Below are positions 1 through 32,000 of a stretch of DNA of 32,000 nt, one piece after another. Source of the stretch: Propionibacteriaceae bacterium. Its GTDB lineage: Bacteria > Actinomycetota > Actinomycetes > Propionibacteriales > Propionibacteriaceae. Positions within the stretch are counted from its first letter, which is position 1; the number at the start of each line of letters is the position of its first letter. The position numbers and the translations under genes are program-made. The DNA lies in NCBI GenBank assembly GCA_031256725.1, contig JAIRQE010000019.1, forward strand, positions 128,830 through 160,829, written 5' to 3'. The notes under the pieces were generated by a model. The model ran no database searches and was not told the origin of the DNA. It saw only the letters and a list, made by a program, of their open reading frames with translations.

Positions 1-196
1 CGGGACGGGGAGCGGGTGGTGCACTTACCAGGCATGAACGAACGGCTCGCGCGCATTGAGAAGGACATCGCCAAAGCGCTCAACAACGGTGACCTGGCGC
101 GGGTCCGCAGACTGGCAAAGCAATGGAGCCGCCTGTGGCTGCTGAACCGGGTGAAGCAGCATGGCTGCAATCACCGCCGACCAAGTACGCTAACTA

Positions 197-532
197 TTGA
201 CCGGCACCCACGAGTTCCTCACCAGCGCCGAAGCCGCCACCAAAGCCCGAGACGCCCTCGGCATCCTGTTCATCGACGTGGCGCGAAAATCCAAGATCGG
301 CCTACGCGACCTGTCAGCCGTTAGTGGCCTGCATCGCTCCACCGTCCGTGCGATGATCCAACGCGCTATCGGCCCCGGCCTCCCCGACGGCTTTGAGCAA
401 CCTGAGCTTCCGGTCTACGTTGACCTGGCGGTCGGACACGCTGTTCACGCGGAGACAACAACTGCCGACCACCTTCAGATCGTCTCGCCGTCCCGTGCCG
501 CCACGAACCACAGCCCGGCGGTGAACCTCTAG
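197..532 (+). CDS. Hypothetical HTH-containing protein, possibly a degraded gene (TTG start)
   Basis: 111-aa ORF with an HTH-like stretch, IGLRDLSAVSGLHRSTVRAMIQ. The same frame continues upstream (ATG 161, MAAITADQVR) but is broken by TAA at 191-193. An edge ORF in another frame (1-324) overlaps it. No clear RBS. Confidence 0.3.
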   Translation: MTGTHEFLTSAEAATKARDALGILFIDVARKSKIGLRDLSAVSGLHRSTVRAMIQRAIGPGLPDGFEQPELPVYVDLAVGHAVHAETTTADHLQIVSPSRAATNHSPAVNL

Positions 533-849
533 CCCCTGTGCATGGACCGACGGACAGTGGCCGGATCGACACCGAAGCGTTCGCCAAGACGGTTGTAGCT
601 CCAACCCTCGGCGCGCAGTCGGGCGACCTCATCGCGTTGCGACTCGTTCAATACGAGCCTCCGCATCGTCACGTCGTGCCGCTCCAAGATTCGACTCACC
701 GTGGTCCGGTGGATGCTGAACTCGGCACCCAGTTCGTAGACTGTCTTGCCGTTCTTGTACTCCTCGACGAGCCGGTCAACCTCGTCCTGGCTGAGTTGCC
801 GTACCTTCCGACGAACGGGCTTCGGGGCCATACTGCGCTTGACAAGCAT
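529..849 (-). CDS. Helix-turn-helix domain protein with two tandem HTH modules (transposase/resolvase N-terminal type) and no catalytic domain
   Basis: The C-terminal 106 aa of ORF 529..1290 read LSQDEVDRLVEEYKNGKTVYELGAEFSIHRTTVSRIL and SQRDEVARLRAEGWSYNRLGERFGVDPATVRRSM, two HTH repeats. Start trimmed to ATG at 849 (alternative 831). The upstream part of the ORF-track protein looks non-protein-like. Confidence 0.6.
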   Translation of the reverse strand: MLVKRSMAPKPVRRKVRQLSQDEVDRLVEEYKNGKTVYELGAEFSIHRTTVSRILERHDVTMRRLVLNESQRDEVARLRAEGWSYNRLGERFGVDPATVRRSMHRG

Positions 850-951
850 TTTCGGTAACTTAGGGGCGGTTCGAGTAGCGTCCAGGAAGGCCCACCAAAG
901 TTCGCTTATCCGAACACCTGGCCTTGAAATGATTTCACCGTCGAGTGCAAG

Positions 952-1242
952 ATGACCCAAGCCCAAGTGCAACGCAAGCAGAAGCGCACCGAGCAGGAAG
1001 TCACCTCGAAGGTCGATTGGGCAAAAACCGAACACGGCATCACGGTGAGTCATCTCCGCGACGAGTTGGCCGCCGCTCCGACCGAGGCCGACAAGGTGAT
1101 GGACAGAATCGATACTTTGAAACACTTCATTGAAGAAACCTTTCCCCTCTTGGCTTCTCAGGTTGAGTCTCTTCCACGTGAACCAAAGAAGGACTGGGAT
1201 GAACTCAATACCATCTTTCAAAGGATACTGAGTACCATGTGA
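952..1242 (+). CDS. Hypothetical small protein (96 aa, charged, helical-looking)
   Basis: ATG-initiated ORF with protein-like composition, unlike its antisense partner. No recognisable family and no strong SD. Confidence 0.4.
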   Translation: MTQAQVQRKQKRTEQEVTSKVDWAKTEHGITVSHLRDELAAAPTEADKVMDRIDTLKHFIEETFPLLASQVESLPREPKKDWDELNTIFQRILSTM

Positions 1243-1258
1243 GGTCCAAGGCAGATTT

Positions 1259-2272
1259 TCAGGGGAATCGGGGCGAACAGGTGGATTCACGTACTACCAA
1301 AGAGGTGGCCAACTGTATATTCGTGGTGCCAGGATAGCCTTGACCGTTTGTGATAGACAGAAGGATTCTGGTCGCCTGGCGGGCCATATCTTCTAGCGGT
1401 TGGCGAATCGTTGTCAAGGTTGGAATCATCCAATCACACAGAGGTGAATCATCAAAGCCGACAACTGAAAGGTCTTGGGGAAGGATGAGTCCCTCTTCGC
1501 TCGCCGCACGATAAACACCATTAGCTTGAAGGTCGGACCCGGCAAAGATAGCAGTAGGCGGATCGGGTAAAGCCAGGAGAGCCTTAGCCGCCTTGTACCC
1601 TCCCTCGACTTCGAAATCACCATAATGAACATAGTCCGGGTTGGGTTGGATCCCTGCTCGCGCAAGCCCAGCTTGGTACCCGTCAAGGCGTTGTTGAGCA
1701 CAGGTGATGTTTTTGGGGCCTGTGATGATAGCAATACGGCGGTGGCCCAATTCGACCAAATGATCCACCGCCGTACGCCCCCCCTCGGTATTTGTTGCTC
1801 CCACGACGGGTACCCCTGGAGGAACAATCCCAATGGGATCTACGATCACATAAGGAATCCTCAACCTCGCCAACTCAGAATCAACACCATCAGTGAGCCG
1901 GGAGACCACCAGAACTAACCCATCGGAGTGACGTCTAGAGAGCCGGTCGATCCACTGGGGGTTACCCATGTCGCGCCCATGGGAGACCGAGATCACTAGG
2001 CCCACACCCGCTTGAGCAGCCTCAGATTCAGCACCCGCCAACACACAACTCGCCCAAGGGTTACTGATGCCACGCAGTACCAAATCAATCAACTTAGCCC
2101 GCTTCTGGATCCCTTTTCCTCGGGGACGGTACCCCACCTGTTTCGCTAGATCGAGGATCTGGTCTCGTACTGGTCCACTGATTCCGGGGCGACCATTGAG
2201 TACCTTCGAAACGGTCGCCACTGATGTATCGGCCATCTTAGCGATATCCGCAATGGTGATCCGATCCACCAT
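1259..2272 (-). CDS. LacI-family transcriptional regulator
   Basis: N-terminal LacI/PurR HTH MVDRITIADIAKMADTSVATVSKVLNGRPGIS followed by a periplasmic-binding-protein-like sugar-binding core. Start set to ATG 2272, preceded by GGAGGA. The longer ORF-track start (2524) would overlap the permease gene. Confidence 0.9.
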   Translation of the reverse strand: MVDRITIADIAKMADTSVATVSKVLNGRPGISGPVRDQILDLAKQVGYRPRGKGIQKRAKLIDLVLRGISNPWASCVLAGAESEAAQAGVGLVISVSHGRDMGNPQWIDRLSRRHSDGLVLVVSRLTDGVDSELARLRIPYVIVDPIGIVPPGVPVVGATNTEGGRTAVDHLVELGHRRIAIITGPKNITCAQQRLDGYQAGLARAGIQPNPDYVHYGDFEVEGGYKAAKALLALPDPPTAIFAGSDLQANGVYRAASEEGLILPQDLSVVGFDDSPLCDWMIPTLTTIRQPLEDMARQATRILLSITNGQGYPGTTNIQLATSLVVRESTCSPRFP

Positions 2273-2301
2273 CTTTCCTCCAGACCTAAAACCAGACAGG
2301 A

Positions 2302-3186
2302 CTAGCCTTTCACTGCACCTGCCAAGCCACCAACAATTTGCTTCTCCGCAATGAGAAAGAATACCAAAGCTGGCACCATCGAGATAGCCGTGTACGCCAA
2401 AACTGAGCCAGTATCTTGGGAGTACTGAGTCGCGAACTGAGTCGCCCCGAGAGGCAGAGTCCACGAATCTTGAGGCATCCCACCAGCAGCCATGACCAGT
2501 AATGGCAGGAGGTAGGCATTCCATGATCCAATGAAAGCCAAGACGCCCACAGTCACCAATCCAGGCATTGACAAGGGAAGAAGAATCCTCCAGAAGAAGC
2601 CAATCCGGGTGGTACCGTCAATGGCAGCAGCCTCCTCAAGTTCATCAGGAATGGCTCGCAGGAATGGTACCAAAATGATGACTGTTACCGGTAGGGCGAA
2701 GGCTATCTGAGGAAGAATCACTCCAAGATGGGTACCATGTAGCCCGATGTTGCGAACAAGGATATTCAACGGAAGTGAAGCCACTGTGAGTGGGAACATC
2801 AACCCTGCTGTGAACAGAGCATAGAGTGCTTGACGCCCCTTGAAGGAGTACCGAGCAATAACGAAAGCTGCCATAAGTCCCAAGACGACCACACCCAAGG
2901 TGGTACTGGCCCCAATGATGACCGAGGATGATAAAGATCCCCAGAACCTCTCAGAAGACAGCACTCGGGAATAGTTGTCAATGATCCACGGGTTGGGAAG
3001 GCCTCCAGGATTGGAGTTAATGTCCACACCGGAACGGAAGCCACCAATCCAGACGTAGATCACTGGTACCACAGAAGACAGAATCGCCACGATGGCGACA
3101 AGGTAGACCGCCATATGGGACAAAGCCTTGGTCACTGCATAGGGATCAGTTCGAGAGTCTTGGTGAGTCTTTGATTGTTGACCCAT
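2302..3186 (-). CDS. Carbohydrate ABC transporter permease (MalG-like)
   Basis: Multi-TM protein with an EAA loop, EEAAAIDGTTRIGFFWRILLPLSMPG. Start ATG 3186 lies 1 nt after the stop of the upstream permease. Confidence 0.9.
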   Translation of the reverse strand: MGQQSKTHQDSRTDPYAVTKALSHMAVYLVAIVAILSSVVPVIYVWIGGFRSGVDINSNPGGLPNPWIIDNYSRVLSSERFWGSLSSSVIIGASTTLGVVVLGLMAAFVIARYSFKGRQALYALFTAGLMFPLTVASLPLNILVRNIGLHGTHLGVILPQIAFALPVTVIILVPFLRAIPDELEEAAAIDGTTRIGFFWRILLPLSMPGLVTVGVLAFIGSWNAYLLPLLVMAAGGMPQDSWTLPLGATQFATQYSQDTGSVLAYTAISMVPALVFFLIAEKQIVGGLAGAVKG

Positions 3187-3187
3187 A

Positions 3188-4192
3188 TCAACGCACCCCC
3201 CTAGTGATCGCACCTTCAAGATCCCGGCGCATCGCAAAGCGTTGGTACACGAGAGCCACTGTCAATGAAATCGCGAAGAGGATCACCGCAATAGCACTGC
3301 CATATCCGGGCGCTGTCTGACCATTTTTCAGCATGTAGACCGCCATTGTATTTGTAGAATTCAGTGGACCTCCACTGGTTGTGACCCAGACCATGTCGAA
3401 GAGTTGGAGGGAACCAATCATCGACAAGAAGACCCAGATGCGGATCGTTGGACCCAGGAGCGGCAAGGTGATGTGCCATTGGGTTTTCCACCACCCAGCA
3501 CCATCAATAGCAGCTGCTTCATGGAGTTCCTCGGGTACACTCTGAAGCCCGGCCAGCATAATGAGTACAGCGAACCCAAGATATTTCCAGGTCAGGATTC
3601 CGAACATCACCCATAGTGCAATACTCGGGTCACCAAGAGCTCCATCACTAGGAGCGGGAAGTCCGATGGCTGTTATCCAGGAGTTGATGGCCCCTCGCGG
3701 CGAAAGCAGGAGGCTCCACGACAGAGCAGCGATAGCCTCTGCGAGAACATAGGGTACAAAGATGGCTGCACGAATGAAACCCCGTCCACGCATCTTTCGG
3801 TTCAACAGAAGTGCAACGAGAATCGCTAAAGGACCCTGGATGAGGATTGATGCGATGAGGATGAAGAAGTTGTTCCCGATGGCTTGTATGAAATCAGGAT
3901 CAGTGAAAGCTTGGATGTAATTATCGAGTCCATTGAAGCAAGATGTTCCCCGCACTCGCTCTGGTGAACTACAGGAAATGTTGTTCAGTGATGCTACGCC
4001 ATTCCAACGGTAGAGGCTATAGTACGCAGCCTGGATGACCGGGACAATGACGAAGGTGACGAAAACGACCAAAGCTGGACCGACGAAGATGATGATCTCC
4101 GCCCATTTGCGTAGATTCGAATCCTTACGCTTGGATTTGGATGAGGCAGGACCCGCCACGAGTGCGGGCCCTGCCTGAGTAGAAGTTGACAT
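3188..4192 (-). CDS. Carbohydrate ABC transporter permease (MalF-like)
   Basis: Multi-TM protein with an EAA loop, HEAAAIDGAGWWKTQWHITLPLLGP. Start trimmed to ATG 4192 (MSTSTQAG...), 8 nt after the binding-protein stop. Confidence 0.9.
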   Translation of the reverse strand: MSTSTQAGPALVAGPASSKSKRKDSNLRKWAEIIIFVGPALVVFVTFVIVPVIQAAYYSLYRWNGVASLNNISCSSPERVRGTSCFNGLDNYIQAFTDPDFIQAIGNNFFILIASILIQGPLAILVALLLNRKMRGRGFIRAAIFVPYVLAEAIAALSWSLLLSPRGAINSWITAIGLPAPSDGALGDPSIALWVMFGILTWKYLGFAVLIMLAGLQSVPEELHEAAAIDGAGWWKTQWHITLPLLGPTIRIWVFLSMIGSLQLFDMVWVTTSGGPLNSTNTMAVYMLKNGQTAPGYGSAIAVILFAISLTVALVYQRFAMRRDLEGAITRGVR

Positions 4193-4199
4193 TGTTGGA

Positions 4200-5504
4200 T
4201 TACTGCTTTGCGGCTGTATCCTCGAGTGCTTTGACAACAGACTCAGGGGTACCCTTGCCTGCCATAAGGTCGACGACTGCCTGGTTGAGTGGGGAACCGA
4301 AGTCCGGACCAAGAGCCGAATCCAGCCACAGTTGCACATAAGTAGCATCAGCTAGGCCATCAGCAACCATCTTCAGGTTGACATCAGTGAGCCCAGAGGT
4401 ACCCGCAGGATTGGTGGGGATACCCGAACCGGTCTCTGCGAAGCGCTTCTGAACATCATCAGATACTATGTAAGCTACTAATTCGACTGCAACATCAGGA
4501 GCGTCTTTGTAGACTCCCCATCCGTCACCGCCACCCATAGCGATGCCAGGAAGACCAGCAGCACCTGGGACTGAAACCATGGGGAACCATCCAACGAATT
4601 CAGGAACTACTCCACCAGGAGCCAGTTCACCGATCTTGCCGGAGTTCCAGTGGCCCATCAGTTCCATACCGGCATTGCCATTGGCCACGAGACCAGCAGA
4701 GGAATCTGCACCAGTCTGTGCTGAGGTTGCCAACCAACCATCCTGGAAAGGCTTGGTGTCAACGAATTCTTTAAGTAGGGTTCCTGCTTCCACCCAGCAA
4801 GGGTCGGAGAAGTCGAGCTGTGGAATGGCAGATTCCAAGGTCTCCACCGAACAAGAGGCGAGAGCGAATTGGTACCACCAGTGACCGGCTGGCCACAGGT
4901 CTTTGGCACCCACGGCAATCGGGGCAACATTGATAGCCTTGAGCTTGGCGACAGCGTCGTTCAATTCAGGCAGTGTCGTGGGAACCTGAGCGATTCCAGC
5001 TTCCTCGAAGAGATTCTTATTATACCAGAATCCTTCAATCCCGAAGGTGTAGGGAACGCCGTATTGCTTGCCATCAACCTGCCATGGGTTAATTGAGCTA
5101 CCCAGCTTGGAAAGGGAACTCGCAGCAGAGGTTGTGAGATCCTTGAGGTACCCCGCCTGAACCTGAGAGCGAACCTCGCCACCAGGCCACACCATGAAGA
5201 CATCTGGGGCAGCATCTCCACCAGCTAGAAGTGCTTGGGGGATCAATGTACGTTGAAGATCCTCGTTCTGGTACCCAGTCACAGTGATCTTCACACCAGG
5301 GTGATCATTTTCGAATTCCTTGGCGACCTGTTCCCAGACCCCCTTCAGCGGATCAGAAGTCGCGTTGTGCCACCAGGTTAGTTCAACGGTCTCGGTGCCC
5401 GTATCCCCGGTGTTACCTGGATCAGCGGTTGTGGCGCATGCAGACAGCACGAGGGTACTGGCAGCCATGATGATGCCTATTGCAGTCAGTTTTATAACTC
5501 GCAT
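4200..5504 (-). CDS. ABC transporter extracellular sugar-binding lipoprotein
   Basis: Signal peptide with lipobox, MRVIKLTAIGIIMAASTLVLSAC. Family-1 solute-binding-protein length and composition. Strong RBS (GAGGAGGA) upstream of ATG 5504. Confidence 0.9.
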   Translation of the reverse strand: MRVIKLTAIGIIMAASTLVLSACATTADPGNTGDTGTETVELTWWHNATSDPLKGVWEQVAKEFENDHPGVKITVTGYQNEDLQRTLIPQALLAGGDAAPDVFMVWPGGEVRSQVQAGYLKDLTTSAASSLSKLGSSINPWQVDGKQYGVPYTFGIEGFWYNKNLFEEAGIAQVPTTLPELNDAVAKLKAINVAPIAVGAKDLWPAGHWWYQFALASCSVETLESAIPQLDFSDPCWVEAGTLLKEFVDTKPFQDGWLATSAQTGADSSAGLVANGNAGMELMGHWNSGKIGELAPGGVVPEFVGWFPMVSVPGAAGLPGIAMGGGDGWGVYKDAPDVAVELVAYIVSDDVQKRFAETGSGIPTNPAGTSGLTDVNLKMVADGLADATYVQLWLDSALGPDFGSPLNQAVVDLMAGKGTPESVVKALEDTAAKQ

Positions 5505-5653
5505 TTCAGAGATTCCTCCTCTTTGAGCTTCCCGGATTTGTCCGGTTTGTAGGTCATGAGTGGACTAGTGGATTACTCCTTGAACTAGTCATGAAAGTTA
5601 GGTTACGACAGAAGAGCACCAGTTTTGGTCACAAAACGGTAACAAAGGAAATT

Positions 5654-5671
5654 CGTGAGAAAGTTTCACGC
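5654..5671. promoter_or_regulatory. Imperfect palindrome, candidate LacI-family operator (core GAAAGTTTC)
   Basis: CGTGAGAAAGTTTCACGC. It shares the 9-bp core GAAAGTTTC with the perfect palindrome at 5755-5769. 5 of 7 arm positions are symmetric around G5663. It lies in the divergent promoter region. Confidence 0.35.
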
Positions 5672-5754
5672 TCATTACATCTTCTGATGGCATTCATCAT
5701 CAGTATTAGTGCTGGTAACATACGATTCAGGGAGGGAGGTTAGGAAGTCATTGT

Positions 5755-5769
5755 TACGAAAGTTTCGTA
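5755..5769. promoter_or_regulatory. Perfect 7+1+7 palindrome TACGAAA-G-TTTCGTA, candidate LacI-family operator
   Basis: Checked by hand as reverse-complement symmetric. It ends 39 bp upstream of the GH3 ATG. A LacI regulator is encoded in the divergent operon. Confidence 0.45.
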
Positions 5770-5807
5770 CTTTGCACTTCAGGAAAGTACGTAAAGGAGC
5801 CACGAAT

Positions 5808-8108
5808 ATGACCGCTACCTCAACCCCCATGATCTCCCAACGTGTCCAGGAACTCATGGCAACCATGACCCTGAAAGAGAAGCTTGCTCAACTTCAAGGG
5901 ATCTGGTTAAGCGCCCATGAGGGTGGTGTCGTCGCCCCTACAATGAATGCTCAAGGACAACTGGTTGCAGAGTATGAATCCTTCTCACAATCAGGCCTGG
6001 GGCACCTCACTCGCATCTATGGTACAAAACCGCTCACCCCTCGACAGGGTTTGGAAACTGTCATCTCACGCCAACGCTGGTTAGCTGATCATACTCGTCT
6101 ACGGATTGCTGCCTTAGTACACGAGGAATGTCTGACCGGACTAGCCGCATGGACAGCCACGACCTTCCCCACTCCCCTCGCTTGGGGAGCAACCTTTGAT
6201 CCCGACCTTGCTCATGACATGGGTTCAGCAATCGGTGAGACCATGGAAGCCCTCGGCATCCATCAAGGTCTGGCTCCCGTCTTGGATGTCATTACCGACC
6301 CTCGCTTCGGACGAGTCGAAGAATGTATCAGCGAGGACCCGTACGTCATCGCAACCATCGCAAAAGGATATATTGAAGGGATCCAGAAACACGGCCCATT
6401 AGCCACTTTGAAGCATTTCATTGGGTACTCAGGATCCAAGGGCGGACGCAATCTGGGACCTGTTCATGCAGGGTGGAGAGAGATCGAAGACCTCTACATG
6501 CTCCCCTTTGAGGTTGGGATCTTGGATGCCGGTGTAGGTTCAGTCATGAACGCCTATCCCGACATCGATGGTGTACCAGTCGCCGTTCATGAGTACCTTC
6601 TTACAGGGATCCTCCGTGACCGTTGGGGATTTACTGGTACCTGTGTGGCTGATTACTTCGCTGTCGCCTTCATCATGGAACTCCATCAGGTGGCTGAGAA
6701 CCTCGGCGATGCTGCCGCCCAAGCTCTTAAGGCGGGTATAGATGTGGAACTCCCCACAGGCAATGCCTTCCGCGAACCCCTAGAAACCTGGATTGAAACC
6801 CATCCCGAAACCCTCCCGTGGATTGATCGTGCACTAGCACGGGTCCTCACTCAAAAAGAAGAGCTTGGCCTACTCGACATCGACACCGTCATCTCTACGT
6901 TGGAATCCAAACTTGAGCAGGTACCCGAAACTCTGGATCCTCCCGCTCATCGCCAGGTCGCCCGAAGGATCGCTGAGGAATCAGTAGTCCTCCTCGATAA
7001 TTCCGCAGGGTTACTCCCCCTAGGTCCCGAAACCTCGATTGCAGTCATCGGTCCCAATGCTGATCGCCAAGCAGCACTCTTCGGGTGTTATTCCTTCGTT
7101 AATCATGTCCTCGCTCATAATCCTGGGGTACCCTCCCATATTGAGGCGCCCACCATCCTTGAAGCCCTCTCTACAGAGTTCACTCACGTCAGTTATGCAC
7201 AAGGGTGCTCTGTACGCGATCAGAACACTGATGGTTTCGCTCAGGCAGTGAGCCTCGCAGAATCCGCTGATGTTGTCATAGCAGTCATGGGTGACCAATC
7301 AGGCCTCTTCGGTGAAGGTACCTCCGGTGAAGGATGCGACACTGACTCCCTCAACTTGCCAGGAGTACAAGAACAACTCCTTGAAGCCCTCTATGCCACA
7401 GGTACACCGGTTGTACTCGTTGCCGTGACTGGACGCCCCTATGCACTCGGCCCTCTAGCCTCCAAGGCCAAAGCCACTGTTCAATCCTTCTTCCCAGGCG
7501 AGGAGGGTGCTTCCGCCATCGCAGGAGTACTCACTGGTCGAGTCAATCCTTCGGGTCGCCTCCCAGTATCAATGCCCGCCTGTGTGGGTAGCCAGCCCTT
7601 CTCGTACCTCCATGCGAAACTGGGTGAACCCAGCGATGTCACTACTGTGAACTCCAAGCCCTGGCGACCCTTCGGATATGGTGAGTCTTATACCTCTTTC
7701 GAGTACACAGGTCTTCAGATCAGCGAGTCTGCGGCCACCGATGGTTGGATCCAAGCACAGGTACGAGTACGCAATACTGGGCAACGCGACGGATCAGAGG
7801 TTGTTCAACTCTATGGTCATGATCTCGTGGCTTCGATTGCACCACGATCTGTCCAACTCTTAGGGTACGCTCGACTGGATCTCGAAGCGGGCGCAGGGCG
7901 CGACATCACTATGCGTATCCCAGCAGCCCGATTCGCCTTCCACAATCGAGATATGAAACGTGTCGTCGAACCTGGTGGAGTCGAGTTGTGGTTTGGATCC
8001 TCCAGTCAAGACGAGATCACAGCCCGTACCCTCGTTCACCTCACGGGCGGTATTGCTGAGGTCACCAAAGATACACCCCGACTGGTTGAGGTAGTTCTGT
8101 CCTACTGA
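5808..8108 (+). CDS. Glycoside hydrolase family 3 beta-glucosidase (BglX-like), cytoplasmic
   Basis: 766 aa from ATG 5808 (AAAGGAG RBS). GH3 hallmarks are KHFIGYSG and the nucleophile region WGFTGTCVADY, plus the GH3 C-terminal domain and an FnIII-like tail. No signal peptide. Confidence 0.9.
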   Translation: MTATSTPMISQRVQELMATMTLKEKLAQLQGIWLSAHEGGVVAPTMNAQGQLVAEYESFSQSGLGHLTRIYGTKPLTPRQGLETVISRQRWLADHTRLRIAALVHEECLTGLAAWTATTFPTPLAWGATFDPDLAHDMGSAIGETMEALGIHQGLAPVLDVITDPRFGRVEECISEDPYVIATIAKGYIEGIQKHGPLATLKHFIGYSGSKGGRNLGPVHAGWREIEDLYMLPFEVGILDAGVGSVMNAYPDIDGVPVAVHEYLLTGILRDRWGFTGTCVADYFAVAFIMELHQVAENLGDAAAQALKAGIDVELPTGNAFREPLETWIETHPETLPWIDRALARVLTQKEELGLLDIDTVISTLESKLEQVPETLDPPAHRQVARRIAEESVVLLDNSAGLLPLGPETSIAVIGPNADRQAALFGCYSFVNHVLAHNPGVPSHIEAPTILEALSTEFTHVSYAQGCSVRDQNTDGFAQAVSLAESADVVIAVMGDQSGLFGEGTSGEGCDTDSLNLPGVQEQLLEALYATGTPVVLVAVTGRPYALGPLASKAKATVQSFFPGEEGASAIAGVLTGRVNPSGRLPVSMPACVGSQPFSYLHAKLGEPSDVTTVNSKPWRPFGYGESYTSFEYTGLQISESAATDGWIQAQVRVRNTGQRDGSEVVQLYGHDLVASIAPRSVQLLGYARLDLEAGAGRDITMRIPAARFAFHNRDMKRVVEPGGVELWFGSSSQDEITARTLVHLTGGIAEVTKDTPRLVEVVLSY

Positions 8109-8409
8109 AGGTCAGTACATACTAATCCTGCCCGAAACCCGCCACATTGGAGATTTCTTGGCCTCCACGACGACGCGGCAGGGTTTTGGGTACGATTTGA
8201 GTACAAACCCCTACCGCGTCGATTTCGAGGCTGGTGTGAGGGGGACGTCCCCGGTGGGGATGGTTTGCGCACCTGGTCATCAGGGGCTTGGTTTTTCGCC
8301 TGGAACTGGTCTGGGACGCTGGTGGTGACCGCGATCTGCATCGGGATGGTGAACCGCTCGGTGGCGGCGAACCATAGGTCACAAATTGACCAGTGAGATT
8401 GCTTCAAAT

Positions 8410-8467
8410 TAACTACTAAAGAACCTTTAAAGTAACTAATAGAATCTCTGCAAACCAACTAATGACA
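8410..8467. repeat. Three direct repeats (T/C)AACTA(C/A)T spaced 22-23 bp apart in AT-rich DNA upstream of the ATPase gene
   Basis: TAACTACTAAAG (8410), TAACTAATAGAA (8433) and CAACTAATGACA (8455). Spacing is about two helical turns. The last copy ends about 17 bp before ATG 8484. Confidence 0.4.
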
Positions 8468-8483
8468 TGATAGGTTTACCTGC

Positions 8484-9734
8484 ATGAAGTATCTAAAACG
8501 CCTTGTTGACGAGGAACTTGTACAGGCTCTTCGCCGATCCGGAGCAGTCCTGATCGAAGGGGCTCGTGGATGTGGGAAAACTTCAACTGCGGAACGGGAG
8601 GCAGGCAGTGTTTTCCGCCTTGATACCGACCCGTTGACAGACCTCTACATGCAAACAGATCCTTCACAAATGCTTGAAGGGGCATCGCCTCGACTGCTTG
8701 ACGAGTGGCAAATACATCCAAAGATTTGGGATCTCGTGAGGCGGGCCGTTGATGATCGCCAGCGAAAGGGCCAATTCATCCTGACCGGTTCTGTAACCCC
8801 AGAGGATACGATTCGCCGCCATTCCGGCGCTGGACGATTCACAGTGATTCGAATGAGACCCTTGACTTTGTGGGAAGAAGGAAAAAGCGATGGGGAGGTG
8901 AGTCTAGGCCAGCTAAGAAAGACTTGTGAACTCCCAATGATGCAGTCACCACAACCAACTCTTAACGAATGGACCGAGATTCTCTGCCGAGGGGGATGGC
9001 CTGCCATGGTTGAAGCAGATCTGAGCGACTCCATGAGATACGTCAAAGATTATCTTGATCTGATTGTCAGCGTGGATGTGGGCATGACTTCAAGCAGAAA
9101 ACGTGATCCTATCAGAATGACGCGACTGATCGCCTCCCTTGCGCGAAACACCTCGTCTGAAGCTTCAATCAATACCTTGCGATCTGATGCAGGAGGACCT
9201 GATAATCCACTCGCCAGAGATACAACCTCGGATTACCTTGACATATTGGAAAGACTGATGGTGATTGAGCCATTACCTGCTTGGCAAACTGCTCTTCGTG
9301 GTTCAGCGACCCTCAGACAAGCCCCCAAATGGCATTTCGTTGACCCATCTTTGGCTGTAAGTGCGTTGAGAGCTAACCCAGCGAAAATCCTGAAAGAGCC
9401 GAAGACACTCGGAATGCTATTCGAATCCCTGGCAATACGGGACCTAAGAACATATGCAGAAGCGGATGGTGGAGTCACTTTTCACGCACGTGACTCGGTT
9501 GGGCGGGAGGCAGACCTGATCATTGAATACTCGGATGGGTGGATGGCCTGCGAAATCAAGTTGGGCATGGGACAAGCAGACCAAGCAGCTGAGTCCTTGA
9601 CTCGATTTTGCGCAGCAGTTGATACGCAAACTGTCGGTCCTTGTCTAGGAAAAATCGTCATCGTAGGGAATGGACCGGCATATCAAAGAAATGATGGGAT
9701 TATGGTTGTTCCTTTGGCCAGTCTCCGCCAATAG
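8484..9734 (+). CDS. AAA+ ATPase with C-terminal PD-(D/E)xK nuclease-like domain (AAA_14/DUF4143-type ATP-binding protein)
   Basis: Walker A is GARGCGKTS and Walker B is RLLDEWQ. The C-terminal motif GREADLIIEYSDGWMACEIKLG fits D...E-x-K of the restriction-endonuclease fold. Confidence 0.8.
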   Translation: MKYLKRLVDEELVQALRRSGAVLIEGARGCGKTSTAEREAGSVFRLDTDPLTDLYMQTDPSQMLEGASPRLLDEWQIHPKIWDLVRRAVDDRQRKGQFILTGSVTPEDTIRRHSGAGRFTVIRMRPLTLWEEGKSDGEVSLGQLRKTCELPMMQSPQPTLNEWTEILCRGGWPAMVEADLSDSMRYVKDYLDLIVSVDVGMTSSRKRDPIRMTRLIASLARNTSSEASINTLRSDAGGPDNPLARDTTSDYLDILERLMVIEPLPAWQTALRGSATLRQAPKWHFVDPSLAVSALRANPAKILKEPKTLGMLFESLAIRDLRTYAEADGGVTFHARDSVGREADLIIEYSDGWMACEIKLGMGQADQAAESLTRFCAAVDTQTVGPCLGKIVIVGNGPAYQRNDGIMVVPLASLRQ

Positions 9735-9873
9735 TGAACGCCAGTAAATCCCACTGTTTGAGAATCATGGTAAAGCAGAAATGGGCTTCGACAAGGAAAA
9801 ATGACAAGCCTGACAGTGTTCGGATAAAGTCGTATTTCCTCCACAATCATATTATCTTAATCATCCTATAGGT

Positions 9874-11232
9874 TTATTCCTCCAGCCATCCAGGGCCTGA
9901 AGGGTCTCCCTTTTCGGCCATTTGTACAGGTGTGGAACGCAGTTCAGAATCATCAAGGGCGAAGGTACGAACCGGGCCGGGTCCGGTCTCAGCGGTCTCA
10001 AACCTCACGGTTACTAGGCCTCGTCCTGTTCCCCAGACCCATCCGGGACCATAGAGATCATGGGTAACATCATCACCTGGGCGGTACCCCTGATAGGAGT
10101 GACGTACTGTTGCCTGGGGCAGTTCGATACGTGACTCGTCGCCACGAGCAGCGCTGATCTCGAAGAGAGCCTCCTGAGCTTGGGTCGTGAAGCCAGAGAC
10201 ACCGACACCGAGCAAGCGGATCCCATTGGCCAGCAGGTGATGCTGTTCGTGAAGGAGGGAGACTGCGACCCCTGCGATGGTTTCATCAGAGTCAACTGCA
10301 CCCAAGAGGGTACGTGAGCGTGTGTGGATCGTGAAGTCTGCCATCTTCAGTTTTAGGGTGATCGTACGAGCGAAAAACCTGGCCTTACGCAGACGCTTGG
10401 CCACCATGATGGCATCCCTAATAGTGACAGGCTCAAGTTCCTCTAGGGTTCGTAGATCCTTGTCGAAGGTGTCCTCAGTGGAAATAGACTTCACCTCACG
10501 GGAAGCAGAAACACCGCGATCATCGTGGGCATAGGCTAAGGCGGTCAGCCACTCGGCTGTGAGGTTGCCGAGTTCGCGTCTCAACTCATTGGGTGTAGCC
10601 TCACGCAACTCTGCCACCGTTTTGATCCCTAACCTTTGGAGTCTTTCGGCGGTCGCAGGGCCGACCCCAGGGATAGCGCGTACGTTCAGGAAGAGAATGT
10701 GGTCGGCTTCTGTACCGACTTCAATGATCTTTAAACCATCAGGTTTGGCCTCTTCTGAGGCCAACTTCGCCATGAACTTGCTTGAACCTATGCCCACGGA
10801 TGCCGTGAGTCCCCCTGTAGTTTCGCGTACCTCGTGACGTAGATTCTCACCCAACCTTGTCAAAGCTTCAGCAGAGAAATCCGTGACTCCCCCAGCCCTC
10901 AGATCCACGAAGGCTTCATCAAGGCTTAGGGGTTCCACTAGGGGAGACAGTCCCTTTAAGATGGTCATCACCTGCGCTGAGGCGATCCTATAGGGGTTGA
11001 AACGCCCGGACAGAAAAGCAGCATTGGGACACAGACGTCGAGCTTCATGGGTCGGCATTGCAGAATGTACACCGAAGCGCCGAGCTTCATAAGAGGCCGT
11101 TGAGACGACGCCCCGACCAGAGACCCCACCGACGACCACGGGTTTCCCCCGAAGACTGGGTTTATCCCTTTGCTCGACTGCGGCAAAGAACGCATCGAGA
11201 TCCAGGTGAAGGATGGATGCCTCAGACCGCAT
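9874..11232 (-). CDS. dinB: DNA polymerase IV (Y-family)
   Basis: N-terminus ILHLDLDAFFAAVEQRDKPSLRGKPVVVGG carries the catalytic DxD, followed by Y-family palm, thumb and little-finger domains. The start overlaps the folA stop by 11 nt. Confidence 0.93.
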   Translation of the reverse strand: MRSEASILHLDLDAFFAAVEQRDKPSLRGKPVVVGGVSGRGVVSTASYEARRFGVHSAMPTHEARRLCPNAAFLSGRFNPYRIASAQVMTILKGLSPLVEPLSLDEAFVDLRAGGVTDFSAEALTRLGENLRHEVRETTGGLTASVGIGSSKFMAKLASEEAKPDGLKIIEVGTEADHILFLNVRAIPGVGPATAERLQRLGIKTVAELREATPNELRRELGNLTAEWLTALAYAHDDRGVSASREVKSISTEDTFDKDLRTLEELEPVTIRDAIMVAKRLRKARFFARTITLKLKMADFTIHTRSRTLLGAVDSDETIAGVAVSLLHEQHHLLANGIRLLGVGVSGFTTQAQEALFEISAARGDESRIELPQATVRHSYQGYRPGDDVTHDLYGPGWVWGTGRGLVTVRFETAETGPGPVRTFALDDSELRSTPVQMAEKGDPSGPGWLEE

Positions 11233-11782
11233 CTGAGGTCAGAGCCCCCAAAGCATCGACAGCGTCCGAACCTATGCGTTCATAGGTGACAAAATCGAAC
11301 TCATCCCTCGGCTCGCGGCTGGTTTGCCTCCAATGAACCGGGTCAATCTGGGGGAAGGTCACCTGCCCCTTAGGCGCCAGCCTGACCTCAGTTAGATCAA
11401 GATGGGTGGTGTAGGGCCACAGAACCCGATAGATCTCTCCCCCACCAATGGACCACCATCGCTGCTCAGGCCGTACAGCAAGCAGACGCCCGATCTGCTG
11501 AATCTGTGAGACTGACACAACCTCGGATCCTCTGGTATTGCTCGGTTTCCACAGCCTGCTCCTCGTCAAAACGATAGAGGTACGCCCCGGAAGCGCGCCA
11601 CCGAGAGAATCATAGGTACGCCGACCCATGATCAAGACCCCACCCATAGTCACACGCTTGAAGCGACCGAAATCCTCTGGAAGATGCCACAAGAGTTGGT
11701 CACCATCCCCAATCACTGCGTTCTCACCCACAGCAGCGATAGCTGTCAGGGAAGGAAAGGGCCACTCACTCTTGATCATCAC
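11222..11782 (-). CDS. folA: Dihydrofolate reductase
   Basis: DHFR motifs are [50 protein letters not shown]-type 4-nt overlap with thyA. Confidence 0.9.
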
Positions 11783-12573
11783 ACTGCAATCGGGGCTGGT
11801 ATCGCGAGTTCAGGATCGTACCCATCAACACGGATATCACTCAACTCGAAGGCATCAATATCTGTGACATCTGGGTTGATCCACAGTTGCGGAAGTACGC
11901 GGGGAGCACGACTCAACTGCAGTCGCGCCTGATCAAGGTGGTTGGTGTACAGGTGGGCATCACCGAAGGTGTGAACGAACTCCCCCACCTTGAGACCAGT
12001 GACCTGAGCAACCAGGTGGGTCAACAGCGCATAGGAAGCAATATTGAAAGGAACACCCAGGAAAACATCAGCCGATCGTTGATACAACTGACAGGACAGC
12101 TTCCCCTCCCCAACATAGAACTGGAACATCGTATGACAGGGTGGCAAGGCCATCTGATCCATATCAGCCACATTCCACGCCGACACAATATGTCTGCGTG
12201 AATCAGGGTTGGTACGGATCTGGTTGATCACCTGGGAAATCTGATCAATATGGCGGCCATCAGGGGTGGGCCAGCTACGCCATTGGTATCCATAAATCGG
12301 CCCCAAATCCCCGGATTCATCAGCCCATTCATCCCAGATCGTGATCTTGTTTTCGTGGAGCCAAGCAATATTGGTGTCCCCCTTGAGGAACCACAACAAC
12401 TCACCAAAAACGGATCGGATATGGATCTTCTTCGTGGTGACGAGGGGAAATCCTTGAGACAAGTCGAATCTCATCTGATGACCAAAAATGGATAGGGTCC
12501 CTGTTCCTGTCCGATCAGACTTCTCTACACCCTCATCGATGATGCGCTGTACCAAGTCAAGATATTGCTTCAT
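11779..12573 (-). CDS. thyA: Thymidylate synthase (ThyA type)
   Basis: [38 protein letters not shown], plus the active-site region [13 protein letters not shown]. 264 aa, the canonical length. Confidence 0.97.
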
Positions 12574-12576
12574 AAC

Positions 12577-13317
12577 TCACGATCCATCCGCTGTCTGGAT
12601 GATGCGACTTCGCGCAGCATGATGGGAATCCTGTGTACAACACCTGTCATCCCGCGCAGTACCACCGTCATCCTGCGTGCCACCACTGTCATCCTGCGCG
12701 CAGACGCAGGATCCAACACAACAGGAAGCCAACTCTTCAATCCGGGGAATCATCGCCCTCAAAGCCCGACCTCGGTGGCTGATGGCATCCTTTTCCTCAT
12801 CAGTCATCTCAGCAGTTGTCCGTGTTTCCCCTTCTGGGACGAAGATTGGGTCGTACCCAAACCCATGATCCCCGCGAGGAACCCGCGCAAGATTACCTTC
12901 AACGACTCCACGGACAACAATCTCCTGATCACCAGTGACCACAGCCATCGCACACACAAATCGCGCACTACGACGCTCATCATCGACGTCTTCAATCTGG
13001 CGAATCAACAGATCAAGATTCACGCCATCACCCGCGTCACTACCAGCCCAGCGAGCTGATCGCACTCCTGGCATTTGATTCAGGACATCGACCTCAATTC
13101 CCGAGTCGTCGGCAAGGGTCACCAACCCTGTTTGATTAAACCCGACCCGAGCTTTGATCAGGGCATTCTCTTCAAAGGTTGCACCATTCTCAACAGGTTC
13201 AGGATAGGGCTCAACATTAGCCAAGCCCACAACCTCAACAGAAACCGACGCTGAATCAAGAATTCTCCTCAGTTCTGTGACCTTATGGGCGGAACCGCTG
13301 GCCAGAAGTAGCTTCAT
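12577..13317 (-). CDS. rdgB: Non-canonical purine NTP pyrophosphatase (RdgB/HAM1) with a ~50-aa Cys-rich repeat-encoded C-terminal extension
   Basis: MKLLLASGSAHKVTELRRIL...FGYDPIF...EKDAISHRGRALRAM matches the Ham1 family. The ORF continues past the usual end through SCCVGSCVCAQDDSGGTQDDGGTARDDRCCTQD to a stop 3 nt before the thyA ATG. Confidence 0.88.
   Translation of the reverse strand: MKLLLASGSAHKVTELRRILDSASVSVEVVGLANVEPYPEPVENGATFEENALIKARVGFNQTGLVTLADDSGIEVDVLNQMPGVRSARWAGSDAGDGVNLDLLIRQIEDVDDERRSARFVCAMAVVTGDQEIVVRGVVEGNLARVPRGDHGFGYDPIFVPEGETRTTAEMTDEEKDAISHRGRALRAMIPRIEELASCCVGSCVCAQDDSGGTQDDGGTARDDRCCTQDSHHAARSRIIQTADGS
12641..12712. repeat. Three imperfect ~20-bp tandem repeats plus an 8-bp-stem hairpin inside the rdgB 3' extension
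   Basis: Units are CACCTGTCATCCCGCGCAGT, ACCACCGTCATCCTGCGTGC and CACCACTGTCATCCTGCGCGC. ATCCTGCG (12691-12698) pairs with CGCAGGAT (12705-12712) across a 6-nt loop. Confidence 0.75.
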
Positions 13318-14037
13318 TCAGGACTCCAAACTGAGTCGCTGGATCTCAGCCAACTGTGCACACCCCGCCAGTCCATAATCCATCAACATGTCGAGTTCCT
13401 TACGACTGAAGGGATCACCTTCCGCCGTACCCTGTACTTCGACAAGACGACCATCCCCAGTCGCAACGATGTTAAGGTCAACCTGGGCCCGCGAATCCTC
13501 TTCATAAGGCAGGTCAAGCATGGTCACACCATCAATGATTCCCACAGAGATCGCCGACACAGATCCAAGCAAGGGCTCCGAAACCAGTAGTTTGCGTTCC
13601 CTCAACCAGGACACCGCATCAGCCAAGGCCACATAGGCCCCTGTGATGGAAGCAGTACGCGTTCCCCCATCGGCCTGCAAAACATCACAGTCGATGTGGA
13701 TCGTATTCTCCCCCAAAGCCTTATAGTCGATGATGGCGCGAAGACTGCGACCAATCAGGCGCGAAATTTCATGGGTACGACCTCCAATGCGCCCACGTAC
13801 AGACTCTCGATCATTGCGAGTCTCGGTCGCCCTAGGCAACATGGCGTACTCCGCTGTCACCCAGCCTTGACCGGAATCCTTGCGCCACCTGGGCACCCCT
13901 GGTGTTACTGAGGCCGCCACGAGGACCTTCGTCTTGCCGAACTCGACCAAGACTGATCCTTCAGCAGCATCAAGCCAATTCCTTGTGATTCTTACTGGGC
14001 GAAGTTCATCCGCCTGCCTACCATCTGCTCTACTCAT
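13318..14037 (-). CDS. rph: Ribonuclease PH
   Basis: [39 protein letters not shown] and [19 protein letters not shown] are RNase PH signatures. Abuts rdgB with no gap. Confidence 0.95.
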
Positions 14038-14861
14038 AGTTCCACCCTAACGTGCTCTAGAGACAATTCTTCACAGGCCTCTGCTGTACTCACAAAATCA
14101 CCCAAGAGTCGCGAGGCAATCCGCGCAAACCTATCCGGGCTTCCAGTTGTCAGGAAACGTCTGATTCCCTGGGTCTTTGGGGCCAGCAAACCCTCCCGAG
14201 CCAAGAGAGCATAAGTGGAATTCGCGCACTCCTCAGCCGAGGACACCAACGTCACCTCATCACCAAGTACATAAGAAATCACACCAGACAACAAAGGATA
14301 ATGAGTACACCCCAAGATCACCGTGTCTGCACCATAATCAGTCACAGGCTCTAAGTACTCCTGAGCGACCCCCAACAACTCCTCACCACCAGTGATCCCA
14401 GCCTCAACAAACTCCACAAACCGTGGGCACACAGCCGTCATCAAATCCACACCCGTCGCCGCAACAGCATCCGCATAAGCCCCCGAAGTCGCTGTCGCTT
14501 GAGTAGAAAGTACTGCAATCCTCCCCTTATGAGAAACCCTCACTGCTCGACGAGCAGCCGGAAGTACCACCTCAGCCACAGGGATCGCGTACCTCTCACG
14601 GGCATCAGCCAAAACAGCCGAAGAAGCCGAATTACACGCAATGACAAGGGCTTTCACGCCCATATCGACCAGAGCATCCAAACACGCGAGTGCATACTGA
14701 CGTACCTCCGCAATAGGACGCGGACCATAAGGGGCCCGAGCAGTATCCCCAAGATAAATAATGTCCTCACCAGGCAACTGATCCACAATCGCCCGAGCGA
14801 CAGTCAACCCCCCAAACCCCGAATCAAAGATCCCCACCGGGGAATTCACCTTATTACTCAC
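14034..14861 (-). CDS. murI: Glutamate racemase
   Basis: [17 protein letters not shown], with the catalytic Cys contexts VIACNSAS and ILGCTHYP. 4-nt overlap with rph. Confidence 0.95.
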
Positions 14862-15183
14862 CCTCCTATCGTAGAGGTTCAGTTACTCAGAGCAATCCTC
14901 AGGTTTGTATCGGACTGTGAAAACATGTGCAAGAATCTTCGTTTTCAGCCAAGTCTAGAATCTTGTCACTGTTTTCCACGCTGTGGTGGTCGAATACGGG
15001 AAACAGGTACAACTCTCTCAACCGACCGAAATTCGAGGGGTCATCTGCGATCAGTTGTTGTACGTGGTACCACCCAACTCAAACCTAAGCTCCTAGTGGT
15101 GTGACGATGAATAAAAGACCACATACCCCCTGTTACTAGGGAAAATGGTGATTGTTGTTCTCCGCAAACATAATCGATTGCCC

Positions 15184-15248
15184 CTCACTAATTTCTAGTG
15201 AGTAGTACATCTCGGCATCATTAGTTCCTCATGATTCATAGGAATCAT
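15184..15248. promoter_or_regulatory. Two short palindromes in the leader of the cai/fix-like operon (candidate operators)
   Basis: CTCACTA-ATTTC-TAGTGAG at 15184-15202 and ATGATTC-ATAG-GAATCAT at 15231-15248. Both were checked by hand. They lie about 100-165 bp upstream of ATG 15350. Confidence 0.3.
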
Positions 15249-15349
15249 CACATCTGTGGGATGGGAGAGTGGCTCAGGCCCCGCATCATTGTGGAGAAAC
15301 CCTTCTGGACGACTAGCAATGGCGCCCTGAGAACCACGAAAGGTCCACA

Positions 15350-16747
15350 ATGACACAAGTAAAGGCCTCTTCGACAGAAGAGAAAACTTATAGTCAACTT
15401 AGCGCAGGTCGGCGCTGGTTCCTATTGATCCTTGCCAGCATTGGCAGTTCTATTATTTATGCCCCTGCCTATCTGAAGGCTGTTTTTTACGATCCATTGA
15501 TGCAAGCCCTTGGTGTCACAAACACCCAATTGGGTGCAGTCTTTGGCGCTTATGCCATTACTGCATTGGTCTGCTACCTGCCCTCTGGGATCATCGCTGA
15601 CAAGGTGCGTATGCGTACCCTCTCTAGCGTTGGATTCATTTCAACAGGCATCCTGACCGCAATCTATGCGATGCTTCCGAGCCTGACCGTTCTATATATT
15701 CTGTTCATCTCTATGGGCGTCACAACGATCCTCATTTGGTGGGGAGTTCGGTACAAGCTGGTTCGCTTGGTATCCACAGAAGAGCAGTACCCAAGGAGAA
15801 TAGGTATCTCCTATGGCTTCTATGGTGCAGCAGGTCTCATTATCGGTCTCATCTCAACTTGGGTCGTTACGATGGTTGGCGAAAACCTCAAACTTGGCGT
15901 CTCCATCTACCTGGGCTTCCTCGCTGTTGTGATCACGACGCTGGGTATTCTCTCCTGGATCTTCATTCCCAAGTTCGCTGGCGAAATCAAGACCGATGGT
16001 CAGGGCTTCTCGTTGACAGAGTTCACGAGTGCATTCCGTAACCCCGTGGTATGGATTGCAGCTATCTCACTGTTCTTCGTGTACTTCTACTACACAGGTG
16101 TGACCTACACCACACCGTACCTCACTGGTGTTCTGGGAGCCTCCCTGGTTCTCACCACCATCGTTGCCAACATTCGTACATATGGTATCACTTTGTTGTC
16201 GGGACCGATCTTCGGATACATCTCATCCAAGTTCAAGCCATCCATCACAATTGCTGTCGGCTCAGTATGCTTCGTTGTCGCTTTGGGAGCTATGATGCTC
16301 CTTCCTCCAGGCCCGGCCATGGTCATCGTCGCCTTGGTGCTCGTCGTCGTACTTGGATTCATCGCCAATGGCGCCTTCTCTGTCGTCTCAGCTCAGTTGA
16401 CTGAAGGCAAGGTACCGCTTCACTACTTCGGTGCAGCCACTGGCTTGCTCTCCATCATCGGCTTCCTTCCAGACACCTTCTCCTCGACATGGTTCGGCGC
16501 CATCATGGATGCCGGCATTGACGCATCAGGCAATGTTGGCGCTGGAGCCTACCAGACGATCTTCATGATCCTCATCGGTTCAGCAGTACTCGCGGCCGTC
16601 TTCTCCCTAGTCCTGTACCTCTACCTTCGCAACAAGAAGAACAAGGGTACGGACGAGGTCGCAGATGGTACCTCTGCTGCGGGCGAAGCAGAAGATTCTG
16701 TGAGCAACTCCTCTGACCTCGTTTACGACAACACTGACAACGACTAA
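15350..16747 (+). CDS. MFS transporter (about 12 TM) with an acidic, serine-rich C-terminal tail
   Basis: 465 aa with repeated hydrophobic helices and an MFS loop motif, GIIADKVRMRTL. RBS GAAAGG lies 6 nt upstream. First gene of the operon. Confidence 0.85.
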   Translation: MTQVKASSTEEKTYSQLSAGRRWFLLILASIGSSIIYAPAYLKAVFYDPLMQALGVTNTQLGAVFGAYAITALVCYLPSGIIADKVRMRTLSSVGFISTGILTAIYAMLPSLTVLYILFISMGVTTILIWWGVRYKLVRLVSTEEQYPRRIGISYGFYGAAGLIIGLISTWVVTMVGENLKLGVSIYLGFLAVVITTLGILSWIFIPKFAGEIKTDGQGFSLTEFTSAFRNPVVWIAAISLFFVYFYYTGVTYTTPYLTGVLGASLVLTTIVANIRTYGITLLSGPIFGYISSKFKPSITIAVGSVCFVVALGAMMLLPPGPAMVIVALVLVVVLGFIANGAFSVVSAQLTEGKVPLHYFGAATGLLSIIGFLPDTFSSTWFGAIMDAGIDASGNVGAGAYQTIFMILIGSAVLAAVFSLVLYLYLRNKKNKGTDEVADGTSAAGEAEDSVSNSSDLVYDNTDND

Positions 16748-16759
16748 GAGGTCCCCACG

Positions 16760-17740
16760 ATGACCGCATCCAATAAGCTCAATGTTCTTCAGTTGATCTC
16801 TGATGACATGCAAGCTGTAATCCAGAAGTCAGCAGAACTGGCACCCGATGCCTATGATGTGAATGCTGGTTTGGACTCCATGCGTACCGCCTATAGTAAA
16901 GAACGCGCGTACTGGAATGAAGGCGGACCTGAGGTCCCCTACACGGATGCGGTCATCACCACCTCTCAAGGCGATGTACCTGTTCGCTTCCACACCCCCA
17001 CTCACGAGGTCTCCCCTGCGATTATCTATATCCACGGTGGCGGCTTCATCCTCGGTGGCCTGGATACCCATGATCGCATCATGCGTATCCTGGCTGACCA
17101 AACTGGGGCAACCGTCGTGGGAGTCGACTATTCTCTCTCACCTGAAGCCAAGCATCCTCGCGCACTTCGTGAATGTGTCGAGCTTGCCCAGTACCTTCAC
17201 ACCCATGGGTCGAAGCACGGAATTGATGGGGACTCCATTAGTTTCGCTGGTGACTCTGGTGGAGCCTTCCTGAGCTTGGCTTCCTACCTTTACCTTAAAA
17301 ACGAGGTTGATGGTGCTCGATATATTCAAGCATTGATCCTCTATTACGGACTCTATGGTCTTCGCGACTCAGTTTCACGTCGCCTCATGGGTGGCACCTG
17401 GGACGGATTGACCGAAGAGGATCTGGCTTATTACATGGACTCCTATCTTGCCGATCCGGCTGATGCGCGTAGTCCCTATGTCGACTGCCTGAGCGCCGAC
17501 CTCTCTACAGTACCGCCCTGTTTCATTGCAGCGGCCGAGTACGATCCCCTGATCGATGATTCGGCAGCCCTTGCGGCAGTACTGAGCAAACACGGGCTAC
17601 ACCACCGCTATGTGGTGTATGCCGGTGTTTTGCACGCCTTCCTCCACAATTCCCGCCACCTCGATACCGCTATGGATGCACTCGTCGATGGGGCTCAGTT
17701 CTTCCGTGACCTCGTGAAGAACCCACAAACCTCCCTATAA
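16760..17740 (+). CDS. aes: Alpha/beta-hydrolase, hormone-sensitive-lipase family esterase (Aes/acetyl-esterase-like)
   Basis: Oxyanion motif IYIHGGGFILGGLDTHDRIMR, nucleophile elbow FAGDSGGA, acid DPLIDD and His in VLHAFLH. By eye it is collinear with E. coli Aes as I recall it. Confidence 0.8.
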   Translation: MTASNKLNVLQLISDDMQAVIQKSAELAPDAYDVNAGLDSMRTAYSKERAYWNEGGPEVPYTDAVITTSQGDVPVRFHTPTHEVSPAIIYIHGGGFILGGLDTHDRIMRILADQTGATVVGVDYSLSPEAKHPRALRECVELAQYLHTHGSKHGIDGDSISFAGDSGGAFLSLASYLYLKNEVDGARYIQALILYYGLYGLRDSVSRRLMGGTWDGLTEEDLAYYMDSYLADPADARSPYVDCLSADLSTVPPCFIAAAEYDPLIDDSAALAAVLSKHGLHHRYVVYAGVLHAFLHNSRHLDTAMDALVDGAQFFRDLVKNPQTSL

Positions 17741-17770
17741 ACCACCGAATAAGAAACAAGGAGAACCATA

Positions 17771-18907
17771 ATGGATTTCGCACTCAACGATGAACAACAG
17801 CTATTCGTCGAAAACTTCCGGGAACTCATGGAGCGAGAAAATTGGGAACCTTACTTCGCCGAATGCGACAAGACCCACACCTATCCCGAGCGTTGGGTGA
17901 AGGCCCTATGCGAATTAGGCTTCGATCAGATCATGCTCCCCGAAGAGCACGGCGGCCTCGACCTTGGCCTGGTCACACTGATGTCTGTGTACGAAGAACT
18001 CGGACGCCTCGGCGGCCCGACGTACATCCTCTACCAGCTCCCCTGCTTCGACACCATCCTGCGTGAAGGTACCCAAGAACAGATCAACAAGATCATGGCC
18101 TATGTTGGCACAGGCAAGCAGATCTGGAATAGCGCATGTACTGAGCCTGGTGCTGGCTCTGATGTGGGCAGCCTCCAAACCACCTACACCCGCAAGAATG
18201 GCAAGATCTACCTCAACGGACACAAGACCTTTATCACTTCTTCAGCGAAGGTGCCCTTCCTCGTCGTGATGGCTCGCGATTCCGAGAACTATGACACCTT
18301 CACAGAGTTCTTCTTGGATATGAGCCTCCCAGGCATCAAGATCGAGCCCCTGGAGAAACTGGGTCTGCGCATGGATTCCTGCTCCGATGTCTACCTCGAC
18401 AATGTTGAACTTGATGAGTCCGACATCTTTGGTACAGAGGGCAATGGCTTCAGGCGTGGTATCGGCGACTTCGATCTTGAGCGTTTCCTTGTCGGAGCCA
18501 GCGACTACAGCTCAGCTCTGTGCGCCTTTGAGGATGCAGCCAAGTACGCCAATGTACGCGTCCAGTTCGGTAAGACGATCGGTCGCTTCCAGTTGAACCA
18601 ACTGAAGTTTGCCGAGATGGCAATCAAGCTCAAGGCCATGAAGTACATGCTCTACGAAGCAGCATGGTCCTTCGATCAAGGCGAGATGACCTCTGCTCAG
18701 GCAGCGATGTGTAAGTACTACGGCGCTAATGCTTCCGCAGCAGTCGTTGACGCTGCCATGCAGGTGATGGCTGGTGTTGCTGTTGCTGGCGACCACAGGA
18801 TCCAGCGCATCTGGCGTGATCTTCGCGTTGATCGTGTCTCCGGTGGTACCGACGAGATGATGATCCTCACCCTCGCCAAGGGTGTCCTCAGAGAATACGC
18901 AGCCTAA
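17771..18907 (+). CDS. caiA: Acyl-CoA dehydrogenase family protein, CaiA-like (crotonobetainyl-CoA reductase type)
   Basis: [33 protein letters not shown]..., [35 protein letters not shown] and [23 protein letters not shown] parallel E. coli CaiA block for block (from memory). AAGGAG RBS. Confidence 0.85.
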
Positions 18908-18917
18908 GGAGTTCGCC

Positions 18918-20129
18918 ATGACACTGCCAACACAGAAACCGTCTTTTGGCCCCCTTGACGACGTACGCGTGGTCTATGCAGCCGTAGAACTGGCTGTACC
19001 CAGGGCTTGCTGCCTCATGGCTGAATGGGGTGCAGATGTTACCTGGATCGAGAACACTGGCGCGGGTGACACCATCCGCGACACCGCTTATATTAAGCAG
19101 GCTGAACGCCGTAACCAGCGTTCTGTTGCCCTCAACTATTTCAGCGAAGAGGGTACGGAAGTCCTGCTGAAGATGTTGGAGAATGCGGATGTTTTCATCG
19201 AATCCAGCAAGGGTGGTACCTTCGCAAAGCGCGGAATCACAGATGAGATGCTCTGGGAACACAACCCTAACTTGGTGATCGTCCACGTCTCCGGTTTCGG
19301 CCAAAAGGGTGTACAAGACATGGTCACTCGCGCGGCCTATGACCTCACGGTGATGGCCTATTCGGGGTACATGAGCCAAAACGGCACACCCGAGCAGCCC
19401 ATGAATCCTGGGCCCTACACCGGTGACTACATCAACTCTTTGATGATCCTGTCCTCGACCTTGGCTGCTCTGCATAAGGTGAAGATCACTGGTCAAGGCG
19501 AATCCATCGACCTTGCTATGTTCGAATCCCTGCTCGCCATCGGTCAGTACTATCTCGTTGACTATCTCAACGCGGGAATCATCTGGCCTCGCCCAGGACC
19601 ACGAAACCAGAACCTGTGCGCTATCGGTGAATACCGCTGCTCAGATGGATTCATTGGCCTGTGTGTCTATGGGGTCACCCAGAATAAGTACCTCCTGGAA
19701 GCTATTGGACTGGGAGACCTCTGGGGTAGCGATGACTACCCAGAAGACACCTCGGCCCTATGGCTATCCAGCCCAAAGGCCGAACTCATCGAAGCCAAAC
19801 TCGAAGAGTACCTCTCCACACGGACAGTCGCTGAGGTTGAGAAGGACTTTGCCGCTAACCGAATCGCAGCACAGAAGGTGATGGAGTTCCCTGATCTGGT
19901 TGCTGATGATCATATGAAGGCACGCGACGTCTGGATGGACTGGACCACCGCTGATGGCGAAGAGTTCCACGGCCTTGGTGTCTTCCCGAAGTTCGAGAAG
20001 AACCCTGGTGGAATGTGGCGCCCCATGCCGGCCCAAGGATACGACACCGAGGATGTTCTGCGTCGCATCGGTTACACAGATGAACAAATCGAGCATTTCG
20101 TCGCCACAGGCGTTGCTCTACAGGCATAA
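18918..20129 (+). CDS. caiB: Family III CoA-transferase, CaiB-like (carnitine/gamma-butyrobetainyl-CoA transferase type)
   Basis: FGPLDDVRVVYAAVELAVP...AEWGADVTWIEN, GESIDLAMFESLL and NPGGMWRPMPAQGYDTEDVL resemble CaiB. Start set to ATG 18918 (AAGGA RBS, 10 nt after the caiA stop) rather than ORF-track 18882. Confidence 0.85.
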   Translation: MTLPTQKPSFGPLDDVRVVYAAVELAVPRACCLMAEWGADVTWIENTGAGDTIRDTAYIKQAERRNQRSVALNYFSEEGTEVLLKMLENADVFIESSKGGTFAKRGITDEMLWEHNPNLVIVHVSGFGQKGVQDMVTRAAYDLTVMAYSGYMSQNGTPEQPMNPGPYTGDYINSLMILSSTLAALHKVKITGQGESIDLAMFESLLAIGQYYLVDYLNAGIIWPRPGPRNQNLCAIGEYRCSDGFIGLCVYGVTQNKYLLEAIGLGDLWGSDDYPEDTSALWLSSPKAELIEAKLEEYLSTRTVAEVEKDFAANRIAAQKVMEFPDLVADDHMKARDVWMDWTTADGEEFHGLGVFPKFEKNPGGMWRPMPAQGYDTEDVLRRIGYTDEQIEHFVATGVALQA

Positions 20130-20145
20130 GAAACAAGGAGAAAAA

Positions 20146-20892
20146 ATGAAGATAGTTGCCTCGTTCAAAGTCTCTCCCGAGACCCAAGATATTCAGACCC
20201 GTCCTGATCGCAGTCTCAACCTTGAACGCGCACAGTGGAAGGTTGGCACCTATGACCTCAATGCTATTGAGGCCGCACGCCAACTCGCTGATGAGGTCGG
20301 TGGTACGGTCGTCGGTCTTAGTGCTGGTGGATCAGCCCTCGAGAATGCAAAACTCACCAAGGATGCCCTCTCTCGTGGACTCGACGAATTAGTCACCGTG
20401 GTTGATGAAAACCTCGTGGGTTCTGAGAGTTATCAAACTGCATCAGTCCTGGCCGAGTCCCTCACTGAAATCGGTGACGTGGATCTGGTTCTCGTAGGTG
20501 CTGGTTCCTCAGATGAGTACACCCAGCAGGTTGGAAACCACCTGGGTCAGATCCTGGGATGGCCCACACTCAATGCCATCGAGACTATCGAAGCTGAGGG
20601 TGACCATCTCAAGGTCGAAAGAGTCCTCGAAGATGGCGTCCAAGTCATTGAGGTCCAGCTCCCCGCTGTACTCTCGCTGACCTCTGGCGCAAACACTCCA
20701 AGGATCGCTGGAATGAAAGACATCCTGGCGGCAGGCAAGAAGCCGGTCACCTCGGTTGCTGCTGGTGTACTCCCCTCACCAACAGCCACCCCAGTCTCCC
20801 AGCTTGCTCCCGAGCAAGTTGACCGTCGCCAGATCATCCTCGAAGGCGTGGACGCAGCTGCGGAACTCGCCATCCACCTCAAAGCACTCTAA
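20146..20892 (+). CDS. fixA: Electron-transfer flavoprotein beta subunit, FixA-like
   Basis: MKIVASFKVSPETQDI...YDLNAIEAARQLADE...LPAVLSLTSGANTPRIAGMKDILAAGKKP matches the FixA/EtfB pattern. Start trimmed to ATG 20146 (AAGGAG RBS). Confidence 0.88.
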   Translation: MKIVASFKVSPETQDIQTRPDRSLNLERAQWKVGTYDLNAIEAARQLADEVGGTVVGLSAGGSALENAKLTKDALSRGLDELVTVVDENLVGSESYQTASVLAESLTEIGDVDLVLVGAGSSDEYTQQVGNHLGQILGWPTLNAIETIEAEGDHLKVERVLEDGVQVIEVQLPAVLSLTSGANTPRIAGMKDILAAGKKPVTSVAAGVLPSPTATPVSQLAPEQVDRRQIILEGVDAAAELAIHLKAL

Positions 20893-20901
20893 GGAAGAAC
20901 C

Positions 20902-21795
20902 ATGACAAAGATATGGGTTATTGCACATGATGACACTGTTGCCGCGGATCTTGTCCGCAGCGCGCGAGGATTGGGCTCCTATGTGGGCACAGTCTGCATA
21001 GGCGGTCACGCGGTACCAGGTGCCGATCTGACACTGACAGCACCACAAATACCCGAGACTCTCATTGAAGGCTACTCTTCAGCCATTGCTGAGGTTGTCA
21101 AGGATGGCGACCTGGTTATCTTCAGTACAGACACACAGTCCCGCCTTCTTGCTGGGCTGGTCGCCTCCACACTGAAGACCTCTGTACGCAACATCACCTC
21201 GATCTCGGCTGAGGGTGATACCTTCACCATCACGAGGCCTTTGTACGGTGGTTTGGCTGTGGTAACGGAAACCCTGGGTAGTGGGGCATCTGTACTCGTT
21301 GTCGGACCTGGTGCTCTACCTGAGTATGAAGGCGACCTTCCTTCTGGAGAGGTCAAGGACCTTGAAGGTACGCCGTCCACGCCCGGATTGAAAGTTGTTG
21401 AAACCCGAACCAAGCAGGTCCAGGCAGTCAACCTTGCTGCCGCAAAGCGTGTGATTGGTGTGGGCCGCGGATTCGCCCAGGAAGCAGACCTTGAGATGGC
21501 TCGCGAACTCGCAGCCAAACTCGGTGGTGAACTCGCCTGCAGCCGTCCTATGGCTGAGGGTGTGAACTGGATGCCAGTCGAATGCTACCTCGGAGTCTCC
21601 GGGGCAACCATTAGGCCCGACCTCTACCTCGCCATCGGTATCTCTGGTCAGATCCAGCACATGGTTGGCGTCAACAGATCCAAGGTGATCGTCGCCATCA
21701 ACAAGGACAAGAACGCACCGATCTTCACCCATGCCGATTACGGCGTTGTGGGGGATCTCTACGATGTTCTTCCTGCTCTGATCCAGGCACTATAA
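20902..21795 (+). CDS. fixB: Electron-transfer flavoprotein alpha subunit, FixB-like
   Basis: C-terminal FAD-binding block ELACSRPMAEGVNWMPVECYLGVSGATIRPDLYLAIGISGQIQHMVGVNRSKVIVAINKDKNAPIFTHADYGVVGDL. Confidence 0.9.
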   Translation: MTKIWVIAHDDTVAADLVRSARGLGSYVGTVCIGGHAVPGADLTLTAPQIPETLIEGYSSAIAEVVKDGDLVIFSTDTQSRLLAGLVASTLKTSVRNITSISAEGDTFTITRPLYGGLAVVTETLGSGASVLVVGPGALPEYEGDLPSGEVKDLEGTPSTPGLKVVETRTKQVQAVNLAAAKRVIGVGRGFAQEADLEMARELAAKLGGELACSRPMAEGVNWMPVECYLGVSGATIRPDLYLAIGISGQIQHMVGVNRSKVIVAINKDKNAPIFTHADYGVVGDLYDVLPALIQAL

Positions 21796-21809
21796 AGGAA
21801 GTCATAACC

Positions 21810-23399
21810 ATGGTGGACATTGTTGGTACGACCACATTCCCACAGATGTGGGATGCGGCTGTACGCTGTGCAGGAGACCGAGTCTTCTTGGCCTTCCTGC
21901 ACAGTGATGGTACTCGCCTCGAGTTCACTTATCGAGAATTCGACAAGGTTGTATCACGAACCGTTTCTCATCTGTCCCATCTAGGGATAGGTCACGGCTC
22001 GATGGTCGCTATGCAACTATGCAACTCCCCATGGTTCATATCCTGCCTTATCGGCATCACAAAGCTCGGAGCCATCGCGGTACCAGTAGGCCCAGGTGCT
22101 ACTGGTACCGAGTTGGCCGGGATCTATGCCACCTGTGATGCCCAATGGGCCATCGTCGAGTCCATTCACGTGGACACCCACAAAGAATTACGCTTTCAAG
22201 GATTGATTCGCCACGGAATCATCTGCGTGGATGATCTCGTATCTAACGTGTCAGGGGACGCATATTGTGACACCTCAATTCCTGTAGTGATTGGGGTGTC
22301 ACAATATGCGTCCCCTGACGCTCCGCCCCCTGACACTAGACCAAACACAGGACCAACCAGTGATGACATTGCGGAGGTGATGTTCACCTCGGGCACAACC
22401 GCAGCACCTAAGGGTGTGCTGGTTACCCATGCCAACTTGGTCTACTCAGCTCATGTTGCCACCTGGCAGGCATCGCTGCGACCAGATGATCGTATCTTCA
22501 CGACCATGCCAGCCTGCCACTCCAACTTCCAACTGGTGGCATTAACGGGCGCGATTCTTTCAGGAGCCCGACTGGTCCTTTCCGAGAAGTACTCTGCTAG
22601 CCGCTTCTGGTCCCAGATACGCACCGAAAAGGCAACAGTGATCCAACTGACTGCCATGATGGCTCGTACCCTCCTTCTTCAACCATCGAGTGAAGACGAC
22701 TCCACCCACAATGTGCGGGAGACCTTGTACTTCATGCCTTTGCCTGATGCCGACAAACTGGAGTTTGAGAAGCGCTTCGGCGTGAGGTTCATGAACTCCT
22801 ATGGGTCGACCGAATCCATCTGCTGGGCGCTCACAGACCCACCTGTCGGGGAACGCAAGTGGCCTTCGGTGGGCCGTCCTGCTCTCGGGTACGAGGTCTC
22901 TATTGTGAGCCCTGAGGGTGACCATCTTCCAGCGGGGAGTCTTGGAGAGATCTGGGTGAAAGGTGTCCCCGGTCGTACCCTCATGAAAGGCTACCTGGGC
23001 AACGACCAGGCTACACATGCAGCCTTGACTGAGGACGGCTGGCTGCGTACCTCTGACACCGGATATTACGACGAACAAGGCTGGTTCTATTTCGTGGATC
23101 GGGCCCGCAACCTCATCAAACGTGGAGGCGAGAATATCTCAGCAACAGAGATTGAGACCCTACTCAACTCCCATCCCCTCATCAAAGAGGCCGCCGTGAT
23201 CGGTGTACCCGATCCTGTACGAGACCAAGCAGTGAAAGCCTTTATTCAGCCTGAGTCTGATGCTGAACTGGATACAGCGGATGTCGCATCATTTTGTTCC
23301 ATGCATCTCGCCAGTTTCAAAGTCCCCCAAATAATCGAGTTCGTGGAGGACTTTCCACGAACCGCCTCAATGAAAATCGAGAAGAGATCCCTGAGCTAA
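21810..23399 (+). CDS. caiC: AMP-forming acyl-CoA synthetase/ligase, CaiC-like
   Basis: Adenylate-forming motifs FTSGTTAAPKGV, SYGSTE, TSDTGYYDEQGWFYFVDRARNLIKRGGENIS and PRTASMKIEKRSL. The N-terminus MVDIVGTTTFPQMWD parallels E. coli CaiC MDIIGGQHLRQMWD (from memory). Confidence 0.85.
   Translation: MVDIVGTTTFPQMWDAAVRCAGDRVFLAFLHSDGTRLEFTYREFDKVVSRTVSHLSHLGIGHGSMVAMQLCNSPWFISCLIGITKLGAIAVPVGPGATGTELAGIYATCDAQWAIVESIHVDTHKELRFQGLIRHGIICVDDLVSNVSGDAYCDTSIPVVIGVSQYASPDAPPPDTRPNTGPTSDDIAEVMFTSGTTAAPKGVLVTHANLVYSAHVATWQASLRPDDRIFTTMPACHSNFQLVALTGAILSGARLVLSEKYSASRFWSQIRTEKATVIQLTAMMARTLLLQPSSEDDSTHNVRETLYFMPLPDADKLEFEKRFGVRFMNSYGSTESICWALTDPPVGERKWPSVGRPALGYEVSIVSPEGDHLPAGSLGEIWVKGVPGRTLMKGYLGNDQATHAALTEDGWLRTSDTGYYDEQGWFYFVDRARNLIKRGGENISATEIETLLNSHPLIKEAAVIGVPDPVRDQAVKAFIQPESDAELDTADVASFCSMHLASFKVPQIIEFVEDFPRTASMKIEKRSLS
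22250..22319. repeat. 70-nt near-perfect palindrome (25-bp perfect arms, extendable to about 30 bp) embedded in frame in the caiC-like CDS
   Basis: Left arm GTCAGGGGACGCATATTGTGACACC (22250-22274) is the exact reverse complement of 22295-22319. The inner CAAT/ATTG pairs extend the stem after one T/G position, leaving an 8-10 nt loop. The encoded peptide is SGDAYCDTSIPVVIGVSQYASPD. Confidence 0.9.
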
Positions 23400-23417
23400 C
23401 AAGGAAAGGAATATGCA

Positions 23418-24290
23418 ATGGGTAATATCAATACAGAGATGGTCGGACAGACCTTTGGACCCTTCATTAGGGAGTACACCTTCCGCGATCTGGAGTTGTT
23501 CGCACTCGGGTGCGGCGCTGGGATCGACGGCAAACAGGACCTCATCTATATCAATGAACACGATGAGCGTGATCCGAAGCTTCAGGTACTCCCCATGTAT
23601 GCCGCGATGCTCATCGTTGATTCTGCGGTGACACGCACCATCGACTATGGCTACAACTATGCTGGCTCCCTGCACTGGGGTTTCGACCTGCGTATCCATC
23701 AGCCCATCACGAAGATGGCCGACCGTCTTGAGACGAAGGTACGCCTTGAGGGGCTGTACGACCGTGGCGAAGGCCGTGGACTGCTTGCCCAGCACATTGG
23801 TGACACCTTCGATTCTGAAGGCAACCTGTTGTGTACTAACGAATCATGGGACTGCCTGATCTATGACGGCGGTTGGGGTGGACCCACACCACCTAAGGAT
23901 GTTGTGGACATGCCTGATCGCGATCCAGATCACATCGTCACCGAGACGATCCCCTTCAACCAGGCTCTGATCTATCGCCTCTCGGGCGATTACCACCCCC
24001 AGCACATCGACTGGGACTATGCAGCCCAGAATAATGAGCCTCGTCCGATCCTTCATGCGATCAGCTATGCCGGTGTTGTGATGCGTCACGCCATCTCGAC
24101 CTTCATCCCTGATCAGCCGGAGCGCTTGACGAGGTTCAAGACCCGAATCACCTCACCAGTACACCCGGGTGCCACCCTGGCCACCCACCTGTGGAAGGTC
24201 AGTGACACTGAGGCGCGTTTCATGCTTGTCGAAGCTAATGATCCTCAAGCAAAACCGCACCTCAACTGGGGAATCATCGAGTGGAGCTAA
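23418..24290 (+). CDS. MaoC-like double-hotdog (R)-hydratase/dehydratase
   Basis: 290 aa, about twice a single hotdog domain. A hydratase-2-like motif, YRLSGDYHPQHID (canonical SGDxNPxH), keeps the Asp and His, with Asn replaced by His. RBS AAGGAAAGGA. Confidence 0.75.
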   Translation: MGNINTEMVGQTFGPFIREYTFRDLELFALGCGAGIDGKQDLIYINEHDERDPKLQVLPMYAAMLIVDSAVTRTIDYGYNYAGSLHWGFDLRIHQPITKMADRLETKVRLEGLYDRGEGRGLLAQHIGDTFDSEGNLLCTNESWDCLIYDGGWGGPTPPKDVVDMPDRDPDHIVTETIPFNQALIYRLSGDYHPQHIDWDYAAQNNEPRPILHAISYAGVVMRHAISTFIPDQPERLTRFKTRITSPVHPGATLATHLWKVSDTEARFMLVEANDPQAKPHLNWGIIEWS

Positions 24291-24294
24291 CCCC

Positions 24295-25623
24295 ATGAGT
24301 ACCACCAAGAGCCACGTCATTGATGACGCCGTCATGAACCGTTTCCTGGTTAAGGTCACGGTCTTCTCCTCAGGAGGTTCCTTCCTGGACGGGTACGTAC
24401 TGTCGATCATTGGCGTGGCCTTGGTTGGTCTCACCACATCCCTAAATCTGACCACCTCAGATGCTGCCTTCATTGGCGCAGCCTCACTGGCCGGCATCTT
24501 CTTTGGAGCAATTGTTGGTGGACGTTTGACAGATGCCTTCGGGCGCCGGCTAATGTTCCTTCTCGATGTGTCGCTCATCGGAATCGTCTCAATCGCCTGC
24601 ATCTTCGTAGAGGCACCCTGGCAGTTGATCGTCTTAAGATTCCTGATTGGGTTCTTTATCGGCGCCGATTACCCTATTGCCACCTCGCTGATTGTTGAAT
24701 TCGTACCACGCAAACATCGCGCCATCGGAATGGGAATCGTCTCAGCGTCATGGTACCTCGGTGCAACAGTTGCTGCCTTTGTTGGGTACCTCCTTTACCA
24801 CGTCCCCAACGGATGGCAGTGGATGTTCGCATCCTCCGTCATCCCCTGTATCGCCCTGCTCATTGGTCGACACGATATTCCCGAATCACCACGCTGGCTT
24901 GCACAACGCGGACGTGTAGAGAAGGCGCGCGCGGTCATGAAGAAGGTCTACGGTCAGGAGGTGGATCTTGAAGACGAGATCCCCACCACCAACCTCGGCT
25001 TTAAGCAGGTTTTCACACATGGGTACCTTGGGCGCATCATCTTCTTGGGGATCCTCATTTTGTGTCAGGTGGTGCCGATGTACGCGATGTACACTTTCGG
25101 GCCACGGATCATGGCATCCTTTGGTCTCGCTGAAGGCTCATTATCCATCCTCGGCGAAACAGTGGTCTCCCTCTTCTTCCTCATTGGCTCCATCCCAGCG
25201 ATGTTCTGGTTAAACTCCCTGGGACGACGCCCCCTACTCATCGGCTCTCTTGGACTCATGGCTGTGGGTCTGTTGATCCCCGGTATCGCTCCAGGGGCTC
25301 CGATCATCGTGATCATCATTGCTTTTGGACTCTATGCCTTCTTCTCTGGTGGACCTGGGATCCTCCAGTGGTTGTACCCCAATGAGCTCTTCCCAACTGA
25401 GGCCCGCGCAACTGCGGTTGGTGTGGCCATCGCGATCAGCCGTATAGGTGTGGTCGCCTCAACGTACGGATTACCTCTCTTCCTCGAATCCTATGGAATC
25501 GGCCCAACGATGTTGATTGGTGCTGGGCTTCTCCTGATTGCCCTCGTCATGTCGATATTCATGGCTCCCGAAACCCGAGGGATGACGCTATCCGAAGCAA
25601 GTTCACTTCATACGAAAGGATGA
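24295..25623 (+). CDS. yaaU: MFS transporter, sugar-porter/metabolite:H+ symporter type, YaaU-like
   Basis: Motifs GRLTDAFGRRLMF, IPESPRWLAQRGRVEKA, GADYPIATS and PETRGMTL. By eye it is collinear with E. coli YaaU as I recall it. Start trimmed to ATG 24295, 4 nt after the MaoC stop. Confidence 0.82.
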   Translation: MSTTKSHVIDDAVMNRFLVKVTVFSSGGSFLDGYVLSIIGVALVGLTTSLNLTTSDAAFIGAASLAGIFFGAIVGGRLTDAFGRRLMFLLDVSLIGIVSIACIFVEAPWQLIVLRFLIGFFIGADYPIATSLIVEFVPRKHRAIGMGIVSASWYLGATVAAFVGYLLYHVPNGWQWMFASSVIPCIALLIGRHDIPESPRWLAQRGRVEKARAVMKKVYGQEVDLEDEIPTTNLGFKQVFTHGYLGRIIFLGILILCQVVPMYAMYTFGPRIMASFGLAEGSLSILGETVVSLFFLIGSIPAMFWLNSLGRRPLLIGSLGLMAVGLLIPGIAPGAPIIVIIIAFGLYAFFSGGPGILQWLYPNELFPTEARATAVGVAIAISRIGVVASTYGLPLFLESYGIGPTMLIGAGLLLIALVMSIFMAPETRGMTLSEASSLHTKG

Positions 25624-25628
25624 TAGTA

Positions 25629-26915
25629 ATGGCTGACTTTGATGCCATTGTGGTGGGATCGGGCTGTGCGGGCCCGGTAGCTGCCCATGAATTAGCCACA
25701 CGAGGCAAGAGTGTCTTGGTGATTGAGCGAGGAAACTTCGCTGGTGCCAAGAATGTCTCAGGTGGGCGTTTGTATACCCATGCTCTGCGAGAGGTCTTCC
25801 CGAACTTCCGCGATGATGCCCCCCTGGAGCGTCGGGTGGTACGTGAAAGAATCTCGATGCTGGAACCCGAAGCGGGACTGACCATCGAGTTCTCTGATGA
25901 ACAGATGAGGGATGAATCCCAGGATTCCTACACAGTACTTCGGGCACAATTCGATCCGTGGCTAGTTTCACAAGCCGAAGCTGCTGGAGCAGAGTACATC
26001 CACGGAATCGCGGTCGAATCCCTGATCAAGGATGGAAACCGGGTCACTGGTGTCAGTGCTGGTGGGGATGAGATCAGCGCAGATGTGGTGATCCTCTGCG
26101 ATGGGGTCAACTCTCTTCTCGCCGAACAAGCAGTGGGTACTCCTCGCCCATCTCGCTCCTCAGTTGCTGTGGGAATCAAGCAGGTCATCGAATTGGATGA
26201 GCATGTCATTAATGAACGCTTCACCTGTTCATCCGATGAGGGTGCAGCCTGGCTGTTCATGGGTGATGCCACCCATGGTCACGTTGGCGGTGGCTTCCTG
26301 TACACCAATAAGAATTCGATTTCTTTGGGTCTGGTTGTCACTGTGGCAGACATGGTTGAAGCCGACACAACCATCGCTCAACTCTTGGAGGATTTCCGCC
26401 AGCATCCAGTGATTGCCCCTGTCATCGCAGGTGGTGCAGTGGTCGAACATTCTGGACATCTTGTTGCCGAGGGTGGGTACAACGCTTTGCCTACCCTGAT
26501 TGGCGATGGTGTCATGCTTGCTGGTGAATCGGCCATGATGTGTCTCAACGCCGGATATACCGTCCGTGGAATGGATCTTGCCATCGCCGCAGGGATGCAC
26601 GCCGGTCGTAGTGCAGCCACAGCCCTTGATAATGGGGACACCTCATCAAAGGGGCTTGGTTCCTATGTGAAAGCCCTCGAAGACTCCTTCGTCATCAAGG
26701 ATATGAAGACCCTGCGTCGCTTCCCGGATTTCATGGAACACACCCCCCGGATGTTCTCCACCTATCCTGAGTTGGCTTGTTCACTGGCCCGCCAGATGTT
26801 CCTCGTTGATGGTACCCCCATGAAGCCGGTACGCAAGAAGGCCTGGCCCCTACTGAAAGACGTCGGCCTATTCAACCTTCTCAAAGATGCTCGTAAAGGA
26901 GTGAAAGCGTTATGA
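25629..26915 (+). CDS. fixC: FAD-dependent ETF-quinone-type oxidoreductase, FixC-like
   Basis: FDAIVVGSGCAGPVAAHELATRGKSVLVIERGNFAGAKNVSGGRLYTH (dinucleotide fold) and GGFLYTNKNSISLGLV match FixC. AGGA lies 8 nt before ATG 25629. The alternative ATG 25620 overlaps the MFS stop (ATGA). Confidence 0.88.
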   Translation: MADFDAIVVGSGCAGPVAAHELATRGKSVLVIERGNFAGAKNVSGGRLYTHALREVFPNFRDDAPLERRVVRERISMLEPEAGLTIEFSDEQMRDESQDSYTVLRAQFDPWLVSQAEAAGAEYIHGIAVESLIKDGNRVTGVSAGGDEISADVVILCDGVNSLLAEQAVGTPRPSRSSVAVGIKQVIELDEHVINERFTCSSDEGAAWLFMGDATHGHVGGGFLYTNKNSISLGLVVTVADMVEADTTIAQLLEDFRQHPVIAPVIAGGAVVEHSGHLVAEGGYNALPTLIGDGVMLAGESAMMCLNAGYTVRGMDLAIAAGMHAGRSAATALDNGDTSSKGLGSYVKALEDSFVIKDMKTLRRFPDFMEHTPRMFSTYPELACSLARQMFLVDGTPMKPVRKKAWPLLKDVGLFNLLKDARKGVKAL

Positions 26916-27211
26916 GTACACTCAAACCAATTACCGTGAATGTTGATGCCTACCTTGGCCTAAACAAGTACGAAGTAGATGAAGGAAACCCACATATCGA
27001 GGTTGCTCCTGAGCCTGAAACAGAACTCTTCAAGGAACTAGTACGTATATGCCCAGCTGGGTTGTACAAGATGGATGGGGATCAACCCATGTCCGTTGAC
27101 TTCGCTGGATGCCTAGAATGCGGCACATGTCGCATAGTCGGCGCCGGTGCAATCATCGCCTCATGGCGATATCCGTCAGCCACTATGGGCATAGAGTACA
27201 GGTACGGCTAA
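26912..27211 (+). CDS. fixX: Ferredoxin-like protein FixX
   Basis: CPAGLYK...DFAGCLECGTCRIVG...YPSATMGIEYRYG parallels E. coli FixX. ATGA overlap with fixC. Confidence 0.9.
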   Translation: MSTLKPITVNVDAYLGLNKYEVDEGNPHIEVAPEPETELFKELVRICPAGLYKMDGDQPMSVDFAGCLECGTCRIVGAGAIIASWRYPSATMGIEYRYG

Positions 27212-27305
27212 AACCTTGGGAATACTCTCAGCTCCATCCTTGTTCCATCATTATCAATACAGATTACAATTGAAATAGGTATTCAAAATCTCGGAGGGGA
27301 TGGAG

Positions 27306-28733
27306 ATGACTACAGCACAGGGACGATCTGTCTTGGATAGGCTCGTCGACGATTCACGGATGAAATACCTCGGGTTAGTCTTAGTACTCACCTGGCATTA
27401 CACCCTGTGGTTCGTTCCGACGGCCTTTCCAGCAACCTTCCTCTTGGATGACCGAATCACCTTCGGATGGCTCACCGCGCTGACGTGTACTGTAATCACC
27501 ACGGTCGCCCTTGCCCTCGCTCTTGGGAGAACACGGCATCTCCCCCAGTCCGGATGGCTCCTTTGGACAGTTTCTGGTCTCGGGTGTGTCGCAACCTTGA
27601 CACTCACTCTTGGATGCGGCACAACCCGAGGCCCACTCATTTGCTATCTAGCAAGTGCCCTTATTGGGATCTGCGCGGGATTTCTATGGGTCATGTGGGG
27701 TGAAAGGTATGCCTGTCAACGAGCCCAATTCACCATGGGTCGTCTGGCACCCGTCTACGGGATCGTCCTCCTTGCAGGGTTGATAGCGGTCTACCTCCTT
27801 CCAGGTATCCTTGCCCCGATTCTTGTCTGTCTCATGCCTGTCACCTCTGGGCTGCTTCTCAACCTCAGTTGGCGCAAGTCACAATCGGTGAGCTTTCCTC
27901 CGATCCTCACCAGGAACACCACCCGTCATGCGACCCTCAGCATCGTCATAGTGTGCCTCATCTCTTTCATCGTGGCCTATGTCAGCTACTTCGTGGTGGC
28001 GATCGTACCCTGGGAGGATCTGTGGGGTGTCGAACGAAGCTTCACCTTCGGAGTCGGTATCGGGGCAATACTCATCCTGGTTATTGGCCTTGCCCATGCC
28101 CGACTACAGGGGAAAACCACGATCTTCAAACTCTTCCCCTGGATCCTACTATTCTCCCTTGTGGCATGCCTGTTATGCCTATCATCCTATCCGGAAGATT
28201 TCACAGGATTCCTTCTTGCCCTCACCGCATCCTCGGTTCTCGAAGTCCTAGTGATCATGTATATGGCACGTCTGACTCTCAGCGGCTATACCCCTTCCGC
28301 AACAGCCTTCGGCATGAGTGCAGCAGCCATCCGATTCGGGATACTTCTCGGCAATGGTACCGCTCTCATCTATGAACGCATTCCAGGATTCCAAGACCTG
28401 TGGACCCAACCAACCCTGCTGGTTTTCGTTGTTGTCCTGGCTGGCCTTCTCATTCCTTTGGTACGACAGGAGTACTCCATTAACGACCTCACTGTTGCCC
28501 CTGTGGATGCCTCACAGTGGAGTACCACCCTTGAAGGAATCAGCAAACAATTCCATCTGTCTGCACGCGAGACTGAGATTCTTGAACTCTTGGGCCGCGG
28601 ATACACCGCCACTGCCGTAGCCGAAAAACTCATCATCTCCCCCCACACAGTCAACACCCATGTTCAACACATCTACGAAAAGATGGGAATCCATCGCCGT
28701 TCTGAACTCTTGGACTATCTCAATAAAGGTTAG
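27306..28733 (+). CDS. Membrane-embedded LuxR-family transcriptional regulator (about 12 TM N-terminal domain plus C-terminal LuxR HTH)
   Basis: About 400 aa of successive hydrophobic helices, then LSARETEILELLGRGYTATAVAEKLIISPHTVNTHVQHIYEKMGIHRRSELLDYL (GerE/LuxR HTH). GGAGG lies 8 nt before ATG 27306. The alternative ATG is at 27300. Confidence 0.85.
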   Translation: MTTAQGRSVLDRLVDDSRMKYLGLVLVLTWHYTLWFVPTAFPATFLLDDRITFGWLTALTCTVITTVALALALGRTRHLPQSGWLLWTVSGLGCVATLTLTLGCGTTRGPLICYLASALIGICAGFLWVMWGERYACQRAQFTMGRLAPVYGIVLLAGLIAVYLLPGILAPILVCLMPVTSGLLLNLSWRKSQSVSFPPILTRNTTRHATLSIVIVCLISFIVAYVSYFVVAIVPWEDLWGVERSFTFGVGIGAILILVIGLAHARLQGKTTIFKLFPWILLFSLVACLLCLSSYPEDFTGFLLALTASSVLEVLVIMYMARLTLSGYTPSATAFGMSAAAIRFGILLGNGTALIYERIPGFQDLWTQPTLLVFVVVLAGLLIPLVRQEYSINDLTVAPVDASQWSTTLEGISKQFHLSARETEILELLGRGYTATAVAEKLIISPHTVNTHVQHIYEKMGIHRRSELLDYLNKG

Positions 28734-28872
28734 TTAAGGGGACGTATCTTCTAACACACTTTATTTGAAATCCATGAAGATTTGATCGCTGTACCGGGTA
28801 CTGCATGTCGAAACTGCGCCACCGTCGTTGGATACACCAATTGTGAGCCTTGATAGTGGAGTTTGGGATGAG

Positions 28873-29103
28873 TCAGGGACGGGCAATCCGGGGTTTGCAC
28901 TGGATGCGAAATACACAGCTTCCACATCCGGTTGTGGGGCATCCTGAAGCTAGTGGCATAGATGCTAGGCGCCCTGCTCGTACCAGGTGGTCGACGCAGG
29001 CGGTGACGACTTCTGTACTCAACCCAGTGGTGTGGGCAATCGTTGACACAGACCGCTGATTCTTACTAGCGGCCTCCAGGACCATGGACAGTGGGCCGCT
29101 CAT
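28873..29103 (-). CDS. feoC: FeoC-like winged-helix protein
   Basis: 76 aa from an ATG that overlaps the feoB stop (ATGA). The HTH-like region is SVSTIAHTTGLSTEVVTACVDHLVRAGRL. The Cys cluster CPTTGCGSCVFRIQC has the same C-x4-C-x2-C-x5-C spacing as E. coli FeoC. Confidence 0.65.
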   Translation of the reverse strand: MSGPLSMVLEAASKNQRSVSTIAHTTGLSTEVVTACVDHLVRAGRLASMPLASGCPTTGCGSCVFRIQCKPRIARP

Positions 29104-31055
29104 AGGACGAGCCTTAGAATCTGGAAGGCCACGATGGAGGCGACAGTGGCCGTACCGATCTGAAGAATGATGCCAAAGCCGGTCCACTTCCAGCCAACCT
29201 CCCTGACTTGGGCAGCCAGGGTGGCGACACAGGGGGTGTACGCAAGGAAATAGATCATGAATGCGACGACTGCAGCCAGGGTGTGACCACCTGAGGAGAT
29301 ATAGAAGGCAGTCTGGATGTGGTCACCCAAACTGGTGAAGTCCTCAAGGTTGGCGATCCCATAGGTTTGACCCCAACTGGAGATGACGGCCTCCTTGGCG
29401 ACGAATCCAACAACGAGGGCTGAGACCGTTTCCCAGGAGCCGAAGCCAGCCGGAGCAAAGATGGGGGCAACCCCCATGGCGAGCCATGCGTAGAGGGAGT
29501 CAGCAACCTCAATCTGCCCGAAGGTACCACCATTGACGGGGATCGCTTGGAAGAGCCACACGAGGATGACCGCAACAACAATGATGCCACCAGCAGTTTC
29601 GAGGAATCCTCTCAGGCGTACCCAGGTCATTGACCAAGTGAGTCTCAGTGTTGGCACTTGGTACGGCGGGAGGTCGATCACCAAGGGCTCGGAAGCCATC
29701 GCGCGCCATAAGGTACCACGAAGAGCCAGACCACCGATGACCACCAAGAGAATGGAAACGAGGTACATAGCAAAGACGGCCGTACCTGCCCATTTTCCGA
29801 AGAAGACCGTACCCAACATGACGAAGACCGTCAGACGGGCCGTACATGCGGTGAACGGAATCAGCATCACGGTCAGGAGTCGTTGTCGGGGGGAAGATAG
29901 GACACGAGTCGCTGCGATGGCGGGTACATTACACCCAAAGCCCACGACGAGCGGAAGGAAAGCCTGACCGGGAAGACCCAGGACACCCATCATCCGATCT
30001 GTGAGTACTGCCGCTCGTGCAAGATAACCGGAATCCTCCAGGAGGGCGAGAAGGATGAACATCAATGTCATCAGGGGTGCGAAGGTGAGCAGCATCCCCA
30101 CACCGGAGATGAGCCCATTGACGAGAAAACCTTCAACCCATGTACCACCAAGGCCGACGAGTTCAGTCAACCAGATCGCCCCTTCGGAGACTGGCCCTGC
30201 AAACAGATCCCCCAGGAAATCTTGGAGGGGGGCAGCCACAGTTGTGGTGAGTTGGAAGACCAACCACATGACACCCAGGAAAATCAGTGGCCCCAGGAAG
30301 GGAGCAAGAATAAAGCGATCCACCTTGTCGGAGAAACGCTGAATATCCGAACTGGTTTCCGTCATTGAGCAATCCAAGATCTCAGCGATCCAGCCGAAAC
30401 GCTCATCTTCCTCTTCCTCAATGGCAAGCATGCGTATCCGCGGTTCGGGCATTGGGGCTTCAAGTGCTTCGTGAATGGCTTCGGTGAGTTCATCGAAGCC
30501 TTTACGTCGGCGAGGATCAACCTTGACGACGGGAACCCCAAGTACCTTCGAAAGAGTCTTCGTATGAACCTGAATTCCGTGGCGTTCAGCCACATCCACC
30601 ATGGTGACCGCCACAACCATTCGACGGGATTCCTCACGCAACTCACTGACGAGATAAAGGCTTCGTGCGAGGTGGGCGGCATCCACAACGACCAGCGTCA
30701 GATCGGGGCCTGGTATCTCCTCGACTACCATGGTACGGGTGAACTCCTCATCCGGGGATGCCGAACTCAGGGAGTAGGCCCCAGGCAGGTCAACCATCGC
30801 AACCTTGAACTGGTCACATTCCTTCTTGGATGTACCACGGGGGTGATGGCGCCACAGTCCCCGGGCAACCTCAACGGTCGTACCAGGCCAGTTTCCCATG
30901 GTCACCCTGGAGCCAGTGAGCTCATTGAAGAGGGTGGATTTTCCCACGTTTGGCGCCCCCACGATGGCAATAACGGCATCACCGTCAACGACATTATCGT
31001 AGGTCTGATGACATGACGGGGTCAGAATCTGTGCTCCCTGATTTTGCTTGCTCAC
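29100..31055 (-). CDS. feoB: Ferrous iron transporter FeoB
   Basis: N-terminal G-domain IAIVGAPNVGKSTLFNELTG...NWPGTTVE...DLPG, followed by a polytopic membrane domain. The proposed GTG start at 31055 forms a GTGA overlap with the feoA stop and has GGAGG 7 nt upstream. The alternative is ATG 31073. Confidence 0.92.
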   Translation of the reverse strand: MSKQNQGAQILTPSCHQTYDNVVDGDAVIAIVGAPNVGKSTLFNELTGSRVTMGNWPGTTVEVARGLWRHHPRGTSKKECDQFKVAMVDLPGAYSLSSASPDEEFTRTMVVEEIPGPDLTLVVVDAAHLARSLYLVSELREESRRMVVAVTMVDVAERHGIQVHTKTLSKVLGVPVVKVDPRRRKGFDELTEAIHEALEAPMPEPRIRMLAIEEEEDERFGWIAEILDCSMTETSSDIQRFSDKVDRFILAPFLGPLIFLGVMWLVFQLTTTVAAPLQDFLGDLFAGPVSEGAIWLTELVGLGGTWVEGFLVNGLISGVGMLLTFAPLMTLMFILLALLEDSGYLARAAVLTDRMMGVLGLPGQAFLPLVVGFGCNVPAIAATRVLSSPRQRLLTVMLIPFTACTARLTVFVMLGTVFFGKWAGTAVFAMYLVSILLVVIGGLALRGTLWRAMASEPLVIDLPPYQVPTLRLTWSMTWVRLRGFLETAGGIIVVAVILVWLFQAIPVNGGTFGQIEVADSLYAWLAMGVAPIFAPAGFGSWETVSALVVGFVAKEAVISSWGQTYGIANLEDFTSLGDHIQTAFYISSGGHTLAAVVAFMIYFLAYTPCVATLAAQVREVGWKWTGFGIILQIGTATVASIVAFQILRLVL

Positions 31056-31300
31056 GCAACTGCCTCCACACATAGGGTACGTGCCAAAGCCCCACTCACC
31101 GCAACCCTCGAACCGTTCAAATCAATAATCTTTGCGCCCCCCGACGCTTTCTTCATCACCCGTACCTGAGCACCTGGACGCCAGCCCAAGGTCATCATCC
31201 TGTGTGCAACTACCGGATCAGTAGGAACATTGATGATGGTGAACGTCGAATTCAGTGGAGCTTTCGCCAAGCTGAACCCAGTGATCGGTGACGTGGTCAT
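31052..31300 (-). CDS. feoA: FeoA (ferrous iron transport protein A, SH3-like)
   Basis: 82 aa. LNSTFTIINV...HRMMTLGWRPGAQVRVMKKASGGAKIIDLNGSRVAVSGALARTL fits the FeoA domain. Located directly upstream of feoB. Confidence 0.85.
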   Translation of the reverse strand: MTTSPITGFSLAKAPLNSTFTIINVPTDPVVAHRMMTLGWRPGAQVRVMKKASGGAKIIDLNGSRVAVSGALARTLCVEAVA

Positions 31301-31318
31301 AAGGTTAGGCTAACCTAA
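31300..31318. promoter_or_regulatory. DtxR/IdeR-type iron box
   Basis: TAAGGTTAGGCTAACCTAA matches the 19-bp IdeR/DtxR consensus TTAGGTTAGGCTAACCTAA at 18 of 19 positions (hand count). It abuts the feoA start codon. Confidence 0.65.
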
Positions 31319-31412
31319 CTTTTGAGGATTACGCAAGTCAGCGCTTTTAAAATGAAATAATTCACGATACCTTGAATATTGGGGCAAGGATTGACGTCAA
31401 TGACGACTACTG

Positions 31413-32000
31413 TCATTCTTTCCAACAATCATGCTCAGCTTCAATCGGCTCTGCCTGCTCAAGCCAATCTTGATATAGTTCACGCTGAGACAAACATACC
31501 CCAACTTCCTCAGAAGACAAATCACCCCCAAAAGAAGCCGCATCAAGAATATCCACCATCATCCTTGTCGTTGAATAATCCCAAAGATGCAAGTAGACAC
31601 ACCGCCTATCGACAACTTGAGGATCAACAACATTCGACCATTGCCGAGCCCTATCAACTACTATCAAAGCCTGATCACGGGACATAAACTGTAAAGTAAC
31701 CCCCCAAAAAAACAAACCATCAAGCTTTGATGACATACTTGGAGGGTAATCTGGTTCGGCCACCTCAAACCACTCTTCTAAATCCTCAATGAAATTCACA
31801 CAAGTTGACCTCTCACATCTAGTCAACTGATCAGTATTCAATGCAAGAGAAATCAACCTGAACATAACTTGCGCTGTCGAATACCCCCATGGAATAAACA
31901 AGAAATCCTGCGGACTATCTGTATCAGACACAAAGATATTAGGCCATTCCTGCGACAGTTCAACAATCTCATCCGCCTGAGCCGCCGTCAATCCAGGCAG
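31413..32000 (-). CDS. Hypothetical acidic Trp-rich protein with an internal ~90-aa duplication (5' end probably outside the window)
   Basis: The frame is open to the window edge, and the ORF-track start at 31991 is a TTG. Two gap-free 65-residue blocks share W..N(16)W.YST..M(27)W.E.AEP. The local DNA is visibly more AT-rich than its neighbours. Confidence 0.55.
   Translation of the reverse strand: MPGLTAAQADEIVELSQEWPNIFVSDTDSPQDFLFIPWGYSTAQVMFRLISLALNTDQLTRCERSTCVNFIEDLEEWFEVAEPDYPPSMSSKLDGLFFWGVTLQFMSRDQALIVVDRARQWSNVVDPQVVDRRCVYLHLWDYSTTRMMVDILDAASFGGDLSSEEVGVCLSQRELYQDWLEQAEPIEAEHDCWKE

Follow-up and report, generated by a model that had tools for sequence, protein, structure and literature searches.

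In Escherichia coli, carnitine metabolism is encoded by two divergent operons, caiTABCDE and fixABCX-yaaU, and employs a BCCT antiporter (CaiT), the crotonase-fold enzyme CaiD, CaiE and the activator CaiF. Anaerobic growth of this organism on glycerol is aided by carnitine only in the presence of caiC (PMC10694575). The occurrence of caiABC and fixABCX in propionibacteria has already been noted (McCubbin 2020; PMC7650540), and Roder et al. (2024, Genome Biol) described in Propionibacterium freudenreichii a cluster comprising an MFS gene, a hydrolase gene, caiABC, an enoyl-CoA hydratase gene, another MFS gene and fixABCX, which was associated genome-wide with the levels of acylcarnitine, carnitine and gamma-butyrobetaine (PMC11007987). 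In strains with an intact cluster the C8 and C10 acylcarnitines fall and carnitine and putative gamma-butyrobetaine rise; this result is an association, and the assignment of gamma-butyrobetaine is putative, having been made without a standard (PMC11007987).

Organization and distribution of the locus

The window analyzed here is a stretch of 32,000 nucleotides from a Propionibacteriaceae bacterium. It is identical to the public contig, whose gene calls give the same gene order as the ORF layout. Eleven genes, all on the + strand, extend from 15350 to 27211, and the ORF layout and the gene calls bear out the original prediction that they form a tightly spaced, co-directional string. They are separated by no more than 30 bp or overlap by 4 bp, the successive gaps from MFS1 to FixX being 12, 30, 10, 16, 9, 14, 18, 4, -4 and -4 bp, and most are preceded by a purine-rich ribosome-binding site. 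The longest-ORF starts are too long for CaiB (18882), FixA (19954) and YaaU (24169), and for these we adopted the starts with which homologues and gene calls agree. The predicted flanking genes (murI, rph, rdgB, thyA, folA and dinB; feoA, feoB and feoC) were all confirmed, and profile searches matched the earlier domain assignments. The sequence evidence supports the view that a CoA-dependent reductive operon of the cai/fix type is here joined in a single string of genes.

Comparison with E. coli shows that CaiA, CaiB, CaiC, FixA, FixB, FixC, FixX and YaaU are homologous over their full lengths to window proteins, and the chemistry and physiological role are presumably shared as well. However, the window has one string in place of two divergent operons, and it carries in addition MFS1, an Aes-type esterase, MaoC and a membrane LuxR regulator. 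A tblastn search of the window with E. coli CaiT, CaiD, CaiE and CaiF detected no homologue (best E-value 0.14). The earlier claim that these four are missing, with an MFS transporter, MaoC and the LuxR protein in their place and an esterase added, therefore stands, with the exception of YaaU, which had been counted as a non-orthologous replacement. E. coli itself has yaaU right after fixX, 58 bp 3' on the same strand, and its product is 49% identical across 437 aa to the YaaU-type MFS transporter of the window (24295..25623, 442 aa; Pfam Sugar_tr and MFS_1), the gene for which starts with the ATG at 24295, 4 bp past the MaoC stop codon.

The P. freudenreichii cluster has the same parts, encoding an MFS transporter, an alpha/beta-hydrolase, CaiA, CaiB, CaiC, a MaoC-type hydratase, a YaaU-type MFS transporter and FixABCX, and like the window it contains neither caiT nor caiD. 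The MaoC proteins are 77% identical. The gene orders differ: in type I, that of the window, fixAB lies between caiB and caiC and fixCX follows yaaU, whereas type II, found in P. freudenreichii, is caiABC-MaoC-MFS-fixABCX. In addition, the P. freudenreichii cluster has an MBL-fold gene 5' of fixA, its Fix proteins are 35-41% identical to those of the window, and it has no LuxR regulator within 10 kb, whereas the window has one. The architecture had been thought absent from the literature, a view that cannot be maintained given the P. freudenreichii cluster (PMC11007987) and the report of caiABC and fixABCX in propionibacteria (PMC7650540). Since a similar cluster was published for a dairy Propionibacterium in 2024, the window provides a new example and not a new system.

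The same gene set was found in 80 loci of other species, 54 of which have all ten core genes; it is known from about 80 actinobacterial species in the two gene orders. This recurrence excludes a chance arrangement. One-operon clusters of this kind also occur in many other groups of bacteria. A recent horizontal gain of enterobacterial-like genes had also been proposed, and it finds no support in this distribution, in GC and GC3 values that match those of the flanks, or in the closest relatives beyond the window's own order, which are found in one Coriobacteriales genome and in the Negativicutes, not in E. coli. The nearest layout outside Actinomycetota is that of Sporomusa rhizae (Negativicutes) and a Peptococcaceae MAG, in which a single string has the fix genes after caiB, followed by caiC-MaoC-yaaU (CaiA 72%, CaiB 59% and FixA 55% identical to the window proteins). 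These clusters differ from the window in having BCCT caiT where the window has MFS1 and the esterase, an undivided fixABCX, and a sigma-54 activator in place of the LuxR protein. Many of the related clusters come from termite-gut and soil metagenomes, and the hosts are mainly fermentative or facultative anaerobes.

Assignment of the encoded proteins

CaiA (17771..18907, 378 aa), of the acyl-CoA dehydrogenase family, scores 698 bits with the NCBIfam equivalog model NF002885 (cut-off 540). It is 69% identical to full-length E. coli CaiA and 43% to YdiO, and in NJ trees it falls inside the CaiA clade, with YdiO as the outgroup. By family it is predicted to be a crotonobetainyl-CoA reductase. CaiB (18918..20129, 403 aa), a family III CoA-transferase, scores 666 bits with the L-carnitine CoA-transferase equivalog NF002914 (cut-off 413) and is 45% identical to E. 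coli CaiB, the catalytic Asp169 of which has its counterpart in D170. Both proteins thus belong to the groups on which the original prediction depended. For the CaiC-like acyl-CoA ligase (21810..23399, 529 aa) the best NCBIfam match is the crotonobetaine/carnitine-CoA ligase, with a score of 584 bits that lies under the cut-off of 651; identity is 39% to E. coli CaiC and 27% to FadK.

The Fix set is complete, its four proteins being 37-53% identical to those of E. coli. The FixA-like ETF small (beta) subunit (20146..20892, 248 aa; Pfam ETF) is 43% identical to FixA and 45% to YdiQ and scores under both NCBIfam equivalog cut-offs. The FixB-like large (alpha) subunit (20902..21795, 297 aa; Pfam ETF and ETF_alpha), 37% identical to FixB and 44% to YdiR, is likewise under its equivalog cut-off. 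The FixC-like ETF-quinone oxidoreductase flavoprotein (25620..26915, 431 aa) exceeds the cut-off of the YdiS-type model NF007450 (498 bits against 466) but not that of the FixC subfamily model (480 against 610), with 49% identity to FixC and 50% to YdiS. The FixX-like ferredoxin-like protein (26912..27211, 99 aa) is 53% identical to E. coli FixX, with an NCBIfam FixX score of 113, under the cut-off of 166.

MFS1 (15350..16747, 465 aa; Pfam MFS_1, E 1e-26) is encoded by the first cluster gene in 61 related loci and is 54% identical to the orthologous P. freudenreichii transporter; our search found no relative of solved structure. It is a putative importer of acylcarnitine or carnitine. The Aes-family esterase (16760..17740, 326 aa) scores 432 bits with the NCBIfam acetyl esterase equivalog (cut-off 389), is 47% identical to E. 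coli Aes, matches PDB 3ga7 and 4krx with E about 1e-90, and has the motifs HGGG at residues 92-95 and GDSGG at 164-168. We regard it as a putative O-acylcarnitine hydrolase. The orthologues of MFS1 and of this esterase are the two P. freudenreichii genes associated with acylcarnitine depletion (PMC11007987).

A family of MaoC hydratases in cai clusters

What the present analysis adds concerns the MaoC-type double-hotdog hydratase (23418..24290, 290 aa; Pfam MFE-2_hydrat-2_N and MaoC_dehydratas), which belongs to a tight cross-phylum family with a cai-cluster context wherever this was examined. Its AlphaFold model (pLDDT 92) shares the double hot-dog fold of the human MFE-2 domain (1s9c) and of M. 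tuberculosis 3khp, with TM-scores of 0.85-0.90, and the catalytic Asp and His are retained. However, identity to these hydratases is only 27-31%, and where 2-enoyl-CoA hydratase 2 has GDxNP[LIV]H, the window protein has RLSGDYHPQHIDW and its family, whose members are spread across phyla, has GD[YFW]H[PQ]QH. The family, distinct from 1s9c and 3khp, forms one cluster at 50% identity, and its next full-length relative is 43% identical. Among the related loci MaoC is the best conserved cluster protein (67-87% identity). It lies within a cai cluster in all nine contexts examined outside Actinomycetes, and cai clusters are the only contexts that we met.

Within these clusters MaoC either replaces CaiD or stands beside it. 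Clusters of the caiT-caiABC-fix kind that contain MaoC occur in Enterobacillus, Sporomusa, Peptococcaceae, Desulfobaculum, Endozoicomonas, Shewanella and Ferrimonas, and the CaiT genes that were checked are 41-79% identical to E. coli CaiT. Because its members sit in such clusters, the family appears to be tied to quaternary-amine substrates. In Enterobacillus, MaoC follows caiC, the position of caiD and caiE in E. coli, and no homologue of either was found at this locus; nor was CaiD found within 10 kb of more than 80 MaoC-only clusters. Shewanella and Ferrimonas have kept CaiD and MaoC side by side, so that the two are perhaps not equivalent. We propose that MaoC is a carnitinyl-CoA dehydratase that stands in for CaiD, a role that a crotonase from another part of the genome could also fill.

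A proposed pathway and its alternatives

We consider it likely that the block is an intact, one-operon anaerobic carnitine pathway in Propionibacteriaceae, leading from acylcarnitine to gamma-butyrobetaine. The sequences show its gene content and order, the families of CaiA, CaiB and the esterase, the MaoC fold and the conservation of the cluster; its substrates, direction, transporter roles and regulation are those that we infer. O-acyl-L-carnitine or carnitine would enter via MFS1, and the esterase would free L-carnitine from acylcarnitines. CaiC would make the first CoA thioester with ATP, and CaiB would charge incoming carnitine with the CoA of the product gamma-butyrobetainyl-CoA. MaoC would then convert carnitinyl-CoA to crotonobetainyl-CoA, the step of CaiD in E. 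coli, and CaiA would reduce this to gamma-butyrobetainyl-CoA with electrons drawn from the quinol pool by FixCX and relayed by FixAB, the electron-transfer flavoprotein. Gamma-butyrobetaine would be exported, perhaps via YaaU. The net effect would be an electron sink for growth under anaerobiosis.

The stereochemistry of the MaoC step bears on this scheme. Canonical hydratase-2 enzymes are D-specific, yielding D-(3R)-hydroxyacyl-CoA, and L-carnitine corresponds in spatial arrangement to an L-(3S)-hydroxy acid, so that one would expect a canonical MaoC to act on D-carnitinyl-CoA. If the window enzyme keeps this stereochemistry, as its hydratase-2 fold and catalytic Asp and His might suggest, it would interconvert crotonobetainyl-CoA and D-carnitinyl-CoA in a racemising or D-carnitine branch, and either the L-specific step would be left to a crotonase from outside the cluster or crotonobetaine would be the only compound that the cluster reduces. 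Opposite stereospecificities would also make sense of the pairing of CaiD with MaoC in Shewanella and Ferrimonas. We nevertheless think this unlikely, because CaiD is missing from the 10 kb around the more than 80 MaoC-only clusters, no other gene of the cluster is as well conserved as that of MaoC, D-carnitine is uncommon as a natural substrate, and the altered motif GDxH[PQ]QH leaves room for changed substrate handling. The P. freudenreichii data, moreover, suggest that gamma-butyrobetaine arises from the L-carnitine of milk (PMC11007987).

The substrate might instead be another ester-derived enoyl or 3-hydroxy acid, such as a hydroxycinnamate, handled as in caffeate respiration. The Acetobacterium woodii carABCDE system, like the window, has a CoA-transferase, a ligase, an ACAD-type reductase and an ETF, a parallel drawn in the original prediction, and this alternative could also accommodate the esterase and MFS transporters in place of a BCCT carrier, the CaiC score under its equivalog cut-off and the many relatives from termite-gut and soil metagenomes. 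But the car system is without a hydratase, FixCX or an esterase, and a hydratase, which caffeate reduction does not need, is the best conserved protein here. Unlike the car system, the window has CaiA and CaiB of the carnitine type by equivalog score, and the P. freudenreichii cluster is associated with carnitine metabolites (PMC11007987). Because the same MaoC family adjoins BCCT caiT in other phyla, the caffeate parallel is disfavored, and we judge a substrate other than carnitine to be quite improbable. Every reaction is reversible in principle, and the pathway could be imagined to run oxidatively, with gamma-butyrobetaine activated, dehydrogenated by CaiA and hydrated by MaoC to carnitinyl-CoA, and electrons flowing from CaiA through FixAB and FixCX to the quinone pool, in the manner of the aerobic catabolism of butyrobetaine; an ETF with its quinone oxidoreductase is the standard exit from acyl-CoA dehydrogenases. 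This direction is very improbable, since domain searches detected in the cluster no gene that would degrade carnitine further, most hosts are fermentative organisms or facultative anaerobes, an acylcarnitine esterase would supply carnitine and not gamma-butyrobetaine, the latter seems to rise rather than fall in P. freudenreichii yoghurts (PMC11007987), and the homologous E. coli system is reductive (PMC10694575).

Regulation of the operon

For the reductive carnitine pathway that we favor, the presumed promoter and operator lie in the 488-bp gap that separates murI from the divergent MFS1 gene (14862..15349), the sole long non-coding stretch that adjoins the cluster. This gap contains a single imperfect inverted repeat (14963-15012); an Rfam search and a scan for the sigma-70 consensus found no match within it. 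The LuxR-type gene (27300..28733, + strand) begins 88 bp 3' of the FixX gene and encodes a membrane-bound protein of 477 aa, with about nine hydrophobic segments filling the N-terminal 390 residues and a GerE helix-turn-helix at residues 420-473. This protein probably senses the substrate and activates the operon. Homologues with 40-63% identity adjoin 14 type I loci and another, with 43% identity, adjoins one Coriobacteriales locus; at related loci most are located upstream, in divergent orientation.

Gene content and layout of the cluster

Domain searches bore out the gene string that had been read from the sequence, in its order and as a whole. Eleven genes on the + strand (15350-27211) encode an MFS transporter (MFS1), an Abhydrolase_3 esterase, an acyl-CoA dehydrogenase (CaiA), a family III CoA-transferase (CaiB), ETF beta (FixA), ETF alpha (FixB), an AMP-ligase (CaiC-like), a double MaoC protein, a sugar-porter-type MFS protein (YaaU), a FixC-type flavoprotein and a FixX-type ferredoxin-like protein. 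Successive genes are separated by gaps of 12, 30, 10, 16, 9, 14, 18 and 4 bp, followed by two 4-bp overlaps, and a twelfth gene (27300-28733), beginning 88 bp after the eleventh, encodes a GerE/LuxR protein with about nine hydrophobic segments on the N-terminal side of the GerE domain. For the first seven genes, the gene calls on the identical public contig agree with this ORF layout; the longest-ORF starts of caiB, fixA and yaaU are over-extended, and the starts that fit their homologues are 18918, 20146 and 24295, respectively. The flanking genes are those proposed: murI, rph, rdgB, thyA, folA and dinB make up one flank, and feoC, feoB and feoA the opposite one. The proposed absence of caiT, caiD, caiE and caiF was also confirmed, as searches of the window with the E. 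coli proteins gave no match (best E 0.14). The G+C content of the window is about 54%, and composition does not change abruptly at the cluster.

The 488-bp leader upstream of MFS1 contains an imperfect inverted repeat (14963-15012) with 15-nt arms, 80% complementary and 20 nt apart, which could be an operator. Neither in this leader nor in the rest of the window was a known RNA or riboswitch matched by Rfam at gathering score. Promoter and terminator scans returned counts that were not above those of shuffled sequence, and no prominent internal terminator, so that the scans speak neither for nor against a single transcript. Elsewhere in the window, an AAA_14/DUF4143 ATPase gene of lower G+C (8484-9734, + strand, GC3 0.46), lying between a GH3 glycosidase gene and dinB, appears to have been inserted and to have no relation to the cluster, and an ORF some 14 kb from the cluster (529-1290, - strand) with HTH_38, HTH_23 and HTH_Tnp_4 domains may encode the N-terminal portion of an IS30-type transposase. 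A sugar-uptake set, likewise unrelated, extends from 1259 to 8108 and comprises a LacI-type regulator, two ABC permeases, a solute-binding protein and a GH3 beta-glucosidase-type enzyme.

Family membership of the Cai and Fix proteins

The window CaiA scores 698 bits against NF002885, the crotonobetainyl-CoA dehydrogenase equivalog model (cut-off 540), and 434 bits against the YdiO model (cut-off 537). Its full-length identity to E. coli CaiA is 69%, as against 43% to the paralogue YdiO, which in neighbour-joining trees is an outgroup to the window CaiA and its CaiA relatives. By these comparisons it is a member of the crotonobetainyl-CoA reductase/dehydrogenase family, closer to CaiA than to YdiO, and its gene is linked by spacing to fixAB in one string. 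CaiB reaches 666 bits against NF002914 (L-carnitine CoA-transferase, family III; cut-off 413), shares 45% identity with E. coli CaiB, and its D170 aligns with the catalytic Asp169 of the E. coli enzyme. Since both exceed their equivalog cut-offs, with YdiO outside the CaiA group, the assignment of these proteins to the CaiA and CaiB groups stands. For the ligase, CaiC is the best match by a wide margin (39% identity to E. coli CaiC, 27% to FadK); because its 584 bits lie below the 651 of the crotonobetaine/carnitine-CoA ligase model, the predicted protein is called only CaiC-like.

All four FixABCX subunits are present with the right domains and the expected adjacency. They are about equally distant from E. 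coli FixABCX and from YdiQRST (37-53% identity to both), and none reaches its Fix model cut-off (FixA 208 vs 219, FixB 201 vs 549, FixC 480 vs 610, FixX 113 vs 166 bits). FixC exceeds the cut-off of a YdiS-type subfamily (498 vs 466) and is the sole Fix protein to pass one.

A distinct MaoC family with an altered hydratase-2 motif

The 290-residue MaoC protein (23418-24290, + strand) matches human MFE-2 hydratase 2 (1s9c, E 2e-33). Its predicted model (pLDDT 92.4) is a double hot-dog fold, with TM-scores of 0.85-0.90 to 1s9c and to M. tuberculosis 3khp. When compared with the hydratase-2 motif [YF]-x(1,2)-[LVIG]-[STGC]-G-D-x-N-P-[LIV]-H, the corresponding region, YRLSGDYHPQH, keeps the Asp and the His and has His in place of Asn and Gln in place of [LIV]. 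This change is invariant in the window protein, 80 actinobacterial homologues and four cross-phylum sequences, and varies slightly in other members, as in GDWHQQH of Coriobacteriales; the family may be described by GD[YFW]H[PQ]QH as against GDxNP[LIV]H, with the catalytic Asp and His retained. In an alignment of 85 sequences, 95 of the 290 positions are invariant, and no other protein of the cluster is as well conserved as MaoC (67-87% identity, with CaiA at 58-84% and the Fix proteins falling to 31%). Clustering of a library at 50% identity leaves the entire family with a single representative (581 bits); after it, the closest full-length relative shares 43% identity (205 bits), and all others 37% or less. 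Although it lies outside the CaiD/ECH family, this protein may do the job of CaiD, of which neither the window nor any of 80 actinobacterial loci contains a homologue. Public records label it, and many of its relatives, 3-alpha,7-alpha,12-alpha-trihydroxy-5-beta-cholest-24-enoyl-CoA hydratase. This bile-acid name, inherited from MFE-2, is very unlikely to be correct for the window protein in view of its cai-cluster context.

Distribution in Actinomycetota and relation to published clusters

The 80 loci come from a MaoC scan of one genome per species, onto which the window proteins were mapped, and all lie in or near Actinomycetota; a MaoC identical to that of the window is recorded from a Propionibacteriaceae metagenome-assembled genome. 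The same gene set recurs in two orders, with all ten core genes present in 54 of the 80. The order of the window, type I, with fixAB between caiB and caiC and fixCX after yaaU, is found in about 17 loci of Propionibacteriaceae, Propionicimonas, Luteococcus, Cellulomonas and Actinotalea, and without the esterase in a Coriobacteriales genome; a LuxR homologue adjoins 14 type I loci. Type II (MFS1, esterase, caiA, caiB, caiC, MaoC, yaaU, fixABCX, with yaaU missing in some) is found in 50 loci, from Schaalia, Pauljensenia, Arcanobacterium, Trueperella, Winkia, Varibaculum, Sanguibacter and Oerskovia. In none of the actinobacterial loci does a homologue of CaiT, CaiD, CaiE or CaiF lie within 10 kb. 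A gene for an MBL-fold (Lactamase_B) protein stands between yaaU (or MaoC) and fixA at L091:12451-13095 and at the corresponding place in 46 type II loci (for example L052:12282-12878), with 43-59% identity between loci. Neither the window nor the type I clusters contain this gene, whose product may be a thioesterase.

Carnitine reduction in propionibacteria had been inferred from caiABC and fixABCX by McCubbin et al. 2020 (PMC7650540), and a syntenic cluster of P. freudenreichii, running from an MFS transporter through fixX, was described by Roder et al. 2024 (PMC11007987). Besides caiABC and fixABCX, the latter includes genes for an alpha/beta-hydrolase and for an enoyl-CoA hydratase accompanied by an MFS gene, and its authors noted the absence of caiD and caiT. 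In their genome-wide association, strains with an intact cluster deplete octanoyl- and decanoylcarnitine and accumulate carnitine and putative gamma-butyrobetaine; in many strains the cluster is decayed (PMC11007987). One decayed locus that we retrieved has the type II order, and its esterase, caiB and yaaU genes are split. The P. freudenreichii MaoC is 77% identical to that of the window, but the gene order is type II rather than type I. The homologous E. coli system uses carnitine as an anaerobic electron acceptor and needs caiC (PMC10694575). The functional reading in the original prediction was largely right, whereas its claim of a novel architecture fails, as this type of cluster had been published in 2024, though at the level of association only (PMC11007987); the window is a new, intact and reordered member of a reported type. 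Among open-access papers and preprints, we found none on MaoC or hot-dog hydratases in carnitine metabolism, on yaaU and carnitine, or on cai genes in Actinomycetaceae, nor a biochemical study of any component; the two propionibacterial papers were the only ones on such clusters. The result for the window itself is modest, and the interest is general: a cross-phylum MaoC family, its stereochemistry, possible roles for Aes and YaaU, and the wide range of Actinomycetota that carry the cluster.

MaoC in the cai clusters of other phyla

Cross-phylum members of the MaoC family are 57-63% identical, and all nine contexts that were opened are cai clusters. In Enterobacillus tribolii, fixXCBA is divergent from caiT-A-B-C-MaoC, without caiD or caiE. 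Sporomusa rhizae and a Peptococcaceae MAG have caiT-A-B-fixABCX-caiC-MaoC-yaaU, Desulfobaculum has caiT-A-B-C-MaoC-fixAB...fixCX, the Coriobacteriales genome shows type I order, and a Curtobacterium plasmid carries a cluster remnant. Shewanella fidelis and Ferrimonas have caiT-A-B-C-caiD-MaoC-caiE followed by an Abhydrolase_3 esterase, and Endozoicomonas has two tandem MaoC genes, one without the catalytic Asp. In the four loci checked, CaiT is 41-79% identical to E. coli CaiT, and this linkage with a BCCT-type CaiT ties the MaoC family to carnitine-type substrates.

The operons of Shewanella fidelis (L086:9123-12697) and Ferrimonas kyonanensis (L092:8106-11855) are E. coli-like and encode both the crotonase CaiD and MaoC, so that the two proteins may not be redundant. 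The Shewanella CaiD is 86% identical to that of E. coli, and the Shewanella esterase is 33% identical to that of the window. The tandem Endozoicomonas paralogues (L093:8104-9852) share 54% identity; in the first, GIYHHLH replaces GDYHPQH, and this protein, without the catalytic Asp, may be a non-catalytic partner subunit. Co-variation of CaiE with CaiD fitted Enterobacillus, which has neither, and Shewanella and Ferrimonas, which have both, but was abandoned in view of Endozoicomonas, where a CaiE-like protein occurs without CaiD.

The esterase and the YaaU-type transporter

The esterase, a member of the hormone-sensitive-lipase family, exceeds the acetyl esterase (Aes) equivalog cut-off (432 vs 389 bits), is 47% identical to E. 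coli Aes and matches PDB entries 4krx and 3ga7 (E about 1e-90), with an HGGG oxyanion motif at residues 92-95 and a GDSGG (GxSxG) nucleophile motif at 164-168. The second MFS protein is 49% identical to E. coli YaaU over 437 aa. In E. coli, yaaU itself follows fixX at a distance of 58 bp and in the same orientation (L002:4200-5877), and in Enterobacillus, Sporomusa and Peptococcaceae, too, homologues of YaaU are encoded after cai/fix genes. The suggestion that this transporter replaces CaiT is therefore not upheld: the E. coli linkage and the full-length similarity argue that YaaU is a retained partner of the fix genes, and suggest a transporter with an uncharacterised role in carnitine metabolism.

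A proposed pathway and its stereochemistry

Gene content, family membership, predicted fold and conserved linkage were observed here; in the best-supported reading of the cluster we infer, in addition, substrates, direction, transporter roles and control by the LuxR protein. Acylcarnitine or carnitine would be imported by MFS1 and the ester hydrolysed by the Aes-type esterase. CaiC would prime the CoA cycle and CaiB would recycle the CoA. Carnitinyl-CoA would then be dehydrated by MaoC, and crotonobetainyl-CoA reduced by CaiA, with electrons passing from quinol through FixCX to FixAB, and gamma-butyrobetaine would be exported.

The dehydration step raises a question of stereochemistry. By established stereochemistry, hydratase-2 enzymes normally yield D-(3R)-hydroxyacyl-CoA, whereas L-(R)-carnitine corresponds in space to an L-(3S)-hydroxy acid, bearing the R label because CH2N outranks CH2COOH in the priority rules. 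In keeping with this stereochemistry, E. coli performs the carnitinyl-CoA step with a crotonase. It follows that either the MaoC family has changed its facial selectivity or its substrate is D-carnitinyl-CoA. The second option may be correct, and it is kept alive by the CaiD that adjoins MaoC in Shewanella and Ferrimonas; however, the many clusters that have MaoC only, and the P. freudenreichii phenotype, favor the first. A change of facial selectivity may have occurred, and the altered motif fits this, although it is no proof.

Taken jointly, the proposals that the cai-linked MaoC is a hot-dog carnitinyl-CoA dehydratase, that the linked esterases and E. coli Aes are acylcarnitine hydrolases, and that Actinomycetaceae are gamma-butyrobetaine producers seem to us quite possible, if somewhat short of probable. 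If true, the family would be a previously unrecognised dehydratase that replaces the textbook crotonase CaiD in several phyla, and activity on L-carnitinyl-CoA would mean either that the D-specificity has been broken or that the clusters interconvert D- and L-carnitine. The host-associated Schaalia, Trueperella, Arcanobacterium, Winkia and Varibaculum would in that case be overlooked sources of gamma-butyrobetaine, which, when formed from carnitine by microbes, is an intermediate en route to trimethylamine and TMAO. Surveys of the step from carnitine to gamma-butyrobetaine usually count the enterobacterial caiTABCDE genes. A version of the pathway without caiD and caiT is common in Actinomycetota, with related versions in Negativicutes, Desulfovibrionales and marine Gammaproteobacteria, and estimates that rely on the caiT or caiD gene would overlook these. 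The scheme also offers a testable role for three poorly understood proteins, the MaoC family, YaaU and Aes.

Evolution of the cluster

In neighbour-joining trees, which are approximate and midpoint-rooted, the window CaiA and Fix proteins group with those of Firmicutes and Proteobacteria, including E. coli, and the type II versions branch outside, whereas CaiB, CaiC and MaoC of both types form one actinobacterial group. The window esterase likewise groups with those of other Actinomycetota; its tree does not cleanly separate types I and II, and E. coli Aes is nested among them. The pairwise identities agree with these groupings: CaiA is 69% identical to the E. coli, 72% to the Sporomusa and 58-66% to the type II proteins, and the corresponding values are 49%, 49% and 38-46% for FixC and 45%, 59% and 60-66% for CaiB. 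Together, trees and identities make the type I order look like a mosaic and not a recent enterobacterial import. Recent horizontal acquisition of the block is unsupported, since the GC/GC3 of the cluster (0.49-0.67) overlaps that of the flanks (0.46-0.62) and no tRNA or mobile-element gene borders it. None of the 80 related loci has the flanking genes of the window beside the cluster, and these relatives are too distant for synteny to inform on whether the block is an indel.

The P. freudenreichii MaoC (WP_044635905.1) and a Schaalia odontolytica protein fall in the same 90%-identity cluster, which may point to a recent exchange between dairy propionibacteria and Actinomycetaceae. The 83-kb plasmid CP126272.1 of Curtobacterium sp. 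MCLR17_007 carries MFS1, a caiB fragment, caiC, MaoC and the MBL gene (L089:5712-11687), and this remnant gives direct evidence of mobile DNA as a carrier for parts of the cluster.

Follow-up and report, generated by a model that had tools for sequence, protein, structure and literature searches.

An Aes-type esterase as a probable acyl-carnitine hydrolase in a conserved actinobacterial carnitine gene cluster

The gene at positions 16760-17740 (+ strand) of the window (the whole stretch of 32,000 nucleotides from a Propionibacteriaceae bacterium analysed here) encodes an Aes-type serine esterase that is probably a cytoplasmic O-acyl-L-carnitine hydrolase feeding an actinobacterial carnitine-respiration operon. 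Short- to medium-chain acyl-carnitines from an animal host or from food would enter the cell, most simply via the preceding transporter MFS1, and the esterase (Ser166/Asp262/His292, with an HGGG oxyanion hole) would cut the 3-O-ester to yield a fatty acid and free L-carnitine. The carnitine would be activated by CaiC/CaiB and then dehydrated by a MaoC hydratase standing in for CaiD, and crotonobetainyl-CoA would be reduced by CaiA, with electrons passing through ETF/FixCX, to gamma-butyrobetaine. This reading is the best supported one because the MFS-esterase pair is conserved and co-inherited with the cluster, because association data from Propionibacterium freudenreichii tie the same pair to acyl-carnitine depletion, and because two other bacterial carnitine pathways have operon-encoded acyl-carnitine hydrolases. 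We infer the substrate of the esterase and, likewise, the direction and the substrate of MFS1.

The esterase ORF comprises 326 amino acids and matches Pfam Abhydrolase_3 (PF07859) over residues 88-295 with an E value of 9.8e-50 (169.7 bits against a cut-off of 25). Membership in the HSL family (Abhydrolase_3, GDXG), which an earlier note on this DNA had proposed from four motifs, is borne out by the domain score and by the catalytic motifs, all four of which were read in the translation: HGGGF (residues 92-96), GDSGG (164-168), DPLIDD with Asp262, and His292 in VLHAF. H92-G-G-G, Ser166 and Asp262 were invariant in 65 of 65 Aes-type sequences, and His292 was kept in 98%. A hydropathy scan of the esterase revealed no hydrophobic segment, transmembrane segment or signal peptide, and the enzyme is therefore predicted to be cytoplasmic. 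The Aes equivalog NF007547 of NCBIfam (acetyl esterase) scored 432.1 bits against a cut-off of 389 (match 1-318 of 321), and the Aes entries 3GA7 and 4KRX of the PDB were matched at E 1e-90. Over its full length the protein is orthologous to E. coli Aes (b0476), with 47% identity over 318 residues; the two are reciprocal best matches, and aes was the only match in E. coli K-12 (E 1e-90). Judged by the 47% identity to the solved Aes structures, the fold is already fixed. The gene is the sole true Abhydrolase_3 gene of the window genome. The metagenomic homologue cluster of the esterase (P0082) is widespread, with 86 members, its nearest named relatives being Raoultibacter and Gordonibacter.

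The operon is preceded by a non-coding leader without ORF (14862-15349, + strand), a putative promoter/regulatory region in which scans for sigma-70 and terminator consensus sequences gave no more sites than shuffled sequence. The first gene had been described as encoding a 12-TM MFS transporter, and this holds: MFS1 (15350-16747, + strand; 465 aa) matches Pfam MFS_1 with E 1.3e-26 and shows about 11-12 hydrophobic segments in a crude hydropathy scan. Its best E. coli match is YqcE, at 28% only, and it is a candidate importer of acyl-carnitines and/or carnitine. The short gaps reported previously were confirmed, with 12 bp between MFS1 and the esterase (16748-16759) and 30 bp between the esterase and caiA (17741-17770); MFS1, the esterase and the cai genes are presumably co-transcribed.

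Downstream of the esterase, all on the + strand, lie genes for a CaiA-like crotonobetainyl-CoA reductase (17771-18907; NF002885, 698 bits against a cut-off of 540; 69% identity to E. coli CaiA), a CaiB-like carnitine CoA-transferase (18930-20129, start approximate; NF002914, 666 bits against 413; 45% identity to E. coli CaiB), FixA/FixB-like ETF beta and alpha subunits (20146-21795; Pfam ETF and ETF_alpha; 43% and 36% identity to E. coli FixA and FixB) and a CaiC-like betaine-CoA ligase (21810-23399; NF005947; 39% identity to E. coli CaiC). These are followed by a MaoC hydratase of the double hot-dog type that takes the place of CaiD (23418-24290; Pfam MaoC_dehydratas and MFE-2_hydrat-2_N), the YaaU-like MFS transporter MFS2 (24295-25623; Pfam Sugar_tr; 48% identity to E. 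coli YaaU), a FixC-like and a FixX-like protein, i.e. ETF-quinone oxidoreductase and ferredoxin (25620-27211; NF007450, 498 bits against 466, and Fer4_ETF_QO; 50% and 53% identity to E. coli FixC and FixX), and a membrane-anchored LuxR-type protein with a C-terminal GerE domain, likely the regulator of the cluster (27300-28733). The CaiA and CaiB equivalogs that mark the reductive Cai pathway are thus both present in the window cluster. Neither a CaiD crotonase nor a CaiT antiporter was found within the cluster, which has the MaoC hydratase and two MFS genes instead; in the E. coli K-12 genome yaaU adjoins fixX. The MaoC hydratase is also conserved across related loci, and a LuxR-type homologue flanks the cluster in most of them, its usual place being divergent and upstream of MFS1.

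This gene content bears on what the esterase cuts. Another ester might feed the cluster, with a true pathway substrate that is only carnitine-like; candidates would be betaines esterified at the carboxyl group (carnitine, crotonobetaine or gamma-butyrobetaine), or some other betaine-like 3-hydroxy acid carrying an O-acyl group. The CaiC profile score lies below its equivalog cut-off (584 against 651 bits), the MaoC hydratase replacing CaiD is of a kind whose usual stereospecificity is opposite, and the cluster is also present in the non-host-associated Cellulomonas, Actinotalea and Oerskovia. Such a substrate is nevertheless unlikely, given that CaiA and CaiB pass carnitine-specific equivalog cut-offs and that the metabolites associated with the cluster in P. 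freudenreichii, confirmed with standards, are carnitine and acyl-carnitines. Chlorogenic or feruloyl esters feeding a caffeate-type reductase, an early idea drawn from the ACAD, ETF, CoA-transferase and ligase genes, were dropped on the grounds of the same CaiA and CaiB cut-offs and of published metabolites that are carnitines. The esterase gene also adjoins genes of CoA-dependent enzymes, and thioesterase activity is known in some alpha/beta hydrolases, both of which would suit a role as CoA-thioesterase, freeing gamma-butyrobetaine or carnitine from CoA esters as a safety valve or for product release. That function is very improbable: CoA is recycled by CaiB and the substrate re-activated by CaiC; a free thioesterase would waste ATP; every solved relative found (HSL family, Aes) is an oxygen-ester hydrolase; and the P. 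freudenreichii phenotype is a loss of acyl-carnitines.

MFS, esterase and caiA form a conserved, co-inherited unit across many Actinobacteria. Regarding the 70 related loci in which the region upstream of caiA was covered, the esterase was intact in 64, a count inflated, like the other co-occurrence counts, by kinship and whole-cluster transfer (about 13 of the 64 are near-identical Trueperella-like copies). It was split in two loci and absent in only four; a general lack of the esterase in related clusters, which the earlier note had named as speaking against its proposal, was thus not observed. In the related loci, esterase and caiA always lay on one strand, and their alignments were separated by a median of 56 nt. 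MFS1 stood before the esterase in 64 loci and was retained in all four that lack the esterase; the part of ester importer previously assigned to it is no more than putative. The loci belong to Propionibacteriaceae, Cellulomonadaceae, Sanguibacter, Bifidobacteriaceae MAGs, Eggerthellaceae-like genomes, one Dormibacterota MAG and Actinomycetaceae (Schaalia, Trueperella, Arcanobacterium, Winkia, Varibaculum). The hosts also include Cellulomonas and Actinotalea from soil and sediment, where a supply of acyl-carnitines is less obvious. In a set of 60 relatives, the same four genomes and no others carried the esterase, MFS1, CaiA and MaoC, which were adjacent in G001, G015 and G033 and on separate short contigs in G014.

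HSL esterases are common (107 of 401 Actinomycetota genomes); the Aes equivalog cut-off was passed by only six esterases in the same 401 genomes (394-469 bits, next best 174). The count of aes-like genes alongside cai genes that had been suggested earlier came out in favour of co-occurrence, with all six Aes-type esterases directly upstream of caiA. The esterase tree tracks taxonomy, pairwise identities of the esterase and of CaiA were correlated (Spearman 0.72; 0 of 999 Mantel permutations as high), and the esterase stays at caiA despite divergence down to about 43% identity. It was lost in four separate lineages, with MFS1 and the rest of the cluster kept, and such repeated loss is more in keeping with a feeder step than with a core reaction. 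That four lineages do without the enzyme would also suit a general short-chain acetyl/carboxyl esterase merely travelling with the cluster in a housekeeping, detoxifying or protein-binding regulatory role, as would the name and score of the matching profile (acetyl esterase) and the case of E. coli Aes, which is unlinked to cai and known for binding MalT and alpha-galactosidase. We consider such a bystander improbable: the Aes type was found only directly upstream of caiA (6/6 in the sampled Actinomycetota, 4/4 in the relatives), and a place at caiA that persists while the sequences diverge to about 43% identity would be hard to account for if the enzyme had no role in the pathway.

The link of this gene pair to acyl-carnitines is not new. 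It had been put forward as genetically undescribed, whereas Roder et al. (2024, Genome Biol 25:93; PMC11007987) tied the same pair to acyl-carnitine loss in P. freudenreichii. The cluster of that species, which spans from an MFS transporter to fixX, was proposed to import precursors and to ferment carnitine; where the MFS and alpha/beta-hydrolase pair is present, strains draw down acyl-carnitines, C8 and C10 above all, and show higher carnitine and putative gamma-butyrobetaine; standards confirmed carnitine and acetyl-, hexanoyl-, octanoyl- and decanoyl-carnitine among the associated metabolites (PMC11007987). This is evidence of association only, from an mGWAS of 44 related strains; the pair was lost along with the decay of the whole cluster, and the hydrolase's own contribution is therefore not separable from that of the pathway (PMC11007987). 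The Aes orthology and the phylum-wide conservation go beyond PMC11007987, in which neither is noted. The product name of the P. freudenreichii hydrolase is the one that sources give to PF07859 proteins of the family of the window esterase; P. freudenreichii sequences were found neither among the 80 loci kept nor among the 240 protein matches listed. Acetyl-carnitine, the example given in the earlier note, is not singled out, the P. freudenreichii data pointing at least as much to the medium chains C8 and C10. The overall scheme of the earlier note, in which an imported ester is de-esterified and passed to the reductive cycle, is supported by the conserved pair, the P. freudenreichii association and the hydrolases of two other carnitine pathways; support is lacking for the novelty of the link, for a preference for acetyl-carnitine over medium chains and for MFS1 as the importer.

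Acyl-carnitines are abundant host metabolites whose levels in the gut lumen go up in inflammatory bowel disease; the formation of gamma-butyrobetaine from carnitine is the initial step on the way to TMA and TMAO. The front end of esterase and transporter is no quirk of dairy propionibacteria and belongs to a conserved cai module in many host-associated Actinobacteria, among them Schaalia, Trueperella pyogenes, Arcanobacterium haemolyticum, Winkia, Varibaculum and relatives of Eggerthella/Gordonibacter. As the module is conserved in Actinobacteria, surveys that count enterobacterial caiTABCDE alone miss candidates for the use of acyl-carnitines.

A more speculative extension, which we hold to be possible though doubtful, is that the Enterobacteriaceae may have in Aes their missing acyl-carnitine hydrolase. 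The idea arises because the 47% identity between Aes and the window esterase is comparable to that of CaiB, FixC and YaaU to their counterparts (45-50%), because the two proteins have in common a set of invariant Tyr, Trp, Arg and Asp residues specific to the Aes type, presumably located in the active-site cap, and because the Aes subfamily was found only inside cai clusters in the Actinomycetota sampled. E. coli Aes is the characterised protein closest to the window esterase, and the activities described for it are those of an acetyl/carboxyl esterase for short chains and of a MalT inhibitor (PMC2805673), nothing else; for decades, this esterase B has been characterised solely by synthetic substrates and its binding to MalT. 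The acyl-carnitine-hydrolysing enzyme was explicitly left unidentified by Lemons et al. (2023; PMC10694575), and Aes would be a concrete candidate for it in Enterobacteriaceae. If this is true, aes feeds the cai/fix respiration that promotes growth of E. coli and Citrobacter on gut acyl-carnitines.

The closest described system is in the same family, Propionibacteriaceae, in a different genus. As in the window, the P. freudenreichii cluster begins with an MFS gene and an adjacent gene for an alpha/beta-hydrolase-fold protein, one gene from the carnitine CoA-transferase, contains caiABC and fixABCX, has an enoyl-CoA hydratase for caiD and a second MFS for caiT, and ends at fixX. Compared by published description, gene content and order agree except for the position of fixAB, which in the window lies between caiB and caiC; the LuxR regulator of the window lies downstream. 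By MaoC identity, the closest relatives of the window are Propionibacteriaceae MAGs from termite guts.

Regarding E. coli, the orthologues of caiTABCDE and fixABCX-yaaU are CaiA (69%), CaiB (45%), CaiC (39%), FixABCX (36-53%) and YaaU (48%). The window cluster lacks CaiT, CaiD, CaiE and CaiF and has, as additions or replacements, MFS1, the esterase, the MaoC hydratase and the LuxR regulator; it forms one operon, as against two divergent operons in E. coli. The absence of an esterase from enterobacterial cai operons, stated in the earlier note, holds for E. coli K-12, but that genome has an unlinked orthologue, aes. Aes (esterase B; PDB 4KRX) shares with the window esterase the catalytic Ser165/Asp262/His292 and HGGG, together with 14 further residues that all 65 Aes-type sequences keep and that 18 other actinobacterial HSLs seldom or never have. 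In E. coli, the monocistronic aes gene is some 0.46 Mb away from cai/fix, whereas the window esterase gene lies inside the cai operon; the partners of Aes, MalT and alpha-galactosidase, are without counterpart in the window system.

Cytoplasmic acyl-carnitine hydrolases encoded in carnitine operons are known from P. aeruginosa (HocS, PA5384) and A. baumannii (ACH, HMPREF0010_01348) (PMC5806209, PMC13631058). The location inside a carnitine catabolic operon that marks this class is shared by the window esterase, and HocS and ACH, as proposed here for the latter, free L-carnitine from short-/medium-chain acyl-carnitines for a downstream pathway. The annotation of ACH is that of an alpha/beta hydrolase, and both enzymes are likened to the window esterase by published description. 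PA5384 may be a GDXG-type "lipolytic enzyme". HocS and ACH feed aerobic routes (via carnitine dehydrogenase and the CntAB monooxygenase, respectively) with uptake by an ABC or BCCT system, whereas the window esterase would feed the CoA-dependent reductive Cai pathway, with an MFS transporter at its head.

The cai/fix operon of the window comprises eleven closely spaced genes on the + strand (15350-27211). It is headed by an MFS transporter (MFS1, 15350-16747; 465 aa, MFS_1, about 11-12 hydrophobic segments), followed after 12 bp by an esterase of the HSL family (16760-17740; 326 aa, Abhydrolase_3) and after a further 30 bp by caiA (17771-18907). The esterase translation shows the motifs HGGGF, GDSGG and DPLIDD and a catalytic His in VLHAF, and the description of the pair in the earlier note was correct in every detail. 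Hydrophobic segments were not found in the esterase, which is therefore predicted to be cytoplasmic. Downstream on the same strand follow CaiA (NF002885, 698 bits vs a cut-off of 540), CaiB (NF002914, 666 vs 413), the ETF beta and alpha subunits (20146-21795), a CaiC-like ligase (584, short of its 651 cut-off), a MaoC hydratase of the double hot-dog type (23418-24290) in place of CaiD, a YaaU-like transporter that also matches the organic-cation-transporter model TIGR00898 (MFS2, 24295-25623), and FixC and FixX. The gene of a membrane-anchored LuxR-type regulator (27300-28733, +) begins 88 bp beyond this run. Consensus scans for promoters and terminators gave no more sites than shuffled sequences. 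The esterase is probably a hydrolase of O-acyl-L-carnitines that acts in the cytoplasm and broadens the range of substrates open to this carnitine-respiration operon: it would release carnitine from its O-acyl esters and so feed the operon, with MFS1 as the likeliest route of uptake; MFS2 could be a second carrier for carnitine or gamma-butyrobetaine.

Judged by its sequence, the esterase is an orthologue of the E. coli acetyl esterase Aes (b0476). It scores above the cut-off of the NCBI equivalog model for enterobacterial Aes (432 bits vs 389), among solved structures it is closest to Aes of Salmonella and of E. coli (E about 1e-90), and it shares 47% identity over 318 residues with E. coli K-12 Aes. 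The relation is reciprocal, aes being its only match in E. coli K-12 and the esterase being the sole true Abhydrolase_3 gene in the 2.1-Mb genome of the window. Action as a CoA-thioesterase is a less likely reading than hydrolysis of acyl-carnitines. The 47% falls within the range of the other pairs between the window and the E. coli cai/fix genes, namely CaiA (69%), CaiB (45%), CaiC (39%), FixA (43%), FixB (36%), FixC (50%), FixX (53%) and MFS2/YaaU (48%). In E. coli, aes is a lone gene with hemH and gsk on either side, distant from cai/fix. No MFS1 orthologue was found in E. coli, the best match being YqcE (28%). In the E. coli K-12 stretch 2888000-2904000, yqcE adjoins ygcNOPQRSU, an uncharacterised set of genes for another MFS (YgcS) and a third group of FixC/FixX/ETF paralogues.

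When the 65 Aes-type sequences, that of E. coli among them, were aligned with 18 actinobacterial HSL esterases of other types, the H92-G-G-G oxyanion motif, Ser166 and Asp262 proved invariant in the Aes type, with His292 present in 98%. Fourteen more positions (Y45, R49, W52, A169, Y196, G197, R208, W214, D215, G216, D221, D267, L271 and H296; window numbering) are invariant or almost invariant among Aes-type sequences and rare or absent in the other HSLs; ten of them, Y45, R49, W52, Y196, R208, W214, D215, D221, D267 and H296, are common to E. coli and Actinobacteria. In HSL enzymes the active site is capped by residues of about 1-60 and 190-235. With conserved aromatic, acidic and basic residues, the cap would be suited to a zwitterion that carries both a trimethylammonium head and a carboxylate, and the type-specific residues (45-52, the 196-221 region, D267 and H296) could form the natural substrate pocket of Aes.

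The same four of 60 relatives, and no others, carry the esterase, MFS1, CaiA and MaoC, and in them the esterase gene immediately precedes caiA as far as the assembly lets this be seen. The MFS1 orthologue of a same-genus genome (G001:C22:30233-31546) is broken by one in-frame TGA, which could mark a pseudogene or a sequencing error. For a wider count, 80 loci from species-representative genomes, anchored on the MaoC hydratase, and six additional loci from 401 evenly sampled Actinomycetota genomes were mapped with all twelve window proteins. The loci with MaoC most like that of the window are from termite-gut Propionibacteriaceae MAGs. The esterase is intact in 64 of the 70 loci with the region upstream of caiA covered, split in two (L031, L089) and absent from four (L021, L085, L095, L100). 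Its strand is that of caiA in every case (alignment distance to CaiA: median 56 nt, maximum 179 nt), and MFS1 precedes it throughout and is kept in all four clusters lacking it. The loci are partly redundant, about 13 of them being Trueperella-like and nearly identical to one another. At 90% identity the 65 esterase sequences (those of the window and E. coli included) fall into about 50 groups, at 70% into 27.

The loci belong to Propionibacteriaceae, Propionicimonas, Cellulomonas, Actinotalea, Oerskovia, Sanguibacter, many Actinomycetaceae (Schaalia, Pauljensenia, Peptidiphaga, Trueperella, Arcanobacterium, Winkia, Varibaculum, Flaviflexus), Bifidobacteriaceae MAGs, one Dormibacterota MAG and a family coded f23. 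The f23 esterases share 72-84% identity with protein clusters whose names derive from Eggerthella lenta MAGs and Berryella, and f23 is therefore most likely Eggerthellaceae. The MFS-esterase head is conserved in five or more actinobacterial families, and its carriers include pathogens of humans and animals as well as Eggerthellaceae-like gut genomes. Esterase homologues also exist in Gordonibacter and Raoultibacter. One homologue cluster, P0082 (55% identical to the window esterase; 86 member sequences, 118 contigs), traces to an organism that is often sequenced and whose nearest named relatives are Raoultibacter and Gordonibacter; one member mislabelled Chlamydia trachomatis suggests a human urogenital or skin actinobacterium as its source.

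The layout of the clusters varies. In the window, as in four of its closest Propionibacteriaceae relatives (L017, L018, L028, L029), the LuxR regulator gene follows fixX. Most other loci from Propionibacteriaceae, Cellulomonas and the Eggerthellaceae-like group have it divergent and upstream of MFS1, and in the Actinomycetaceae loci a homologue was not detected. In Propionibacteriales and Cellulomonas, fixAB lies between caiB and caiC and fixCX after MFS2. Actinomycetaceae carry a more divergent fixABC(X) (32-47% identity) 1-2 kb downstream of MFS2, with one or more other genes between. In the Actinomyces marseillensis locus (L070:1291-7177) a tandem duplication gives MFS1, esterase and a partial CaiA, then esterase and CaiA again. 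The Eggerthellaceae-like locus L102 (G389:C9:570000-589999) has esterase, CaiA, CaiB, CaiC and MFS2; MaoC was not detected between CaiC and MFS2.

A generic esterase merely travelling with the cluster is less likely than an acyl-carnitine hydrolase. Generic HSL esterases are common in the phylum sample (a match at E <= 1e-30 in 107/401 genomes, a tally that takes in two unpublished genomes, G180 and G328, which enter no other result). The Aes cut-off was passed in only 6/401 genomes (394-469 bits), and in each of the six the match immediately precedes a CaiA orthologue; the best score below these was 174 bits. Among the sampled Actinomycetota the Aes subfamily is therefore discrete and found only in cai clusters. 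One more genome of the sample has the cluster without the esterase. The esterase tree recovers taxonomic groups: f23 at 93, and at 100 a clade dominated by Actinomycetaceae (38 rows, with one Bifidobacteriaceae MAG and two unassigned rows). Pairwise identities are correlated (Spearman: esterase-CaiA 0.72, esterase-CaiB 0.70, CaiA-CaiB 0.80), the observed value being reached by 0/999 Mantel permutations, and mean identity is 54% for the esterase vs 72% for CaiA. The esterase has therefore long travelled with the cluster, evolving faster than the core genes; the correlation indicates co-inheritance and not by itself function, because kin share history. Each of the four losses falls in a taxonomic group of its own, and the other sampled members of that group keep the esterase. 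The losses look independent and show it to be dispensable for the core cycle, as a substrate-feeding step predicts.

The earlier note took a link from host acyl-carnitine pools to gamma-butyrobetaine-type products to be genetically undescribed, which is wrong. In an mGWAS on yogurts from 44 P. freudenreichii strains (Roder et al. 2024, Genome Biology 25:93, PMC11007987), strains with an MFS-hydrolase pair depleted acyl-carnitines, notably octanoyl- and decanoyl-carnitine, while carnitine and putative gamma-butyrobetaine built up; five associated metabolites were confirmed by standards. Hydrolysis of a different ester by the window esterase is less likely. In the P. freudenreichii association the pair is lost where the cluster as a whole has decayed, so that the hydrolase's own effect is not isolated (PMC11007987). 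Cytoplasmic acyl-carnitine hydrolases are also encoded inside carnitine operons of P. aeruginosa (hocS, in caiX-cdhCAB-hocS; PMC5806209) and A. baumannii (ACH, PMC13631058; annotated as alpha/beta hydrolase, PMC9162365). Lemons et al. 2023 (PMC10694575) explicitly left open the enzyme that converts acetyl-carnitine to carnitine in Citrobacter rodentium; the Aes orthology and the restriction of the subfamily to cai clusters in the sampled Actinomycetota raise Aes as a tentative, rather improbable candidate for the acyl-carnitine hydrolase of Enterobacteriaceae. In the P. freudenreichii cluster an enoyl-CoA hydratase and a second MFS take the place of caiD and caiT, which are missing (PMC11007987), and the product name used for its hydrolase is that given to PF07859 members of the window esterase's family. 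Matched by gene content and, save for the position of fixAB, by order, the window cluster is an instance, in another Propionibacteriaceae genus, of the cluster type reported in 2024, to which the present analysis adds the conservation of the MFS-esterase head across actinobacterial families, the Aes orthology and the confinement of the Aes subfamily to cai clusters among the sampled Actinomycetota.

What the first reader, a model, noticed from the sequence alone, without database searches (positions are those of the whole stretch)
22248..22321. A 70-nt near-perfect palindrome is inserted in frame in the caiC-like gene (an RPE/MITE-like element or an intra-operon RNA structure)
25-bp arms are perfectly complementary (22250-22274 with 22295-22319). 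After one T/G position the stem continues through CAAT/ATTG, and outside the arms there is a T-G plus a G-C pair. This gives a hairpin of about 30 bp with an 8-10 nt loop. Such a structure is highly unlikely to arise by chance in a coding sequence.

It lies in the variable segment just before the P-loop motif FTSGTTAAPKGV. By my count that segment is 11 residues longer than the corresponding E. coli CaiC segment. Because of the symmetry, both strands encode similar peptides (SGDAYCDT / VSQYASPD).

Three explanations are possible:
- A small palindromic mobile element tolerated in frame, as for Rickettsia palindromic elements.
- A recombination or processing site.
- A very stable mRNA hairpin that partitions expression or stability between the upstream (caiA-caiB-fixAB) and downstream halves of the operon.

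No target-site duplication is evident. CCCCTGAC recurs 15 bp downstream (22312-22319 and 22327-22334).
Basis: seen in the sequence. Interest (0 to 1): 0.62.

Follow-up and report, generated by a model that had tools for sequence, protein, structure and literature searches.

The report
Palindromic repeat inserted in-frame in caiC
The 70-nt palindrome inside the carnitine-CoA ligase gene is one copy of a small hairpin-forming repeat found at about 44 places in this genome; it sits in frame in a floppy surface loop of the enzyme, which is a known kind of event (as in Rickettsia) involving a repeat family not seen elsewhere.

Summary
Window 22248-22321 is a near-perfect palindrome with 30-nt arms (29/30 complementary). 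As RNA it forms a 33-bp stem (-63.6 kcal/mol, z = -9.9). It lies in frame (24 codons) in an intact caiC-like gene of a caiA-caiB-etfBA-caiC-MFS-fixC operon.

It is not unique. Its arms belong to a dispersed family in this genome (uncultured Propionibacteriaceae per earlier scan notes): 63 arms at 44 loci, 17 of them inverted doublets of 74-150 nt, arm consensus GTGTCAGGGGACGTATCTCCTGACAC. A profile built without the caiC copy recovers both caiC arms (E = 0.0016 and 0.019). The CCCCTGAC recurrence 15 nt downstream is a family trait.

The family was not found in 300 other species of the same taxonomic family, nor in the metagenome, viral, phage or plasmid collections. It makes no target-site duplication, and no RAYT or matching transposase is in the assembly.

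A second copy is a clear ~30-codon in-frame insertion in a GNAT gene, absent from 12 congeners. A third arm supplies a folP tail. AlphaFold2 puts the caiC insert in a disordered loop that ranges from 64 to 177 residues among homologues.

Verdict: a tolerated in-frame insertion of a REPIN/MITE-like element, analogous to RPEs. An RNA-processing role is neither supported nor excluded. The scan had already noted this family elsewhere in the genome.

The parts
21810..23399 (+). Host gene: intact caiC-like crotonobetaine/carnitine-CoA ligase (529 aa, P0001)
   Evidence: ORF. Best NCBIfam match is NF005947 CaiC, 584 bits, below the 651-bit equivalog cut-off. All invariant ANL motif residues are present. 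AF2 model has mean pLDDT 86.5. Operon context.
22248..22273 (+). Left arm of the element (26 nt, GTGTCAGGGGACGCATATTGTGACAC)
   Evidence: 22/26 identical to the family consensus. nhmmer with a profile built without this copy gives E = 0.0016 genome-wide (C15:151077-151103).
22274..22295 (.). Core: inner stem extension (CTCAAT / ATTGGG) around the 8-10-nt loop TCCTGTAGTG
   Evidence: At 18-22 nt this is the shortest spacer of all 18 doublets examined.
22296..22321 (-). Right arm (reverse complement GCGTCAGGGGACGCATATTGTGACAC)
   Evidence: 21/26 identical to the consensus. nhmmer E = 0.019 (C15:151148-151125). It carries the same four departures from the consensus as the left arm.
22324..22336 (-). 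Outer half-site CGCCCCCTGACAC, 15 nt outside the right arm. With it the inserted block would be 22248-22337, which is 90 nt or 30 codons.
   Evidence: Direct repeat D2 and inverted repeat I3. About half of the 36 family ends carry such an extra TGTCAGGGG-like half-site 11-15 nt outside the arm, and the same feature flanks the GNAT-gene copy.

Best explanation
The palindrome is one copy of a lineage-private family of small hairpin-forming repeats. A full element is two inverted 26-nt arms around a variable spacer, and each arm is itself an imperfect palindrome (REPIN/MITE-like). This copy became inserted in frame into the length-variable, disordered loop that precedes the P-loop of the caiC-like ligase.

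The insert is 72 nt (or 90 nt with the outer half-site) and has no stop codon in the frame used. It therefore adds 24-30 loop residues and is tolerated, so the gene stays intact. This is the same kind of event as Rickettsia palindromic elements and intragenic REPs.

Inferred, not shown:
- The family spreads or spread through a hairpin-recognising mechanism that leaves no target-site duplication, using an enzyme supplied in trans that is not in the assembly.
- The near-perfect symmetry of this copy, including four departures from the family consensus shared by both arms, reflects a recent origin, arm-to-arm homogenisation by quasi-palindrome template switching, or both.
- Any effect of the 33-bp mRNA hairpin on translation or RNase III cleavage would be a by-product and not the reason the structure exists.
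For: - Family exists. The terminus GTCAGGGGACGTATCTC (up to 2 mismatches) occurs 55 times in G000, against 1 for the reversed control. There are 63 arms with E < 0.01 at 44 loci, 17 of them inverted doublets. Catalogue.
- The caiC copy is a member. Both arms are recovered by a profile that excludes it (E = 0.0016 and 0.019), in inverted orientation 45 nt apart. Identity to the consensus is 22/26 and 21/26, and 24/28 to the nearest individual arms. It also has the family-typical outer half-site.
- The family inserts in frame into genes. A GNAT gene (PF00583, E = 3.7e-14) carries a 26/26 consensus arm inside a ~30-residue segment that is absent from 12 congeners. A folP-like gene takes its C-terminal tail and stop codon from another arm. 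A possible third copy lies in a CcdA-like loop.
- The site is permissive. The segment spans 64-177 residues in 119 homologues, 89 here and 70-77 in the nine closest. Structure-based alignments skip residues 124-177. In the AF2 model, residues 145-186 are coil with pLDDT < 50 at 145-163, while the rest of the model is confident.
- The insertion is lineage-specific. The terminus was not found in 300 other species of the same family, in 40 relatives, or in the genome, metagenome and viral contig collections. The caiC insertion therefore post-dates the split from the sampled congeners, whose orthologues lack the peptide.
- No TSD at any offset. Arms of the same element co-vary (permutation p = 0.015).
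Against: - No empty caiC site could be shown. The nearest homologue among 5.8 billion protein clusters is 64% identical, and the linker is too variable for residue-level homology. Removing 24 or 30 residues would leave a linker at or below the shortest seen (65 or 59 against a minimum of 64).
- No second copy of this exact subfamily exists in the genome.
- No mobilising enzyme was identified. Y1/RAYT (PF01797) is absent, and the three rve transposases and one IS256 fragment are not flanked by family arms. Mobility is therefore inferred from distribution alone.
- The caiC copy is the only complete doublet deep inside a gene.
- The perfect symmetry of a copy that differs from the consensus at 4-5 positions per arm is also what selection on a hairpin would produce.
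- Read-level confirmation of the assembly was impossible.
Confidence: 0.8

Rival explanations
1. The hairpin is a selected intra-operon RNA or DNA structure, for example an RNase III processing site or a ribosome-pausing site. It would uncouple expression or stability of caiA-caiB-etfBA from caiC and the downstream genes, having been exapted from a repeat copy.
For: - The stem is very stable: 33 bp, -63.6 kcal/mol.
- Both arms share four departures from the family consensus, so complementarity has been kept.
- The genome encodes RNase III, and a 33-bp perfect duplex is a plausible substrate (general knowledge).
- This copy is the most tightly paired of 18 doublets, at -0.83 kcal/mol per nt.
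Against: - It is absent from all orthologous operons.
- There is no Rfam match above threshold and no terminator-like tail.
- Translating ribosomes would keep a hairpin inside a CDS melted.
- Symmetry can be explained by recency or by template-switch homogenisation.
- There are no transcript data.
Confidence: 0.1
2. The encoded 24-30-residue peptide is the selected feature. In this reading the element was domesticated as a new loop that modifies CaiC activity, partner binding or regulation.
For: - The reading frame is open and the gene is otherwise intact.
- Three family copies contribute coding sequence.
- The frame used gives a similar peptide (VSGD..SPD) in the caiC and GNAT copies.
Against: - The loop is predicted to be disordered.
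- It is unique to this genome.
- Two of the three frames of each arm are open anyway (read from the consensus), so the shared peptide motif simply mirrors the shared DNA.
Confidence: 0.05
3. The palindrome arose locally by inverted duplication or fold-back repair, independently of any repeat family, or it is an assembly artefact.
For: - No TSD was found and there is no second copy of this exact unit.
- It is a near-perfect palindrome over its whole length.
- Reads could not be inspected.
Against: - Both arms match a profile built from the other elements. The joint chance of two such hits 45 nt apart in inverted orientation is negligible.
- It shares the family's outer half-site architecture.
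- The frame is kept open. A fold-back origin from a pre-existing solo family arm remains possible, but that is a variant of the main explanation.
Confidence: 0.04

Closest known systems
Rickettsia palindromic elements (RPEs; Ogata et al. 2000, as summarised in PMC10969869)
   Same: Both are small palindromic repeats from a dispersed family, inserted in frame into unrelated metabolic genes. They add a peptide segment at a position compatible with the fold while the host gene stays intact.
   Different: - There is no sequence relationship, and the phylum differs (Actinomycetota, Propionibacteriaceae).
- This element is shorter (72-90 nt against ~100-150 nt).
- Only 2-3 of ~44 loci are intragenic here, whereas a large fraction of RPEs are.
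- This family is mostly intergenic or at gene ends.
REPINs (REP doublets forming hairpins) and intragenic REPs (PMC3337134, PMC3116915, PMC3733652)
   Same: - Two inverted copies of a ~26-nt imperfect palindrome flank a spacer of variable length and sequence, and the whole element folds as one long hairpin.
- Many solo arms exist, no TSD is made, and clusters or extra partial units lie next to elements.
- REPs inside coding regions are documented.
   Different: - No RAYT (PF01797) is in the assembly, and no arm-flanked transposase gene was found.
- There is no terminal GTAG or CGTC tag; a CGTC lies in the arm's loop and not at its end.
- Spacers are mostly not hairpin-optimised.
- Copy number is tens, not hundreds.
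Prokaryotic type II MITEs such as Correia/CREE, ERIC and Coxiella QMITEs (PMC10969869, PMC5896051)
   Same: - The size range is similar, with ~26-nt terminal inverted repeats and hairpin-forming transcripts.
- Copies lie at gene ends or inside genes, where they can create in-frame fusions or new C-termini.
   Different: - No target-site duplication is seen at any offset or length.
- No parent IS with the same ends is present.
- The arms are themselves palindromic.

Membership tests
Dispersed palindromic repeat family of this genome (arm consensus GTGTCAGGGGACGTATCTCCTGACAC) | The arm matches the family profile | tested here: met
   A profile of 32 arms that excludes the caiC copy gives E = 0.0016 and 0.019 genome-wide. 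Identity to the consensus is 22/26 and 21/26.
Dispersed palindromic repeat family of this genome (arm consensus GTGTCAGGGGACGTATCTCCTGACAC) | Two arms in inverted orientation around a short spacer, with an extra outer half-site and no TSD | tested here: met
   The caiC copy has the shortest spacer (18-22 nt) and the most symmetric arms.
REPIN (PMC3337134) | Doublet of inverted REPs, each an imperfect palindrome, that forms a hairpin | tested here: met
   In the family consensus arm, GTGTCAGGGGA pairs with TCTCCTGACAC around a CGTA loop (read), and all doublets fold as one hairpin. In the caiC copy the intra-arm pairing is reduced to GTGTCA/TGACAC.
REPIN (PMC3337134) | Cognate RAYT (Y1 HUH transposase) in the genome, flanked by the REPs | tested here: not met
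   PF01797 gives 0 matches in G000 while the control genomes are positive. The assembly is 97.7% complete and lacks small contigs, so absence is not proven.
REPIN / REP superfamilies (PMC3733652) | Conserved GTAG or CGTC tetranucleotide at one end of the REP | tested here: not met
   The arm ends are GTGTCA.../...TGACAC. The only CGTC (reverse complement of GACG) lies at the arm's centre.
MITE (type II, DDE-mobilised) | Terminal inverted repeats | tested here: met
   26-nt TIRs.
MITE (type II, DDE-mobilised) | Target-site duplication flanking the element | tested here: not met
   No excess of flank identity for k = 2-9 at offsets 0-8 in 18 doublets.
MITE (type II, DDE-mobilised) | Parent IS with the same TIRs | tested here: not met
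   The rve and IS256 genes are not flanked by arms, and there is no DDE_Tnp_1. The only candidate is the unassembled element at the ends of contigs C27 and C28, which may instead be an rRNA-operon leader.
Rickettsia palindromic elements | Sequence membership in the RPE-1 to RPE-10 families of Rickettsia | not tested
   No RPE sequences were compared. The organism is a Propionibacteriaceae member and the family is private to it, so this is treated as an analogue and not a member.
Rickettsia palindromic elements | In-frame insertion in an otherwise intact gene at a structurally permissive site | tested here: met
   for caiC; for the GNAT gene.
Intrinsic terminator / attenuator | GC-rich hairpin followed by a U-run | tested here: not met
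   No terminator-like site was found at 22248-22340, and the tail is GCTCCGCCCCC.
CaiC (crotonobetaine/carnitine-CoA ligase, NF005947) | Score above the equivalog cut-off | tested here: not met
   584 bits against a cut-off of 651. It is the best-matching family, and the gene sits in a caiA-caiB-etf-fixC operon, hence 'caiC-like'.

The most novel reading that the evidence does not exclude
This genome hosts a REPIN-like replicator family in an actinobacterium that lacks any RAYT. Its arms are kept symmetric by hairpin-templated correction. The caiC copy has been exapted as a 33-bp RNase III or ribosome-stalling site that splits the carnitine operon into two differently expressed halves.
Probability: 0.1. 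Interest if true: 0.6.

Novelty: new member of a known kind. Interest (0 to 1): 0.35.

Why it matters
This is a clean actinobacterial example of repeat DNA becoming protein-coding sequence, a process best known from Rickettsia. One lineage-private hairpin family added a loop to a CoA ligase, added a loop to a GNAT acetyltransferase, and supplied a new C-terminus to a folP-like gene.

It shows that an apparent 'regulatory hairpin inside a gene' can be explained by checking the rest of the genome for copies. It also flags a REPIN-like family that makes no target-site duplication and has no recognisable transposase, a question already open for CGTC-type REPs (PMC3733652).

For annotation, it warns that the odd 24-30 residues in this CaiC are repeat-derived and not part of the enzyme's native sequence.

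Tried and rejected
- **Exact-copy search.** No second copy of the 70-nt unit exists in the window or the genome; only family-level similarity was found.
- **Relic in G001.** G001 has an imperfect palindrome at the homologous position, but it is weak (z = -2.4, 3 of 200 shuffles as good) and has no other copies in G001. I rejected it as evidence of an ancient shared insertion.
- **Empty-site search.** The closest CaiC homologue in the 5.8-billion-cluster collection is 64% identical. The search for related loci in genome contigs returned nothing.
- **Autonomous partner.**
  - PF01797 and PF01609 were negative.
  - The rve and IS256 genes are not flanked by arms.
  - The 2.9-kb segment between two elements on C11 holds an ABC-transporter-like gene, not a transposase.
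  - The shared C27/C28 ends have no match in phages, plasmids or metagenome contigs.
  - Because the assembly lacks 16S rRNA, those ends may be rrn leaders.
- **Family outside this genome.** None was found in genome contigs, viral contigs or metagenome contigs, in 40 relatives or in 300 species of the family.
- **TSD.** None was found.
- **Known RNA families.** Only sub-threshold miRNA-hairpin look-alikes appeared.
- **Other elements inside stop-to-stop ORFs.** Four of the six tested have no Pfam match and look non-coding.
- **CcdA-like copy.** That loop varies in length among relatives, so this counts only as a possible insertion.

Full report
**1. The observation**

Window 22248-22321 is a near-perfect palindrome.
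- The 25-nt arms 22250-22274 and 22295-22319 are exact reverse complements, with 0 matches expected in shuffles.
- The arms extend to 30 nt at 29/30 complementarity, with 10 nt between them.
- As RNA, 22230-22340 folds into a single 33-bp stem with an 8-nt loop. The MFE is -63.6 kcal/mol, against -29.1 +/- 3.5 for 200 dinucleotide-preserving shuffles (z = -9.9).
- It starts at codon 147, phase 0, of ORF 21810-23399 (529 aa). It contributes 24 codons, VSGDAYCDTSIPVVIGVSQYASPD, 20 residues before FTSGTTAAPKGV.
- The downstream CCCCTGAC recurrence is real.

**2. The host gene**

- The best family match is crotonobetaine/carnitine-CoA ligase, NF005947, at 584 bits. That is below the 651-bit equivalog cut-off, hence 'caiC-like'.
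- Neighbouring genes are caiA (698 bits), caiB (666 bits) and ETF beta/alpha upstream, then an unassigned ORF, an MFS transporter and fixC downstream.
- All residues that are invariant across 65 homologues are present. The gene looks functional.

**3. The palindrome belongs to a dispersed family**

- A genome-wide search gave many weak hits arranged as inverted pairs.
- Cataloguing them defined elements of 74-150 nt. They are bounded by inverted 26-nt arms with consensus (G)GTGTCAGGGGACGTATCTCNTGACAC, around spacers of very different length and sequence.
- Several spacer subfamilies exist, and there are many solo arms.
- Each consensus arm is itself an imperfect palindrome: GTGTCAGGGGA pairs with TCTCCTGACAC around a CGTA loop.
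- An nhmmer profile of 32 arms built without the caiC copy finds 63 arms with E < 0.01 at 44 loci, 17 of them doublets.
- That profile recovers the two caiC arms at E = 0.0016 and 0.019, inverted and 45 nt apart. Common origin with the family is therefore secure, although this copy is among the more divergent: 22/26 and 21/26 to the consensus, 24/28 to the nearest arms.
- About half of the 36 ends of the 18 doublets examined carry an extra TGTCAGGGG-like half-site 11-15 nt outside the arm. The CCCCTGAC recurrence at 22324-22336 is that trait. With it the inserted block would be 22248-22337, which is 90 nt or 30 codons.

**4. Distribution**

- The 17-nt terminus with up to 2 mismatches occurs 55 times in G000, and 0-2 times in each of 40 relatives. 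The reversed control gives 1.
- With up to 1 mismatch it occurs 43 times in G000 and not at all in 300 other species of the same family, spanning 40 genera.
- It has no exact match in the genome, viral or metagenome contig collections.
- The family was not found outside this lineage in any genome or collection searched. Its expansion, and so the caiC insertion, post-dates the split from the sampled congeners.

**5. Is the caiC segment an insertion?**

- True orthologues exist in only three congeners, at 58-64% identity, and none encodes the peptide.
- Among 119 homologues, the segment between residues 112 and 200 spans 64-177 residues with a median of 79. It is 89 here and 70-77 in the nine closest relatives.
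- Sequence matches to solved ANL enzymes skip residues 124-177.
- An AlphaFold2 model (mean pLDDT 86.5, pTM 0.80) has its only long low-confidence stretch at residues 145-163. It shows no secondary structure from 145 to 186.
- The site is therefore a permissive, disordered loop, and the local sequence is longer than in the nearest kin.
- A residue-exact empty site cannot be shown, because the closest homologue in 5.8 billion clusters is 64% identical.
- G001 has a weak quasi-palindrome at the same place. It is not significant (z = -2.4) and not repeated in G001.

**6. The family inserts in frame elsewhere**

- Among complete doublets, only the caiC copy lies deep in a long ORF. The others are intergenic or clip the first or last few codons of ORFs.
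- Screening all profile hits revealed three further cases.
  - (a) A GNAT/RimI-like gene at C24:106853-107410 (PF00583, E = 3.7e-14) has a 26/26 consensus arm preceded by an outer half-site. The arm lies within ~30 extra residues, TVVAGVSGDVSPDNETPEIMTECGSPEDCGDRVWN. Twelve congeners have only 2-4 residues there. This is an empty-site-type demonstration of in-frame insertion.
  - (b) A folP-like gene (Pterin_bind, E = 1e-62) takes its last ~18 codons and its stop codon from a solo arm at C16:238000-238033.
  - (c) A CcdA-like gene has an arm-like stretch in its TM1-TM2 loop. That loop varies in length among relatives, so this is only a possible case.
- In the frame used, the arm encodes VSGD..SPD in both the caiC and GNAT copies. 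Two of the three frames of each arm are open, so an in-frame, stop-free insertion is not improbable.

**7. Mechanism**

- No target-site duplication is detectable for k = 2-9 at offsets 0-8. This argues against a classical DDE-type MITE.
- The architecture is what is defined as a REPIN (PMC3337134): two inverted imperfect palindromes, variable spacers, solo arms, adjacent partial units and no TSD.
- No Y1/RAYT gene is in the assembly, and there is no terminal GTAG or CGTC tag. This resembles the transposase-less CGTC REPs discussed in PMC3733652.
- The three rve transposase genes and one IS256 fragment are not flanked by arms.
- Contigs C27 and C28 end in the same ~320 nt: tandem TTGTCAGGGG 11-mers, two direct arms, then a promoter-like stretch, an RBS and a GTG. 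This could be the end of an unassembled parent element. Because the assembly has no 16S rRNA, it could equally be the leader of the unassembled rRNA operons. It has no match elsewhere.
- Arms of the same element co-vary (p = 0.015). The caiC arms share four departures from the consensus. I attribute this to recency, quasi-palindrome template-switch homogenisation, or both. That is an inference from general knowledge and is not tested here.

**8. The RNA-structure alternative**

- The hairpin has no U-tail and no Rfam family, and it is absent from orthologous operons.
- RNase III is encoded in the genome, so cleavage of untranslated mRNA is conceivable.
- I rate a selected RNA role at about 10%.

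**9. Comparison and novelty**

- In-frame palindromic repeats in genes are known: RPEs, intragenic ERIC and REPs, and Coxiella QMITEs (PMC10969869, PMC3733652, PMC5896051).
- This is a new, lineage-private family in an uncultured Propionibacteriaceae genome, so it is a new member of a known kind.
- Earlier notes of this scan had already spotted the same family on other pieces of the genome (e1-2745710), as well as arm-like repeats at cistron junctions including the folP end (e1-2745985). I re-derived both independently.

**10. Verdict**

Interest is modest.

Noticed in passing
window 28734-28760 (C15:157563-157589): A solo family arm, TTAGTTAAGGGGACGTATCTTCTAACAC, lies directly after the stop codon of an upstream ORF (nhmmer E = 0.0024). 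Relative to the consensus, GTCA...TGAC has become GTTA...TAAC. This looks like a compensatory pair that preserves the hairpin within the arm.
   Followed up: partly
G000 C24:106853-107410 (- strand; locus L063): A GNAT/RimI-like acetyltransferase carries a ~30-residue in-frame insertion. It starts with a 26/26 consensus family arm and is absent from 12 congeners.
   Followed up: yes
G000 C16:238000-238033: A folP-like (Pterin_bind) gene takes its last ~18 codons and its stop codon from a solo family arm (…GVSQDMSPDTTTGVHL*).
   Followed up: partly
G000 C10:8167-8937 (locus L079): A CcdA/DsbD-like membrane protein has an arm-like stretch (GTGTCACGAGATACATCCCCCTGGC, with a duplicated CCCCTTGGCTCATCCA) that encodes part of the TM1-TM2 loop. 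That loop varies in length among relatives, so an insertion is possible but not shown.
   Followed up: partly
G000 C27:32691-33009 and C28:99004-99322 (loci L061, L062): Two contigs end in the same ~320-nt sequence: tandem TTGTCAGGGG 11-mers, two direct family arms, then a promoter-like stretch, an RBS and a GTG at the very end. This is either the end of an unassembled larger mobile element or the leader of the unassembled rRNA operons. The assembly contains no 16S rRNA.
   Followed up: partly
G000 C4:48115-48231 and more than 25 other places (C11, C3, C18, C16, C2, C10, C24, C25, C26, C12): A second, unrelated dispersed repeat of ~100-115 nt (74-87% identity between copies) showed up when contig ends were compared with the genome. 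It is probably the 'family 1' MITE-like repeat of earlier scan notes.
   Followed up: no
G000 C26:77333-79441 and C12:1-8400: Long tandem or degenerate repeat arrays lie at contig ends. C26 has a period of ~64 nt over about 2 kb, and C12 has ~300-nt units at 68-79% identity. They are likely repetitive surface-protein genes.
   Followed up: no
G000 C27:12563-13880: An rve-type IS has several direct copies of TCTCGGGACATAGGAAAC at one end and an inverted copy at the other. It is unrelated to the palindromic family.
   Followed up: no
L032:2570-2650 (- strand; G001 caiC orthologue): An imperfect ~43-nt palindrome (two adjacent small hairpins) lies at the position homologous to the G000 insertion. 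It is weak (z = -2.4) and has no other copies in G001, so it is probably chance.
   Followed up: yes

Follow-up and report, generated by a model that had tools for sequence, protein, structure and literature searches.

The window analyzed here, a 32-kb stretch of DNA, contains a forward-strand gene cluster that, judging from the spacing of its genes, can be read as one carnitine operon of 13.4 kb. Matches to internal promoters and terminators between 14.8 and 29.2 kb were no commoner than in shuffled sequence. The cluster opens with an MFS transporter (MFS1; 15350–16747; Pfam MFS_1, 93.8 bits), a putative acylcarnitine/carnitine importer. In an ORF census of 87 loci, all of which were fetched with MaoC homologues as bait, this transporter was the first cluster gene in 68. 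An Aes-like alpha/beta-hydrolase of the hormone-sensitive-lipase family follows (16760–17740; Pfam Abhydrolase_3; NCBIfam NF007547 acetyl esterase, 432 bits against a cut-off of 389); it is a putative O-acylcarnitine esterase and is syntenic in 67 of the 87 loci. The next gene (17771–18907) encodes CaiA, the crotonobetainyl-CoA reductase of the acyl-CoA dehydrogenase family, as identified by the equivalog NF002885 (698 bits; cut-off, 540) and 68.6% identity to E. coli K-12 CaiA. CaiB, the L-carnitine CoA-transferase (18882–20129), matches the equivalog NF002914 from residue 17 (666 bits; cut-off, 413) and is 45% identical to E. coli CaiB; its true start is probably the ATG at 18918.

Between caiB and the ligase gene lie a FixA/YdiQ-type electron-transfer flavoprotein beta subunit (20146–20892; Pfam ETF; 43% identity to E. 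coli FixA), for which the NCBIfam models PRK12342 (276 bits) and FixA (210 bits) both score below their cut-offs, and a FixB/YdiR-type alpha subunit (20902–21795; Pfam ETF_alpha and ETF; 36% identity to E. coli FixB), for which the FixB model is the best match, again below cut-off. The CaiC-like betaine:CoA ligase (21810–23399) scores 584 bits with the crotonobetaine/carnitine-CoA ligase model NF005947, below the cut-off of 651, and is 39% identical to E. coli CaiC. Downstream of the MaoC gene, a second MFS transporter (MFS2; 24295–25623; Pfam Sugar_tr, 192.7 bits) is an orthologue of E. coli YaaU (48.7% identity over 437 aa), is found in 75 of the 87 loci, and is a putative carnitine/gamma-butyrobetaine carrier replacing CaiT; in E. 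coli K-12, yaaU lies directly downstream of fixX. A FixC/YdiS-type ETF:quinone-oxidoreductase-like flavoprotein (25620–26915; NF007450, 498 bits with a cut-off of 466; FixC model, 480 bits; 50% identity to E. coli FixC) and a FixX ferredoxin-like protein (26912–27211; best match NF011993 at 112.8 bits, below the cut-off of 166; 53% identity to E. coli FixX) complete a four-gene FixABCX module with 36 to 53% identity to that of E. coli. The last gene (27300–28733) encodes a LuxR-family regulator with a long hydrophobic N-terminal domain and a GerE domain at residues 420 to 473; it is a candidate cluster regulator in place of CaiF and is linked to the cluster, either downstream or divergently upstream, in 16 Propionibacteriaceae/Cellulomonas-type loci.

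No BCCT (CaiT), crotonase (CaiD), or hexapeptide-repeat (CaiE) ORF was found in the window, which has two MFS transporters and a MaoC protein in their place. The first-pass annotation had stated that no crotonase-fold gene is present, and a search of the window bore this out: none of its ORFs of at least 70 aa resembled CaiD at an E value of ≤0.01, and every ORF of at least 190 aa either had another evident identity by translation or showed no similarity to CaiD.

The candidate for the missing step, a putative carnitinyl-CoA dehydratase analogous to CaiD, is a double-hotdog protein of the MaoC/hydratase-2 family with 290 aa (23418–24290, forward strand). Its ORF begins with ATG, with AGGAAAGGA located 8 nt 5' of the start codon, and is separated from the stop codon of the caiC-like gene by a gap of 18 nt; it is flanked by the ligase on one side and the second transporter on the other, as previously annotated. 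Pfam places MFE-2_hydrat-2_N (PF22622; residues 19 to 143; 34.9 bits) and MaoC_dehydratas (PF01575; residues 165 to 267; 56.2 bits) on the protein, both above their gathering cut-offs. The crotonase (ECH_1) fold is absent, Pfam giving hotdog domains alone, and a search of NCBIfam, including the CaiD model NF002936, returned zero matches. The top PDB sequence match is the hydratase-2 domain of human MFE-2 (1s9c; E = 1.7e-33), followed by 3khp of M. tuberculosis (E = 6.7e-32). An AlphaFold model of the kind called for by the first-pass annotation (pLDDT 75; below 50 at residues 38 to 83) resembles 3khp and 1s9c, with TM scores of 0.77 to 0.80 and a Foldseek E value of about 1e-23. The domain, sequence, and fold matches are thus all to hydratase 2 and none is to a thioesterase family, and the hydratase dyad is present, so that assignment to a thioesterase or another hotdog subfamily was rejected and the previous reading as a hydratase with two hotdog halves holds. 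By sequence and by model, this is a double hotdog of the hydratase-2 type. Purifying selection on the gene is strong (Ka/Ks of 0.06 to 0.09 against seven orthologues).

The catalytic motif of this protein, YRLSGDYHPQHIDW, is a variant in which the catalytic residues Asp191 and His196 are retained, aligning with human Asp510 and His515. The hydratase-2/MaoC consensus is Y-R-L-S-G-D-x-N-x-L-H-I-D-P-x-x-A (PMC3823801); at this position the window protein reads YRLSGDYHPQHIDWDYA, with His for Asn, Gln for Leu, and Trp for Pro. In the translation and in the alignment to 1s9c and 3khp, the variant motif YRLSGDYHPQHID (23973–24011, forward strand) has His193 at the place of the canonical Asn (human Asn512), in agreement with the His-for-Asn replacement annotated earlier, together with Gln195 for Leu and, following the motif, Trp199 instead of Pro. 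All 29 aligned clade members have the catalytic Asp and His, both of which are also conserved in at least 80% of the 102 hydratase-2 proteins used as an outgroup. At the Asn position, His occurs in 191 of 193 unique family sequences, whereas Asn occupies it in 87% of the 102 outgroup proteins; the clade has fixed the His/Gln/Trp replacements (191 of 193 sequences), which occur in 0 to 2% of the outgroup. The third residue of the catalytic triad also deviates. It is canonically a Gly whose backbone polarizes the thioester, and its substitution (G217A) impaired a canonical MaoC (PMC3823801); in the window, the pair His213-Ala214 (24054–24059, forward strand), 18 residues downstream of His196 at its Ala, places Ala214 at the position of human Gly533. 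Ala is found here in about 160 clade sequences and Gly in about 15. Positions that distinguish the clade from the outgroup fall within the catalytic motif, and clade-specific N-domain positions are Trp144, Asp145, and Phe89.

The clade is tight and isolated. Its members share at least 57% identity with the window protein and fall in a single 50%-identity cluster, and the next full-length relative outside it shares 43% identity and carries canonical GDxNPLH/HG motifs; the contig of the 43%-identical outgroup protein with the canonical motif (P0126) is just 1.3 kb long and its context is uninformative. Relatives carrying the MaoC-type cluster came from 173 species genomes, with hosts among oral, gut, and urogenital Actinomycetaceae, Coriobacteriia-like contigs, Negativicutes, Desulfovibrionales, and dairy propionibacteria. 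An apparent CaiC-MaoC fusion (P0046; 443 aa) contains only half an AMP-binding_C domain and was set aside as most likely a frameshift or gene-calling artefact rather than Rosetta-stone evidence. Scanning metagenomes with a CaiA alignment as the seed yielded 80 loci, comprising 57 of the CaiD type, 1 of the MaoC type, and a truncated remainder, but this sample consists mostly of E. coli-like gut-metagenome contigs ranked by similarity to a proteobacterial-like CaiA and therefore gives no estimate of the relative prevalence of the two types.

Among the 87 MaoC-baited loci, MaoC adjoins CaiC in 84, and CaiA, CaiB, and Fix genes are present in 73, 75, and about 75, respectively. A CaiD-like ORF (E ≤ 0.01, within 10 kb) was detected in one census locus, that of Shewanella fidelis (L004), and a crotonase occurs together with MaoC in three loci only, two from Shewanella (S. 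fidelis and Shewanella sp. WXL01) and one from Ferrimonas kyonanensis. In these carriers, a genuine CaiD (80 to 89% identity to E. coli CaiD) is encoded directly upstream of MaoC in the same operon, MaoC and the esterase are both added to a complete caiTABCDE set, and a single CaiA serves both CaiD and MaoC; there MaoC has not just taken the place of CaiD. A generic crotonase lies 4 kb from the cluster, on the opposite strand, in one Coriobacteriia-like contig. In Enterobacillus tribolii (Enterobacterales), an otherwise E. coli-like caiTABC operon, fixXCBA<->caiT-caiA-caiB-caiC-MaoC, lacks caiD and caiE and has MaoC exactly at the caiD position. Clusters of Sporomusa and Desulfobaculum likewise have MaoC without caiD and caiE, and all three genera have MaoC without the esterase. 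The CaiA proteins of MaoC-only clusters are 80 to 85% identical to E. coli CaiA (69% for CaiA of the window), and the same intermediate is therefore expected. Taken from gene content and order, the placement of MaoC in the CaiD slot, as the first-pass annotation had proposed, is thus a robust non-orthologous displacement, and by the same comparison the swap spans several bacterial phyla and at least 80 species in which no crotonase lies within 10 kb of the cluster.

Textbooks present the crotonase and hotdog hydratases as mirror-image enzymes, one L-specific and the other D-specific. L-(R)-carnitine is spatially equivalent to the L-(S)-3-hydroxyacyl-CoA that is the crotonase product, and the CIP/Fischer argument made to this effect in the first-pass annotation is correct. 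Every characterized hydratase-2/MaoC enzyme is D/(R)-specific (PMC3823801), and D/(R)-specific hydration of crotonobetainyl-CoA would by analogy give D-carnitinyl-CoA, not L-carnitinyl-CoA. The mismatch between the L/(S) geometry of L-carnitinyl-CoA and the D/(R) specificity of hydratase 2 is therefore real. The genomic context argues for an L-configured substrate, and a D-configured one, which had been offered as a second explanation, is disfavoured because the clusters occur in host-associated and dairy bacteria that meet acyl-L-carnitines, and because Propionibacterium freudenreichii strains in which the cluster is intact deplete acylcarnitines and accumulate carnitine and putative gamma-butyrobetaine (PMC11007987). 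A D-configured substrate retains a low probability, since Shewanella and Ferrimonas have MaoC alongside a genuine CaiD.

The carnitine cluster of P. freudenreichii was described in the Scoary2 paper (Genome Biol 2024; PMC11007987). Strains with an intact cluster show the acylcarnitine depletion and product accumulation just mentioned, the orthologue of MFS1 is statistically associated with acylcarnitine depletion, and a phenotype association is also reported for the esterase (PMC11007987). The strains reportedly have no caiD homologues, and an 'enoyl-CoA hydratase' was suggested to fill the caiD gap, in one sentence from which fold, motif variant, stereochemistry, and enzymology are absent (PMC11007987). 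The orthologue in this species, WP_044635905.1, is about 79% identical to the window MaoC and lies in the same cluster. The two clusters share one gene order, namely, MFS, esterase, caiA, caiB, caiC, MaoC, MFS, (MBL), and fixABCX; the window differs in coming from another actinobacterium with about 54% GC, in having fixAB between caiB and caiC, and in its LuxR regulator. No assay of the MaoC clade came up in a literature search on MaoC, caiD, carnitinyl-CoA, and hotdog stereospecificity, and the only relevant mention was that in PMC11007987. The earlier claim of new biochemistry for the pathway was overstated in one respect: the CaiD replacement itself is not wholly new, having been proposed in 2024, while the fold and stereochemistry problem was not addressed there.

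On the strength of gene context and homology, we favour with moderate confidence the interpretation that the MaoC gene encodes the carnitinyl-CoA dehydratase/crotonobetainyl-CoA hydratase of a CaiD-less carnitine-respiration operon. In this pathway, acyl-L-carnitines would enter through MFS1 and be de-esterified by the Aes-like esterase, as the published phenotype supports. CaiC and CaiB, identified from equivalog scores (below cut-off for the CaiC-like ligase), would activate L-carnitine to L-carnitinyl-CoA, which the double-hotdog enzyme is predicted to dehydrate to crotonobetainyl-CoA. CaiA, identified by its equivalog score as the crotonobetainyl-CoA reductase, would then form gamma-butyrobetainyl-CoA, with CoA being recycled by CaiB and gamma-butyrobetaine leaving probably via the YaaU-like MFS2. 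Catalysis is expected to involve the conserved hydratase-2 dyad Asp191/His196 in the C-terminal hotdog. Given the L/(S)-3-hydroxyacyl geometry of L-carnitinyl-CoA, the opposite enoyl face would have to be presented to this dyad, for example by binding of the other C1-C2 rotamer, or a new acid would have to bring about an anti elimination. Candidate residues for the stereochemical change and for trimethylammonium binding are His193, Gln195, Trp199, and Ala214 near the dyad, and Trp144, Asp145, Phe89, and Thr72/Thr74 in the N-domain pocket. The comparisons suggest that the enzyme is most likely a CaiD analogue of equal function whose stereochemical course has been altered, and that of the explanations originally considered, a hotdog enzyme with unusual stereochemistry is probably the right one.

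Three other readings were weighed against this one. Epimerization of 3-hydroxyacyl-CoA is brought about by a pair of hydratases with opposite specificities. MaoC could have kept canonical hydratase-2 stereochemistry and interconvert crotonobetainyl-CoA and D-carnitinyl-CoA, forming a two-hydratase carnitine epimerase with a crotonase (CaiD or another) or serving use or clearance of the D-isomer, with the L-specific step of MaoC-only organisms performed by a crotonase encoded elsewhere. Its fold and Asp/His dyad are as in D-specific hydratases, two hydratases of opposite specificity are a known route to such activity, and MaoC shares an operon with a bona fide CaiD in S. fidelis, Shewanella sp. 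WXL01, and F. kyonanensis. We know of no role for D-carnitine as a natural nutrient, yet strong purifying selection acts on the gene, which is conserved in more than 80 species lacking a crotonase within 10 kb of the cluster. E. coli expressing cai genes is known to have carnitine racemase activity (PMC2131755), which is in keeping with an epimerase, but the systematic remodelling of the catalytic motif would be needless for a canonical enzyme, MaoC takes the exact caiD position in Enterobacillus, and P. freudenreichii shows its carnitine phenotype while reportedly having no caiD homologues (PMC11007987). We therefore regard this reading as unlikely.

Polyketide-synthase DH domains are known to produce Z-alkenes from L-hydroxy substrates. 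From what is established for hotdog dehydratases, a 3S-type hydroxyl eliminated syn with the pro-2S proton would leave a Z-alkene, so MaoC might act on L-carnitinyl-CoA with canonical geometry and deliver (Z)-crotonobetainyl-CoA to CaiA; gamma-butyrobetainyl-CoA, the product of the next step, keeps no record of the alkene geometry. However, enzymes of the acyl-CoA dehydrogenase family are normally specific for trans-2-enoyl-CoA, the CaiA of MaoC-only clusters closely resembles the E. coli enzyme, which takes the CaiD-derived (E)-crotonobetainyl-CoA, and one CaiA suffices for both dehydratases in the Shewanella and Ferrimonas operons, making this the least probable of the readings. A role in another step is also very unlikely, although many hotdog proteins are thioesterases, CaiE, a PaaY-like protein, is likewise missing from MaoC-only clusters, and both MaoC and the esterase are extra to complete caiTABCDE sets in Shewanella and Ferrimonas. 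Under such a reading, MaoC would be a CoA-thioester proofreading hydrolase, catalyze direct elimination from O-acylcarnitinyl-CoA, or hydrate some other enoyl-CoA, and dehydration of carnitinyl-CoA would fall to an unrelated protein or be unneeded. Against this stand the hydratase-2 sequence, domains, fold, and dyad, the presence of MaoC without an esterase in Sporomusa, Desulfobaculum, and Enterobacillus, and the conserved CaiA, which without a dehydratase would have no L-carnitine-derived substrate.

Besides the P. freudenreichii cluster, three known systems can be compared with the proposed dehydratase. CaiD of E. coli and Proteus (crotonase superfamily; NF002936) is, like MaoC in Enterobacillus, encoded directly after caiC, and the inferred reaction and the partners CaiA, CaiB, CaiC, and FixABCX are the same. 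The two proteins nevertheless have unrelated folds (crotonase spiral and double hotdog) and different catalytic residues (two Glu and an Asp/His dyad), phmmer found no match between them, and their parent families are expected to have opposite stereospecificity. MFE-2 hydratase 2 (1s9c and 1pn4) and 3khp share with MaoC the double hotdog with an inactive N-domain and a catalytic C-domain, and 1s9c and 3khp also share its GGxGG loop, at 27 to 31% identity. MaoC differs from them by Asn to His193, Leu to Gln195, Pro to Trp199, Cys to Ser216, and Gly533 to Ala214; unlike MFE-2 hydratase 2, it is a stand-alone bacterial protein confined to carnitine operons, and its inferred substrate is a short cationic L-hydroxyacyl-CoA rather than a D-3-hydroxy fatty or bile acyl-CoA. 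The two-hydratase 3-hydroxyacyl-CoA epimerase has a counterpart in the pairing of CaiD with a hydratase-2-type protein in Shewanella and Ferrimonas, where racemization of carnitinyl-CoA is possible in principle, whereas most clusters, including that of the window, have the hotdog enzyme alone. This pairing may be a displacement caught midway or a true two-hydratase racemase.

We put at about even the chances of a broader proposal, namely, that the clade represents the first hotdog-fold (hydratase-2-type) dehydratase acting on an L/(S)-3-hydroxyacyl-CoA, L-carnitinyl-CoA, by way of the remodelled motif His193/Gln195/Trp199/Ala214 and an aromatic/acidic trimethylammonium pocket, and that carnitine respiration outside Enterobacterales uses it as its standard carnitinyl-CoA dehydratase. 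If this is true, an L-handling hotdog enzyme would break the rule that pairs L- and D-specificity with the crotonase and hotdog hydratases, and it would show how few active-site changes can invert a stereochemical outcome. The cluster further gives an acylcarnitine esterase and the uncharacterized E. coli transporter YaaU roles that can be tested. Gamma-butyrobetaine formed from L-carnitine is the committed intermediate toward TMA/TMAO. The cai operon is regarded by the field as enterobacterial (PMC10653785), and current gene catalogues define producers by caiTABCDE (e.g., PMC11857547). Hosts of the MaoC-type cluster would escape screens that depend on caiD or caiT, and bacteria that convert carnitine to gamma-butyrobetaine would therefore be undercounted.

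The MaoC gene lies in a 13.4-kb cluster on the forward strand (positions 15350 to 28733), in which genes for an MFS transporter, an Aes-like esterase, crotonobetainyl-CoA reductase (CaiA), L-carnitine CoA-transferase (CaiB), ETF beta, ETF alpha and a ligase resembling the betaine:CoA ligase CaiC are followed by those for the MaoC protein, a second MFS transporter, a FixC-type flavoprotein, FixX and a LuxR-family regulator. The esterase matched NF007547 with 432 bits, CaiA matched NF002885 (698 bits; cut-off, 540) and CaiB matched NF002914 (666 bits; cut-off, 413), while the ligase scored 584 bits, slightly below its cut-off of 651. Compared with their E. coli K-12 counterparts, CaiA was 69% identical, CaiB 45%, CaiC 39%, FixC 50% and FixX 53%. 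Because of this gene content and identity, the cluster is a genuine carnitine-reduction cluster. CaiT, the crotonase-type hydratase CaiD and CaiE were all missing from it, and no crotonase-like ORF was found across the whole 32-kb window, in agreement with the first-pass annotation.

Two details of the cluster genes were also observed. The longest CaiB ORF opens with a GTG at 18882 and shares its first 26 nt with the end of caiA; since the family model match begins only at residue 17, and an in-frame ATG lies 11 nt past the caiA stop, the true start is probably this ATG, at 18918. The electron-transfer genes (20146 to 21795 and 25620 to 26915) slightly favoured the ydiQRST paralogues of E. coli over fixABC in NCBIfam scores (PRK12342, 276 bits versus 210 for FixA; PRK11916, 225 versus 201 for FixB; and, for the FixC-type gene at 25620 to 26915, PRK10015, 498 versus 480 for FixC).

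The MaoC ORF (23418 to 24290, forward strand) is real; AGGAAAGGA, located 8 nt before the start, is a good ribosome-binding site, and 18 nt separate the ORF from the ligase stop and 4 nt from the next start; as previously annotated, it sits between the ligase and the second transporter. Both predicted hotdog halves were recovered with Pfam (MFE-2_hydrat-2_N, residues 19 to 143; MaoC_dehydratas, residues 165 to 267), while no NCBIfam model matched the protein. The nearest solved structures in a sequence search were the human MFE-2 hydratase-2 domain (1s9c; E value, 1.7e-33) and a Mycobacterium tuberculosis MaoC protein (3khp; E value, 6.7e-32), to which the AlphaFold model (mean pLDDT, 75; residues 38 to 83 poorly defined) aligned with TM scores of 0.77 to 0.80. 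The variant hydratase-2 motif, YRLSGDYHPQHID, is encoded at 23973 to 24011 (forward strand). In the HMMER alignment, the human catalytic residues Asp510/His515 correspond to Asp191/His196; His193 does replace the canonical Asn, as claimed, Gln195 replaces Leu, and Trp199 replaces the Pro of "HIDP." Ala214 takes the position of Gly533, which completes the catalytic triad as published (PMC3823801).

A word-indexed search with the MaoC protein returned over 500 relatives; the top 120 were all full length and 57 to 87% identical. Named sources of the relatives included Actinomycetaceae (Trueperella, Arcanobacterium, Schaalia, and Varibaculum), Propionibacteriaceae, Cellulomonas, Coriobacteriales, Bacillota (Sporomusa and Peptococcaceae), Desulfovibrionales and the gammaproteobacteria Shewanella, Ferrimonas, Endozoicomonas and Enterobacillus. 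When 1.84 billion representatives at 50% identity were searched exhaustively with HMMER, this clade formed one single cluster, which scored 581 bits; the best full-length protein after it scored only 205 bits at 43% identity and carried canonical GDVNPLH and HG motifs, and all others were at most 37% identical. When 29 clade members were compared with 102 outgroup hydratase-2 proteins, the Asp/His dyad, the GGxGG loop and His213 were common to both, while His193, Gln195, Trp199, Tyr201, Ser216, His224, Lys241, Phe89, Trp144, Asp145, Thr72, Thr74 and Asp161 were invariant in the clade and rare in the outgroup. The motif GD[YFW]H[PQ]QH[IV]DW was present in 191 of 193 unique clade sequences, and the Gly533 equivalent was Ala in about 160 of them. 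The clade thus keeps the catalytic machinery, but the residues immediately around it are systematically remodelled from hydrophobic to polar and aromatic, as might be expected if the substrate were short and cationic. Ka/Ks of the window gene was 0.06 to 0.09 against seven orthologues.

Genomic linkage was surveyed with MaoC homologues as bait throughout. Relatives occurred in 173 species, of which the best 80, all Actinomycetota, were taken with 10-kb flanks and combined with seven other loci in an ORF/phmmer census. CaiC adjoined MaoC in 84 of the 87 loci, with CaiA in 73, CaiB in 75 and Fix genes in about 75; most absences were due to contig ends. A crotonase (E value of ≤0.01 to CaiD) was present in a single locus. 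Beyond the Actinomycetota the layout differed informatively: the cluster order was caiT-A-B-fixABCX-caiC-MaoC-yaaU in Sporomusa, caiT-A-B-C-MaoC-fixAB...fixCX in Desulfobaculum and fixXCBA<->caiT-A-B-C-MaoC in Enterobacillus tribolii, the last being the E. coli layout but with MaoC at the caiD place and caiE missing. A Coriobacteriia-like contig combined the actinobacterial layout with a generic crotonase 4 kb off on the opposite strand (173 bits; CaiD cut-off, 500). At the Endozoicomonas locus (L091), where no crotonase was found, tandem MaoC paralogues follow caiC (8123 to 8971 and 9020 to 9871); the first, 43% identical to the window protein, has Ile for the catalytic Asp (LIGIYHHLH) and Met for His213, pointing to a partner subunit without catalytic activity.

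A cluster running "from the MFS transporter to fixX" in P. freudenreichii has been described with Scoary2 (Genome Biol 2024; PMC11007987). Strains with intact MFS and hydrolase genes depleted acylcarnitines in yoghurt and accumulated carnitine and putative gamma-butyrobetaine, and the authors reported that caiD and caiT homologues were lacking and suggested that the enoyl-CoA hydratase fills the caiD gap (PMC11007987). The P. freudenreichii protein WP_044635905.1 belongs to the clade, sharing a 90% cluster with a protein that is 79% identical to that of the window, and its gene lies in exactly that gene order, with the pseudogenisation reported there. Our literature search found no report tying MaoC/hotdog enzymes to carnitine, assaying the clade or treating its stereochemistry. 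Several cluster genes (MFS1, esterase, caiB, caiC, and MFS2) were fragmented around an intact MaoC gene in some strains, at the loci of P. freudenreichii (L094) and Varibaculum cambriense UMB0796 (L082), which fits the decay of the cluster described in dairy propionibacteria.

The second transporter (24295 to 25623, forward strand) shares 48.7% identity over 437 aa with E. coli YaaU, whose gene, encoding an uncharacterised transporter, lies directly downstream of fixX in K-12. YaaU-type genes accompany the cluster in Sporomusa (59% identity), Enterobacillus (78%) and 75 of the 87 loci overall, suggesting that YaaU is a carnitine-system transporter; yaaU and carnitine were not mentioned together in the literature searched. 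The 477-aa LuxR-family protein (27300 to 28733, forward strand), with a long hydrophobic N-terminal region and a C-terminal LuxR/GerE helix-turn-helix (residues 420 to 473), is a candidate membrane-bound sensor-regulator in place of CaiF; in 16 loci of the Propionibacteriaceae/Cellulomonas type its gene accompanies the cluster, either downstream of it or upstream in divergent orientation. A GloB-like MBL-fold hydrolase of 209 to 214 aa (weak TIGR03413 match, 92 bits), absent from the window, was encoded within or next to the cluster in Arcanobacterium haemolyticum (L003, 12263 to 12892), Desulfobaculum (L006, 762 to 1391) and P. freudenreichii (L094, 12451 to 13095), often with a TetR gene, and might be a thioester-proofreading stand-in for CaiE. 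Because nucleotide similarity to the nearest genomes (65 to 73%) was confined to 15395 to 28727, with unmatched flanks, the cluster looks like a horizontally mobile, transferable unit; in A. haemolyticum it interrupts the ribosomal-protein region between map and infA, and a Curtobacterium homologue is plasmid-borne.

In the Fischer convention, L-carnitine is the spatial match of L-3-hydroxyacyl-CoA, with CH2N+Me3 at the alkyl-tail position, and their R/S labels differ solely because CH2N outranks CH2C(O) under the CIP rules. Since crotonases, including CaiD, produce the L alcohol and hydratase 2/MaoC enzymes the D alcohol, the stereochemical mismatch noted in the first-pass annotation is real. 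The (R)-specificity of hydratase 2/MaoC enzymes is established (PMC3823801). To convert L-carnitinyl-CoA to (E)-crotonobetainyl-CoA, the isomer on which CaiA acts, the enzyme could turn the opposite face of the enoyl group towards Asp191/His196 through the other C1-C2 rotamer, or could use anti elimination by a new acid, for which the clade-invariant His193 would be the obvious candidate. By analogy with PKS dehydratases acting on L-hydroxy substrates, unchanged syn geometry would instead give a Z-alkene, a disfavoured outcome against which CaiA conservation speaks: CaiA of MaoC-only clusters is 85% (Enterobacillus), 81% (Desulfobaculum) and 80% (Sporomusa) identical to E. coli CaiA, which argues that the intermediate reaching the reductase does not depend on which hydratase is encoded.

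A canonical D-specific hydratase is retained as a minority rival because operons of Shewanella fidelis, Shewanella sp. WXL01 and Ferrimonas kyonanensis contain both enzymes, in the order caiT-A-B-C-caiD-MaoC-(caiE)-esterase (caiD and MaoC at 9123 to 10852, 9013 to 10852 and 9106 to 10858 of the respective loci). Their CaiD is 80 to 89% identical to that of E. coli (549 bits against the equivalog model), and the pair could form a two-hydratase racemase or mark a transitional step in gene displacement. The case that the MaoC protein fills the CaiD slot is strong, and the earlier observation is confirmed, with its interpretation supported in part; its claim of newness is overstated, as one earlier paper had already hinted at the replacement. 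This non-orthologous displacement is common to many lineages outside the Enterobacterales. The carnitine-reduction system itself is known, and the question raised is a possible switch of stereochemical course by a hotdog hydratase.
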